NCBI RefSeq assembly: GCF_037042905.1
Contig: NC_087250.1
Span: forward strand, 5,024,001-5,088,000
Reading direction: 5' to 3'
From: Lytechinus pictus
Taxonomy: Eukaryota
DNA: 64,000 nucleotides
Translations under genes and position numbers: made by a program
Shown: piece after piece, positions 1 to 64,000 of the stretch
Layout of the letters: every line of letters starts with the position of its first letter
Position numbering within the stretch: position 1 is the stretch's first letter
Notes under the pieces: generated by a model
Told to the model about the DNA's origin: nothing
The model's input: only the letters and a program-made list of their open reading frames with translations
The model's database searches: none

Positions 1-1099
1 CATTGGGCTGAAACTGAGGAAGTTGTTCGATCCTCAAGATTTGCAAATTCCCGGATTCCCTCTTTCGATCGTCTTAAGTTGGTGACATAACAATGACTGA
101 GGATGTCACATTATGTGCTATTTTGGTTTCTTTATCTTATTTTAAAGAAGTCACGAAAATTTAGCAAAATGTTAACCAATATATTCTTGTTCAGGATCAT
201 GATGATTATGATGCCGGGTAACATGACCAAAACTATAATGTATCATTACAAATATTAAACAAACAAAAGCCAAATGACAAGTATAATTTTGTTTATAATG
301 GTTTAATTTTATTGAAAAGATTCGCTGATTTAGTATATATAAATCAACCTAATACAAAATATTCATCTATATATAGATTGCACTTTGCAAACATGGTAGA
401 TCTTCTATCTCGAGACAAGAATAATTGCAGAAGCATTACCAAACAGTCACGATAACAAGAGGTGTCCTCTTAGCCAATCAGATATAGGTATTTCAGTAGT
501 TTATAACAAATAATCAGTGAAAATCACGTTTCATGAAATGCTCTCAGGAGCTTTTAATAAAACATTTTTTTTCTTTAAAGACACTGTCGGATGATTTAGC
601 CATCGAGATTTAAAAATAAATGGAAAGAGGAACAACGCGCTCTTTTGAGACCACCGGAAGCACTTAAAAGTACTCCAAAGGGTCAAGTGCACACAAAGAT
701 TTACACCACACACGTGTCACGATCCAGAAGCCGTGAGCCAACTCGGTCCCGGGTCCGCGGATAATTCGGTTTATAACTCATGTCACGGATATGCGTTAAG
801 ATATCCTTGTTTAAAATTGTACCATTGTTCACCGGAAGGCGATGAATGCTACGACGCCCATTAGCAATGTTTATATCACGTAACACTATCGTGCTCTATA
901 TAACAACTGAGTTCGAGTCTTGGAAAAAAAGAGACAATATTTGCCATAGTTCTGTGTTTTCGTTTGAATATCGAAAAGTAATCAATATGCCTTCAAAGTT
1001 TTTATCTTTGTGTTTGGGCGGTTCTTGCAGATATTGGAACATAATTTGAATGTTTAATTAACAGTTTCGGTTCAGCTTGCCGGTCGACTTTGAAATGAC

Positions 1100-1294
1100 T
1101 TAATATTCTCTCACAAAAGCATCCCACATTGCATTAGTCTCATTGACAGCCGTTTTGTTGGTGCTGTAATCCAGATTATCCGCATGGTACACAGACACGC
1201 CATAGAGCTGCTTTTCAGCTGCCAATTGGTACCGTAGAGCGAGACTAGTCGGGTCATCGTACCATAACTGGTGGGTCTCGCCAGAACCCATATC
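1100..1294 (-). CDS. CTBS: CTBS-like exon 7 (DMGSGETHQLWYDDP...MWDAFVREY*)
   Basis: ttttcag|GAT; HQxWYDxP and LDYS motifs; TAA stop at 1100. Confidence 0.92.
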   Translation of the reverse strand, partial: DMGSGETHQLWYDDPTSLALRYQLAAEKQLYGVSVYHADNLDYSTNKTAVNETNAMWDAFVREY

Positions 1295-4200
1295 CTGAAA
1301 AAAGAGAAAGAGATGAAAAGGTGATAAACAGCTCATTTTACAGTCATACTGCGGCAAAACACACTCCCTACAGGCAAAATCTATTAGGCCTATAGGTTTT
1401 TTAATATTCTTATATATTTTGTTTCAATCACGTGCACATGTTGATGTGAATGATGCTTAAAGCATCCTCGCTTATGAATAAATGATAAAAGAGCGATGTG
1501 CCTTCCACAAAACGCCGTGTATTCATTATAGAGAGAATTTTCACTCAGCGAAAATAAAACATAGAAAATATTTTGTCGAATGCCCGTCATGACAATAAAC
1601 AACAAATAAGTCTTCGTATAAAATTGGTGAATATAAAGCAGCAGTTAAATCCTTGGTTCTGAACAAACGACATGATTATTTGTCATTTTTCGTCAGCTGT
1701 AGCTGATAATTAGGACAAAACTGCCCCCCCCCCCCGAATTTTGGCAAACTTATATTTTTTCACTGAAAATTTTCACAAAATTCACCAAAAGAGTGCACAC
1801 AGTCCTTTAACTTAACCTTACATAAACCTAAAGCAAAAAAAAAACAAAAAAAACAAAGACAAAAACAAGCTACATGCTTACTCGTTCCCTCGCTTTTTCG
1901 CACCCCCCCCCCCCCGAAGAAGAACAAAAATGCGCAACGCCATGCTTCTATATTTACCTTATAATCAAAATACGGCGACTCGTATTCCTTGCTCCACTTC
2001 CGACCGGTAGTAGAATTATTTGCCAGGAGTTTCATAATATTACGGTATTGCAGCTCTCTCCAACCGCCCAACTTGTAGTAACAAATATCGTCCTGAGATG
2101 AACAGTAAAAAACAAACGATGTCACCTTTTACTGCCTTCAAAAATATCTAATTTCATCTGATTTGGTTTAATTCCATTTCCAACAATTATGTAGTTTCAT
2201 TTGGTTTCGTGCATCTTGATACGTGCATATGAATAAAGAATAAACATATTGCATGTTTTTTACGTCTAACATTTAATCACGATTGTAATGCAGATATATC
2301 ATGAACTAGGCTGGGATTGGAGGGGCTGCCTAGAAAGGGATAGCTTGTAGAGTGTAGACTCCTATATTCCAAAGACATTCAAAGTAAACTAAAACACATC
2401 ATTATTCCGCATACATCCGTAATTCCGAAGCTTCGTTATTCCGAAGGTTCGGATATTCCGAAGGTTCGTTATTCCGAAGGTTCGTATTTCCGAAGGTTCG
2501 TAATTCCGAAGATTCGTTAGTCCGAAAACGAAATGAGGTTCGTAATTCCGAAGGTTCGTTAGTCCGAAAACGAAATGATTAACAAACCTGATTTCGTTTT
2601 CGGATTAATGAACCTTCGGAACAACGAACCTTATTTCGTTTTCGGATTAATGAACCTTCGGAACAACGAACCTTATTTCGTTTTCGGATTATCGAACCTT
2701 CGGAACATCGAACCTTATTTCGTTTTCGGATTATCGAACCTTCGGAATAACGCCACAAATGTTCGGATTAACGAACCCTTTTATGTTTTCGGATTAACGA
2801 ACATCGAGGTATAGGCAATTTACGTGTTTCGGAATTACGAACCATCGGAATTACGAAGTGTAACCCAGTATTCTACCAATGACATCACGTGATGAGGATT
2901 CAGATTTCCCGGTTACTATGATCATGATTAAATTGATTATGATAACATAAATTGGGGGAGCTTGCGTAGAATGTAGACTCCAACTACGCCTTATTATAAG
3001 CAGTAAAGATCAAATAATAAAACTCTTTTATCACTTCAAATAGCAACAGCGAGCATAAAACCAGTAAAAGTGTATAGTGTACAAAAATAATGAACAGAAA
3101 CCACGAAATTTGTGATGTGAAAGACCTTCATGAAACACATCGGAGATATTGAAATTAAATGCCAATTAAGATGATAAAGCTGGCCAAATAAATCATGTAC
3201 TAAAAGGAAAATACGATACATGGGACCAGGGGGCCGTTTACTACCGTTTATTACCGTTCGTAAGTTGAGAGCGACTTTAAAAACGATTGGTGAACCTTTC
3301 TTACGCGCTATAATCACCAACGAACATTAATGATCAATATCATTTCCCACAAGAAAGGATCACCAGTCGTTCTTAAAGTCACTCTTAACTTACGAACAGC
3401 TTAATGAAACACCCACCGGGTGATGATATGGAAGCGGGAAGAGGTATTCTGTAGGCACAGACCCTGATTGAAACATAAAAAAGTGGAGTTTCACACAAGG
3501 CTAACAATAAATAGAGCTGACTGAATGGGAGGGACCTTCTGCTGCAAGGAAAGATAGGCTGCATATTCACACAAGTCCTCGAGTAATCACACAGCAAACT
3601 TGGGGAGGGGCGGGGGGGGGGGAACCTATTTTCAACCCACCTCATTTAAAACTGCACAAGTAAAGTCGTATCCGTACCAGGGCACGGCAACAACGAGCTT
3701 ACTAGGGGAAACACCGGCTTTCAGGAAGTCATCAATACCTGCAAAATATATGTTTTTGAAAGTATAAACAAAATCATCACTAAAATGTGGAATGCTTTAG
3801 AAGTAAGCTTTTTTTTAATTTCGTCTCGAAGTTTGATTTTGTATATAGGAGTTGTGAGCTTTTATACTTAATGCTTCAAACATACCCAATTCATGAATGA
3901 ATGAAAACTGAAGATTAAAGGGATGATCCAGGCTGAAGATAATAATACTTTAATAAATAGAGTAAAATTCACAGAGCAAAATGCTTAAAACTTGATCAAT
4001 ATTGGATAAAAAATAAGGTTACAAAATTTTAAAAGAATTGCATTATTCCGGTGAAACAGTTCAGGCATATCTTCATGAATATATATTAGGTGGGCTGATG
4101 ATATCATATCCCCACTTGTTCTTCTGTATTTTATTATATGAAATTAGGATTATTCACCATTTTTCTACAAAGAACTAAAACAATTGGATTGACAACTGAT

Positions 4201-5253
4201 TACGTGCTTTAGTTATTTATTGCTGCAACTTGTTTCATCATAATGAAGACACATCATTTACACATGACATGACAAAATGAAACAATAATGATTTCATGTA
4301 ATAACATAAGAAACAGGAAAGATGGGATGTGACATCATCAGCCCATCTAATGAATATTCATGACGACTTGCATATAAATGTTTTCAAATATATTACTAAA
4401 CTTTCAAATCCAATTACCTCGTTATTTGTTATCTGATTTTGATGAGATTTTCAGCATTTTGCTTTGTGAAGTTTACTCCATTTATTTAGATAAAAATATT
4501 GTCAGCCCGGAGCACCCCTTTAATTGCATTTGTTTAAAAGTACAGTATTAACATTCTTTCTCCGCAAGAAGTTTGGTTTTCGAACGGAATTTTGATGCTT
4601 CAAACATAGTCCTATTAAAAACTGGAAACTGTTTGTTTTCTCTCTTGATTTTAATTACCTTGAGCAGTATACCTTTCAAGTTAATATTTTTTGCGTATAC
4701 TCCCTCTCTCGGCAGAGCTTGACCAATATTGAGAATACAAGAAAAAACACACACACCTTCACACACCCCCTCACACACACCCACACACACACACACACAA
4801 TATTCATTTATTACACTGCATTATTTCTTGTCACCTTGTCTTGTTCTATTCAGCGGTGCATTGGCCATGCCTTTCAGTCCAATGAGGTCCAGCTCATCAT
4901 ACGCCATGATTACGATGTAGTCAACGATCTTGCTGATGGCGAGGTAGTCGTAGCACCGTCCAAACAAGGTGCAGTTCGAGGAGTAGGACGAATCTAGCGT
5001 AACCTAAAGTGAGGAAATCGGAGTATCAAAAAGTGATTAATGATGACGATGAGGAGGAGGAGGAAGAGGTGGAGGATGATGATGAGGATTATGATGATGA
5101 TGATGAATAATGATAATGAAGATGATGTTGATGATCGATAGTGATAATGATGGTGATGATTGTGGTGATGTTGATGATGAGATGATGATGAGATGATGAT
5201 GAGATTATGATGAGAAAATGATGAAGATGATGACGATAATGATGATGCTGTTC

Positions 5254-5294
<41 letters not shown>

Positions 5295-8200
5295 AATGAT
5301 GATGATGTTGATGATCGATAGTGATAATGACGATGATAATGATGGTGATGATGATTCTGATGATGATAATGGTGATGATTATGGCGGTGATGATGATTAT
5401 TATAATGACGACGGTGATGATGATGATAGGCCTAATGATGATAATGGTGACGGTGATGGTGATGATGATAATGATAATGGTGATGATGATGCTGATGATG
5501 ATGATGATGATCCTGATATTGATTATTATGATGATGTTAATGATGCTAATATTATTTGTGATGATGTACTGGCGGTGGTAGTGTAAGCAGCATGAAAAGT
5601 ATGTGGCAAAACAAAATACAATACAGTATAATTGCACACCATTCTTTTGGATTTTTTTTTGCAAGACTACAACCCAGGCTTCTATGACGTCACATTCACG
5701 TCGACAAGACCCCCTCCCCAACAAAATATCCTGACTTTGCCCCTTCAGCGATTAGAAAATAAAAAGGCTGAAATGTACTTGTTCAATACTTCGGATTGGT
5801 TGGTATAATATCGAAAATACCCTCGTATCGCCCCTGTCATTTATTTGATTCGAAACTAGCCAAACAGATGAGGGTTGATGGTAAGAATGACTTACTACTG
5901 AGTATGGCAGGGCTTTCTTGAAGGCATCTTTTGTCTGTTTGATCATTGCGGTCAGAGTTGGTGCCTGTGACGTCAGCAAAGGGAATTCAAAGTCGATATT
6001 GTACCCATCGATGAAATTATTCACTGCGTAGTTCACGGTATCCTCGACCCACCGATTGCGGGCGCTCTCGTTGAAAAGGGTTTGCACGGAAAAGTATCCT
6101 AAACGTGGGATTGATGTCAACGAAAAAAACCCGAAATAAGATGTAAGTCATGAAAAAAAAGTATTGCAAATTACATTCATAGCTGAGCATGTGCGGAGTT
6201 ACCACAAAGAGATAATCATTGGCTAAAGATATGGTATATAGGCTGTATTTACCAGCGCATCCATAAGTGTGTAGCCCCAACATAATTTTACCCTCTTTCA
6301 GCGATCCATACTGCCTGAGAATGGGCGTGGTCATTCTTATCATATCCTACCTTGTATTTACCGCATTCAGTGATTCGAACACAGTTAGAATGGGCGTGGT
6401 CATTCTTCCCTCACCCAAATAGTACTTACACCATATACAGTGTTAGAACAACGTTAAAATTGACGGTGGTCATTCATGCCTCACCCAACTTCGTATTACC
6501 CGATACAGTGATCTGAACGCCCTCAAAATGGGCGTGGTCATCACTTATACCCAACATAGTATTTACCCCATACAGTGTAAGAACATCCTTAAAATGGGCG
6601 TGGTAATTCTTACCACACCCAAATAGTATTTACCCCATACAGTGTTAGAACAACGTTAAAATTGACGGTGGTCATTCTTGCCTCACCCAACTTCGTATTT
6701 ACCCCATACAGTGAACCAAACACATTTGGAATGGGCGTGGTCATTCTTACCACACCCAACTTCGTATTTACCCCATACAGTGATCTGAACACCCTCAAAT
6801 GGGCGTGGTCATAACTAATACCCAACACAGTATTTACCCCATACAGTGTTAGAACACCGTTAAAATAGGTGGAGTCCTTCTTCCCTCACCCAACGTTGTA
6901 TTTACCCCAAACAGTGTGAGAACATCCTTGAAATGGGCGTGGTTATTCTTACCACACCAAACATAGTATTTACCCCCATACAGTGTAAGAACATCCTTAA
7001 CATGGGCGTGGTCATTCTTACCACACCCAACTGGTATTTACCCCATACAGCGTTAGAACACCGTTAAAATAGGTGGAGTCATTCTTCCCTCACCCAATAT
7101 TGTATTTCCCCCATGCAGTAAACCAACACATTTGGAATGGGCGTGGTCAGTCTTACCACACCCAATATTGTATTTACCCCATACGGTGACCCGAACACCT
7201 TTGGAATGGGCGTGGCATAACAACTCAGGGTCGAAGCCTTCTTGGACAGCTACTGTTGTGATATTGTCCCAGAAGTAGTCTTTCCAGTTCGGGCCATCGA
7301 CAGAAAATACGTGAATCTAAAAAGACAAAGGGTCCACTCTTTATAAATTGGTGATTGGTCACAATTAAATTTACATTAATTTTGTAACATTGCGTTTGCA
7401 ACAGCATAGCTTCTCTGAATAATAATACTGACCAGATGATGCGAGTAGCGCTTAATCATTTTGTGATAACAGGCCTCAGCAAAACTTGAAATATCACACC
7501 TTTCTAATTATTTTTAAACATGGCTTGCGCAGACATAGTGACCAAGAAATACATATAGGCTTAAAAGAATGTCATCGTCGACTATCCTACTGATCTCCAA
7601 CCTACCAGTTTCCAACGTTGTGCCATTGTCAGTTGTTCAACAACTTTCCATCTAACTAGTTTCCAGCTTTATCAACGTTGTGTCATCGTCGACTATCCTA
7701 CTGATCTCCAACCTACCAGTTTCCAACGTTGTGCCATTGTCAGTTGTTCAACAACTTTCCATCTAACTAGTTTCCAGCTTTATCAACGTTGTGTCATCGT
7801 CGACTATCCTACTGATCTCCAACCTACCAGTTTCCAACGTTGTGCCCGTGTCAGTTGTTCAACAACTTTCCATCTAACTAGTTTCCAGCTTTATCAACGT
7901 TGTGTCATGGTCTACTATCTAACTAATCTCCAATCTACCATTATGGTGATGATGATAATGATGATGGTGATTAAGCGCTACTCGCATCATCTGGTCAGTA
8001 TTATTATAGCGATTCAATTTATTTGTTTGTATATACATAACTGTCGATTAAAATTGAGATATGGTGAGATGACAAGATCTTGGATCTCGACATACCATGA
8101 TCTCGTATCTCGTCATGTCTACATCTTTTAAAATAGATGATCAGATGACACAATCATGGATCCGAGATCTTCTCAGTCTTCTCAGTGTGACATCTTGCCA

Positions 8201-9090
8201 TTTGTCACACAAATCATTAAGACATTGTTCAGCATAACCAGGTGTGATCCTCCCTCTCTCTCTCCCTCTTCCTTCCTTTTTCTTGCTTTTCTCTTTTTCT
8301 TCTACATCTCACATTCCATTTATCAGCTCTATCTGTCTCTCTTTACAAACACACCCACTTAAACCCATATTCTTGTATTATTTTTTACAATCTAATATCA
8401 GGTTTAAATTGACATATTTCTTACAAACGAGAAAATCTAAAATGATCATTGTAACACATCTGGTATATTTACATGTACTTTGCATATTTTCCTATTTGAT
8501 CAGTGAGCATCGATTTAAATTTATTTATTATATACTTTGTTACATATATGTCTATATTGAGATTTGTCCGTAGTACTATAAGTTATTTTTACCTTGTTAT
8601 TGATGATTTTGTTTGAAATGTAAACTTTTGTAATTCGGCTTTTGCCGCAAAGAAAGTATTTTTAATAAACCATTTTGAATTGAATTGAATTGAATTCTCT
8701 CCCACATGATGTAAACAGGACGAGATCCGAGATCTTGGCGACACACTCTAAAACGATGTACACATGACAAGATCCGAAATCTCGTCATCGGGTCATTTTT
8801 AAAGGATGTAGCTATAGGCCTAGACATAAACAAGATGATCATCTGAAGATCTGGGTGGTACATTTAGGCTTCAATTTTACTATATTCTCTTTCATATGTT
8901 GACAAATCGTCCTGCGTAGCTAAGACTTTACCTCTTTCTTCGGAGTAGTTTTGATTGGATCACACAATGTCGCATCAGAACAGTGGCATGGGGGACGTCT
9001 CCTGAAATAATCAACCCCGTCAACAGACGCCGACAAACTCAATATCAAGACCATACACGAAAACAACACATGTGGGACCAATAACGCCAT
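1100..9090 (-). CDS. CTBS: Di-N-acetylchitobiase-like GH18 glycosidase, 7 exons: complement(join(1100..1294,1958..2092,3641..3738,4835..5003,5896..6098,7178..7316,8932..9090)), 365 aa
   Basis: All six introns are GT-AG with matching phases; CDS totals 1098 nt. Signal peptide MALLVPHVLFSCMVLILSLSASVDG, N-terminal CxCxxxxLC, GH18 catalytic motif DGYNIDFE, IMAYD, VPWYGYDFTC and WYDDP. Motifs and order match vertebrate CTBS as recalled. Confidence 0.93.
1958..2092 (-). CDS. CTBS: CTBS-like exon 6 (DDICYYKLGG...ESPYFDYK)
   Basis: ctcag|GAC ... AAG|gtaaat; 45 codons. Confidence 0.88.
2408..2865. mobile_element. Foldback-type MITE built of about 16-bp internal repeats (aaggttcgttattccg); 8-bp TSD cattattc/cagtattc
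   Basis: Inverted halves; second copy at 61437-61926. Confidence 0.88.
3641..3738 (-). CDS. CTBS: CTBS-like exon 5 (IDDFLKAGVSPSKLVVAVPWYGYDFTCAVLNE)
   Basis: ttttgcag|GT ... GAG|gtgggt; GH18 KLVxxVPWYG motif. Confidence 0.92.
3919..4519. mobile_element. TTAA-flanked TIR MITE (Kolobok-like)
   Basis: ttaa|agggatgatccaggctga ... tcagcccggagcacccct|ttaa. Confidence 0.8.
4835..5003 (-). CDS. CTBS: CTBS-like exon 4 (VTLDSSYSSNCTLFGRCYDYLAISKIVDYIVIMAYDE...ANAPLNRTRQG)
   Basis: tttag|GTT ... CAAG|gtgaca; RCYxY, MAYD and ANAP motifs. Confidence 0.92.
5040..5570. repeat. Degenerate (GAT)n microsatellite in CTBS intron 3
   Basis: Seen directly; it produces the poly-M/D/H/I ORFs in the track. Confidence 0.97.
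5896..6098 (-). CDS. CTBS: CTBS-like exon 3 with catalytic DGYNIDFE
   Basis: tttag|GA ... GTA|gtaagt; lies within ORF 5752..6120. Confidence 0.93.
6265..7215. repeat. About 69-bp minisatellite (about 13-14 copies) matching the CTBS exon 2 / intron 2 junction, with an about 204-bp trimeric higher-order period
   Basis: ttggaatgggcgtgg at 7132 and 7201 (period 69); recurring gtatttaccccatacag; 'gttagaaca.cgttaaaat' variant near 6441, 6643, 6847 and 7051. Confidence 0.92.
7178..7316 (-). CDS. CTBS: CTBS-like exon 2 (IHVFSVDGPNWKDYFWDNITTVAVQEGFDPELLCHAHSKGVRVTVWG)
   Basis: Acceptor tttttag|ATT, donor TGGG|gtaaat. Matches the CTBS 'YDWSQITTV...CYAHSKGARV' segment. Confidence 0.9.
7571..7930. repeat. 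111-bp tandem repeat, 3 near-identical copies plus a partial one (CTBS intron 1)
   Basis: gtcatcgtcgactatcc at 7571, 7682 and 7793; partial copy at 7904. Confidence 0.95.
8932..9090 (-). CDS. CTBS: CTBS-like exon 1 (MALLVPH...CHCSDATLCDPIKTTPKKE)
   Basis: ATG at 9090, hydrophobic leader, donor GAG|gtaaag, 53 codons. Confidence 0.9.
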
Positions 9091-9316
9091 TTTCAGTCAG
9101 TTTAGAATCCAGTTTGATCTGTAACTGTTGTGGTCGCTGGATGCACAATAACCCCGAATTCGTATATTGATACAATAAGTTTGAATGCTATTCATTTGGG
9201 AGGTCTGCAGAGTACAGTTCAATGATCACGACTCATCGGGTGTATATTGAACAATTATAATGAATATCACGTGTGGGGTTGTTTGTTATGATATAATTAT
9301 GACAAATAGGCCTATA

Positions 9317-9896
9317 CAGAGCGTCCCAGAAAAAAGGAAACCGGGATTCCCACATTTTTTCTTCAAAGGCAAATTAATTATGATATTTCATTTACACCAT
9401 CAACAAAAAATATTCCTCTACATTTTGATATCTAATACATGTAATCTGTGACGAACACTTCATGTATTAATGAGCAAGACCTGCCAAATATAGTACGAAA
9501 ATACACCAGTCGATGGACTGCAGTACTTTATGAGAAGAAGAAGGTTGCGCAGACAAATAGGACAAGATTGGTTCTTGATACAACACCTGTGCTTATTCGA
9601 CGATTGGCTCATCAGCATTTCTTTTGATTTGTTGGTTAAGTTTCTCTCACTGAAATCTGAAATGAGAGTTGATTCAGATTAACATGTGGGCTTCTGCACA
9701 ACTCGTTTCTGATAGGCCTCAATATTTGTTTGTAATCTGACATGCATGAATGATTTGCTGCATGAGCTGTTGGTCTCAAATTAAAGATGAGATTTTTACC
9801 ATAGGCATATACGTAGCAAATTCATAGTAAAAACACATTTTATAATTGTGAAATCTATCTCTGAAAACTGGGTTCCTTTTTGTGGGACACACTTTG
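9317..9896. mobile_element. Tc1/mariner-like non-autonomous element, TA-flanked, about 230 bp upstream of the CTBS ATG
   Basis: ta|cagagcgtcccagaaaaaaggaaacc ... ggttcctttttgtgggacacactttg|ta. Confidence 0.7.
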
Positions 9897-10110
9897 TATC
9901 TCTCTATGGTGGGAATATATGGTTTTACAGCAGAGGGAGTTGTGGTTTCAGGAGATACGGAAGTTCCGTAATAGTTTCACAAAGACAAATAACAAATGTG
10001 CAATAATGCGATCTATGCAAATAAAGCCCACCGCACACCTTATACGATGGGTCTGCGACCCGATTCGAGCATAAAATGTATATAGAATTGAAGGGCCGCG
10101 GAAGCCGCCG

Positions 10111-10355
10111 CACTGCAAAAACTCCGGTATTGATTTAACACCAGTTCGGAATCTATATTTATGTCCACACCAGAGAAGTATTGAAACAACACCAGTTTGG
10201 AATCAAACCGATGCTGTTTTAATACTAATTGGTGTTGTGTAAACAACTTTCTGGTGTTAGACCAAAACGAAACTGGTGTTGTTTAACACTTCTCTGATGT
10301 GGACATAATATAGATTCCGGGCTGGTGTTAAATCAACACCGCAGTTTTTGCAATG
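10111..10355. mobile_element. CACT-ended palindromic MITE, 2-bp TSD CG, nested in a hAT-like MITE (about 10090-10660)
   Basis: cactgcaaaaactccgg ... gcagtttttgcaatg; same family as 19665, 28871 and 57492. Confidence 0.85.
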
Positions 10356-10733
10356 CGGGGGCTGGAGGGGCTGCAGCCCCACTTTTTTTTCCAAAACCGT
10401 GTACAAAAACGTAAAAAATGACCGTATTGTTATTATTATTATTTTTTTTTTTTCAAATAATTTGAATTGCGTGTATATATTTTAATTTTCATTGATCTGT
10501 TTTATACCCAAACATTGGAGATTTGTTTGTATATTATGTATAATGTTATGCATTGACTTGACATAAAAAAAAATGACCGTATGATTGTGATGTTTGCATG
10601 GTCAGCCCCCACACTTTTTGCTCAGCCCCCCCCCCCCCTTGAAAACCGTTTCGCGGCACCAGGATTTTGACGCTAATATTAAGACATGGAATATCTCACT
10701 GTGTAATGTTCTAAATCATCTTACGGATATCTA

Positions 10734-10973
10734 CACTGTTAAGAATAATTTAACACAACGCTGTCCGATATGTGAACAGCACAATAGTTGTTCAAACAGT
10801 TTAAACAAATGTATGAAATCTTAAACAACCATGCTTACATTATTGATAATTAAATATTGGAATAAACTTTGATATTTTAACCACTTGTTTTAAACACTTG
10901 TTTAAAATGTTGAAAAAAAATCACTTTGCGATTCACATAGGTAACAGCGTTGTTTAAATCATTTTTAACAATG
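10734..10973. mobile_element. CACT-ended MITE (TA TSD)
   Basis: ta|cactgttaagaat ... atttttaacaatg|ta. Confidence 0.7.
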
Positions 10974-12300
10974 TACGTTTAAATTTTTGAATATGCTATC
11001 ATCCGTATTAGAATAAAAGCGAATTTAATATGTAGTCGTACAATGACGTCATACTACTACGATTGGCAACGATTTGGAACTCGTTTGCCCTTCACTAAAA
11101 ATAAAGGCTTGTAATAATCCAAAATTGTTTTATGAGTATTCTTGTAATCAATTTGAACCTCAACTAAAAAGATACTTTTCATTCATATTTTCAAGAAGTT
11201 GATCAAAGTGAGATTTGTTCCAAAATTGGATCGTAGACCAGTCATAAAATCTGATGTGCGGTGGCTATTAGTCTGCAGGCAAAGACCTTTGATGTTCGCA
11301 GTTCGCATCGTGCATAATACAGAGTCTGAAGTAGTGAGACTAGATCATCCGCAACTTCATTTTCAACCAGTCATAAGCGGGCGATTGGGATTTTTAAATT
11401 TGATTTTTTTTTTAGTTGCGTTCAACCCCATGCACCTCTTTCTCCAACGGCTGGGTCTGTGTCTGCTATAGGAGATAATAAAGCAATTAAACATTATGAA
11501 GATGACTTTGAAGTTTGAGTGGGCTCAATGGCACAAGTGATAAAGAAAGAACAGAAGGGGAAGATGATGGGGCAAATTTTCTTCTTATTTTTAAAGATTT
11601 TTTTTCTTGAAAGTTTTGATCGAGCGAAAAATTAAACGTTTTTCAAAATTAACTCTTATTTTCTGATTAATTTTTACATTGTATCGAGAATACAATTCCA
11701 TATTCTAACCGATTCCGCTTTTTTGTTCCCTTTTTCTTTATCTTTACCCATTTCTTCCTGTTGAACTTCTTGGATTTAGATCAGATAGCTTGCCTAATTC
11801 ATTTATTCATCTATTAATTAATTGATTAATTTACTTATTTATTAATTTATTGATTAATTGATGTACATTTCTTTCTATTTGCGAAATCATTTCCCTTTTA
11901 TTTATATTTTCATTTCATTTTTAATTGACATTGTTATTTCCATTTTATTGTTATTCTTATTTATTTTATTTATTTATTTATTTCTTATTTTATTTATTTA
12001 TTATTATTGTTTTTTTTTTTTTGGGGGGGGGGGGGGCGGTGTCTCCCTATTCCCCCTATCTGATCATGAGTTGTTATCAAGGTTCACATGGTTTGTGTTA
12101 TCTATAATTTTGATGAATAAGCTTTAATTAGTTTATTCAATCAACACTGCCATGTTCTTCAATGTCGAGAGCAAACATTATAGTCCCTGATTTTTATTTA
12201 TTTAGTATAGTTGTGTTTTCTCAGCAATTATTTGATCATGTTAAAGTTCCTGACAACGTTTGCAATTCTAGTTCTTATCATGTTAACGTTCTAAGTACAA

Positions 12301-12670
12301 TGATATCTTAAATTTACTATTTAATCATGTATATACATGATTCAATATTTTTTTTCAAGATTCAAGAAGTTTATTTCATTTCCATGACAAATGTAAATCA
12401 AACACAGATAAAAATCACACAAGATCAATTTTACCTCAATTTTACCTTATAATAAAAGCTTGTATAAATGATACATATGATACATATTAAATGATATCTT
12501 AAATTTACTATTTAATCATGTATGATTCAAGATTTTTTTTTCAAGATTCAAGAAGTTTATTTCCATGACAAATGTAAATCAAATACAGATACAAATCACA
12601 CAAGATCAATTTTACCTCAGCATAATTATATAATAAAAGCTTGTATAAATGATACATATGATACATATTA
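12301..12670. repeat. About 191-bp tandem duplication
   Basis: tgatatcttaaatttactatttaatcatgta at 12301 and 12492. Confidence 0.9.
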
Positions 12671-12773
12671 TATCATGGTAAACATGCGAAGTAATTCATG
12701 CCCGTTCTTCATCTTATACTTTCTCGCCTCTCTAGCCCTTTCTTCTCCTCTTTTCTTTTTCCGTCCCTTCTCT

Positions 12774-13040
12774 TAATAATAATAATAATAATAGACAGTT
12801 CTTGTATAGCGCATAACACATTATAAATAACGTCTCTATGCGCTTCCAAAGGACTTGGATATTATTACCCTGACTTTAGCCCCGCAGCCTTTTACAGCGC
12901 TGGGGCATTTCAAGGAATAAATTCCTGCCAGGTACCCATTCACCTCACCTGGGTTGAGTGCAGCACACTGTGGATCAGTTCCTTGCTGAAGGAAATTACG
13001 CCATGGCTGGGATTCGAACCCAGGACCCTCTGTTTAGTTA
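12774..13040 (-). mobile_element. tRNA-derived SINE, 5'-truncated, (ATT)n tail
   Basis: Reverse complement of the B-box (ggattcgaacc) and a body shared with 21786 and 32166. Confidence 0.8.
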
Positions 13041-13167
13041 CAGGCGTCTCCCGACACAAGCACCTACTGCTTTCTGGCTTTTTTACGCCTTCTTCCATGC
13101 ACATAAATTACATTTTGTATTTACATTCATTGTTATATTGCTATATTATTGATTTGTTTATTTCATA

Positions 13168-13381
13168 CACTGTTAGAAAATTTATCCTTAAAATAAAAGA
13201 AATTCCTACAGCAGAGTCTCGAGAACACCTGTAATCTTACCAGATTGCGTAATATTTTTAAACAGACCTGTTCCGTTAAATTGCAGAAAATTCCTGTTTT
13301 ATGAATTTACAGAATGATTCTGTTATTGCTTTCTGCAAATTTTTTTTTTCTTCTCTAAAATCAAGTTTTTTAAAAACAGTG
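13168..13381. mobile_element. CACT-ended MITE (TA TSD)
   Basis: ta|cactgttagaaaa ... aaaaacagtg|ta. Confidence 0.65.
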
Positions 13382-13594
13382 TATGAAATTGGATGTAACC
13401 TGTGTAATGTCAATCGGAAGAAAATAAATGTTTACTTGAATTGAATTTAAAAACCTTTCTTTGCCCCATTTATGAAACCTTTTAACATTCCAACGTTCAT
13501 CAACAAAGCAGAAAATGGTTCTAGGCAGTCCCTTTGACCCCCCCCCCCTAAATTTATCAATTTACTACAGACCAAGTAGGTCTTTGCACTCATC

Positions 13595-13833
13595 CACTTC
13601 TGGCTTCCTTGTAATTCCAAAAGTTTCAAGAACTTGAGGGGAAAGATCATTTGCTTTTGCATGCCCCACTTTGTGGAATAGCCTTCCCGAAGACATTAAA
13701 AAATGTACCTCTGTCGAAACTTTCAAAAATCTTCTAAAAACTATTTTTTCATTTAACTCTTAGCTCTTTATGCGCCTTGAGCACTCAGAGTGGATTTGGC
13801 GCTTTATAAGTCACATTATTATTATTATTATTA
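13595..13833 (+). mobile_element. 3' end of an L2/CR1-group LINE
   Basis: Encodes GERSFAFACPTLWNSLPEDIKKCTSVETFKNLLKT, typical of an ORF2 C-terminus, then a short 3'UTR and an (ATT)n tail. Confidence 0.8.
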
Positions 13834-13934
13834 AAGAACACCTACGGGATTTATACATGAATAAAATGATGTGAAGAGCCCTTGCAATTGTGTATAGAGC
13901 TTTTTACACCAGCAGCACAATAGGTTGCATAATG

Positions 13935-14163
13935 GGTTCCACGACATTCGCTCCGGCGACAATTCCTCCAATCGAAAATCTGCACGTTCAGCCGAACCAA
14001 ATACCTAACCTCCAAAACTATATAAACATTATAAATAAACTCCAATCCTTGTCAATACATTTTTCTGAACTGGTAAAATATCATTACAATCCTAACTCTA
14101 ACCCTATACCCTCTGATATATTAAGATCGGAGCAAATGTCGCAGGATTATATGTCGTGTCACC
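13935..14163. mobile_element. Small TIR element with a cctaac-type interior; related copy at about 43149-43369
   Basis: cgacattcgctccggcgacaattcctcc versus ggagcaaatgtcgcagga...tgtcg. Confidence 0.6.
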
Positions 14164-16091
14164 TGACTGGTTAAACCGTACACAGGGGTCGCGGAACTGG
14201 GAGGGGGTGGGGGGTCTTCAGCCCCCCACACTTTTTTTTCCAAACCGTGTACAAAAACGTAAAAATGACCATCCGATTGTGATTTTTTGCATAGTCAGCC
14301 CCCCCCCTACTATCATAACCGTTCCACGTCCATTGCTACATGGTTTCTTGTAATCGTACTGCACAGGGAGGGTGTTAAATCCTTGACGTAATAATCATTT
14401 AGGTAGTCTGCAGGCCTGGGACAGACCCTTGCTTTTCAAAATTCACATAGTGCATAATGCAGAGTCTGAAGTAGTGACACTAGATTCACTACAGTTTGGA
14501 GTCTAGTCTTCACTCTAGACCTGGATTCGATTAAAGTGACAAATTTGAGACTGTACTTGTAAACTAACATGACCATTGTGCCCACTGAAACACAAATGTT
14601 AGAATGACGTATATACTTTATCAACTGAAAGTTTTAACAAACTATTTTACTGTTAATTAATCAAACGGAACATAATATACTTATACCTAGAGTGAATGAT
14701 AGAAGAAATCCCTATGGCGACCCGAGAGTATGACTCCATCCCCCAAAACAAGAATAAAAACAAAAAATAGATAGATTAAAAATAAATACAATAAATATAA
14801 AAAAGTAAAAAAAAAATCAATAAAGAAAGAATAAAAAAAAAATTACCGCTTGAGAAAAATCATAATGCTGGGCACGGGGCTGTCTCCCAGGCCTGCCCAA
14901 CCCCACCCTCCACCCTTCAGCGCTGCCCTTCTGTTTATCAGGCTAGCTATATCGAGTAGTGTATAGGGCCTATTTAGGGTAACATACAAGAATGATATAA
15001 ACTTCAAGGGGCAAAAATCGTGTGATTCACTATTATAATGCAGAAATATATATTATCTATCATTTCCTTTGGAGATATTTGCACTGCACTTGTAAAATCT
15101 TAGACCCGCGGAAGTGTTTACTTGTTACAGCTCCTTGAAGATGAATTAATGATTTAATGTGATAAAACGCGGTAAAGGTTACCCATTGTTCACATTTAAA
15201 AGTAATACACTATATTCATAATTGATTATCTGTATCTGTCTTTCTGATCTATACTAGTGTCCCAAAAGTGAGATACTTTGAATAATGTGGAACCAATCAG
15301 TTAAAATCTCTCTCCCTCTCTCTATCTATCATTCCTTTCTTTGTTTCTTTCTTCTTTCTTTCTTTCTTTCTTTCCCTCCCTCTCTCGTACTTACTTTGTC
15401 CCCTAATTTTTCCTTTCATTTTTTCTTCTCTTTCCTCCTCCTCCTCCTACACCTCCTCTTTTTTATCTTCTTCTTCTTCCTTTTCTTCTTCCTCTTTCAT
15501 CTGTCATTTATCAAAATGCTTTATATATTATTCATACCAACGTGTTTTCCTGGTTTTTTTTAATGAAATGTTCACTTTCTTGCTGGTGACTGAAATTCAA
15601 TCAATAATTTTTAATGAAAAGTACGTTCAGTGAACTACAAAGTCAATCGCCTGTTTTTTTAAAATTAATTACGATTCAACCAATACAATGGTAATTAGGG
15701 AAGTCATATATGTTGATTTAATCTGATATGAAATTAGGCATGGATAATACATGGGTGTCTTTTTCAAGTATACATGGCAATTATCATGAGTACAATTAGG
15801 AACTGAAAAAAATCATATCCGAACGCTTCAGACGATCGTGTTGTCGAAAGACGAAGATTATTTTTAACCAACCCCAAAGTTGGGTAATACATGAACCTAC
15901 AAAGAAAATCCAAAATCAATTTGGATTCAATTTCGTTTTAGATAACAATTAGTAGGTTCATTATAGGGTGGTTAAATAAGTCCGAGAGAGAGTAGAACAA
16001 CTTTATACGAATCACATGTTACCATGCTCCCTCCCTTATCCAAATTTAAGAAGTCAAAAAGACAAATTCGTCAGACCCTTTACCCCCTCCC

Positions 16092-16352
16092 CACTGTAAA
16101 ATATGTTGGGTAAATTTTTACCACCACGAGGGTTATTACGTGTCCAATCAATTTGGGGCGGTATCTTACCCAATGCGGGAAGCATCTTGCTGGTGTAGCG
16201 GTTCTGTCCATCCAGTGAGGTTAAACATTAAGCAGCAGTTACTTTAGAATGGGCAAACTGGATAAATAAAAATGCCCCAAAGAAATGCCCAATGTTGGTT
16301 GGACACATAATTATCCTCATGGAGAACTTTTACCCAATATTTTTTCAGAGTG
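16092..16352. mobile_element. CACT-ended MITE (CC TSD)
   Basis: cactgtaaaatatgttgggtaaa ... tttacccaatattttttcagagtg. Confidence 0.75.
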
Positions 16353-18029
16353 CCCCCCCCCCGGGGAGGGGCAGTTGGATTTGAAAACGGTAAGTGTGGC
16401 GAGCGGCCACAAAATCTTAAACTATACCCATAGGAACTTAAATTGCTATGAAATTAGAGATCAACTTAAGAAAATAGTTAACCCTCTGCTAATGGGGTGC
16501 TTGGAAACTGGAAATTAATATTTAATGTGGATTTTCGAGAACTGAAATATGAAATAAGGGGCGATCGCCCCACCAATGAAAATATTGGAGGGGCAAACAT
16601 ATCGTTTTGCCCCCCCCCCCTCAATAATTCCGGATGTGCAAAAATAAAATAAGATTGTAATGTTACACAGAAATCGGCAAGCGAAATTGAAATACACAAC
16701 TCGTTCTTTATTCAAAATCGTGCTCAAAATGTCCGCTTTATGCTTTATGCATTTTCACCGCTTCCCAGCTGAGTATTTTGCTTAAGAATATTCCAATTAT
16801 CGGGCTTCGAACCCCGCTTAGAAAATAGGCTTTATTGTGCTTTTCACCTGCCTCGAGACCGTGACGTCACGTTGTGTAAGAAGCGTCGTGATTCCATAGG
16901 TTTGTACACAGAAAAAGTGGGTGATTTTTTTGCTTTCCAGATAACGCATTTCATTCTCTTCACTTCTATCACAGAGGGATATCACATATATTTTTACCCA
17001 CAAGCTTGAATTTATGAAATCTACAGTTTTGAACTAGTTTTTGCCATATTTTATTTCCTGCTTATTTGGCGCAGATTTCAATTCTATCTGCATTTAGATT
17101 ATGTATAACAACTTTTCCTGACATAGCAATTTAGGCCCAATAAGAGCCAAACAAAGAAATCACAAAAAAGGTAGTGAATAGTTGCAGGTTTACAAAAAAT
17201 TGAACAGTGAATAATTTTGAGTGCCATTTTCATCTGAAAACGAAAAAAAATAATGGATTCATAACATGGAAATGGAATAAAATACCCAATGCTTTTGTAC
17301 ACAAACCTATGGAATCACAACCCTCCTGACACAACGTGACGTCATCATTTCCAGGCGACGTGGGGGTGCTCAATCGAAGCGTACTTTGGAGGAGCAGTTT
17401 CTTTGATTTTTATTTTATATTTTTAACTATTGGAAGGAGATATATGTAATATTTTTGGTATATTTGTATTGTATGAATCATTACCTTTATTTTGATATAT
17501 GATTGTTTTTACACCGGTCAGGGTCTTTAAGATTTTCAGCTCGCGCTTCGCGCTCGCGTCATTTCTTTATAAAAACCCATACTTTTCATGATTAAATAGG
17601 TGAATAGAATGTCCCGTTTTCAGTTCTAAACCTCAAAAGAACTCCCGCTTCGATTTGCAAAACTTTTTTGTTGGATACAATCTTGTTGTTTATTAAAAAC
17701 ATCCAATAAACTGTCAATTTTTTCAGATGGAAATATCAAAATTTTCAGCTCATGCGCTTCGCGCTCGTATCTATTGTTCTTTTAGATACCCATCTTAATC
17801 ATTGGTACCCAAAAATGCTTGGAATATCAAGCTTTTAGGTCAGTATACTAAAAAAAAATCAGCTTGGGAACTGCTGGCAAAACGTTGAAAGGGTGTCTTA
17901 AGGGTAGTACATACCCACACTGTCATCATACGTAATTGCCCCCCGCCCCTTTAACAGGCGATTTAGCTCTTCAAAAACTACTTAATAAAATCTTAGCTTG
18001 TTTAGTGTCGAGTACGTCACTATAATCAA

Positions 18030-18383
18030 TTAATGAACCCCTGATCTCCTCACAGTCAGATAGGAGTTATCTTATCATTGCCGTGATTGGTGTCTGGTAA
18101 ATAATATCAACCCTTAGAAGTGTACCCTGACCAGTCCCACCTCTCCCTCTGACTCCAACCCGACCGATAGTCTGTCATTGGTAATAACGTGGTAGAGTTG
18201 ATCGGTGTGGATCCAGTTTGAGGGGTGTGACTGAATCTTGGTTGAGGGACCACCTACGCCCTGGAAGCTTCAAGGTACCTTGCATTTGGCGGTGTGCAGT
18301 GGATAGGTCTGGGTGTGTTATAGGCGTGCTCCCTGGAAGACGATTGTGGTCAAATCTTTGGTTAATTTCATCGAGAATTTAAG
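18030..18383 (+). other. Candidate 5'UTR exon or promoter of the GLTP-domain gene
   Basis: Unique, more GC-balanced sequence ending in AAG|gtacat. The first coding exon has an acceptor before its ATG, so an upstream exon is expected. The start coordinate is a guess. Confidence 0.3.
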
Positions 18384-18596
18384 GTACATTTTTTTTCTGA
18401 TTCTTATTCATTTTGATTTTATTTTGACATTTATCATGCTAGACATGCATGTTAAAACCACATACTGTATTATTGCTATCGTTCTCCTTATATGTTTTTA
18501 TCCCCCATCCCCCGTCCCATCTCTTTTTCTGGTTTGAAATTGGTCAGAATTGAGAATAACTCCGTTTTTTTTTACCTCCATCGTGCAACATAAATA

Positions 18597-18668
18597 GCAG
18601 TAGTAACATCAGTCGTAATAGTAGTAGTAGGAGCAGCAACAGCAGCAGCAGTAGTAGTAGTAGTAGTA

Positions 18669-18699
<31 letters not shown>

Positions 18700-18769
18700 A
18701 AGTAGTAGATGTAGAAGTAGTAGAAGTAGTAGTAGTAGTAGCAGTAGTAGCAGCAGGAGCAGTAGTAGA

Positions 18770-18810
<41 letters not shown>

Positions 18811-18811
18811 A

Positions 18812-18848
<37 letters not shown>

Positions 18849-18870
18849 ATAGTAGTAATAGTAGTAGAAG
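18597..18870. repeat. (TAG)n microsatellite
   Basis: Seen directly. Confidence 0.97.
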
Positions 18871-19664
18871 CATCATAATGACTTCCTATTGTTATTGGGT
18901 CTTTTTCGGATCCTCTGTCTTTCCTCGGGTACGCAATTGCAATTCTATGTTTATTGTTAGCTTTCTTATTTGTCAACTCTTCGTTTTCATGATTCTGAAT
19001 AACTTATTTATATTTTTTTAATTTTCAAGTTTACTAGCTTGAATCTATTGCTATGTACCTTTCAATTGTAGTTATTTCAAAGGAAGAACAACTAACTGTT
19101 AATCGAAAACCCTAGTTTTCAAAACAGGTTAAGAATAATAAAATAAAATTGTTATCACTTTTAGCATGCTTGAAATCACTGCATATCAGAGTGAAGGGAT
19201 TCACATGTACCCCCTCCTTCCAGAATATCCGCTTAGATGCTGGTACTGGTTCGTTTTTCTCCACAATATGGTTTGAATGATTGATGATATTCCATTAAAG
19301 CCTTAGAAAATGCCATTCGGGATCCCGTTATTAAGTTACTTGATAGATAATCGATCATCTTAACCTTTGCACTCCTGGAGCCCGTTTCAGGAAACTTGTT
19401 ATAATAACAATTTTGCGATAACAGTTAAAAGCTACGGAAATAATTCAATCTGATTGGCTGATAGTTAATTTGTTATAGAAATGGAGCATTTGTTATTATA
19501 ACATGCCTTTGTGAAACGGGATCCTGTGCATACACCCGTTATGACCGTACCACAATATAGGCCTATACACTAAAATAAATACAGGAAGGATATGCATAGT
19601 CGATCAACAGCAAGAAGTAACGCACTTTTCTATTAAACTTAAAAACACTAAGTGTATATGCCTA

Positions 19665-19887
19665 TACTGCTAAAACTCTGGTGTTGATTTAACACCGGCC
19701 CGGAATCTACATATATATGTCCATACCAGAGAAGGGTTAAACAACACCAGTTTCGTTTTGGTCTAACACCAGATAGGTGTTTATACAATACTAATTAGTA
19801 TCAAAACAGTGTTGTTTCAATGCTTCTCTGGTGTGGACATAATAGTTTCCGGGGTGGTGTTAAAGCAACACCGGAGTTTTTGCAGTG
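19665..19887. mobile_element. CACT-family palindromic MITE (TA TSD)
   Basis: Same family as 10111 and 57492. Confidence 0.85.
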
Positions 19888-20394
19888 TATATGCATGGAC
19901 CTATTTCGTAATAGGTCCATGGTATATGCCTTATAATAACTTATTCAAAATTAGCTTTGTCGAAAAGGACATACATACTTGCCAACCCTAGATTTGCCAA
20001 TGAAAGAGTAGAGATCTATAGATGAGGGTCGGGGGGGGGGGGGGGGTGTTGAGAGCGAGAGAGAGAGTATGTGTGAGGGGGAGAGAGGGAAAGAGGGATT
20101 CACGGATGAGTCGGAGGAGGATGTGATGTGATAAGGAAGAGTGTCGTGTTCCTTAAAAAATGAAAAATGAAAAAAAAAATGAATAACGAGTTCAACTAAT
20201 GATACGCTACCCAGGGGTCGCGAAACGGGGGGGGGGGGGGGGGGGTTGCAGTGGGAGGGGCGTCGGCCCCCACATTTTTTTCACGAAATAAAATGACAGT
20301 CAAATTGCAATTTAATGCAAGTTCACCCCTCATCTATCTATTACCCTTTCCCTATCATTTCCATTTCAGAACTTTCATTCAAGACCGTGTCAAG

Positions 20395-20504
20395 ATGACA
20401 GCCAAGATGGATGTTGCCGTTGTGAAGGATACCTTCACCGCTGCCAAATCAGGCAATGACGTCGACTTTGTACCCTTCCTGAAGGGCTATGACGAGATAG
20501 CAAG
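20395..20504 (+). CDS. GLTP/CPTP-like coding exon 1
   Basis: Acceptor ccatttcag ends at 20369, ATG at 20395, donor CAAG|gtgacg. Confidence 0.85.
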
Positions 20505-23500
20505 GTGACGTATACATGCATCTCAAAATGTAGCCCCCCCCCCCCCGACATAAAATAGGAAGTTCTCAATTCTGTTCAGTTCAGTTCAGTTCTCAGTTCA
20601 CAGTTCTGTGTGCGCGCCCTTCTTGGCGACCCAGATTGGCTGGCTCCTCCAATGCGCCTTTGAATGTCTTTGACAGATATATGGCGCTATACAAATGCTG
20701 TGCATCATCATCATCATCTTCTCGATCCGTGATGTATGGAGTATTCAAGACTAGAGAAAATGTATTGAAAATGCCCGTCAAATGACAAGGAACAGTTTGG
20801 ATGTTTTTGTCGAAAACTGGTAATCCGGAACAGCAGTTTCATCCGAAGCTTCGGAGCTGACGAGAAGTTGCAATTATGTCGTTTGTCCAGAGTCAAGGAC
20901 GAAACAGCTGTTTTGATTCACCAATTTTCGACAAAGACTTCTTGAATGTTCTTTGTCATGTAGGGCATTTGACAATACATTTTCTTTGTTCTTGAACGCT
21001 CCGTAAATCGCGGAGCCTACCCCTCCATATTGAAGCCAACGCAAAGTAATCATGATAATTTCGGTAATTGTTATTTGTTTTAAAATGCGTAATAAATAAA
21101 TAAATGCTAATTCGAAATAACGAGAAACTCCTCCAGAAACGTAAAATATCAACTCGACGTAATCATTGATGGTGAGGGTTCAACTATAGAGAAATGCACA
21201 ATCAGTTTAAGGAACCAAAGTAATAAGCAATTATTCTATTTTTTTTTACATATTACAAAAATTATATTTGTCAGAAATGAACGAAAATAGTGATAAAACA
21301 GGGGCATTTAATAATACTAAAATCCATTAAATAACAAATATTGGGACACAGTAAAAACTGTGGTGATAAACGGTGTACATAGAGGACCACATCAGTTCAC
21401 TTTCGGTTGTTACATTTACACTCTTTGGTGTTATGTTCAATCTCTAGGGTGTAATTTTAACACCTCAGGGTGTGGTCCTCTATTAACACCAACTGGTGTC
21501 AGTTTTAACACCACAGTTTTTTACAGTGGACCTATATCTTCTATAGATTTATTTCTGCTAGTCTTGTGTGAAGACCCACTTGATGATAAAAGTTTCAATC
21601 AGGGTCTGAGCCTTCAGACTACATGGTTTGGGACCTATCCGACCCATTATTTAATCATGATAATGAAATGCAAAGTTCAATAATCAGATAATTTTTTCAT
21701 CAAACCTCTCACCTTCTTTCATATCTGCAAAGGTTTTTGTCGTTTGTTTACTCGTCGCAGAATAAAGAATTTCGCTTTATCACATGTGGGTGCGTCGTGG
21801 TCTAGTGGTTCTGACTCTCGCCTTTCATACAGAGGGGCGTGGGTTCGAATCCTAGCCATGGCGTGTTTTCTTTCAGCAAGAAATTTATCCACACTGTGCT
21901 GCACTCGACCCAGGTGGGGTAAATGGGTACTGGCAGGAAGTTATTCCTCAAAAAGCTGTGCGCACCGGAATCGGTAGACTAGCTTAGCCGGGGTAATATA
22001 GGAGCGCTTTAAGCTCCTAGCAAGGTGGATACGTACGCTATACAAATCCTATATTATCATTATTGTTGTTATTTCCATAGACATGATAGAACCAATCCAT
22101 ATGCGAGCTCAGTCTCCAACTAGTCTGCAAGGCACATACTCATATTTGACACCTTTACCAATAAGTACCATGTCTAGAGTAAAGACAAGATTTCAAACTC
22201 TCTTTCTAAGGCAGTCACACTACAAAGGGAATTTAGTCTCACTACTTCAGACTCTGCATAATGCACTATTCGAATTACGAAAACCAAAGGTCTGTACTTG
22301 CAGACCATCTCCTAAGGGGTCATCTACATTTCGCTTGCATGGGTGGGGTACGTCCTCTCTTGCCGATCCATTCTAGGTCCCGTCCAACAAAGAGTTGCGA
22401 TTGATCCAATCAACCACAACTATGGAAAGCCAGCAAACTCAACATCTAAAATACATGTTTGTTCAAAATATTTCCTAGAAATGATGTATATTCATACATT
22501 CACTGTTTTCTGGACAATCCAGTATGCTTTTTTTTTTTTTTCAAAGGACATTGGGCAACTTTTCAAAAGGAAAAAAATATGACATTAATGGATTTCCATA
22601 TACGTGAGATTGATCAGATCAATCGTAACTCTTTGTAAGACGGGGCACTGATCTACGAGGAACCATGGCTAAAAAATTGAAACAAAATGCAAAGTTGAAT
22701 AAATCAACGTTCGGGGCCCCGTTCCACAAATGTCATTAAATAATCTCTACTTTAAAACAACAAATCTGATTGGTTCCTAGTCAGTCTACTGAGCAAAATG
22801 CGCATGCAACAATGCTCTTGATAGGCCATCTTATTCAGCGATTAATCGCTAACCTTTGTGTTACGGGACCCAGTAATTTACATCAAAACCCTCACCGTCT
22901 AGAGGTAGAGCGCCCACCTCATGAACGGTAGGTCGTGGGTTCGATCCCCACCCTAAGAAAATGGCACCTTCTGCCTTCAGTTGTCAGGCGCCCGACTTAT
23001 AGAATGGAAAATGGTTAAAAATGCAGGACCCGCTGGGGGAACCGTTCATTAGAGCTTAAGTAGCTACACTGGATATACTTATAATCATTAAAATTATTTC
23101 GTTATCTTCGAAGGTTGTACGACAACATGGGCCAGGTCTTCTACTTCGCTTCCAAGGACATGCGATCACGGATCAAGGCAGTCAACAACCTCACCAAGGA
23201 GGATGGGTCCGTCTACACCGCGGTCGTCAAGGCGCTCGATCACGAGAAGGCTCAGGGGATCAAGAAGAAGACCAAGGGCGGGGCCACTGCGGCGTCGAAG
23301 GTCCTCCTGGAGATGCACTGGGATGTCGCCTTCTTCATCTTGATCATGAAGGTATATAGACATTTACTAGTCTGCAAGCACAGACCCTGATTGAAACTTT
23401 GATCAACAAGTGTGTCTCCATGCACGCAAAGACTAGCAGATACAAAACTGCTGAGCGAGAGGGCCTTCAGTACACAAGGCATGAGATTGAGAAGGCTGCA

Positions 23501-24091
23501 CATTCAGACCCTTGACTCGAGTGAAGGGTTTGCACAGCAGACTACTTATGGTCTGGTGTGAAAACCCTTCAGGTCTGACTGTGCAGCTTATAATGCCCTG
23601 TGTAGGTCTACTGAAGGCCCTCTCGCTCAAGTTTTGTATGATTGTGCTATAGTCTTTGTGTGAAGAACATTTGTTGATCAAAGTTTCAATCAGGGTCTAT
23701 GCCTACTGACTATATATTTACTCTCACCCCCACCCCCCCCCCAAAAAAAAGGTATTCACACTGCAAATATACTGTTCATTGTGGCATATCGCCTGTTACT
23801 TTACAGAAAATCACATCATAATAAAGGGTCAGCCGATCGCAATGTGGTCTGTCCTTATTAAGGTTTTCAGGTTTTAACGTAACACTTTAATCATATTATT
23901 ATTATCATCATTATCATTATCTTTATTATTGTTATAATTATTATTATCATTATTATTAATATTATTATCAGTATGATTATTATTGTTAGTAGTAGTAGTA
24001 GTAGTAATGGTAGTACTACTAGTATTAGTAATAGTAGTAGTACTCGTAGTAGTAGTAGTAGTAGTAGTTAGTAGTAGTAGTAGTAGTTGTT

Positions 24092-24143
<52 letters not shown>

Positions 24144-24149
24144 TAGTAT

Positions 24150-24182
<33 letters not shown>

Positions 24183-24188
24183 TAGTAT

Positions 24189-24241
<53 letters not shown>

Positions 24242-24272
24242 GTAATAGTAGTAGTAGTAGTAGTAGTTGTAA

Positions 24273-24316
<44 letters not shown>

Positions 24317-26211
24317 CTAGTACTATTACTATCATCATTGTTATTATTATTATTTACAGAGAATGGGAGAAGCCCAAGACGACACTAAGATGTCACAGCT
24401 TGCAAGGAAGGCCTACGATGATTCCCTCGCCCCTCACAACGCTCTGCCTATCAGAACCGCGGCCCGACTCGCCTGCAAGACCCTGCCAGTTAGGAAAGAT
24501 TTCGTTGAGAAGTAAGTTATAGAGACTTAAATTATGCTACATTTACATCAGCGAAGCCGATTACAAACTGACTGGTGGTATAAAGTCTTTGAAAATAACG
24601 TAGTGGATCGGTAAATTGCCAGTTCGTCTACTGCCAACCCCCAAAATGCTCAAAAGAACCGTGGAAACTAAAACAGGAGCCCTGAAAATCCCAATTTATT
24701 TCCATGTTAAAGCTTATCCAATTTGCAAAATTAGGCAGTATAACGCTGTAAAAAAAGTAGCACCCGAAAATAGAATATGTATATATTTATGTTGCCTATT
24801 CTACCTTGTGCATTTACAACAAACATCCGATTCGTCAATTGCCAACTCGTCCACTCACCACATGTTCTACTATCATTTGGTCTAGTGCAATTCCGTCCAT
24901 TAATGTTTCGTCCGACAACCATTCGGTCCATTACCCATTTGGTCCAATCATCACTTTGTCTAATCACCAGTTCGTCTATGACCAATTCGTCTCATGACAA
25001 GTTGGTCTGATATCCATTTCATTATCACTCATTTTGCACAATTAACACTAAGTCCAATTAGACCAAATGGCTATTGGACCAACTGGTTATTAAACGACAT
25101 GGTGAGTGGAATAATTGGTTATTAGACCATGTAAATAGTGGTAGATCAATTGATAGTAGGCGAGTTTGCATCATGACGAATTGGCATTGGATGAATTTGA
25201 AATAAACCAGTGGATGGGGCCTGTAATACAAAGCTCAATTATCAATCATCGTAAAACATTTTCACGATTGATTGCATTGACTACAATGTACAATTAATCG
25301 TAAAAATCAAGCTTACAATTAATCACCAACCCTGGTCGGACAGGACCCGTCTTGCAAAGAGTTATTATTGATCCGATCAACCATATTGAAATCCATCAAT
25401 GTCATTTTTTTCCCACAGGAAATGTTGACGATGTCCTTTGTAAACTAAAAGAATCTACCTTAAATTTCAGGAAAACCATGAAATAGATGAATATACATCA
25501 CTTACGTATCGAAAAAATTTCGAACAAACATGCATTTTAGATAAGGACGTTGCTGGCTTTCCATAGAATCTGATGTAGTTGATCGGATCAATCGCAACGC
25601 TTTGTAAGACGGGGCCCTAGAGTCAGTTTTATGGGTGTGAGTGTCATTACGAAGTGGGACGGACCTTCTTGACAAGAGCTCTAATCGCCGCCCCAAAGCA
25701 ACGTCCTCTCCCTTCTCATCCTAAATCTTTCTTTTCCATTTCCTTTAGAGGCCTCCCCCAATTTCAAGATCCAAGCTTAAGATGGCGGTCTCCCACTTTT
25801 CAAATGTATTATGTCGTTATATATATTTTTATGCTCATATTCATGTTTCAATAATTTAAAAAGTAATTTTCAGGTGTAAATATATCTTGATTTGTATAAT
25901 GTTATGTTTGTACAATGTTAATCATTATCTTGTCTGCTTATTGTTATATTATATGTTGAAAAAACTTGTGTATACTATTGATACTTTAATGTGGAAACCA
26001 AATCTAATCAAACCCTGTCCATTATTTTTTTTACAGGTACCTGAAACAGAACACCGCCGAGGCCATTGCCCTCCTCCCATCAACGGTGGGGGCGCTACAG
26101 ACGATCCACTCAACCATGGAGGCGGCATTCATCAAGAACGATCTCATGAAGGAAGCCGAGGCTGAAGCAGCAAAGAACAAGGCGGAGGACGCATCACAGC
26201 CAGTGGTCTAA
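20395..26211 (+). CDS. GLTP-domain, ceramide-1-phosphate transfer protein (CPTP/GLTPD1)-like: join(20395..20504,23114..23351,24360..24511,26037..26211), 224 aa
   Basis: GT-AG introns with phases 2, 0, 2; 675 nt open to TAA. Segments 'MGQVFYFASKD', 'AYDDSLAPH..IR..ACKTLP.RKDF' and 'NDLM' align by eye with the CPTP family. Several binding residues differ, so no symbol is assigned. Confidence 0.88.
21347..21528. mobile_element. CAC-ended MITE (GA TSD)
   Basis: ga|cacagtaaaaactgtggtg ... caccacagttttttacagtg|ga. Confidence 0.8.
21786..22065 (+). mobile_element. Full-length tRNA-derived SINE
   Basis: A-box tggtctagtgg, B-box ggttcgaatcc, conserved body, LINE-like 3' end with ATT-rich tail. Confidence 0.88.
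23114..23351 (+). CDS. GLTP/CPTP-like coding exon 2
   Basis: cttcgaag|G ... AAG|gtatat; strong GC3 codon bias. Confidence 0.9.
23368..23712. mobile_element. Palindromic TAGTC-ended MITE (Academ-like) 16 bp after a GLTP-gene donor; related pieces at about 3450, 11269, 14405, 21559 and 22121
   Basis: tagtctgcaagcacagaccctgattgaaactttgatcaacaa versus ttgttgatcaaagtttcaatcagggtctatgcctactgacta. Confidence 0.78.
23893..24320. repeat. Compound (TTA)n/(TAG)n microsatellite in GLTP-gene intron
   Basis: Seen directly. Confidence 0.97.
24360..24511 (+). CDS. GLTP/CPTP-like coding exon 3
   Basis: tttacag|AGA ... GAGAA|gtaagt. Confidence 0.9.
26037..26211 (+). CDS. GLTP/CPTP-like coding exon 4 (YLKQNTAEA...ASQPVV*)
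   Basis: ttttttacag|G; TAA at 26209-26211; candidate AATAAA at 26999-27004. Confidence 0.85.
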
Positions 26212-27211
26212 AGGCGTTGAATAAGACCGGGGACAGTGACGTTCCCTAAGGAACACCTAAATGATTTCCGTGCAATGTTGTATTCGAAGATGCGAATCAA
26301 GTTATTTTGTAATATTTTAGAATATTTTATAAGGGAGGGATAATTCGTGTCCGTTTATTCGTACTGGATCTGATTATTGCTTACTGAAATTTGTATAGTT
26401 TGCATAGTATCACCAAATGGGAAAACATCAAGCCTTTCAACCATCGGTCTCTTATCATCTGAAGTGCTGATTTGCTTGGACCAACACAGTAATTCCCAAC
26501 AGGTGTTCAATTCGTGGTGTTAGTTCGACACCCGTTGATGCTATTATCATGCCACTTTTTTATATTTTAGTACTCTTAAGTGTTAAATAATATGATCAAA
26601 TCCGAGGGCTTAATATATGGGCATGATTCTTTGAAGAAACCGACTGATGTCAGTTTTAAGACCACGGTTTTTTTTTTTAAGTGTAAGTTTTTATGATTGT
26701 TTGGGATTTGTTTGCAGTTTGGTCCAGACTGATGTTAGGCATGTGATTGGTGCGGGTGTAATGGACAATGGAAGGCCTAGAGGATCATCTAAAAAAATAC
26801 TCGAACGAATCTTTTCACTGTGGCAATCCTCAAGCTGGTTTGACAAGCATGACGGCGAAAGTAACGAAGGATGCACCATTAATGTTCAGTCTCCTTTCGC
26901 AATATTTGCACTTTGTTCATCATTAAGACAGACCGAATTTTAATACAGGTCATTATGACACATAGGCCTATTAAATTTTGTACGTTTACATATCAAAAAA
27001 TAAAGATCGTTCTTGCCGCCCATATCAAGAGCTCGTGTATGAAGTCTCTCTTTGTTCTGTGTCACGTAAATATATATTAATCGCCGATTATGAATTATTG
27101 AAGGTATAAGCTTCTGAAATAGGACACTGTGCTAACGCCACCGGCACTCATCAACCACCCATTTCTCTCCCTCTCCCCTATCTCCCCAACTCCTTCATAG
27201 TGGGTCTTCCA

Positions 27212-27606
27212 CAACGTTGCCAGAACTGGCAAAATTATGCTTTCTGGCATAATTTCGACCCTTTCAGCATAATTCATTATGCCTGGCATAATTCTGGCAT
27301 AATTATACTTTTTTTCTGGCATAATTTCGACCCTTTCAGCATAATTTGGGGCATAATTATACTTTTTTAAGCAAAGAATGTGGCATAATAATAGCATATT
27401 TAGCATAATTTTGATCTATTTGAAGATTGAAGACCTTTTTTTTTTGCTTGTCAATTTTTTTTCTGGTACGAAATCCTTTATTTGTGATTGAAGACCCCCC
27501 CTGTGGAAAATCCTAGGGACCAAAACGGTTTGGCATAATTTTTCGCGATTTAGCATAATTTCGCTGCTCCTCTGGCATAATTGGATTTTTTTCACTGGCC
27601 ACGCTG
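27212..27606. mobile_element. hAT-like MITE, exact 8-bp TSD gtcttcca, internal ggcataatt repeats
   Basis: caacgttgccag ... ctggccacgctg. Confidence 0.85.
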
Positions 27607-27709
27607 GTCTTCCATTTCCTTCCGGGGCTGCATGGGGAGGGGCACTGCCGTTACAAGGTGGCTACCATGCTCGTGAAATTTCAAAGCGGACCCTATCCTC
27701 CGATTACAT

Positions 27710-27983
27710 CAGGGCCCCGTCTTACAAAGAGTTATATACGATTGATTCGATCAACCTCAAGTGTACGGAAATCCATCAATAACATATTTTTATGTTTAGG
27801 AAATTTGCACAATGTCCTTTTTAAACAAAGAGAAGCATACTGAATTGTCAAGAAATGGTGAATATATAATATACATCACATCTAGAAAATATTTTGAACA
27901 AACATGTATGTTAGATGTTGCTGGCTTTCCATATAGTTGTGGTTGATTGGATCAATCGCTACTCTTTGTAAAACGGTGCCCTG
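27710..27983. mobile_element. MITE family 'gggccccgtcttacaaagag'; other copies at about 22375-22650, 25342-25618 and 52965-53205
   Basis: TIRs and interior shared among the four copies. Confidence 0.8.
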
Positions 27984-28870
27984 ATTACCCTGAAAAAGAA
28001 GTTTGTCATGTATTTCTCACCATAAATAATGCTCAATTATTTAATTTTCATGACAGTGGTTAAAGGTATATAATAAATGATTTTAAAAGGGTGCAATAGG
28101 CACCCTTTTATTTGGTTATTGATTTTTGCCTTTTAGATACTTCTTTTCACTGTACGCGAGTACATCGCCCGATCTTGGAGAGCAACCCCTTTTATACGTT
28201 TTTTTGTAAAGGAGTATATTGTCAACGTTGTTATGGCAATGCCCATCTTGCCTTCCCCTGATTTTTCTCTCCTTCGCCCCCTCCCTCTCTCCATCTCCCT
28301 CCCCCTCTCTCAATCTCTCTTACTGTGTTTTTAATAATAATAATAACAACGCGCCTCGGAATAGAATATTTCTAGATAGATGGCGCTATATAAATGCCTA
28401 TTATTATTATTTTTTCACTGCAAACAGCATTTCTCTCTCCTAACAAACCACCTCTTCCTCACTTCTTCCTTCTTTCCCCCTTCTCCCCCCTCTCTCTCTC
28501 CCTTTCAACAATCATTACAATTTTATCATGTTTATGTAAGTAATATTCCCTCTTCTAAAGTACCCTTAGAAAAGGTATTACCCCCCCCCCCCATTTCATG
28601 ACTTCTTTCTCCTATCCGTTCAGGGGCCTGTTGCAAAAAGAGTTGCGTTTAAACGGAAGTCAAAACATCAAGCGCAAGTCGCGAATACGGGTGCTTCATG
28701 GGGGGGGGGGGGGTTGATTGCAACTCTTTCTGCAACGGGCCCCAGGTATATATAGAAAGAAAAAGGGGAATGAAATTGTATCTGGGGCGAGGTTTTCTTC
28801 CAACATTCATGACCTCATTCGTTTGCTTGCCTTATTGGCCCATTCTACAGTCTAGCCAACCAGGTCTAAA

Positions 28871-30140
28871 CACCGGTGTTAATTTAACAACAGCCTGGTA
28901 TCTACAGCATTGTATCTATATCTGTCTTTTCAGTCCACATCAGAGAGGTGTTGAAACAATATCTGGTTAGCGTTAGGCTTACACCAATGTAGCATTTAAA
29001 GGAGAATCCAACCCCCAAAAAACTTGCTTTTAGAGGAAAAAGGATAATCAGACAAGTTGATAAGTGAATATTTGAAAGATATCGGAAAAACAATAAGAAA
29101 GTTATGAAATTTTAAAAGTTGTGAATATTGGTAATCACTGTACCTACAGAGATTTCAAATTGGCAACAAATGTGATGTCATAGTGATGTAAGGCAAGGGC
29201 TACTCTTCCATGTACTCAAATACATATAATGACTAAAATTACATTTTTTTCAAATGTTTTACTTCAAATTACATTTTTCTTTTATGAGGACATAAAACAA
29301 TGGCTACCTGGGCTATAATTAGATTACAGCCCTGCAGGTGAATAGGTACTTAGGAGAAAACCACAAATCACTGATAATAAAGTACATGGCGTATGGCGTT
29401 GTCCTTGCCCCTTGTCATAATTTACTTACCCAGTTGCCAAATTGAAATCTACATATACCCCTTTCGTAAACCCAATAAAACCTATCCTCCAATTAGCCGC
29501 CTAAGAGTAATGCGGATAATTCAATAAAAAATGCGTTCACAAACTCCGAAAATTATCCGCATTATTTTTACGAGCGCCCGTCCTGAAAAAGGTGGATAAT
29601 CGTCATGACAACTGGACACGCCCCCTCCGATGCGGTTGTGTTGGAAAAGGGTGACCTTGTGACCGCACCATGGCAATTATCCGCATTATTTGGAAATACG
29701 TTCATAAACTCAAAATCTTGTCACGATGCCGCTATTATGCGGATAATAGCAGCATCAGAATAATGCGGATAACTCTTGTCCTCTTCTGATTTTACGACCA
29801 AATTATGCTGCTATTAGCCGCATAATTGGGTTTTATTGGGTTTATGAAAAGGGTAATAGTCTTAGAGATCTCAATTTTAAAACAGCCATAACTTTCTTCT
29901 TGTCGGATTTCTTTCAAACTTTCACTATTCTGTTTTATTTTTTTTCTCCTTCCAAACACAACATGTTGTGACCAAGGCTGGATTCCCCTTTAAGTAACAC
30001 CAATTAGTGTTAAACCATTATCGGTTTAATTCTTAACTGGTGTCGTTTAAACGCTTCCCTGGACATGCTGGAGAGATCAGTGGTGTGGATCGATATAGGT
30101 ACCAAGCTGGTGTTAAATTAACACTGACGTTTTTGCAATG
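28871..30140. mobile_element. Triple nest: CACT-family MITE > TTAA Kolobok-like element (29000-29989) > TACCC-ended element with ATA TSD (29456-29855)
   Basis: Inner TIR pairs and TSDs read directly. The outer halves rejoin to match the 19665 copy; the outer left end is degraded. Confidence 0.82.
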
Positions 30141-31075
30141 TATAGTCAGTATGTCCACGAACATCAAAATACAGACAACATTGAAGAAACTGCTTCACAA
30201 AAGAATTAAAGTTGATTTTTTTTTCTTTTTAATGATAACGCAAAAACTTTATGAAGAATAATCTCCTCACTTTCAGCCAAATGAGAGAACATGGTTGAAG
30301 GCACGATCAAATATTTCTAAATGATGATTACGTTGAGTTAAGGAATATGCGACGGATACTAGAGCTAAATTTATAGAAAATAGAATAGTGCGAGAAAAAA
30401 GACGCATACAATTTTTTTTTTATAAAACAGGACAGCGATGGAGCAAAGCAACCGAGCTTGTCAGGGGTGCTTTGCATTTTCTGAAAAGAAACTGAAGGAT
30501 ATCGCGACACACTTTTGGTTGATTTTGCGTTTTTTAAATAAAAATGAGGGTTATCAATATTTCGGGGGGGGGGGGGGCAACTACCCCCTGCCTCCCTCCT
30601 GCGTACTGCCATACCATACCAACTGGCAATGGCAAAAAATTAAAACTTATGCTTTTAGTTCTACTTTCTTTTCTTAAAGGTAATGTATATTGGTCAACAA
30701 TTTTATATATACAATCTTATTTCGACTACATGACTTAGAAATTTATTTTCTCAGAGGCATTACATTTTCTACAAGCTCTGCCTCTTTTTTAGTGATTTAT
30801 TTATCGTGCTTTCTACATCATGTGTAATAAATCTATTTATTTTGTATATGTATCAAAGAATTATTGCCAATTTACTTCAATTTTTATGTACAATTTTTTT
30901 CTCTATGTTTTTGTATTGTATTCTTGAATTGTTCATTAGACATATGAGAAATAAAATACCCCTTGAACTGAAATAGTTTAAGGGAGCAACTGGTAATTTA
31001 TTAAAGTGGAATGATGTGCGACCTGAAGGTGAGTTGTGTGTGTTTGGTAAGCTATCGATGAGGGCGCCCTCCCTC

Positions 31076-31383
31076 TCACATTGTGCCATCTTCCATGGGG
31101 TCATCATCACGAGGCCCGTGGTCTGGACCAGGGTTTGGTCCATGGTCTGGTCCGCCGTGTTCGCTGCTTCCACCATGTCCATGAGGGCGATCGTTATTCT
31201 CTCCAGAGTGTCCCGGTGGTCCATGGTGTGGTCCGTGTCCGTGGTGTGGTGGTCCATGATGCCCCTCGTTTTCGCTGCTACCACCATGATGCCCATGGTG
31301 GTCGTCGTTATTCTCCCCTGAGTGTCCCGGTGGACCACGGTTGAGGTGATGTTCTTCGCTGTTGCCCCCAGGGCCACCACTAC
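31076..31383 (-). CDS. His-rich membrane protein exon 4
   Basis: aattgcag|GT; GC-rich; 101 codons of mostly G/H/P/S/D/E/N, then TGA. Confidence 0.85.
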
Positions 31384-34300
31384 CTGCAATTGCAAGTAAA
31401 AGTGAATTGAAAGTTTGTGATCATGAATAATACAGCTTTATAAACCCCAAAATAGAAGATTTACTTACTTACATGACAATCAAAATAATTACTTTGCGCA
31501 AATAAATGCCTTGATAATATTTCTATGGTAAAATAATAATATTATTATAGCATTTGTAAGGCGCCGAATATCTAGTTGCATATTCACTGGCGCTTTCTCA
31601 CCGTGTCTTTAAGCCCAAGCTGCTTATGTATAAGGCGCTTCAAAAAATTACTCCTACCGGGAACCCATTTACTTCACCTGGGTTGAGTACAGCACGACGT
31701 GGGTTAATTTCTTGCCGAATAAAACTACGCCATGGCTGGGTATCGAATCCACAACCCTCTATTTCGAAGTCAGCATAACCCCAGTCAGCTTCTTACCATT
31801 TCTTGGAGGAGGTGGTCGCATTTCATCGCCATGGTCTGCCTGAAACTTATCCCAACGGTGATGACCTCCACCATACTACAATTAAAATAAATGAAGAGAG
31901 AGAGAGAGAGAGAGAGATAGAAATATTAAGTAGGTATTTTAATCTACATCATTCTTTCAAATACAGAAGTAGAACAAAAGAAAGCGGTCATGTTGTTGAT
32001 TAACATAACATATATTGACATTCTCATGATACTGTAGGGCTGGCCTGCCTGCAATATTAATTGTTCAAATTTACTCTTTGTGTTATTCGTTCGAATCGAA
32101 ACTGAAACATCATGATGTTATCAAATATGGAATTAAAAACAGGGGCTCTTGTTACAATGATGTCAATATAATAATATAGGGTATTTATATTGCGCACATA
32201 TCCACCTTGTTAGGTGCTCAAGGCGCTCCTATATTACCCGGCTAAGCTAGGCGTTCATAGCGCACACAGCTTTTTAAGGAATTACTTCCTACCGGTACCA
32301 ATTTACCTCACCTGGGTTGAGTGCAGCACATTGTGGATCAGTTTCTTGCTGAAGGAAATCACGCCATGGCTGGGATTCGAACCCACGACCCTCTGTTTCA
32401 AAGTCCGGGGACTAATCCATTGGGCCACAACGCTCCACAATAATACCATCACAATGGATCGTAAAACGTAATATATATGATCATAAGCATGTATATTCTC
32501 ACAGAGAGAACAACAATATTTATGTAGGCAAAAAGGAATTATTAACATATGTTAATGTCCAATCGAACAATAAGTTAGTTGGTTGGAATGAAACAAAAAA
32601 TATCACACAGACATGTCACTGATAATTCTATCAGTGAGTAAAGAAACATCTTCACTCTTGACCCCTCTCCCTTTTCTCTCGGCTAGCTCCTTCCCTTTCC
32701 CCACCCTCTCTCTCCCTCGCTGGATCCCTCCTCCCCCTCTCTCTGATCGGCCTCCCCCTCCCCCTTTCCTCCCCCTCACTGAGGCTGTTCTCACTACGTT
32801 CCTAAAACTAGTTTACTGGAAACTAGTTTACTGGAAACTAGTTTAGTGGAAACTAGTTTAACGCGTAGTGAGAACGGTCGAAGCGGTCTTGGAAGCGATC
32901 TTCCAAACCAGTTTGGAAAACCACCTCGCGATGTAGTTTTCAAGATCGCTTTGCCTTGTTAAACTGGTTTTAGCGTAAGTGAGGACACAACCGTTCTTCG
33001 GGAAGCGATCTTCGCACATTTTGAGCGCGCTACTCCACACGACAGGTGTAGAATGCCTATGCTGCGGTTTCGAATTTCGCGCGAAACGTGTCACCCCACT
33101 GAGAGCGTTTCCATAGCAACAAGAGCGCTTTACGTGAAGTGATTTTGAAAACCACTTTCGTGTGATCAAGTGGGAACGCTAGCAAAGCGATATTCCAAAG
33201 TGGTTTCCTGAATCGGTTTCCAGTAAACTAGTTTTAGAAAGCGTAACGAGAACGGCCTTTATTCTCCTCTCTCTCTCTCCCTCTCACCCTCTCACCCTCG
33301 GATCCCCTCTCCCCCTTTCTCTCTTCTTTGGCCATCCCTCCCCCATTTCTGCCCCTCCCGGTCCCTCTCTGTGCTTACCGAATTGCCACCAACCTCCCTT
33401 GACTAGCGCCCCCTCAGTCTCCTACATCTCACACCCTCACTCTCTCCTTAAGTTCTCCTCCCTCCCGCCCTAGCTCCCCCTCCTCCCAGTGGCGTAGCTA
33501 GGATTTTTTTCCCGGGGGGGCACTGGGGGGTCCTTGATTTTTCAGGGGGGGCACCGACCATTTTTCCGGTGTGTGCGTATGTGTCACAAGGGCGGATCCG
33601 ACTTTCGTCAATAGGGGACGGGGCGCGAAATTATCTTCACCTATATCAGTCACTTCTTAGTTTTATTCTTATAAAACGACATAAACATGAAATAATCTGA
33701 TAAGCCTTATGAAAAGTGCGAGCGCGAAGCGCGAGCGATTTTTTTTTTTTACTTTCATGTATTTTTAATCTAATTTTCTGGGCGATGTTATGTGTGATCC
33801 TGAACAAGATTCGTATGTAACTAGATGGGTACTGCGAACGCCAAGCGCGAACAGAAATTGTTATCAACTGTTCTAGCATTATCGAAAAGGGACCTGTTAA
33901 GAACTGCTTACAGTTACCCACGAAGACGGTATATATTTCAATAATGCGAGCGCGAAGCGCGAGCAATTTTTTTTTACATTCCGACCTAAAAAATGATCAT
34001 TCTAAGCACTTTTTGTATTAATAAATGGGATAGGTATGTAACTAAAAAATTGATGCGAGCGCGAAGCGCGAGAGGAAGAAATTGAGATTTTAGACCTAAA
34101 AGCGGGACACTCTATTCACATTTTGTAAATCATAAATAGGATATAGTCAATGGGGTATCATTAATAATGCGATCGTGAAGCGTGAGCAGACAATTATTGA
34201 TATTCTGATGTGAAACTGGATAATTTAAGTACATGTACATTTTAAATAAAGAACATGCAGGCTATCGCGCATGTTGTAGATTTAGACCTAGAATCTGGGC

Positions 34301-37300
34301 ATTCTGAATACATTTGTTTAATGGAACATTATGGAATACACGTAGACAATATGAACTTCGCAAATCAAACAATGTGACCAAGCAGCTTGAGCTTAAAATG
34401 CTGATATATGTAGACCATAAAACGGACATTTTACAGAGCACTTATTTGTAAATGAAAAAAAAAATAATAAAAGCTTGATGTCCGAGCTAAAATATGTGTT
34501 GCATATTGACTTCAAAACTTGCTCCATATCAGCCTATTGAGCAAGATATGAATCTCATCGAACAGGCACTTCTGGCGCGAAGCGCCAGCAAAAATTTTAT
34601 ATAGTAACATGAAAAGATTTGTTTTTTAATTACATTATTTAATTCACTCGTCTTTCTCCTCTTATTTTCTTCTTCTTTTTTTTTCTTCTGTCTTTCTTCT
34701 TCTTTTCCTTTTTTTTTTCCTTTTTTCTTTTCTTCTTTCTCCCTTTTTTAATTTTTTTTTGCTCTGCCATTTTTTTCTGGGGGGGCACCTGGGGGGGCAC
34801 ACCAAATCTCAGGGGGGGCACGTGCCCCCCCAGGCCCCCCCGTAGCTACGCCACTGCCTCCTCCGCTCACAGATGTGCTTACCGAATTGCCACCAACCTC
34901 CCTTGACTAGCGCCCCCTCAGTCTCCTACATCTCACCCCCTCACTCTCTCCTTCTTCGCATCCCTCCCTCCACCCCGCCCTAGCTCCGCCTACCCCGCTC
35001 ACAGATGTGCTTACCGAATTGCCGCCAACCTCCCCTGACTAGCACCCCTCGGTCTCTTACATCTCACCCCCTCACTCTCTCCTTCCCATCCCACCCTCCC
35101 GCCCTAGCCCCTCCCCCACACACAAAATTGCTTACCGAATTGCCACACCAGCCTCCCCTGACCAGCATCCTGTGAGTGAAGAAACCGATGCATCCCACAA
35201 GGAGCAGTGCTGTCACCACACCCATGGTGATCTTCTGCCATCGCTTCAGGGAACTACAGCAGCCTCCTCTAGCGCCCTCTCGCGTCTGGACGGCGAGTTC
35301 ATTTTCGAGCTTGTCTGTCGGGATTGGTACCTGTAAAACGATATGGATATTTATAATTTGGTTTATATCTATATAGGGGCCGCGCGGAAGGGTTTCGAAA
35401 GTGAGGGGGGGGGGGGGCTGACCATGTAAATCAGATGGTCATTAATTTACGCTTTTGTATACACGGTTTTGAAAAGAAGTGGGAGCCCCCTGCCCGGTTC
35501 TGCAGCCCCGTCTGTTACGATCTAGGGACACCAATTAAGTTTGTCAGTTTGGACACCGAGTTTACAGTGAACCTGTAGAAAAAAAAAATCCGTTGTCATA
35601 AAAGACGGAGGCCATATATTCAATGCCAATAATAAGACGAATACTCTGCCATATATTTACCAATTCAAGCCACCCATACAATGGTACTGGAGTAAATTCA
35701 ATTAAAACTGAATCATAATACTGTATATTATAATATCTAATTGAGTGAAATTTCACTCGCTTTCCACTCCCTTGGTGGTAACTACGACAAGGATCACTCA
35801 ATATGGAGTGAATTTACAATGAACACGTGAACATTTCATACATATTACACTTTAAAAAGGGTGACATTCACTCACAATAAGTGCAAGTCACTCTCAATCC
35901 AGTTCATATCATTCACTCCCTCTGATGAGTAAATTACTAATACTTGGCGTTTTTTTAAGTAGGTGTACAACTACACAGAGACGGAACTAGGTAATGAGTT
36001 AGAGGGGGGGGGGGGGGGGGCTCACCTAAATGACGTCATTTTCTCTCTCAGTAGAATACCAATATATTTCAATTTCAATTGAAATGTCGCCTGGTAGTAT
36101 AAATTACAAGGATATTGGTGGGTTTTTTTTATATTTTAAATAAACTGAGTAGAATTGGCTGGCAGTGGCGTACAGATGGGAGGGAACTCTTGCTGTTCGC
36201 TCACTCGCAAGTTTTGTTTTTAAAGAAATTTTTCCCGATACAACCGACGAATCTGGTTCATTATTCATGGTGCCCGATGGATCCGACTACCCGTCAATAA
36301 TTATCACAGAAATCCGGTGTGCCTCAGTGCCGGATCGAGAAGGGGGGGGGGGGGGAGGGGCGGGGACTGAGAGGGGCACTTATACCAAGACCTCAGCAGC
36401 AGATTTTTTTTCCTCGAAGGGCTCGTCAAAAAAAATTCCGACAAATGGTGGTAACTTTTAACGCCTTTTTTTTTTTGCTTTTCAATTCCTTTCCTTCAGT
36501 AAGCGGACTATACATCACCGCGTTGACACGGATATCCGTCACTCGGCCAACATACGCACATGTGAGGTATGAAAAAGGGAATTCGCATCCTGCAGGGCAC
36601 TGAACTTCACTTTGCTTATTTGGCCATCGTTATTTCGAAATTCCAAGTAGGGGTGAATCGATTCGGGTTTATAATATACAAGGAAAGGGTGGCAGTAGTG
36701 GCACAGAAAACTGTCATCAATTCGATATCTTTCATTTTTTGTCTTTAATTCTTTCTCTCTATAAAACATGACAGGCAAATGGTAAAAAGAAAAAGAAGAC
36801 ACAAACTAAAAATCGGTCACTTTCTCTTTCTGTATCTAAAATAAATGACAGGTGAAAAGATAAAAAGAAAAGTCTCTTTACTTCAAAAGGGATCGAATTT
36901 CATCCTCTCTTCATAAGGGAGGGTGCACAGCAGGTGCAGTTCCCTTTTCTCTAGGAATGTTAAAAATATAGATGAGCCCCCCCCCCCCCCTCTCCACAAA
37001 GGGCATTCACAATAGAAGAGCATTTTTACCTCCAAAAAATAAACTTAACATGCACCTCCCCTTTCTGGTTCTTGCCTGCACAGACACAAGATACTAAAGG
37101 GTATTCTTATAGTTTGCAAAATATAGGTCACATTGAGAGCCCGCCCCCCCCCCCTTCCTGGCATACAGTATCTACGCCTAAAATTTCGAGTTGGGCTATT
37201 GTACATCGTTTAACCTTTCAATGACGAGTATAGCTCAAAATGATAATAAATTCCATTTATTGTAAAGAAAAAAAATCAAAATAGCGTAATTTGTTCCTTG

Positions 37301-38459
37301 TACCAACCATGGGTCTCTCCGCCACTGAAAAAGAAAAATGAAAAAAAAAATTACGGCCACATATCTGATCATACTGAGCGACCTTTCCTAAACGCCTTAT
37401 ATCGCTACAAGATTGGTTTTGTTTTTCTCTCTTTTTCGATCTTTTGATATATGTTTTTTTTTCTAAATAACTTGTTTTTGCAGAAGGAGAGGGGTCATTT
37501 TGTTTACGTCAAGAGTCTGACTACCCCCCATAAAATACCCCAAATATGCAAAACAAAATAATTAAAACCAATTTAGGTCCGCCATGAACGCAAGATACTC
37601 CACAACCTATCATAATATGTATACTACAGATTATTAATACAGTAACAGAACGGTATAGAGTACAGTTACATAAAACAAGCTGTGATAGTGTAATGATTAC
37701 ATTATGGTACAAAATATTTAACATGGTTATAAAAAGCAGACATAAATGTAAAATTGGATGAACAACAACAACAAAATAAATTATGAAGATCATTTCCTCG
37801 GAGATTAAGTATCCGAAGGCCCTGTTTTTACTTTTGGAGGGGCCAGACATGACGTATAGGGCAAAATTTCTCAAAAGCTGCCCAAAATTAAACTTTTTAA
37901 AACAAATTCTTGATATGTGATATATTTTGGCATAATAATCACAAAACAATATCATATTTCATCCCGTTTTCCTTCCTCTTTCTTTCTTTTCCTCCCTTTT
38001 CCTTGGTAGTTAACATTTTTGGTTTTTCTTTGTTTTTTTAAGGGGGGGGGGGAGGGTCCATGGCTCAAGCCCCCCCCCCCCCCCGTTCATCTGTGCGTTA
38101 GTGTTAAGTATGATTTATAAATCATGTCTAGATGAAATTGTATAAACGAAACATCCAGTATGCACTTACATGCGATATGTATGCGATTACATCCTTCCTT
38201 TTCATATACATGATATATCACTATTTAATCAAAACCGCAGTTCCGTATACAATTTAGGTATACATGTCCTACTTAAAAAAACAACAACAAGCCTAAAATG
38301 TTTTTTCCACACACGAGTCTTGTTATGTTATTGTAGACAAATAGAGATAAGTAAGATATGAAAATATAAAAATATTACCTCAGTTTGACCAGCTTCCTTC
38401 GCCTTCTCTGCCGCTTTCTGCTGGGCTGGGTCAATGGCAAAAACACTTGGTTTTACCAT
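31076..38459 (-). CDS. Uncharacterised single-pass (predicted type II) membrane protein with His/Gly/Pro-rich repetitive C-terminus: complement(join(31076..31383,31797..31875,35136..35330,38379..38459)), 220 aa
   Basis: Four exons joined by GT-AG introns with phases 0, 0, 1 give one 663-nt frame: MVKPSVFAID...GQTE|VPIPTDK...GGCCSSLKRWQKITMGVVTALLLVGCIGFFTHR...GNS|YGGGHHRW...PPPPRNG|SGGPGG...GPPGHSGENND...MEDGTM*. Minus-strand AATAAA at about 30796-30801. Confidence 0.8.
31531..31770 (-). mobile_element. Degenerate copy of the same SINE
   Basis: cacctgggttgagt.cagcac and gccatggctggg.atcgaa.cc blocks. Confidence 0.75.
31797..31875 (-). CDS. His-rich membrane protein exon 3
   Basis: aattgtag|TAT ... 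AATG|gtaaga. Confidence 0.8.
32166..32438 (-). mobile_element. Full-length tRNA-derived SINE
   Basis: Reverse-complement match to 21786-22065; A and B boxes intact. Confidence 0.88.
32782..33258. mobile_element. TIR MITE (PIF/Harbinger-like ends) with aaactagtttactgg repeats
   Basis: aggctgttctcactacgttcctaaaactagtttactgg versus ccagtaaactagttttagaaagcgtaacgagaacggcct. Confidence 0.8.
33372..35170. repeat. Four copies of a 121-132-bp unit containing the end of exon 2 and its donor (GGCAATTCG|GTAAGCA) of the His-rich gene; one unit interrupted by a hAT element
   Basis: gcttaccgaattgcc recurs with the donor G at 35135, 35014, 34882 and 33378. Confidence 0.9.
33487..34856. mobile_element. 1370-bp non-autonomous hAT-like element, TIR cagtggcgtagcta, exact TSD cctcctcc
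   Basis: TSD at 33479-33486 and 34857-34864; interior carries gcgagcgcgaagcgcgagc motifs. Confidence 0.92.
35136..35330 (-). CDS. His-rich membrane protein exon 2 (transmembrane helix)
   Basis: ttttacag|GTA ... TCG|gtaagc; 65 codons; hydrophobic stretch ITMGVVTALLLVGCIGFF. Confidence 0.8.
38379..38459 (-). CDS. His-rich membrane protein exon 1 (MVKPSVFAIDPAQQKAAEKAKEAGQTE)
   Basis: acgATGG start context, donor GAG|gtaata, 27 codons in frame with exon 2. Confidence 0.7.
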
Positions 38460-41129
38460 CGTGTTATATTATAAAATATACACCTTATAATGAAATGCAA
38501 TGTATATAATTCCTTATATGTTCCTATATGTTCCTCTGAGTGAATGTAATACGCATAAGCAATACGACCGGTGAGTTTCATCTACGTGCGAACCTACTCC
38601 TCGATATAACATGGATTGAAAAATCGACAATTAGCAAATATTGTCTGAATACGTCATAATAACACTGAAGTGGTTCCAAGTAAAATCGTTATTCGTCTCT
38701 CAAGTCGTTCGTGGCAATTGAATTAAAGAAACGTTTTCCTTGATCTATTAATTGTGATTATAATTGATCACCTCAGTTCTACATTTCATTACTTTTGATT
38801 CGTTGTTAATTCATTGATGACTTTATTTTATGTGGAATTGAAAATAAAACTCAATACATTACGAAAGAGATGAAAGTGTATAAATCCGTTTCTGTATTTG
38901 AAGTTACTGGACGAAAATATTGGGAAACGATTCAACAAAATAGACCCGTTCGTATAGTTACTTCATGGACAATTTTGGTCAAATGACCTTTCATTTCTTT
39001 CATTATGATAGGCAGATTTCAAAGAAAGATATTACGTAAGCATGCCTTACATAGCAGGATGAAGAAATTGAATAAACCAGGTGACTAGAATAGCACACCA
39101 ATGAACACTTAATGAAGGTAATTGGGCCCATTTGATGGTATTTCTTTATTCATGATCTGGTGAGATAAAGTTGTAAATTGTAATATTAGTTTTGATACAT
39201 TTTGTTGTGCAAAGTATTTCTATTTCTATTTCCTTTATACTTCATATTTCCTTTCTCTTAACCGCTTAGAGGCAACTTGTTTGAGTTTTAAATGAAAAAG
39301 AATAAATTCAATCAATCAATCAATCAATCAATCATTTAAATTACCTTCCATGTGGAAGCAATTAAGGCAGCTCCCCTGCAAACTCATAAAAGTTGCAATA
39401 CGTAAGCCCCACCGCATCACCCCCTAGAAAATCTGCAAAACCATATAGGCCTATAAATTGAGTAAACAAAATGAGCAAACAATGAAATTTTAAGATGGTT
39501 TCCCCGATTTTCATATTTTAATATCGTATTCGTGTTCACTCTAAAAACAAATCAGGCAAAAATTACAGTTAATAGGGTCAGCTGGGTGCAACTGTTATTT
39601 TATTCACATTTGACTATTTTCTATAGTCGTATTTTACTAGAACATAGTTATTGCTGACTAGAATATAATTCAGAAATATAACTATGACATATCAGTTGCA
39701 CCTATTGCGCTGACTATTATATGGTCTAGTCAATTTGATTGAGTTGTTTTAAGAGTGTAGGCTACACTTCATCACGTCCCTCCTTCTACAACCCACCCAC
39801 CCCCCCCCCCCCGGCCATTCCCATCCCATATTTTTCTCTTTTGAAAACCCATCTAGAATGTCTAGTCTCACAAACCTCAAACGTTTTGATGTAAGGCTAT
39901 ATCATCAATGCCATTTCACACTCTGTCTATGGTATTACCATAACAATTGCCGTGGCGCTCCGAACCAACCGAAGCCTGGCACAGATCTGCACGACATTAT
40001 TAAATGCCTGGGAATTCATATTATATACATCGCATACAGAAATATTGTTTGTTCTTGAAGCCGGGCGGAGGGTGGTACGTAATATCGATCGTATACATTA
40101 TGTTTGCTTCCAGAAGGAGAACGAGAATGATAATAATAAAAAAATGAAATGAAAATAAATAAAAATGAAAGAAGAATTGTCTGCCTATTGTTCTGTCACG
40201 AGCGGACCAATGGGCACGATCGTTTGTCGCCGTGTATCTTTTTTTTTCTTCCTGGTAGTTTATGATAGAGAGAAGGCGAAGTGCATAAATATAGTTGTTT
40301 ATATTTTATTCGATTTGTAAGTTTATATGAAGTTCAAGGTGGCAGCCAATGTTATTGTGTGCCCCCCCTTGCAAAAGTTTAGATATATCTATGACGTCAT
40401 GACCTCTTAATAGATAGGAATATAATGAGTTCGAAATCATTCTTTCTCCGTGCATTTCGTATGGGGTTAGTTTTCAGTCAGTTAAAGACCACCACTGATA
40501 TTGAAGGGTTCTCCCGGGGGGGGGGGGGGGGGGGGGCGGGCGGTACTCATACGAAATAAGGCATACGGGGATGTGCCGCTGGAATGGGTCGCTTTTTTGG
40601 AAGAAATCCCTAAACATGGGGTATGGTTTTTATGCTAGAAAAATCCCTTAACATTTGCCCCCAATTTTTAGATAATGGCCTTAAACATTGGTCCCTTGCC
40701 CCAATTTTTAGATACTGGCCTTAAACATGGGTCAAAATATAAAGAATATGGGTCCATATTCTATTTATATGTTATATATTGGGTTTGTAACTTTGTGTTT
40801 CACTGTAATTGTACACTTAAGTGTTTGTTTTGTAAAATTGAAAATGATCCAATATGTGTGGATTTAAATCAATAAATTTTGAAACATGAAACTTCTCCTC
40901 CAGTTTTGGGTGATAACCTTTTTTTTTTCTTCTTTTTTTGCTAGGCAAATTTTGGGGCCCGCCCCCCCCCCCCCCCCTTGGCGGAGCAAAAAAAGAAAAA
41001 AAAGGAAAGAAAGAAGGAATAAAGGAGGAAAAAGAGAGGAGAAAAAGAAGAGAAGGACGACGAGTGCATAAAATAAGATGAGGGGAAGACTTGGAAAATA
41101 AAAAAAAATCTTTCGTGCCACCATATAAA

Positions 41130-43047
41130 ATTTTCGCTCGCGCTTCGCGCTCGCATTGCCTGTTAGGTGATTTACATATCTTGTCCAATATGGAGCTCGA
41201 ATGTCAAATTAGAAAGTCAATATATAAAACATTTCACCTCGGAAATCGAACTTTCATTATTTTGTGTGATTTACAAATTGATTTTTAAAAAGTGCTCTGT
41301 AAAAATGTCAGTTTTATGGTCTGAATATTAACATTTGCTGCTTGCGCTGCGCGCTCGCAAATTTTGATTTATCAGGTACCTATTATTTTCGTGTATTTCA
41401 TAAAGTTTTTAAAATGTCCCTTTTCAGGTCTGATTGTTAAGACGTATCAGCTAGCGCGCTGCACGCTCGCATTTTGATTGGCGAGTTATATATGTTTCAA
41501 TATTTACTATACAACAAACTACTTAAAATCCCCTTTTCATGACAGTTTATCAAAAATTTCATTTCGCGATTTGCGCTCGCATTAATGGCTAAAAATATAT
41601 TAACTTATGCATTCTATTCATAATTACAAAAGTGAAATGTCCAGTTTTTATGCCATAATATCATCAGATTTCGCGCCCTCATTAGGCATTAATAAATATG
41701 ATATTAATTTAATAATCAAATTGTCCGTTTTGTTTCATCTCGCTTAGCAAGACGAATAGGAAGATAGTCATCATTTTCATATGATTGAATGTCGTGAGGA
41801 CGACAAAACTCAGAGTAATCATAATAAAAATAGCAGCTCTTTTTTAAGTGCGATCCATATCCACCTTACAATATTTCTACAAAGTGCTTGAAATATAAAG
41901 CTGAAATTGACTCTTTTTTCAGATCGGAATATCAAAGTTTCATGATTTTCATGATTAAAGATGTATTTAGAATGCCTAGATTCTAGGTCTGAATATGAAA
42001 CACGCGCGCGCATGTCTATTCAGATACTAAACTTGTTCCCTATTTAAATCATTATCCAGTTTCAGATCACAATATCAAAAATTTTCTGCTCGCGCTTTGT
42101 GCTCGCATTATTAATGTAGGAAGACCCCATATTACTCATCCTTTTCATGATTTACAAAACATGAACAGAGTGGCCCATTTTTAGGTCTAAATCTCGATTT
42201 TTTTTTGCTCGCGCTTTGCGCTCGCATCAATTATTAAATTATATAGCTATCCTGTTTACGATTACAAAACATTCTTTCTTTAGAAAGTTCAAATTTTTCA
42301 GCTCGCGCTTCGCGCTCGCATTTTTTGATCGTTGAAAATGTAACGCCTTCATGGCTAAGTGCAAGCTGTCCTTAACAGTTACCTTTCCAACAGGTACCAG
42401 TTCAAAACGTATATAAAAATTTTCTGCTCGCGCTTTGCGCTCGCATTATTAATACTCATCCTTTTCATGATTTACAAAACACGAATAGAGTGTCTCGTTC
42501 AGTAAATATTATAGGACTAAATCTCGAAATTTTCTGCTCGCGCTCCGCGCTCGCATCAATTGTTTACTTATATACCTATTCTGCTTGAGTTACAAAAAGT
42601 GCTTAGAATTTCCATTCTTTAGGTGAAAATGTCAAAAAAAATTTGCTCGCGCTTCGCGCTCGCATTGTTTGATTGTTAAATGCTACTTTAACAGGTATCT
42701 TTTCCATCAGTTCATTTCTGCTCGCGCTTTGCGTTCGTAGTAATTATTAAGTTGCATACACATCTTTTACAGGATAACAAACATTGCCCAGAATGTACAA
42801 ATTTTAGGGAAAAAAATACATAAAATTTCCAAAAAAATTAGCTCGCGCTTCGCGCTCGCATCATATAAATAAGGATTATGATATTACATATTAATTTATA
42901 AGAATAAAGCTATAAGAAGTGACCAATGAGGACTACCCCTTCAAATAAACAAACAAAAATCATCTTCGAGCTGCGGATCGGGGAAAATATGGCTGAAACT
43001 AATTTCCGCCCCCCCCCCCCCATTGGCGAAGGCTGGATCCGCCCTGT
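41130..43047. mobile_element. Repeat element with periodic GCTCGCGCTTCGCGCTCGCA motifs
   Basis: About a dozen motif copies, mostly 75-125 bp apart. Right end ggatccgccctgtg resembles the inverse of the sequence at 33587. Left boundary uncertain. Confidence 0.75.
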
Positions 43048-43414
43048 GTCCCCCCTACCTTTTGGGAGATATTTCCGCCCCTGGACATAGGTGAAAACAA
43101 TGTTACAAATTTATGACTTAATCTCAGAACGGATGGTTGTGTGCAAAGGGTTCTATGACCTTTTCTCTGGCGACAATTGCTCCGCTGTATATTTCACTCA
43201 TTAATCGAATGACCAAATTCAACATTGGATTTAAAACTATACCCTATCCTAATTAAGGCTTAACCTAACATAAAACCATATTGGAACCCTATAGCCTGTA
43301 TATCTTACCGGGATATCTTAAGAGGAAAAAAAGCCCGGCCGGAGCAATAGAGCAAGTGTTGTGTCAACCCGTTAAAAATGCTTGCCGGAGGGAGGGATAG
43401 AAGGGGGGGAGAAA

Positions 43415-43778
43415 CATGGGCGGAAATTCCAGGGGGGGGGGGGCCGACGCGTCCCTCCTACAGAGTCCTACTAAAAATAGTAGGGAGGGGGACTAAAAAT
43501 AGTAGGGAGGGGGACACAATATCAAATGTCTGTCCTACTATTTTTGGTCTTGTATGATGGAAAGAAATGCATCATTCAAAATCGCAATAAAAATCTATTT
43601 TGGACGAGATGACCTTACTTTTGGGGTGATAACCTTTTTTTTTTGCTTGTGAAATTTATTTTGGTCGAAACGACCTTACATTTTGGGTGATAACCTTTTT
43701 TTTTTTTTTTTTTTTTTTTGCTTGTCAGATTTTCCAGCCCCTGGTCCGCCTACCTTTGGGGAGAGATTTCCGCCCTTG
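43415..43778. mobile_element. hAT-like MITE, exact TSD gggagaaa
   Basis: catgggcggaaat ... atttccgcccttg. Confidence 0.85.
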
Positions 43779-46399
43779 GGGAGAAAGGAGGGGGGAAGTA
43801 AGTTGCCTAACCATGATGCATGTTTAATGTCTCTCGCGTTCGAAATGTCTACAGGACCATGAGGAGAGCAGAAATTTGACATCACTAGGACAAATTTTGC
43901 TGGCCTATTACTGGGCCTGCAATACCTGGCAATTCATCAAGGAAAAAGAAGACACCTGTAGGCTATACCCTTACTCTAGCTTCAGCACAGCTCCTCACAA
44001 TTATATACTGATTTGGTGAGCGAGCTCCAAAATATGAAATATAAATTTTGCGAGCTCAAAGCATGAGCTGAACTGTTCTGACAACCTGTAATAGGTCATG
44101 TCAATTAGCACAGTATGCCCAATAATAAACAAACTATTAAGCAAATAATGCGATCGCGAAACCCCGCAGGAAGCGCGGGTTTATCTTTTTATATTCTGAC
44201 ACGAAAAAGGGGCATTGCTATTTCAATCATCGATTGAATCCTTGAAGTAAATATATTATAAGCCTATCACTACACAAATAATGCAAGCGCGAAGCGCGTT
44301 TTTTAAAATCAGATTGAAATAATTATATTCACGCTTTTGTGGTGAAAATGGTCCTTATACACGACACTGTCTATCGGCCAATTAATTTCTTTCACTGCTT
44401 CTTCTGATGCCATTCTTTTCGATCTCTTTAAATTTTCTCCTTGCTCGTTTCCTTCTACTTTTCCTTTTGTTTTCTCCTACTTTCCTTTATGGTCTCTGTA
44501 TATTATTTAGCCTGCAGGGGTATAGTCCTTCGAGGACGTCGCCACATTATATGCAGCGCACCCTGGATATGAGGGTGACAAGCCCCCCCCCCCCCCGAAA
44601 AAAATAGTAAGAAGAATAAAGAATAAATAAGTAAAATAAAATATAAATAAATAAATTACAAAAAGAATGAAATAAATAAATGAATGAATGAATAAATAAA
44701 ATATATAAAGAATAAATAGCACAATAAAAATCGATCCGAGTGCCCTGGGCTACGCACGGCCTCTTTTTCCCCTCCTCATTTCATATTTAAATTTCCCTTC
44801 AACATTTCCTTCTATCTTCTATCTTATTATGGAGAATGAGAAACCGGACATATTATGGACAAAAATAATAATTATAAAAACTGTAGTATGTTCTCAATTT
44901 GTTTACATTTGGACTTGTCTTCCAGTTCCAAAGAATATCATGACCACACTTAATAAATTGATAGATAGTTTTCTATGGGGTTAAAAAAAGATAAAGGTCA
45001 AGGGTGCCGCGATTGTTGCTCGTGCTCCAGTAAATTGGGGTTTAGATATGGTAAACCTATACGAACCATTCATTTTTTATCGTTACAATTATCATGGTTC
45101 TCAAAATATTTTAAAGGCCGTGATATATGTCACAATGGAGACTTTTCAAATCCTGGATAAGTCTCATCGGAGATGTACCAGAAGTTTTAAAAATGAACTA
45201 TTCAAGCAAGGATATATGTTTTTTTATGTACGAAGTTTAAATTACCAGAGTTTTATGTCAATCTACTTGTGCACTGGATAATTAATTTTTATAACGTTAA
45301 AAACGTGTCCAATCAAATATCATGGAACAACAGAAACATTAAACACGGAAATGGCCTCTTATTTTATAAAGAATGGAGAGTTAACGGAACAGAAAAAGTC
45401 GGTGACTTTTGAAAGATGGGCAATGGATATCGTGTGACTCATTACAAAGACATGCAGTTGGGCACAAATTCATTGTTAGTCACTTTCAACTTTTCTAAAT
45501 TGAAAAAAGGCAATTCCTAAAGTATGGGTAAACTAAATAAGAAATACAGATTACACCAAAGATGAAACAGAAATTGAACCAGAAACATTTAATATATCAT
45601 TTGGTGATTTCATTAAAAGTTTGTCACATGAAAGCAGAACATTTTATGAATCATAACAAGAGACCCCCTGCCAATAGTATTATGATTGGAAGCACGAATT
45701 AGATTTTAAGTTGAAAAATGATAAGAGATAAAATAAACATGATAAAGTATATAGCCTATTTTAAAATACTGCACAAGTATTTTACCTTTTGAAGATAATC
45801 ATTTTAAATGGATTTAGATCTTGTCGACTAATATTTGCTCACTTTACAACGAACCTGAATCATCTACTCACATTTCTATAAAAAAAATGTCACCTAGTAG
45901 CTTATTTGGGGAAAAGGGTTAATTAGCAAATTAATTTTAGATTGGTTTCTAAAAGACATTTATTTAAAAGAAAAAATATTGTAATTGGTTTTAATATCAG
46001 TGAGTCTAAATTTAATTTGATTAACATATTACTTTAGTGCACACACAATATGAAATTTACAAGGTATTACTTTAGAAATAATTTTTGTAATAGTCATTCC
46101 ATTTGGATGGTATTTAAATATGATTTCAGGTATATTATGTTGAGTGGAAATAAAAAAATAAGAAAGAGAAGAACTTGATATATGTTTCTGTTCTAGATAT
46201 TCTTACTCTTTTGCATCTGTATATTTCCACCTTTTTTGTTTTACACCGGTTGATTATTTTTTCTATACATGTGATTATATTGTTATATTGATTTTATGAA
46301 ATAAAGTACCCCAGAAGAGGAAAAAAAAAATATATAATTACCGGTATTTATCTTGCGTCAATGAAACATTTTTTTTAGCTGGCTACAGTCAGCGTTCCA

Positions 46400-46531
46400 T
46401 ATAGTTAACGAAGAACAACAATAACATTTCACATTTGTCACGCGTTGAAACTAAGCTGAAGTCTCGCCTTTCTTCGGTTTTTTGCTTTGCATGGAACTGT
46501 AAGTTTGTCCTTAGTAACATGACTTATCCAG
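46400..46531 (+). promoter_or_regulatory. Candidate promoter and first non-coding exon of the TRIM gene
   Basis: Two donor-like sites (ACT|gtaagt at 46499, CAG|gtaagc at 46532) followed by a GC/CpG-rich island at about 46610-46830. The TRIM exon has an acceptor upstream of its ATG. Confidence 0.45.
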
Positions 46532-47688
46532 GTAAGCAGAGTGTTGAATTCGAGCTAACTTCCTTCTCCAGATAAGTGTTTTGATATGTTTTTTTGACAT
46601 TGTGGAGCTAGTGAGTCGACTCTAGCTGGAGACTGCAGGGAAGGCTTCTCGCCATCTTACTCTTAGCGAGCTCCGGCGCCGCCTCCGGGGCCTTTTTTAC
46701 TGTGCAGCCGTAGCGCCCCCAACAGTGGCTCTACGGCCTGTACGGGTGCTCCCGCCGCGGTGGCAGGGCCAGCTTGCCTGCCTGGGGCTGGGTGTAGGCC
46801 GCCTCCTGCTGACCTAGCCTGGAGGCTCCTGGAGAGTAAAAATCAGTGTAAGATGGTGGTCCCCAAGTCTGCACACCATGCGCACCTAACGATTTGTGTT
46901 AAGATTTATTTTAACATGAATTTCTTTTTATTTCACAAAATCTTTTAGTTGATATTTATGATAATGTTCCTTACATCGATCATTAATGAGTTAGTGTGAC
47001 AAATAAAAATTTGAAAGAAATATATGATTTTCTTGGGAAAAACCTTGGGCAGTCATTTTCAGATTGAACAAAAAAATGGTGCCCCATGTCTGCGCACCCA
47101 TTCACTTTGCATGCGATTCAGGGATTTTGATGAGAAAGGCTGCATTTTGACTATTTGAGGCCGTCACAAGAAATGCCCAAATTTCATTATTTTTCCACCA
47201 TTGTGAGTCGGACTTTGTAACTAATATCTGTCTATGCATTAGATGTGTAAAGTTTGTGTTCGTTGCGTATCTTTTACTAGAATCGCGCTGATACGCGTAT
47301 GCGCAGACAAGGGGGACTGCGCAGACTTAGTGAGTTAGGGGAACTTGCCATACTACATGTTACAGCACGCAGGCACAGACACAGAATGAGAAATTTAATA
47401 CCCTAGATAGGAAGACAACATACAAGATTGACCTGGAAACTTGTCTGCAGAAACAACTGTATTTTTCCAGTAGATCCGGTATAAAGGTATAAAGATATAC
47501 GGTACACGTTACTCAAGGCTTGACATTAGCGGTGGCCCGGGGCCACCAGAAATTCACCTCAGGCAACCATTATTGAAAAAAATTTGAGTTTTGGTGGACC
47601 GAATCAGGCAACTGATAATTTTCAAAGTAGCGCAATTTTTCTCCCGATTTTGCACGCATTTATCAACTTTCTACAGTTCAAATTGCAA

Positions 47689-49219
47689 CAGGGTGACCAG
47701 ACGTCCCGTATTTACCGGGATCGTCCCGTATTTTGCTCCTTTGTCCCGGCGTCCCGACAAACCCTTCCCGGGACGCCTAGTTGTCCCGTATTTCATAATA
47801 TTGAACAAAATGTATTTAATACATTTAAAAGTGACGAATTTCCATCGAATAAGCAACAGATGACGAAGCAGAGACAACAATAAAATCTATAACTGTAAAT
47901 TTTTGCAAGTTCTGCAGTGATTTTCTTGCTAACCCAATACATTGCGAACGAACTGGCCTCCTGCCAGTGTGTGGCAGGCTACTAGCTAGGCATGGATCGG
48001 CGCAGATTCTCAGTGGTGCAAACAATCTCACATGATAAACTGTTTTTCCACCAAATTAATCACAAAATCGGCGGGAAAATAATTTTTATAATTATATTAT
48101 GGATTATCAGATTGCTGATTTGGAGATGTAATCGGAGGAACAAGTTATTGTGTTTTCATAACTAGATCTATAGTTGTTTCAGCTTTCGCTTTGATTCTTG
48201 GTGTGTATGATGCCGCGATGTTTCATCTAAATTTTAAGTTAGACTATAAACTGTATTTCACTTTAAAATTTTATTCATTTCTATAAAATTTTAGTTTTTT
48301 TATTTCTAAAATATATTTAAAAAACAAAAAAAAAACATGATTTTTGTTAGATGATTGGATTTGTTTTGTTTGCTTAAAGTTTGAACTTTTTTTCTTCTTC
48401 CTTTCTTTTCTATCCTTCATTGTTCATCCTTCTATCCTTCCTGCTTGCCCTTTTTGTTCCATCTTTCTTTATTTCCTATATTTCTTTCCTGACCCTTTCT
48501 CTTTCTCTCTATGTTCATTTTCTTTCTTTCCTTCTTTCTGTTACTTTCCTTCTTTATTAATATCCGTTTTTATTTGCTTCATTCTTTCTTTCCTTAAACT
48601 TTTCTTTGCTTCCTTCTCCCTTCCTCTCCCTTTTCTTTTTGTTCTTTCTCTTCCAATATTTTCTCTGTTTTCATTCATTCCTCCCTTCATTCTTCCCTCC
48701 CTTTCTTTCTTCCTTCCTTTCATTCTTTGTTTTATTTTTTCCTTCTAATTCTTCCCCTTATTCTTTTTTTCCTTCCTTCCTAATTCCTTTCTGTTTTTCT
48801 TCTTTGTTTCTTTCAAAGAATGAAGGACACATTTTTCTTCCCTTCATTCTTTCTTTCCTCATCCTTTTTTCTTACTTTTTTCCTTTCTCTCCTTTATTTT
48901 GTCTTTGAGCTCCACACATTTGTTCATCTTCCCTTACTTTCTTTTTCTTTCTGTATTTATTTCAAAGAATAATGGAAACATTTTTTTCTCTCTCTTATTC
49001 TTCCTTTCATCCACATTTTATTCTAACTTTCTTTTATTTTTCCCTTCATTTTTTTCCCTCTCAATTCATCTCTTTTCTTTCGTATTTACTTTCTCTCCTT
49101 CATTCTTTTGTTCACCCTCCCTTCCAATTCTTAAGTTTTTTTTCACAAGTCTAACACTGTGTAGCCTTCTTTGTTTGTCGATTGTCCCGTATTTCATTTT
49201 GTGAAATCTGGTCACCCTG
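47689..49219. mobile_element. 1531-bp non-autonomous hAT-like element, TIR cagggtgaccaga, exact TSD aattgcaa, pyrimidine-rich interior
   Basis: TSD at 47681-47688 and 49220-49227; subterminal gtcccg repeats. Confidence 0.92.
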
Positions 49220-49411
49220 AATTGCAAGCCAATTCGCCATGCGCCCTTTTTGTTAATCTACACACAAATACACACACACAAAGATTGCATAGTCATGACA
49301 GTATGTAGGCCTACCGCTATAGCATACAGTAACTATTATCCAGCATGCATGAAACCACTGCTGCACTGCAGCTAGCTGTGCGCTAGCTGCGGCTAGCCTC
49401 TTGTCGAGGCC

Positions 49412-49502
49412 CTGTCGGCTGCTTTCCGAGCGAACATGGCGAAGCAAGGGAGAGAGCTGTCGGCTGCTTTCCGAGCGAACATGGCGAAGCAAGGGAGAGA
49501 GC
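49412..49502. repeat. Exact 45-bp tandem duplication
   Basis: ctgtcggctgctttccgagcgaacatggcgaagcaagggagagag at 49412 and 49457. Confidence 0.9.
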
Positions 49503-49506
49503 GAAG

Positions 49507-49794
49507 CATGAGCAGTGCCAACTTACATTTAAAAAAAATACTTGCATCGGCCGATAAATATCATGAATCGTAAAATACTTGCATCGGCCGATAAATATCA
49601 TAAATCGTATGATATTTATCGGCCGATGCAACTACAGTATTTTACGATTCATGATATACGATTTATGATATTTATCGGTCGATGCAAGTATTTCACGATT
49701 CATGATATTTATCGGCGGATGCAAGTATTTTACGATTCATGATATTTATAGGCCGATGCAAATATTTTTTTAATCTAAGTTGGCACTGCTCATG
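49507..49794. mobile_element. Palindromic MITE made of 37-bp internal repeats
   Basis: catgagcagtgccaactta ... taagttggcactgctcatg; cttgcatcggccgataaatatca at 49541 and 49578, with inverted copies further on. Confidence 0.85.
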
Positions 49795-50597
49795 ATATTG
49801 TCGCCCTATACAAGTGTTGTACATGTATCTAGGTTACGATAACAAAGACGGCAAAATGGCGACAATAACAGAGCTCCTGTTCTTAATTATTTTTATCATT
49901 TGTCTAATTAAAAAAAAAATGAATGCACAACCATCAGTACGTGCGGGGGGCAAATAGACTTTTAGCCCATTTCTATAAGTTTGGGCTCAAAACCTTAAAG
50001 CCTATCTATAGGAGACTGACTTTTACTCTCCAGGAGCCTACAGGCTATGCTGACCTGCAGTTGCCCTGGCTTGGCCTGACTTGTTTGCAAAGTAAGACAG
50101 TCTTTAGACTTGCCTCCTACCAGGGCTGCCAATTCTCATTAATTTCGAGCGAGACTCGCCCATTTTGTCCTTTCTCACCCATTTCATGCTTTTATTCAGT
50201 AGAAATTAAAAAATGTCGTCTAGACTCACAGACTAGTGCGAAAAGGATTTACAGATATGAGAGAGTATATGTTTAGCTTTAAGTTGATACTGTACCAATT
50301 TCATGACGATATCTCTCTGTTCAACTGAGATATCGTATGTTCACCCGTATGAAAAGTGTAACAACACCACCTTTTTGTTGGGGCGAGTTCAAGACACATA
50401 GCCATCTTCACACAAGAAACACAATGCAAAGGAAGTCAATGGGGGAGATTATGTCATTATCTAAAGAAACAAGTCAGAAAATGCTTCAGACTCAGAGATT
50501 TATCTCCAATAAAAAGTATGTAATGAAAGCTTGCAATTTCCCCCTTCTCAATTTTCCCATTTGCAGTGTTAGTCTGAGTTTTGGACAGGGGACTGCA

Positions 50598-52574
50598 ATG
50601 GCCACCAAACCAGATTCGGTCCAGGGATTGCACTGTCCAATGTGTCTCGATGTCATCAGGGACGCTACCATTCTCTGCTGTGGACATTCCTTTTGCAGGG
50701 ACTGCCTGGAAGCATATGACAAACAGCACAAGGACCTGAAGCACATTGTCTGTCCAGTCTGCAGGAAGTCCACCAAGCTTGACAAGGACCGGATCGCGGG
50801 ATTAACGCCCAACTTCCTGGCCAAGGGACTTGAGGATATCCTGAAGGTCGAAGACAGCGGAGAAAGTATTGAAGACGCATATTCCAAATTCTGTCCTTTT
50901 CACAGTGACATCTACCAAGATATATACTGTCAGGCTTGTACTAAGTTCATCTGTCTCTCATGTTTTATTGACTCTCATCAAGGTCATAAGATTAAGAAAA
51001 AGGAGGAGCTTGAGCGGGAGTTAAAGATCAGAAAAGAAGCTGTTCTGCAGAGAAGCGAGATAAGAAAGACCCAACTTGAGAAACACTTGAGTGAAGCTGA
51101 CCAACAAAGAGAGCAACTGAAATCCCACCTGGGTAGTTTGGAGATGAAAGTCATGGATGCCTTTGCCATCAAAGTTGATATTCTTCAGCGAAATAAAGAA
51201 GAGTTGCTAGAAAAGATAACAGGTCTCAAAGTAACTTCTGACAGGGTGTTCGGGCATTGCACTTCTCAGTGGAGGGAAGTGATCGACAGGATAGACCAGT
51301 CTAGCAAACTTTTGATAAGTCATTCAAAGAAGCATCTTGATCCAAATGTGATTGAAGGGGACAATCTTAAATGCGATGATCTAGAAAAAGCATTGGCTAA
51401 AACTACAGATGAGGAAACTTTAGTTTGTGCAGCACAATTATTGAAAGATGTAGAGGCCGTACAATTCAGTCCTGCTGATGATAAGCTTCTTGACCTAGGC
51501 TGTATGGATTCTGGTCAGAAGGACAATTTGAATGGCAGTCAGAACATGAATGTGGCTTCTTTAGTATCTGAAGAGTCCAGTGTTCCGCAGGCTAGCAGCA
51601 CAGAAACCTTGATTCTCCATCTGAATCCCGTGACAGAAGGAAAGCTTCTTTTTGCCACAGAAGGAAAGGGAACAAGGAAACGTAGGAGGAACAGGAAAAG
51701 AGTTCAGCAAGCTACAAGCATTGATTCCCCATTTCCAGAATATGCACGGCTTTCAAAGTCTGTAAAAATTGTTATGGCCAGTGGCTTCTCTTTCCAGGAA
51801 GGTCGCTTGTTTGGACTTGCAGCTCTGACAAAAGATTCAGTTGTTCTCGGTTATGCCATGGACCGAAAGGGTTGTGACCGCTACACTCTCTCTGGTAATG
51901 AGTCTCCATACTTTGGCAGTCAGGTAGGCGAGGTCTATGATGTAGCATTACTGTCTGATGGTCGGACCATCATCTCAAAGCACGGAAATGAGTTCTTTCT
52001 ATACAGCTCCTGTTCCAGTAATGGAGTTAGATTTACTTTGAAGCAACCTGATGGGGGATTCGTCCGAGTATGCACTGATATTCATGATAACATCTATGCT
52101 GTCAACATCAATCGCGAGATCTGCATCTTCCGCGCCAGTGATGCTAAACCACAGAAAGTGATTCCCACCGGGGGAATCCAGCCAAAGCAGATCAGCGTTA
52201 CCAAGACTGGCATAATGATCACCACTACCGGAGACATCCAACCTAGCACGGTCACAGTCTTTGACCAGGAAGGGCGTGCCGGAACCTCCATCGTTGCTAC
52301 AAAGAACTTTGAGTATGTGTACGCCACAGTGGACAGCCAGGACCGCGTCTTGGTAGCCAAGGTGCACAGTGGTTCAGACAAGATCGATCTAACCAGGTAC
52401 AGGTTGCAGGGTCTCCAGCTCGTAAAGGAAGTGATCTTTGCTCCTGTTACAATGTCCTGTCCAATCTATTCCAGTATGTTCTTGAGTTCATTCTTCTATA
52501 TTGTCAGCCTTAGCCCGGCCATGGTTGCAGTTGCGACCAGGCACCATCTCTACTTCATAGAGCTTCAAGCCTAG
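50598..52574 (+). CDS. TRIM-family E3 ligase (RING-HC, B-box2, coiled coil, NHL-like beta-propeller; TRIM56/TRIM2-3/TRIM71-like architecture), single coding exon, 658 aa
   Basis: RING CPMC..CGHSFC..C..CPVC; B-box CPFH..CQAC..ICLSC..H..H; heptad-rich region; beta-strand repeats at the C-terminus. Likely start MATKP (gcaATGG) just after a polypyrimidine tract and acceptor at 50565-50566. The ORF track extends the frame to 50337. Confidence 0.92.
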   Translation: MATKPDSVQGLHCPMCLDVIRDATILCCGHSFCRDCLEAYDKQHKDLKHIVCPVCRKSTKLDKDRIAGLTPNFLAKGLEDILKVEDSGESIEDAYSKFCPFHSDIYQDIYCQACTKFICLSCFIDSHQGHKIKKKEELERELKIRKEAVLQRSEIRKTQLEKHLSEADQQREQLKSHLGSLEMKVMDAFAIKVDILQRNKEELLEKITGLKVTSDRVFGHCTSQWREVIDRIDQSSKLLISHSKKHLDPNVIEGDNLKCDDLEKALAKTTDEETLVCAAQLLKDVEAVQFSPADDKLLDLGCMDSGQKDNLNGSQNMNVASLVSEESSVPQASSTETLILHLNPVTEGKLLFATEGKGTRKRRRNRKRVQQATSIDSPFPEYARLSKSVKIVMASGFSFQEGRLFGLAALTKDSVVLGYAMDRKGCDRYTLSGNESPYFGSQVGEVYDVALLSDGRTIISKHGNEFFLYSSCSSNGVRFTLKQPDGGFVRVCTDIHDNIYAVNINREICIFRASDAKPQKVIPTGGIQPKQISVTKTGIMITTTGDIQPSTVTVFDQEGRAGTSIVATKNFEYVYATVDSQDRVLVAKVHSGSDKIDLTRYRLQGLQLVKEVIFAPVTMSCPIYSSMFLSSFFYIVSLSPAMVAVATRHHLYFIELQA

Positions 52575-53340
52575 CTATAGTGTGTTCTGGTTGACTGTCA
52601 CCTTGTCAACCTAATGGTATTCTCCACTCATTCCAACAAAAGCTTTTCCAAACGGACCAATGGTATTTCATTGGAAATAACATAATAGCTTTTGTCGGTC
52701 TAGAGTCTGTTTCATCTGTATGACGGTAGCATAGCGCCAACCATTGGGTTGCTGGACATAACGACCCACCAACAATTGTTTCTTCATGCTAGCATATTCT
52801 AGGTAAAGTGTGTCCTACCTTGTATTCCAAGGACTGTGTCTTATCTTTTCCTCTATGTCTGCTCTCTACCAAATTGTTCCTAATGTTGAATGTCGCACCA
52901 AGTAGAGTGACTTCAAACCAACCGATGGGATGTCTTTGGTAATAACTGACAGGCTTTGTCAGTCTGGGCCCTGTCTTACAATGAGTTACGATTGATTCAA
53001 TCAATCTCAACTGTATGGATATCCATCCACTCCATATTTTTTTCTTCAGGAAATCAGCTCAATCTCCTTAGTAAACAAAGAATCACATTGAATCTTGAAG
53101 AGAATGATGAATGTATCAACATACATCATATCTAGAAATTATTTTGAAAACAAATTTACATTTTAGATGTTGACTTTGCTGGCCGTCAATAATTGTAGTT
53201 GATTGGAAAAAAAAACTCCCTACAGCCACATCCTAAACAGAACTGGTTTGAGAAGTAGAGATGTTTTAAGTTGTTGGAGACTGAATGATTTTGCTTGCTA
53301 TAACACATGTTTCCATGGACTCCAGACAGTCTAATAAAAG

Positions 53341-53940
53341 GGGCTTCTCTACACTCTATTTCCCTTTAATCGGAAACCAATCTTTTAGGTTGAAGTTAGA
53401 AACCAATCGAAATTCAGATATTAAAAAAGAGATTGATATTTAATAATCCATTAGATAAGTAGGTTTCTCTACCATCTGTTCCATTGATTGGAAACCAATC
53501 TATAAGATTAAAATTTGAAACTAATCCAAAATTAGATTGAGAAAGAGATATTTAAATCCATTAGATAATTAGGTTTCTCTACCCTCTGTTCCAATGATTG
53601 GATACCAATCTGTAAAGTTGAAATTTGAAACCAATCTAAAATCAGATTGAGAAAGAGATATTTGATCCATTAGATAATTAGGTTTCTCTGCCCTCTGTTC
53701 CAATGATCGGAAACCAATCTATAAGGTTGAAATTGAAAACCAATCCAAAATCGGATTGAGAAAGAGATATTTAATCCATTAGATAATTAGGTTTCTCTAC
53801 CCTCTGTTCCATTGATTGGAAACCAATCGATAAAGTTGAAATTGGAAACCAATCCAAAATCAGATTGAGAAAGGGATTGATGATTAATCCATTAAATCAT
53901 TATGTTTGTACATCTTTATTTGATTGGAAACCAATTTGTG
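53341..53940. repeat. About 110-bp minisatellite (about 5.5 copies) with the GATTGG-AAA-CCAATC palindrome
   Basis: ggtttctct.cc.tctgttcca at 53462, 53572, 53681 and 53790. Confidence 0.9.
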
Positions 53941-54293
53941 TAAGGCTGAAGTTGATATCAAATCTATTAAATTGAGATGTTAAATTTAATTTTGGCTTGG
54001 TCCTACATTCCAATATGAAGAGAGTGGTATTAATGTAACCATGTAGTCCATGAAGCAGTGCTTTAGTTGAAAAAACATTACTTTTTCATTTCATCTCGTC
54101 TTTATTAACTTTAATTTAAAGCTATCTGGTTTTATTGTATTTTATTTTCATTTATTTTTGTTTGTAGCAGGTTAAACGGCAGTTTCATCACATTGTAAAA
54201 AAAAAAAAAAAGACACATGATTATTGGTTTAGAAAAGATGATTTTTGTTGATTTGTTTCACTTATGATAGTACTTAATATTTTCATGAATCTA

Positions 54294-54735
54294 CAGTTGT
54301 GCTCAAAAGTTGGTGAACCCCAAGGCCACCAGAAAATGCACCCTTTCATGCCGTGTGTTGAATGTAGACAACAACAATATAATCACTAGCGTACCTACGG
54401 GGGGGGGGGGCAGAGGGGGCAGAATATATCCCTGCCCCCCTGACGAGTCTTGTAGACTGGTACGAAATCCTTTATTTGTGGTTGAAGACCTTTTTTTTTT
54501 GGGGGGGGGGGGGTTGTCAAATTTTTTGGTGGACGAATTTGCCCCCCCCCCCCTGTGGAAAATCCTACGTACGCCACTGAATATAATGTTTGGCAAGCCC
54601 GGAGAAACAAGCCTTATTTGAATGTAATATTTTATCACCTGACTTCACGGCTAAATACCTAAAACATGACGTAACTTGAATACGTTGAATTATTATAATT
54701 TTCTGGTGGGGTTCACAAACTTTTGAGCACCTCTG
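54294..54735. mobile_element. Tc1-like MITE (TA-flanked) containing a hAT MITE at 54384-54579 (TSD aatataat)
   Basis: ta|cagttgtgctcaaaagttggtgaacccc ... ggggttcacaaactttttgagcacctctg|ta. Confidence 0.85.
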
Positions 54736-55072
54736 TATATAGTTCATCTAGCTGATCGTTGTATAATTGTTCAAGAAAGAACATTTGTGTTCATTGTTTA
54801 CTAGAATGAAAAAAAGTAATTTTCAGTACTTTTCTGAATATTTTATACGTTTATTTCTACATGAGAGAAATGTTTTGTTCTGTATATTAAAGAAAACCTT
54901 AACAAGCAAAACATGAAGTATTGATTCTTTCAATTTGTTGTTCTTACTCAGTCTTTATTTATTTCTGTTGTGAGAAATACTCGACCAGGGGAGCATTTCA
55001 TGATCATTTTGTTGTCCGACAATATCTGACAACTTTCCTTGATTTTGATTGGCTGAGAAGCACTATTACTAT

Positions 55073-55868
55073 CAGGGGCGGATCCAGGATTTTCCAAAGG
55101 GGGGGGGGGCAAATTTTTCAAAGAAAAATTTGACAAGCAAAAAAATAAAAAAAATGTTTTCAACCAGACATTAAGGATATTTCGTACCCGAAAAAATTTG
55201 ACAAGCAAAAAAAAAAAAAAAGGTCTTCAATTTCAAAAGAGGGGGCACACCTCTGTTTTAATGGCATTTTTACATAAATTTTAATTTTGCTTTTCAAAAA
55301 GGGGGGGGGGCAAGGGCCGCCTGTGCCCCCCCCCCCCTGCATCCACCGGTGATTACTCTTGAAACTGTCAGATAAAACGTCCGATGAGACCAGGGGCGGA
55401 TCCAGGATTTTCCAAAGGGGGGGGGGGGCACATTTTCCCGAGGAAAAATCTGACAAGGCAAAAAAAAAAGTCCTCGCTTTCAAAGGGGGAGGGGCACACT
55501 TGTGCTTTAACGCATTTTTACATTGCAAATTCTAATTGTGCCTCTCAAGGGGGGTGGGCACGAGCCAGTTGTGCCCCCTCCCCCGTGGATCCGCCTGTGA
55601 ATGGATGAGACATTTCATGAAACGCTTCCCCGAGTCTTGATTATGAAGAGCTATATCAATGGTGACCAGGGGCGGATCCAGGATTTTCCAAAAGGGGAGG
55701 GGGGCACATTTTTCCGAGCAAAAAGTTGACAAGCAAAAAAAAGTATTCACTTTCAGGGGAAGGGAGGCACACTTCTGTTTTAATGGCATTTTTAAATTAC
55801 AAATTTTAATTTTGCTTCTCAAGGGGGGGGGAACGGGCCGGCTGTGCCCATCTAAGGATCCGCCAGTG
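55073..55868. mobile_element. Three hAT MITEs of one family (55073-55351, 55391-55603, 55667-55868), each with its own 8-bp TSD
   Basis: All start caggggcggatccaggattttccaaa. TSDs attactat/attactct, gatgagac/gatgagac and atggtgac/atggtaac. Confidence 0.88.
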
Positions 55869-56005
55869 ATGGTAACTTTGGCATTATTGCAACTACCATG
55901 GTGACGGGGCTCAGCAGCCAATCACTATCAAGTTTCCCATGTTGGAGAGTTAACAATAGTAGTAATGTTCCATAGTTATGACGTTGCGTAACGGATCCCA
56001 GTATT

Positions 56006-56119
56006 CAGTGGCGGACCGTGACCCGGAGGAAACAAAGCATTGGAGGGGCACAGCGTTGTTCACAAACAATACAGTGCCCCTCCAAAGCTTTGTTACCTCC
56101 GGGTCACGGTCCGCCACTG
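56006..56119. mobile_element. 114-bp near-perfect hairpin hAT MITE, exact TSD ccagtatt
   Basis: cagtggcggaccgtgacccggagg ... cctccgggtcacggtccgccactg. Confidence 0.92.
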
Positions 56120-57491
56120 CCAGTATTCATAGCAGAAACATTGCCAAAACAGAAGGGTTTAACACAAATTTTGTGCGCAGATACATGTAATATATTCTGT
56201 TAATGTGTAGCAATAATAAGTGGCCCCTAAAGTTCTGGGGGCCGGGGGGGGGGGGGGGCGGAAGAAGAAACAGATAAATCTGCACCTGGCATACTGATCA
56301 GATTAGACCATGCAATTTAATTCTAAAGCACAAATTAAGTTGCTATACTGACCCCCCCCCCCTCCTCTGGCAAAACTCATTTTCTTTTTTCGTCTTTAAT
56401 TTTCACCTTTTTTCCGTCGGTAGTAGTCGGTGAACAATGTATAATTTTTCTTCATAAATTATGGCACATTCAGTTTTATGAATGGCTTTTGGGGAGCCAT
56501 TCTTTTCAGTAACTATGAAACACAGAATTTGCACTGAACGAACATGGACCCCCCCCCCCTTTATGGATTAAAAAATTGCCAATGAATTCATTTAGGGGTA
56601 TTGTCCGGGTATTTAGGGGGATGAAGTGGTGCGCATGGGCGACCCTAAGATGCCATTTTATCGATAGAATAATAAGGATATTGTAAGCTTGGCATATGAT
56701 CGACCCTGGCTTCTCCTTTTGATATTCTTCTTTCTTCCATGTTTGCGCTTTATTTTGTCCTTATTTATTTTTATTCATTCCTATAGGAGGGAGGGGGTGT
56801 GCCCCCCTGTCTACCCATAGCGGCATCGCCTCTTTGCTTGCAGTACGTACTTTCTCGCATATGCCCGTTTAGTTCTATCGAAAATGTTTGTTTTTACCCT
56901 CTGATTTTTCCTGTGCCTTTATGTACCATAATTATTTTGGTTTTGTATTAATCCCGGATGAAAAGGGGAATTTCAATAGCGCCATCTACGTTTGTATCCA
57001 TATATTGGAAATCCGAGCAAGTTGCTTTTCAAACTTGTCTCGTATTTGGTGAATAATAAAGATTCCCAAAATGCGTGTTATTAATCTACCTTTGCCGCTC
57101 TCAGCCCAGGTAATGCAACACAAATTGCTTGGATAGCCGCAGCGTGTCACTCGAAATTATGGACTCGCCCTTTTAGATGAAAATATCAATTTGAATATTA
57201 TTTCTATTGTCATGATTTTCTTTCAACAGCATCATCATTTTCTTACTGGTTATGAACATGTCATGTTCACACTGTTTTTAAACATTTTATACACAATTCG
57301 ATCACACATGTGGAACACTTGCAGGATCATGTTCCCACGGTCAAAATGCTCGAACAGGGTATACCATTCAATATGTTATTTACAGAGTCCGCTATATGAA
57401 CAATGTGTGTCAAATTATCTTGAATTTGAGCATTTTATCATAGGATCACAGGCACTTTTTCACACAGACCTGTGCGCGCACTGTCAACACA

Positions 57492-57737
57492 CACTGCAAA
57501 AACTCCGGTGTTGATTTAACACCAGCCCGGAATCTATATATGTCCACACCAGAAAAGTATTGAAGCAACACCAGTTTGGAATCAAACCGATGCTGTTTTA
57601 ATACTAATTGATGTTGTATAAAAACTTATCTGGTGTTAGACCAAAACGAAACTGGAGTTGCTTAACACTTCTCTGGTGTGGACATATGTAGATCCCTGGC
57701 TGGTGTTAATTAAATAAACACCAGAGTTTTTGCAGTG
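57492..57737. mobile_element. CACT-family palindromic MITE (CA TSD)
   Basis: ca|cactgcaaaaactccggtg ... ccagagtttttgcagtg|ca. Confidence 0.88.
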
Positions 57738-58169
57738 CACACACTGCCTTGTAATGCGGCCGTTTCTCCATTTATGCCATTTGTAATCTGTAAACCTTTC
57801 ATAAATATACCTCTTTTCACAAAAAGATCACTCCCTCACCCACCCCCTCCTCCCACTCCCCCTCCCCCACATCCTACACCAACGTCATCACAACATTCAA
57901 ATAAGTAAGTCGACAGAGGAGGGCGTTTGTTTCGACACCGAGAAATTATTGATACAGATGAATGTGTATTCATGGCATTCCAGATAAATATTTTACCTCG
58001 ATACAATCATTACCTTGTCAAGCTCGCAACACATCACCGCCGGAGATGACGCCCAGAAAGTGATGGTGGCTCTGATGAATGAAACTTGGCCTTGTCGTGG
58101 AAACTATTGATTTTGGTATTGGAAGACACCAAGGATCATTTTTTTAAACTTTGAATTCGGATTTTTAAT

Positions 58170-58204
58170 ATGGATTATCAGTTGTATATAATCTCTTTAC
58201 TGCG
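58170..58204 (+). CDS. Possible first coding exon (MDYQLYIISLL...) of a gene continuing beyond the window
   Basis: aatATGG, short hydrophobic start, strong donor GCG|gtaagt, unique sequence upstream. No downstream exon found in the window. Confidence 0.3.
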
Positions 58205-59032
58205 GTAAGTATCTTTTTTAATACAGCCATCGTACTTTTAAGGCTGCGAAGGAGCTAGGTGTTTATTTATTTTCTTTATTTTTTCTATTAATATTGATAG
58301 TGCATACTTTCTCATTTTCTTCTGTAACCTATACTGGAAAGTTTAACGCCTTATACAACCTATCAACTTATATACATAGCCAGTATTCACTTTAAATCGC
58401 AGAGATTTGAAATAATTCCAGTTGAAGTATATAATTATGGATCAATCGAATTCTGGATTTAGTTTGAATCCTACAGATTACTTTTTAAATATCAAAGGAT
58501 TTGAATTCAATTCCATCGAGATTTAAAACAGTATTATTTTTCAAGAATTCAAGCTAAATCTGGATTAAGTTTGAATCCTACGTACAGTTGTTTAAATCTG
58601 AAATCATTGAAATTCAATTCCCCGAGATTTAAAACTAAATTTTTAGCATTCAAACTATATCCATAATTCGATTTGTCCCTAACTCCAGTCCATCTTGATT
58701 TATTTCATATCCCTGCAATTTAGAGTTTTGGTTATATCTGAAATAACCTAATTATGTGTAACATTTGAGCAGCAATGTTCTATTGTTATTGCTCAAAAGT
58801 TGAATATTGTTGTTCGGACTTTTAAAATATTTGGTTATAAAATTTTCTTCAACCTGTAACTTCATACAGTAACTCAGTTTATATAACATCTATACAGGAT
58901 TAATTTCTTGTTTATAGTTGTCAAATAATATGAAAAAGGGAGTACACTGTACATAACGCTGTTTACTATATAAAACTTATCCTAGATATTTACACGCTTG
59001 AAACAAGTATTTGAAATCTAACAAACGTTTAA

Positions 59033-59622
59033 AGGAAACCAAAACCCAAGAAGAGAAGCAATCTTATGGGAAAGAGTAAAATGAGAGGATCAATTTAAAA
59101 CAAGTTTTACAAAATCGCGGGTTATGAAGTAAGCGAGTTATGGACGTTTAAAAGAGTCTTGTTGTACTTTCTATAGGATCCTCAAATTGGCAAACAGGCT
59201 TCAAAATGGCTGATTTTGTGCACAACTCTCCATTTGTTTTGTACACAAATTTTCAGATTTTCCCCTTTATTTTACATATTTCAAATAATCTCCTCCTGAC
59301 CGTGACATATGTGGGGTGAATCATATTTCCCCTTAACATAATTATGTTGTGCTCAGAAGGAGGCAAGATGCAATTTGAAAGATAATTAGGAATATCTGAA
59401 AATTTGTGTACAAAACAAAAGGAGAGTAGTCCACAAAATCAGCCATTTTGAAGCACGTTTGCCAATTTGAGGATCCCATAGAAAGTACAACAAGAGTTTT
59501 TAAACGCCCATGCATAACTTGCTTATTTCATAACCGATTTTGATGAAACTTGTTTTAAATTGTTCCTCTCATTTTACTCTTTCCAATAAAATTGCTTCTC
59601 CTCTTGGGTTTTGGTTTCTTTT
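59033..59622. mobile_element. About 590-bp palindromic TTAA (Kolobok-like) element with about 250-bp arms, nested in a CAC-ended MITE (58945-59742)
   Basis: aggaaaccaaaacccaagaagagaagcaat versus attgcttctcctcttgggttttggtttc; arms pair over their length. Confidence 0.85.
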
Positions 59623-60261
59623 TTAAATTGAATTATCAATACATTAAAAGCATGGTTGTTCAAATTGTTACACAACTACAACTGTAAGGTTCATAATTTA
59701 GTAAACAACGTTGTATGAAATTTAAACAACATTTTTAACGTGTACATCCAATGATGCGTATTTCCCATGGGCGGCAGTCATACATGGATACACCACGTTT
59801 TGTTTTATGTTTGTCATCGAAAACAATCATTCAGAATACACATTTTGAATGGGAAATTCACCCTGACAAAAAGTTTACTTAAAAGCAGAACAAATGAAAA
59901 CTATTGATGAAGGTTTAAGGAAAATCCATCCAGTATTAAGAAAGTTACTTTTATTTTGTGACGTCATATGCAAGCATGCAGCTTCCCATGATTTATCGTG
60001 TGGTAAAAAAAATCAATGAACTGTAATTAAAAAAAAATATATATATATAGAAAAAAGGTATATTTTAATATAGGCCTACTTCCAGCATATTAACATACAA
60101 ATCTTTTCCCATATAAGCTACTACAAGAAAACCAGTTTTTGGTCATCAGGAACCATTATAAATATGATAAAATAAAAATTCATGTTGTTTCACATTTCAT
60201 AAAAATATGTTCGGCAGCTTCTCGTATATGAAGTCACAACAAACACATGAAATTCCAATAA

Positions 60262-60363
60262 CTTTCTTGCTGAATGAAAACACGCCATGGCTGGGAATCG
60301 AACCCGCGTCCCTCAGATTGAAAGACGATCTCGAGTCTTAACCACTACTCCGCGACGCCTCCA
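60262..60363 (-). mobile_element. SINE head fragment
   Basis: cgccatggctgggaatcgaacccgcg block shared with the family. Confidence 0.7.
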
Positions 60364-61380
60364 CACTGCCAAAATGCCTAGTTGGTCTGATTTTTACTCC
60401 ATCTACCTATTATTTCTTATCTTGGTCATATCAAAATTTTAAAGTAGCCTTAAAGACTAAGTGGTGTTAGACCAATAAAGTGAATATTAGATGAAAATGG
60501 TACAGAGCTAGCCTAACTGGAAAGTGAAACTAGGCTAAATGGTAATAAGAAGAAAAGAATTAGAAGAATGGAATCATGTTATTCTCCATAAAGGATATTC
60601 CATTTTCACTGGTTTAGACAGATATACAATGTATATAAAAACATAAAATGATTATTACATGGCAACGGAAGGAAATCATTTCATTCCAGGTTAACATTGT
60701 TCACATAAAATATACAACACACTAGAATAAGACTTATCATTATAGACGAAATGGTTGGTAGATAAACCGCACTGTAAAAAGGGACGCCTCTTTGTTTTTA
60801 TTCCTTTATTTTTCAAAAAAAGATGTAACTTTTAAGAGACACCAGACCTTTTCACACGTGAATCTTGAATCATCATTGTAATGACTGCAATTATTCGTCT
60901 TTAGAATCATCGGACCTTTCACACGCTCACTCGAAAACTGATCTGTGTGAAACTTTTTTTTTTCTTTTTAACCCTTCCTCAGGGTTCCTTTATTGAAATC
61001 ACTATAATACATATTTTTCGACAATACATAACTGACTAATTAAGACAGTATTTGACACATAATTTAAATATGTACAATACAATATTCCATGAAATTGTCG
61101 TAACATTTGTATAAAACTTAACTGGAATTCACCTCCGGAGTAGAATTTGAATTCGTGATTGTGATTAGCGTTCGTGATTCTAATCATGTTCTGGTTTGGT
61201 TTCACACGTGCTAAAAATTCGGCATTAGCCTTATTTATCACCAGAATCATCACGATTTTTTATTTAAAGGGCGGCATGATTCCGTTTAACATTCAAATTA
61301 AGTCTTCCGTCGCTCCCGTCACTAGAGTCTACCGCATTTTCATTCGTAGTTAAACCACAACTTTCGACCAGAGTTTAACC

Positions 61381-62090
61381 TGTGTGTTGGCTCAGTTGGT
61401 AGAGAGTCCGTCTCACAACCGGAAAGTCGGGGATTCGGTTACATTTCGTAATTCCGAAGGTTCTTTATTCCGAAGGTTCGTAATTCCGAAACACGCAAAT
61501 TGCCTATACCTCGATGTTCGTTAATCCGAAAACGTAAAAGGGTTCGTTAATCCGAACATTTGTGGCGTTGTTCCGAAGGTTCGTTATTCCGAAGTTTCGA
61601 TAATCCAAAAACAAAATAAGGTTCGATGTTCCGAAGGTTCGTTAATTCGAAAACGAAATAAGGTCCGTTGGTCCGAAGGTTCGTTAGTCCGAAAACGAAA
61701 TAAGGTTAGTTAATCATTTAGTTTTCGGACTAACGAACCTTCGGAATTACGAACCTCATTTCTTGTTCGGATTAACGAACCTTCGGAATAACGAACCTCA
61801 TTTCGTTTTCGGACTAACGCACTTTCGGAATTACGAACCTTCGGAAATACGAACCTTCGGAATAACGAACCTTCGGAATATCCGAACCTTCGGAATAACG
61901 AAGCTTCGAAATTACGAATGTATGCGGGGGATTCAAACCCCGGCCGCTTCAGACCAAAAGACGTTGAAAGATGGGAGTTGCTGCTACCCTGTTTGGCGTC
62001 CAACGATTAAAGGGATAGAGCCTAGTCGTTCTAAACTTGAAGCTGCGCAGCGGCTGCCGGGCCCATGATCAATTGGGCAAAGCAAATGTT
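61381..62090 (+). mobile_element. Second tRNA-derived SINE family, split by a MITE; possible related copy at about 22897-23090
   Basis: A-box tggctcagttggtagag; the B-box-like ggattcaaacccc is restored when the insertion is removed. Confidence 0.7.
61437..61926. mobile_element. Second copy (opposite orientation) of the 16-bp-repeat foldback MITE; exact 8-bp TSD ggggattc; inserted in a SINE
   Basis: TSD at 61429-61436 and 61927-61934; reverse-complement similarity to 2408-2865. Confidence 0.9.
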
Positions 62091-62929
62091 TGGAGTATTT
62101 AACTTCATGTCTATTTCGAACAATAAAATATGGATTTTATCTTTAACGATTCAAATTTAACCCGAGTTCAGAATACGGGCCGAAGTGATTAAAACCACAA
62201 TCACCCCTTCACTTCGGATCGAGGGCCGCACTAACGGTGATAAAATGTAAACAATTCGCAAACAATGATGTTATTTTTGCTTTTTTGCTAGCTTGTTATT
62301 TGTGTTTGTTTTGTTCAGAGTATACGAAGACTGTAGAACGTGGAACGTTTCCAAAAAAAAAAAAAACTAACAACGAGGAGCATTTTGTTTAACACCTAAA
62401 AGTGCTTTTAGTGGCATTTCTTTCTCAAAGAATGGGTGTATGAGTGTGTGGACGTGTGTGTAGGGTAAGGTAGAATGTGTGTATGTGTGTATATTAGTTT
62501 ATTCTCTCGTGGGGTATAAATCAGATATATATATATTTGGCAGGAGTTTCTGCATTTAATGTAGAGTCAAAATAAATTTACAATACATAATCATAATCAT
62601 AAGTAGTACATAGCAATGTGACAAATTTATAACAGAGTAATAAAACAATTGACATAATAAATAAAATTTGAGCATAAGACAGAGTAATGAAAACATAAAT
62701 GCAGTGGCAAACTATATATGCAAAATAAATGCCCGAGTAATAGCAGCCAAAGGGGGAAAGGGCTTCATGAAAACCAATTACATTGCATAGTCTATATATG
62801 GAAGAAAAAATCTGATGTCACAAATCATCAGTAAATGAGAATGAAGAAAAATGAAGAAATGTAGTGTGCGTGTGTGTGCAAGTGGATGAACGTGCAGGTG
62901 TGATATTTAAGAATACTTCGATAAAAGAT

Positions 62930-63480
62930 ACTTTTTTTAATGAAGCTTTAAAAGAAAAGATAGATGCAGTGAGTATAATATCGTTGGGCAAATCATTCCA
63001 AATATCATGCAGGGCCGCGATGTCTTATCGTTTTGTGCGCTAATATTGTTTCCGGGTTTGTTACTGTGAATGTTTGATGAGTGGTGTAGAATATGAATGA
63101 ATGTTGGTGTTGTAAACGAAAATATCTTGAAAGGGTATATATTTAATTGACAATTTATACATAAAAATGGCAGTTTGGAAAGTATGAATGTCATGAATTT
63201 TGAATGTTTTAAGGTTCCGAAAAATTGGATCAGTATGTGGTAATAAATGCGAGTGGTAACAAATACGGAGTGCTTTCTTTTGGAGGCGCAGAATTTAGTC
63301 TATTTTCGTTTTGTTGCTATTACCCCACAATATATTGCAATATGATAATATATGTGACAAAATAAAGGAATTGTACAGCATAAAAGGTGATCTGTGGGAA
63401 AGAAAATATTTCAGTTTAAATAGTATGCCAATACATCTGGCAACGAGTGTGCTAACATAACGAATGTGGCTAATCAAGGT
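62930..63480 (-). mobile_element. Degenerate CR1/L2-group LINE ORF2 C-terminal fragment
   Basis: HIRYVSTLVARCIGILFKLKYFL..LYNSFILSH..YCNILWGN...ID*ILRLQKKALRI..HTDPIF...FMYKL; contains an in-frame stop. Confidence 0.82.
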
Positions 63481-64000
63481 TATGCTTATTTACTTTTAGG
63501 ACTGACTTTTAACGTCACCATCCAAAAGAAGTGACCGGGTCTCAAACCTCGAACTTTTGAATAATTAGTTCCCCCCCACATTGCTTGCATTGCAAGTACA
63601 CTGTAAAAAAAAAATCTTTGAATCAGTAGTTAACACTTAATGTATTTAAGTAGAATTTACAATTTGTAATTATTTTTCGTTGTTTTTAATTAGTTTCAAC
63701 TTGTCTTTTAATTTACTTGATTTACTTGATTTATTTGGGTTCAATATACATTTAAGAAAATTCACGTATTGATAGCTTGCTTTGATTGAGTAAATCTAAC
63801 TCAATTAGGCAAAGATGATTGTTACTTATAAAATCATGTTGAATGTACTTATATTTTTCAATTAACGCCATATTTAAATAATGCATGAATATTCATTAGA
63901 GCAAGTAAATGTGTTTTTTTTTAAATAACTGTCATATCTATTTGTGTTTGAAATTGTTTTGGATAAGGGTGTGCTAACTATTGTATTCTTTTGTTGAATC

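What the first reader, a model, noticed from the sequence alone, without database searches (positions are those of the whole stretch)
31076..38459. Hidden 4-exon gene for a type II membrane protein with a histidine-rich disordered ectodomain
Seen: four exons not recovered by the ORF track splice in phase to 220 aa. About 60 N-terminal residues end in GGCC...KRWQK, then one hydrophobic helix, then about 128 residues with 23 His, abundant Gly/Pro/Asp/Glu and a duplicated GPPGHSGENND...HGGSSE module. Established: basic residues before a TM helix with no signal peptide favour N-in topology, and His-rich low-complexity tracts bind Zn/Cu/Ni and titrate near neutral pH. Inference: a lineage-specific surface or vesicle-lumen protein that binds metal or mineral. 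Its composition recalls sea-urchin Transformer (185/333) and biomineral matrix proteins, but the architecture differs. I recognise no family for it.
Basis: partly seen in the sequence, partly recalled or inferred. Interest (0 to 1): 0.75.

Follow-up and report, generated by a model that had tools for sequence, protein, structure and literature searches.

The report
Sea urchin histidine-rich membrane protein
This is a real sea urchin gene, already predicted in databases but never studied, for a membrane-anchored protein with a conserved inner tail and a floppy histidine- and acid-rich outer part that probably binds metals in a pH-dependent way, more likely in immune or gut-type cells than in the skeleton.

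Summary
The four-exon gene is real. The spliced 220-aa product is identical to RefSeq XP_054756940.2 (Lytechinus pictus), so it is uncharacterised, not hidden; its database names reflect composition only. Orthologues were found in L. variegatus, Strongylocentrotus purpuratus and two Diadema species, and none outside sea urchins in searches of limited reach. Type II topology is supported by charge bias in 7 of 7 proteins. New here: the N-terminal tail is the conserved part (56% identity to Diadema), with invariant di-Cys and a post-helix Cys89. The ectodomain keeps its composition (His 14-18%, acidic, disordered) but not its sequence. It fails the defining features of Transformer, ITM2/BRICHOS, PNUTS, Catsup and HRG. 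Published L. variegatus single-cell tables, linked to the gene by name and synteny (inferred), show it in a lysozyme/AIF1/cathepsin/LAMP2 cluster and some other clusters, but not the skeletogenic one. Its peptides are absent from a spicule peptide list. Best reading: a tethered, pH-titrating His/acid metal chelator on phagocyte-like or gut-like membranes; a biomineral role is disfavoured. No junction reads or binding data were obtained.

The parts
38379..38459 (-). Coding exon 1 (aa 1-27, start of the conserved cytosolic tail); donor GTAATA, phase 0
   Evidence: MVKP, I9, D10, Q13, K15, A16, K19, A20, E22-G24, E27 invariant in 7 of 7 rows
35136..35330 (-). Coding exon 2 (aa 28-92): rest of tail, di-Cys, basic cluster, transmembrane helix, WCG; donor GTAAGC, phase 0
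35256..35261 (-). Cys51-Cys52, invariant; candidate palmitoylation sites on the cytosolic side (inference)
35175..35231 (-). Single transmembrane helix, aa 61-79
   Evidence: hydropathy; AlphaFold block pLDDT 85 and 84 for aa 61-80
35145..35147 (-). Cys89, invariant; candidate inter-chain disulfide on the luminal side (inference)
31797..31875 (-). Coding exon 3 (aa 93-119, start of ectodomain); donor GTAAGA, phase 1; its second half (18 aa) is absent from short RefSeq isoforms
31076..31383 (-). Coding exon 4 (aa 119-220 and TGA): His/Gly/Pro/Asp/Glu-rich disordered region
31304..31336 (-). Copy 1 of the duplicated GPPGHSGENND module
31190..31222 (-). Copy 2 of the duplicated module, 29 of 33 nt identical to copy 1
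30742..31075 (-). Probable 3' UTR with AATAAA at 31002, 30841, 30801 and 30747

Best explanation
An undescribed euechinoid family of single-pass type II membrane proteins. Shown: gene structure, five-species orthology, one helix, no N-terminal leader, a conserved 50-residue N-terminal tail with invariant CC and Cys89, and an ectodomain conserved in composition only. Inferred, step by step: the helix acts as a signal-anchor with the N-terminus in the cytosol (about 0.85). CC is palmitoylated and the tail binds a conserved trafficking or scaffold partner through a non-canonical motif (0.5). Cys89 links two chains (0.5). The disordered His/Asp/Glu ectodomain binds Zn/Cu/Ni in vitro (0.75) and gains 18-27 charge units between pH 8 and pH 5, so it holds metals at seawater or coelomic pH and releases them, or turns sticky for polyanions, in acidifying vesicles. 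Most likely role: a tethered metal and pH buffer or scavenger on the surface and endo-lysosomal membranes of phagocyte-like and gut-like cells (0.45), not a skeletal matrix protein.
For: Identity to RefSeq and orthologues. Charge difference C minus N flank is negative in 7 of 7 proteins: -1.5 in this one, -3.5 in S. purpuratus, -6 to -7 in Diadema. Tail identity to Diadema 28 of 50 (z 16.5; 0 of 200 shuffles reach it); ectodomain 29 of 110 (z 1.1; 35 of 200 reach it), yet His 14-18% and D+E 16-35% in all seven. AlphaFold gives no secondary structure after residue 86. S-x-E motifs, 2-6 per ectodomain, fit a secretory-pathway kinase (motif recalled). PMC12521550 supplement 6: LOC121417461 in 64.5% vs 6.6% of cells of 5%-FBS cluster 11 (adj. 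p 7e-32), whose top rows include lysozyme, AIF1, two cathepsin L, a DNase II-type gene, LAMP2, PLEKHM1 and DMBT1. The id link is backed by a ceramide-1-phosphate transfer protein gene five ids away, matching the GLTP-domain neighbour in the window.
Against: No binding, localisation or topology experiment exists. In L. variegatus the charge bias is only -0.5. Charge inversion by pH 5.5 occurs only in L. pictus; Diadema stays at -9 at pH 5 (textbook pKa values). No YxxPhi, acidic dileucine or DxxLL motif in any of 7 tails. The LOC-to-protein link is inferred. The expression data are from cultured cells; cluster 11 is about 31 cells (inferred from the fractions). The genes also mark clusters 1 and 5, whose top markers I did not read, and 15%-FBS cluster 9, whose mid-list rows look ciliated or epithelial. 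They have no row in the 10%-FBS sheet or the bulk table. No junction reads.
Confidence: 0.45

Rival explanations
1. Membrane-tethered pattern-binding or adhesion protein of immune cells that works like Transformer or HRG: the cationisable His-rich disordered arm binds microbial or anionic surfaces, and metal binding is incidental.
For: Transformer's His-rich recombinant fragment binds microbes (PMC5491942, passages); phagocyte-like co-markers; fast ectodomain divergence with isoform and allele variation.
Against: One copy in 64 kb and at most two per species in the records seen; ectodomain strongly acidic at pH 8, -14 to -27; also listed in other, non-phagocyte-looking clusters.
Confidence: 0.2
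2. Biomineral or mineral-vesicle protein: the acidic, phosphorylatable, His-rich arm binds Ca/Mg or amorphous calcium carbonate in skeletogenic cells, or in adult test and tooth.
For: Acidic disordered ectodomain with S-x-E motifs, 35% D+E in Diadema; about a third of spicule matrix proteins are transmembrane (PMC2909932, passages).
Against: 0 of 6 S. purpuratus peptides in 9 spicule supplement files, including a 1,316-row peptide table, and 0 of 6 in 4 phosphoproteome files; no positive control was run and the search database may have lacked the gene. Not listed for skeletogenic cluster 9 or pigment cluster 8 of the 5%-FBS culture. Test, spine and tooth supplements could not be read.
Confidence: 0.12
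3. Reverse topology (N out, C in): the His/acid arm is a cytosolic metal sensor or buffer, like the His-rich cytosolic tails of some receptors and transporters.
For: Two Arg follow the helix in camarodonts; charge bias only -0.5 to -1.5 in Lytechinus; an N-glycosylation sequon is present only in the L. pictus ectodomain (1 of 4 tested).
Against: A 60-residue charged N-terminus with no leader; Diadema flanks +5 versus -1 to -2; CC plus basic cluster before the helix.
Confidence: 0.12
4. A derived ITM2/BRI-family paralogue that kept the type II anchor and juxtamembrane Cys but replaced BRICHOS with a His-rich arm; its function lies in the tail and helix (partner binding, regulated shedding).
For: BRI2 is type II, dimerises through Cys89 (PMC4578630, passage) and has Lys at position 3 (PMC5824958, passage). 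This family has invariant K3 and C89, and conservation sits in the tail.
Against: No BRICHOS, no RVxF, no RxxR site in the ectodomain; no ITM2 protein among the 2 hits in 1.84 billion; the N-terminal region of BRICHOS proteins is poorly conserved (PMC2751770, passage). A juxtamembrane Cys is common in unrelated type II proteins such as the transferrin receptor (recalled).
Confidence: 0.11

Closest known systems
RefSeq predicted proteins XP_054756940.2 (L. pictus), XP_041467109.1 / XP_041467054.1 (L. variegatus), XP_001176234.3 (S. purpuratus), XP_071486269.1 (Diadema antillarum)
   Same: The first is this protein letter for letter; the others are its orthologues.
   Different: Their names (PP1 regulatory subunit 10-like, histidine-rich glycoprotein-like, catecholamines up-like, keratin-like, PRP33, uncharacterized) disagree with one another and are backed by no domain. 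Six accessions returned 0 papers.
Sea urchin Transformer (Trf, Sp185/333) proteins (PMC5491942, PMC8634487; passages)
   Same: Gly- and His-rich, intrinsically disordered, sea-urchin-specific; phagocyte-like expression is shared if the id link holds.
   Different: Trf has two exons, a hydrophobic leader, usually RGD, mosaic elements and about 50 clustered genes, and was reported from camarodonts only. This gene has four coding exons, no leader, an internal anchor, four Cys, one or two copies, and occurs in Diadema.
ITM2A/B/C (BRI proteins), BRICHOS superfamily (PMC2751770, PMC4578630, PMC5824958; passages)
   Same: Type II single-pass layout, similar tail length, luminal juxtamembrane Cys89, Lys3.
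   Different: No BRICHOS domain, RVxF motif or furin-released peptide; sequence homology not shown.
Vertebrate histidine-rich glycoprotein and other His-rich metal-binding disordered regions (recalled)
   Same: His/Gly/Pro-rich low-complexity arm expected to bind Zn and switch charge at acid pH.
   Different: HRG is secreted and has cystatin domains; this protein is membrane-anchored, more acidic and has no folded ectodomain.
Skeletogenic membrane proteins P16 and P58 (table rows in PMC13200730)
   Same: Lineage-restricted transmembrane proteins; P16 has an acidic low-complexity ectodomain (recalled).
   Different: P58 is listed as type I, and both are enriched in primary mesenchyme cells; this protein is type II with no sign of skeletogenic enrichment.

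Membership tests
Transformer (Trf, 185/333) | Two exons, the first encoding a hydrophobic leader | tested here: not met
   Four coding exons; maximum hydropathy -0.26 in windows starting at residues 1-25; feature from PMC5491942
Transformer (Trf, 185/333) | Gly-rich and His-rich disordered mature protein | tested here: met
   Ectodomain G 24%, H 18%, disordered; Gly and His are mixed rather than in separate regions
Transformer (Trf, 185/333) | Central RGD motif in most members | tested here: not met
   Absent in 4 of 4 camarodont proteins, present in 3 of 3 Diadema proteins inside an acidic tract
Transformer (Trf, 185/333) | Tightly clustered multigene family with mosaic elements | tested here: not met
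   One copy in the 64-kb window; one or two gene records per species; whole genome not available
Transformer (Trf, 185/333) | Sequence homology of the His-rich region to Trf elements | not tested
   No Trf sequence was fetched; homology searches used the N-terminal part to avoid low-complexity hits
ITM2 / BRICHOS | BRICHOS domain | tested here: not met
   No Pfam family at cut-off in 5 proteins; no fold after residue 86
ITM2 / BRICHOS | Type II single-pass membrane protein with luminal juxtamembrane Cys | tested here: met
   Predicted only; BRI2 Cys89 from PMC4578630
ITM2 / BRICHOS | N-terminal RVxF motif (BRI2) and furin-type C-terminal site | tested here: not met
   0 of 7 proteins for either pattern; motif from PMC5824958
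ITM2 / BRICHOS | Homology of tail and helix to ITM2 N-termini | tested here: inconclusive
   No ITM2 hit at E<=0.001 in 1.84 billion proteins or in the PDB, but the threshold is too strict for a short divergent region and no direct pairwise test was possible
PPP1R10/PNUTS (RefSeq name) | TFIIS N-terminal domain, RVxF motif, CCCH finger, no membrane helix (recalled) | tested here: not met
Catsup/ZIP7 (RefSeq name) | Multi-pass ZIP transporter domain (recalled) | tested here: not met
   Single helix, no Pfam hit
Histidine-rich glycoprotein (RefSeq name) | Signal peptide and cystatin domains (recalled) | tested here: not met
Skeletal matrix or PMC membrane proteins | Occluded in spicule, or enriched in skeletogenic cells | tested here: inconclusive
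   Negative in spicule and phosphoproteome files (no positive control) and in cultured-cell tables via an inferred id link; test, spine and tooth supplements unreadable
His-rich metal-binding proteins (functional class) | Measured Zn/Cu/Ni binding | not testable with these tools
   Needs ITC or ICP-MS; only composition is shown (7 HH and 3 HxH motifs)

The most novel reading that the evidence does not exclude
A euechinoid-invented phagosomal or endosomal pH-gated metal trap and microbe-binding receptor: an old type II anchor, possibly an ITM2 that lost BRICHOS, carries a His/acid polyampholyte selected for composition alone. It would be a membrane-bound, single-copy counterpart of Transformer proteins that reaches deeper in the sea urchin tree than Trf is reported to, and a new component of invertebrate nutritional immunity.
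Probability: 0.15. Interest if true: 0.7.

Novelty: new variant of a known kind. Interest (0 to 1): 0.38.

Why it matters
If the reading holds, it adds an unnamed, mis-annotated family to the sea urchin immune and gut toolkit. It is also a clean case of a disordered domain kept by composition while its anchor is kept by sequence. L. pictus is genetically tractable (recalled) and the window shows one copy, so knockout, tagging and a metal titration are all straightforward. It also corrects five misleading database names. It does not overturn a principle: His-rich disordered metal binders and type II anchors are both well known.

Tried and rejected
Whole-genome search: no genome is held. Read-level junction test: no result was obtained, so the three junctions rest on RefSeq models and cross-species frame conservation. 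Pfam: one sub-threshold hit, Band_3_cyto (E 0.24, 11.4 bits against a cut-off of 34.3), rejected; none for Diadema. PDB sequences: 0 hits for the full protein; 4 weak hits to Sec61 gamma helices (E 0.24-1.3), rejected as generic transmembrane similarity. ESM Atlas: no usable hit in 2 of 2 calls. A search with the Diadema N-terminus found only Diadema, 2 of 75 candidates, and missed even the known orthologues, which shows the limited reach of word-seeded searches. Metagenome contigs: 0 of 597 pattern matches confirmed. Homodimer prediction of residues 1-100: no verdict, score 0.02, alignment not used; not evidence either way. No fold search was run, because the model's mean pLDDT is 50.7. Literature: 0 papers for six accessions, six peptides, PRP33 + sea urchin and Lytechinus + single-cell + histidine-rich + marker; three unrelated papers (listing only). 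Supplements of PMC13200730: 0 hits in 12 files. LvN1.2 was considered from memory and dropped (recalled as ependymin-like; not tested). Earlier scan notes: nothing on this gene; the 8 of 38 notes shown concern other genes.
Full report
Observation. The ATG has a good context and an in-frame stop four codons upstream, with no AG between, so no leader can be added. Residues 93-220 hold 23 His in 128 aa. The duplicated module lies 114 nt apart with 29 of 33 nt identical. Splice sites alone are only moderately convincing: acceptors are in the top 2-4% of 482 AG sites, but two of three donors only in the top 22% of 406 GT sites.

The gene is real and already predicted. A search with exon 2 gave 4 hits among 66 candidates. 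The best, P0004, is RefSeq XP_054756940.2 of Lytechinus pictus and equals the spliced product letter for letter. That record may derive from this same genome. Independent support comes from frame-conserved orthologues in L. variegatus (89-92% in the alignment), S. purpuratus (61%) and, through an exhaustive HMMER scan (2 hits in 1,835,955,588 proteins) and a profile search (6 hits among 7,997 scored candidates), Diadema antillarum and D. setosum (34-36%). RefSeq isoforms in three species vary at or next to the exon 3/4 boundary, which suggests a shared intron. Five runs guessed or recorded as RNA hold 0.43-0.97 of the 61 sampled words of exon 4 and the 3' UTR; four of them are one study and their RNA status is a guess. 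No read-level junction result was obtained. Nothing was found outside euechinoid sea urchins, but the reach is limited: a Diadema query missed even the known orthologues (2 of 75 candidates), and cidaroids and other echinoderms were not searched directly.

No family fits. Pfam gave nothing at cut-off for 5 proteins. PDB gave nothing for the full protein and only generic helix matches for the profile. The ESM Atlas gave no usable hit. The RefSeq names differ from record to record and follow composition. Six accessions and six peptides returned 0 papers; searches found nothing relevant. Subscription journals and unseen supplements could still hold a description under another gene id.

Anatomy. 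One hydrophobic segment, aa 61-79, is the only confident element of the AlphaFold model (block pLDDT 85 and 84; mean 50.7; no secondary structure after residue 86, alignment of 7). The C-minus-N flank charge is negative in 7 of 7 proteins, weakly in Lytechinus (-0.5 to -1.5) and strongly in Diadema (-6 to -7). With a 60-residue leaderless N-terminus this favours N-in, type II topology (established rule, not measured). The main new result is where conservation lies. Against Diadema the tail up to CC is 28 of 50 identical (z 16.5, 0 of 200 shuffles), the helix region 10 of 38 (z 2.9), and the ectodomain 29 of 110 (z 1.1, 35 of 200 shuffles reach it). His stays at 14-18% and D+E at 16-35% in all seven. 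CC and Cys89 are invariant. The tails contain no YxxPhi, acidic dileucine, DxxLL or RVxF motif (0 of 7). With textbook pKa values the ectodomain gains 18-27 charges from pH 8 to pH 5; it turns positive by pH 5.5 only in L. pictus.

Where it is expressed. In PMC12521550 (section 8, passages, and parts of supplementary files 6 and 8 read; file 6 is cut in storage; 3 of 15 files not searched; cluster labels are in figures I could not see) exactly two L. variegatus ids carry the name histidine-rich glycoprotein-like in file 6, LOC121417421 and LOC121417461, and they co-vary. I infer that they are the two L. variegatus records of this family, which bear that name. A ceramide-1-phosphate transfer protein gene is five ids from one of them, and the window's neighbour is a GLTP-domain gene. 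A thiolase gene precedes each id, which points to a duplicated block. The link is inferred, about 85%. Their 8 rows fall in 5%-FBS clusters 1, 5 and 11 and 15%-FBS cluster 9. The strongest is cluster 11 (64.5% vs 6.6% of cells, log2FC 1.53), whose top rows include lysozyme, AIF1, two cathepsin L, a DNase II-type gene, LAMP2, PLEKHM1 and DMBT1; I read this as phagocyte-like. The skeletogenic cluster (9) and pigment cluster (8) of that culture have no row. Against a purely immune reading: 15%-FBS cluster 9 shows ciliary and epithelial genes in the mid-list rows read, clusters 1 and 5 were not characterised, the 10%-FBS sheet and the bulk table have no row, and these are cultured cells. In the spicule proteome (PMC2909932; passages and supplement search) 0 of 6 peptides occur in 9 files, including a 1,316-row peptide table; likewise 0 of 6 in 4 phosphoproteome files (PMC2830187). 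No positive control was run. The test/spine and tooth supplements (PMC2527298, PMC2614417) were unreadable, and their main texts never mention histidine.

Mechanism. Shown: gene, family, single helix, conserved tail and cysteines, composition-conserved disordered arm. Inferred: signal-anchor insertion; palmitoylation at CC; a disulfide dimer at Cys89; a conserved cytosolic partner that sets the location; and a His/acid arm that chelates transition metals at pH 8 and releases them or changes partners as a vesicle acidifies. I put this tethered metal/pH buffer on phagocyte-like and gut-like membranes at 0.45, microbe binding at 0.20, a biomineral role at 0.12, reverse topology at 0.12 and an ITM2-derived tail function at 0.11.

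Comparison. It may work like Transformer or HRG in chemistry but is a member of neither. Trf has two exons, a leader, usually RGD and a cluster of about 50 genes (PMC5491942, passages), and was reported from six camarodont species (PMC8634487, passages). The ITM2 likeness began as a recollection. Passages confirm that BRI2 is type II with a Cys89 dimer (PMC4578630) and an RVxF motif at residues 3-6 (PMC5824958). BRICHOS, RVxF and the furin site are absent here, the N-terminal region of BRICHOS proteins is poorly conserved (PMC2751770), and no direct sequence test was possible. Passages of PMC5727130 and PMC13382797 added little; PMC13200730 gave only table rows for P16 and P58.

Verdict. Observation confirmed; interpretation partly supported. 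An already predicted, unstudied, mis-named sea urchin family that combines known parts in an undescribed way. Interest 0.38.

Noticed in passing
window 33352-35170 (intron 2 and end of exon 2): The last about 24 nt of exon 2 with its GTAAG donor recur three more times (motif at 35023, 34891, 33387) in a 132-bp tandem array, creating decoy donor sites.
   Followed up: partly
window 33487-34856: A 1,370-bp insertion with perfect 14-bp terminal inverted repeats and an 8-bp target-site duplication (CCTCCTCC) splits that array; looks like a non-autonomous hAT-type element (class recalled).
   Followed up: partly
window 31847 / 31379: The short L. pictus RefSeq isoform needs a weak GTTTCA donor and an acceptor shifted by 4 nt. 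L. variegatus has Gly-Lys codons at this spot, which could form a GTAAG donor, where the window reads GATAAG; the L. pictus short isoform may be a mapping artefact or an allele difference.
   Followed up: partly
RefSeq records P0004, P0009, P0012, P0008, P0013, P0016, P0017: Two near-identical gene records exist in each of L. pictus (older version), L. variegatus and D. antillarum. The window's protein mixes residues of the two older L. pictus records, and a thiolase id precedes both L. variegatus ids: uncollapsed haplotypes or a segmental duplication.
   Followed up: partly
window about 20400-26200 (+): [quoted passage not shown]
   Followed up: partly
window 50307-52574 (+): Intronless 755-codon ORF with RING and B-box fingers, a TRIM-like E3 ligase.
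   Followed up: partly
window about 1100-7316 (-): Exons of a glycoside hydrolase 18, chitobiase-like gene (weak Pfam hit, E 0.008; name recalled), with a 68-bp tandem array at 6320-7215 next to one exon.
   Followed up: no
window 32200-32430, 31590-31780, 12830-13000, 21700-21950: Several copies of a tRNA-derived SINE-like repeat, two of them inside introns 2 and 3 (seen; class recalled).
   Followed up: no
window 32805-33260: Element with AAACTAGTTT-rich ends and a 15-bp tandem repeat at 32805-32860 inside intron 2, possibly another small inverted-repeat transposon.
   Followed up: no
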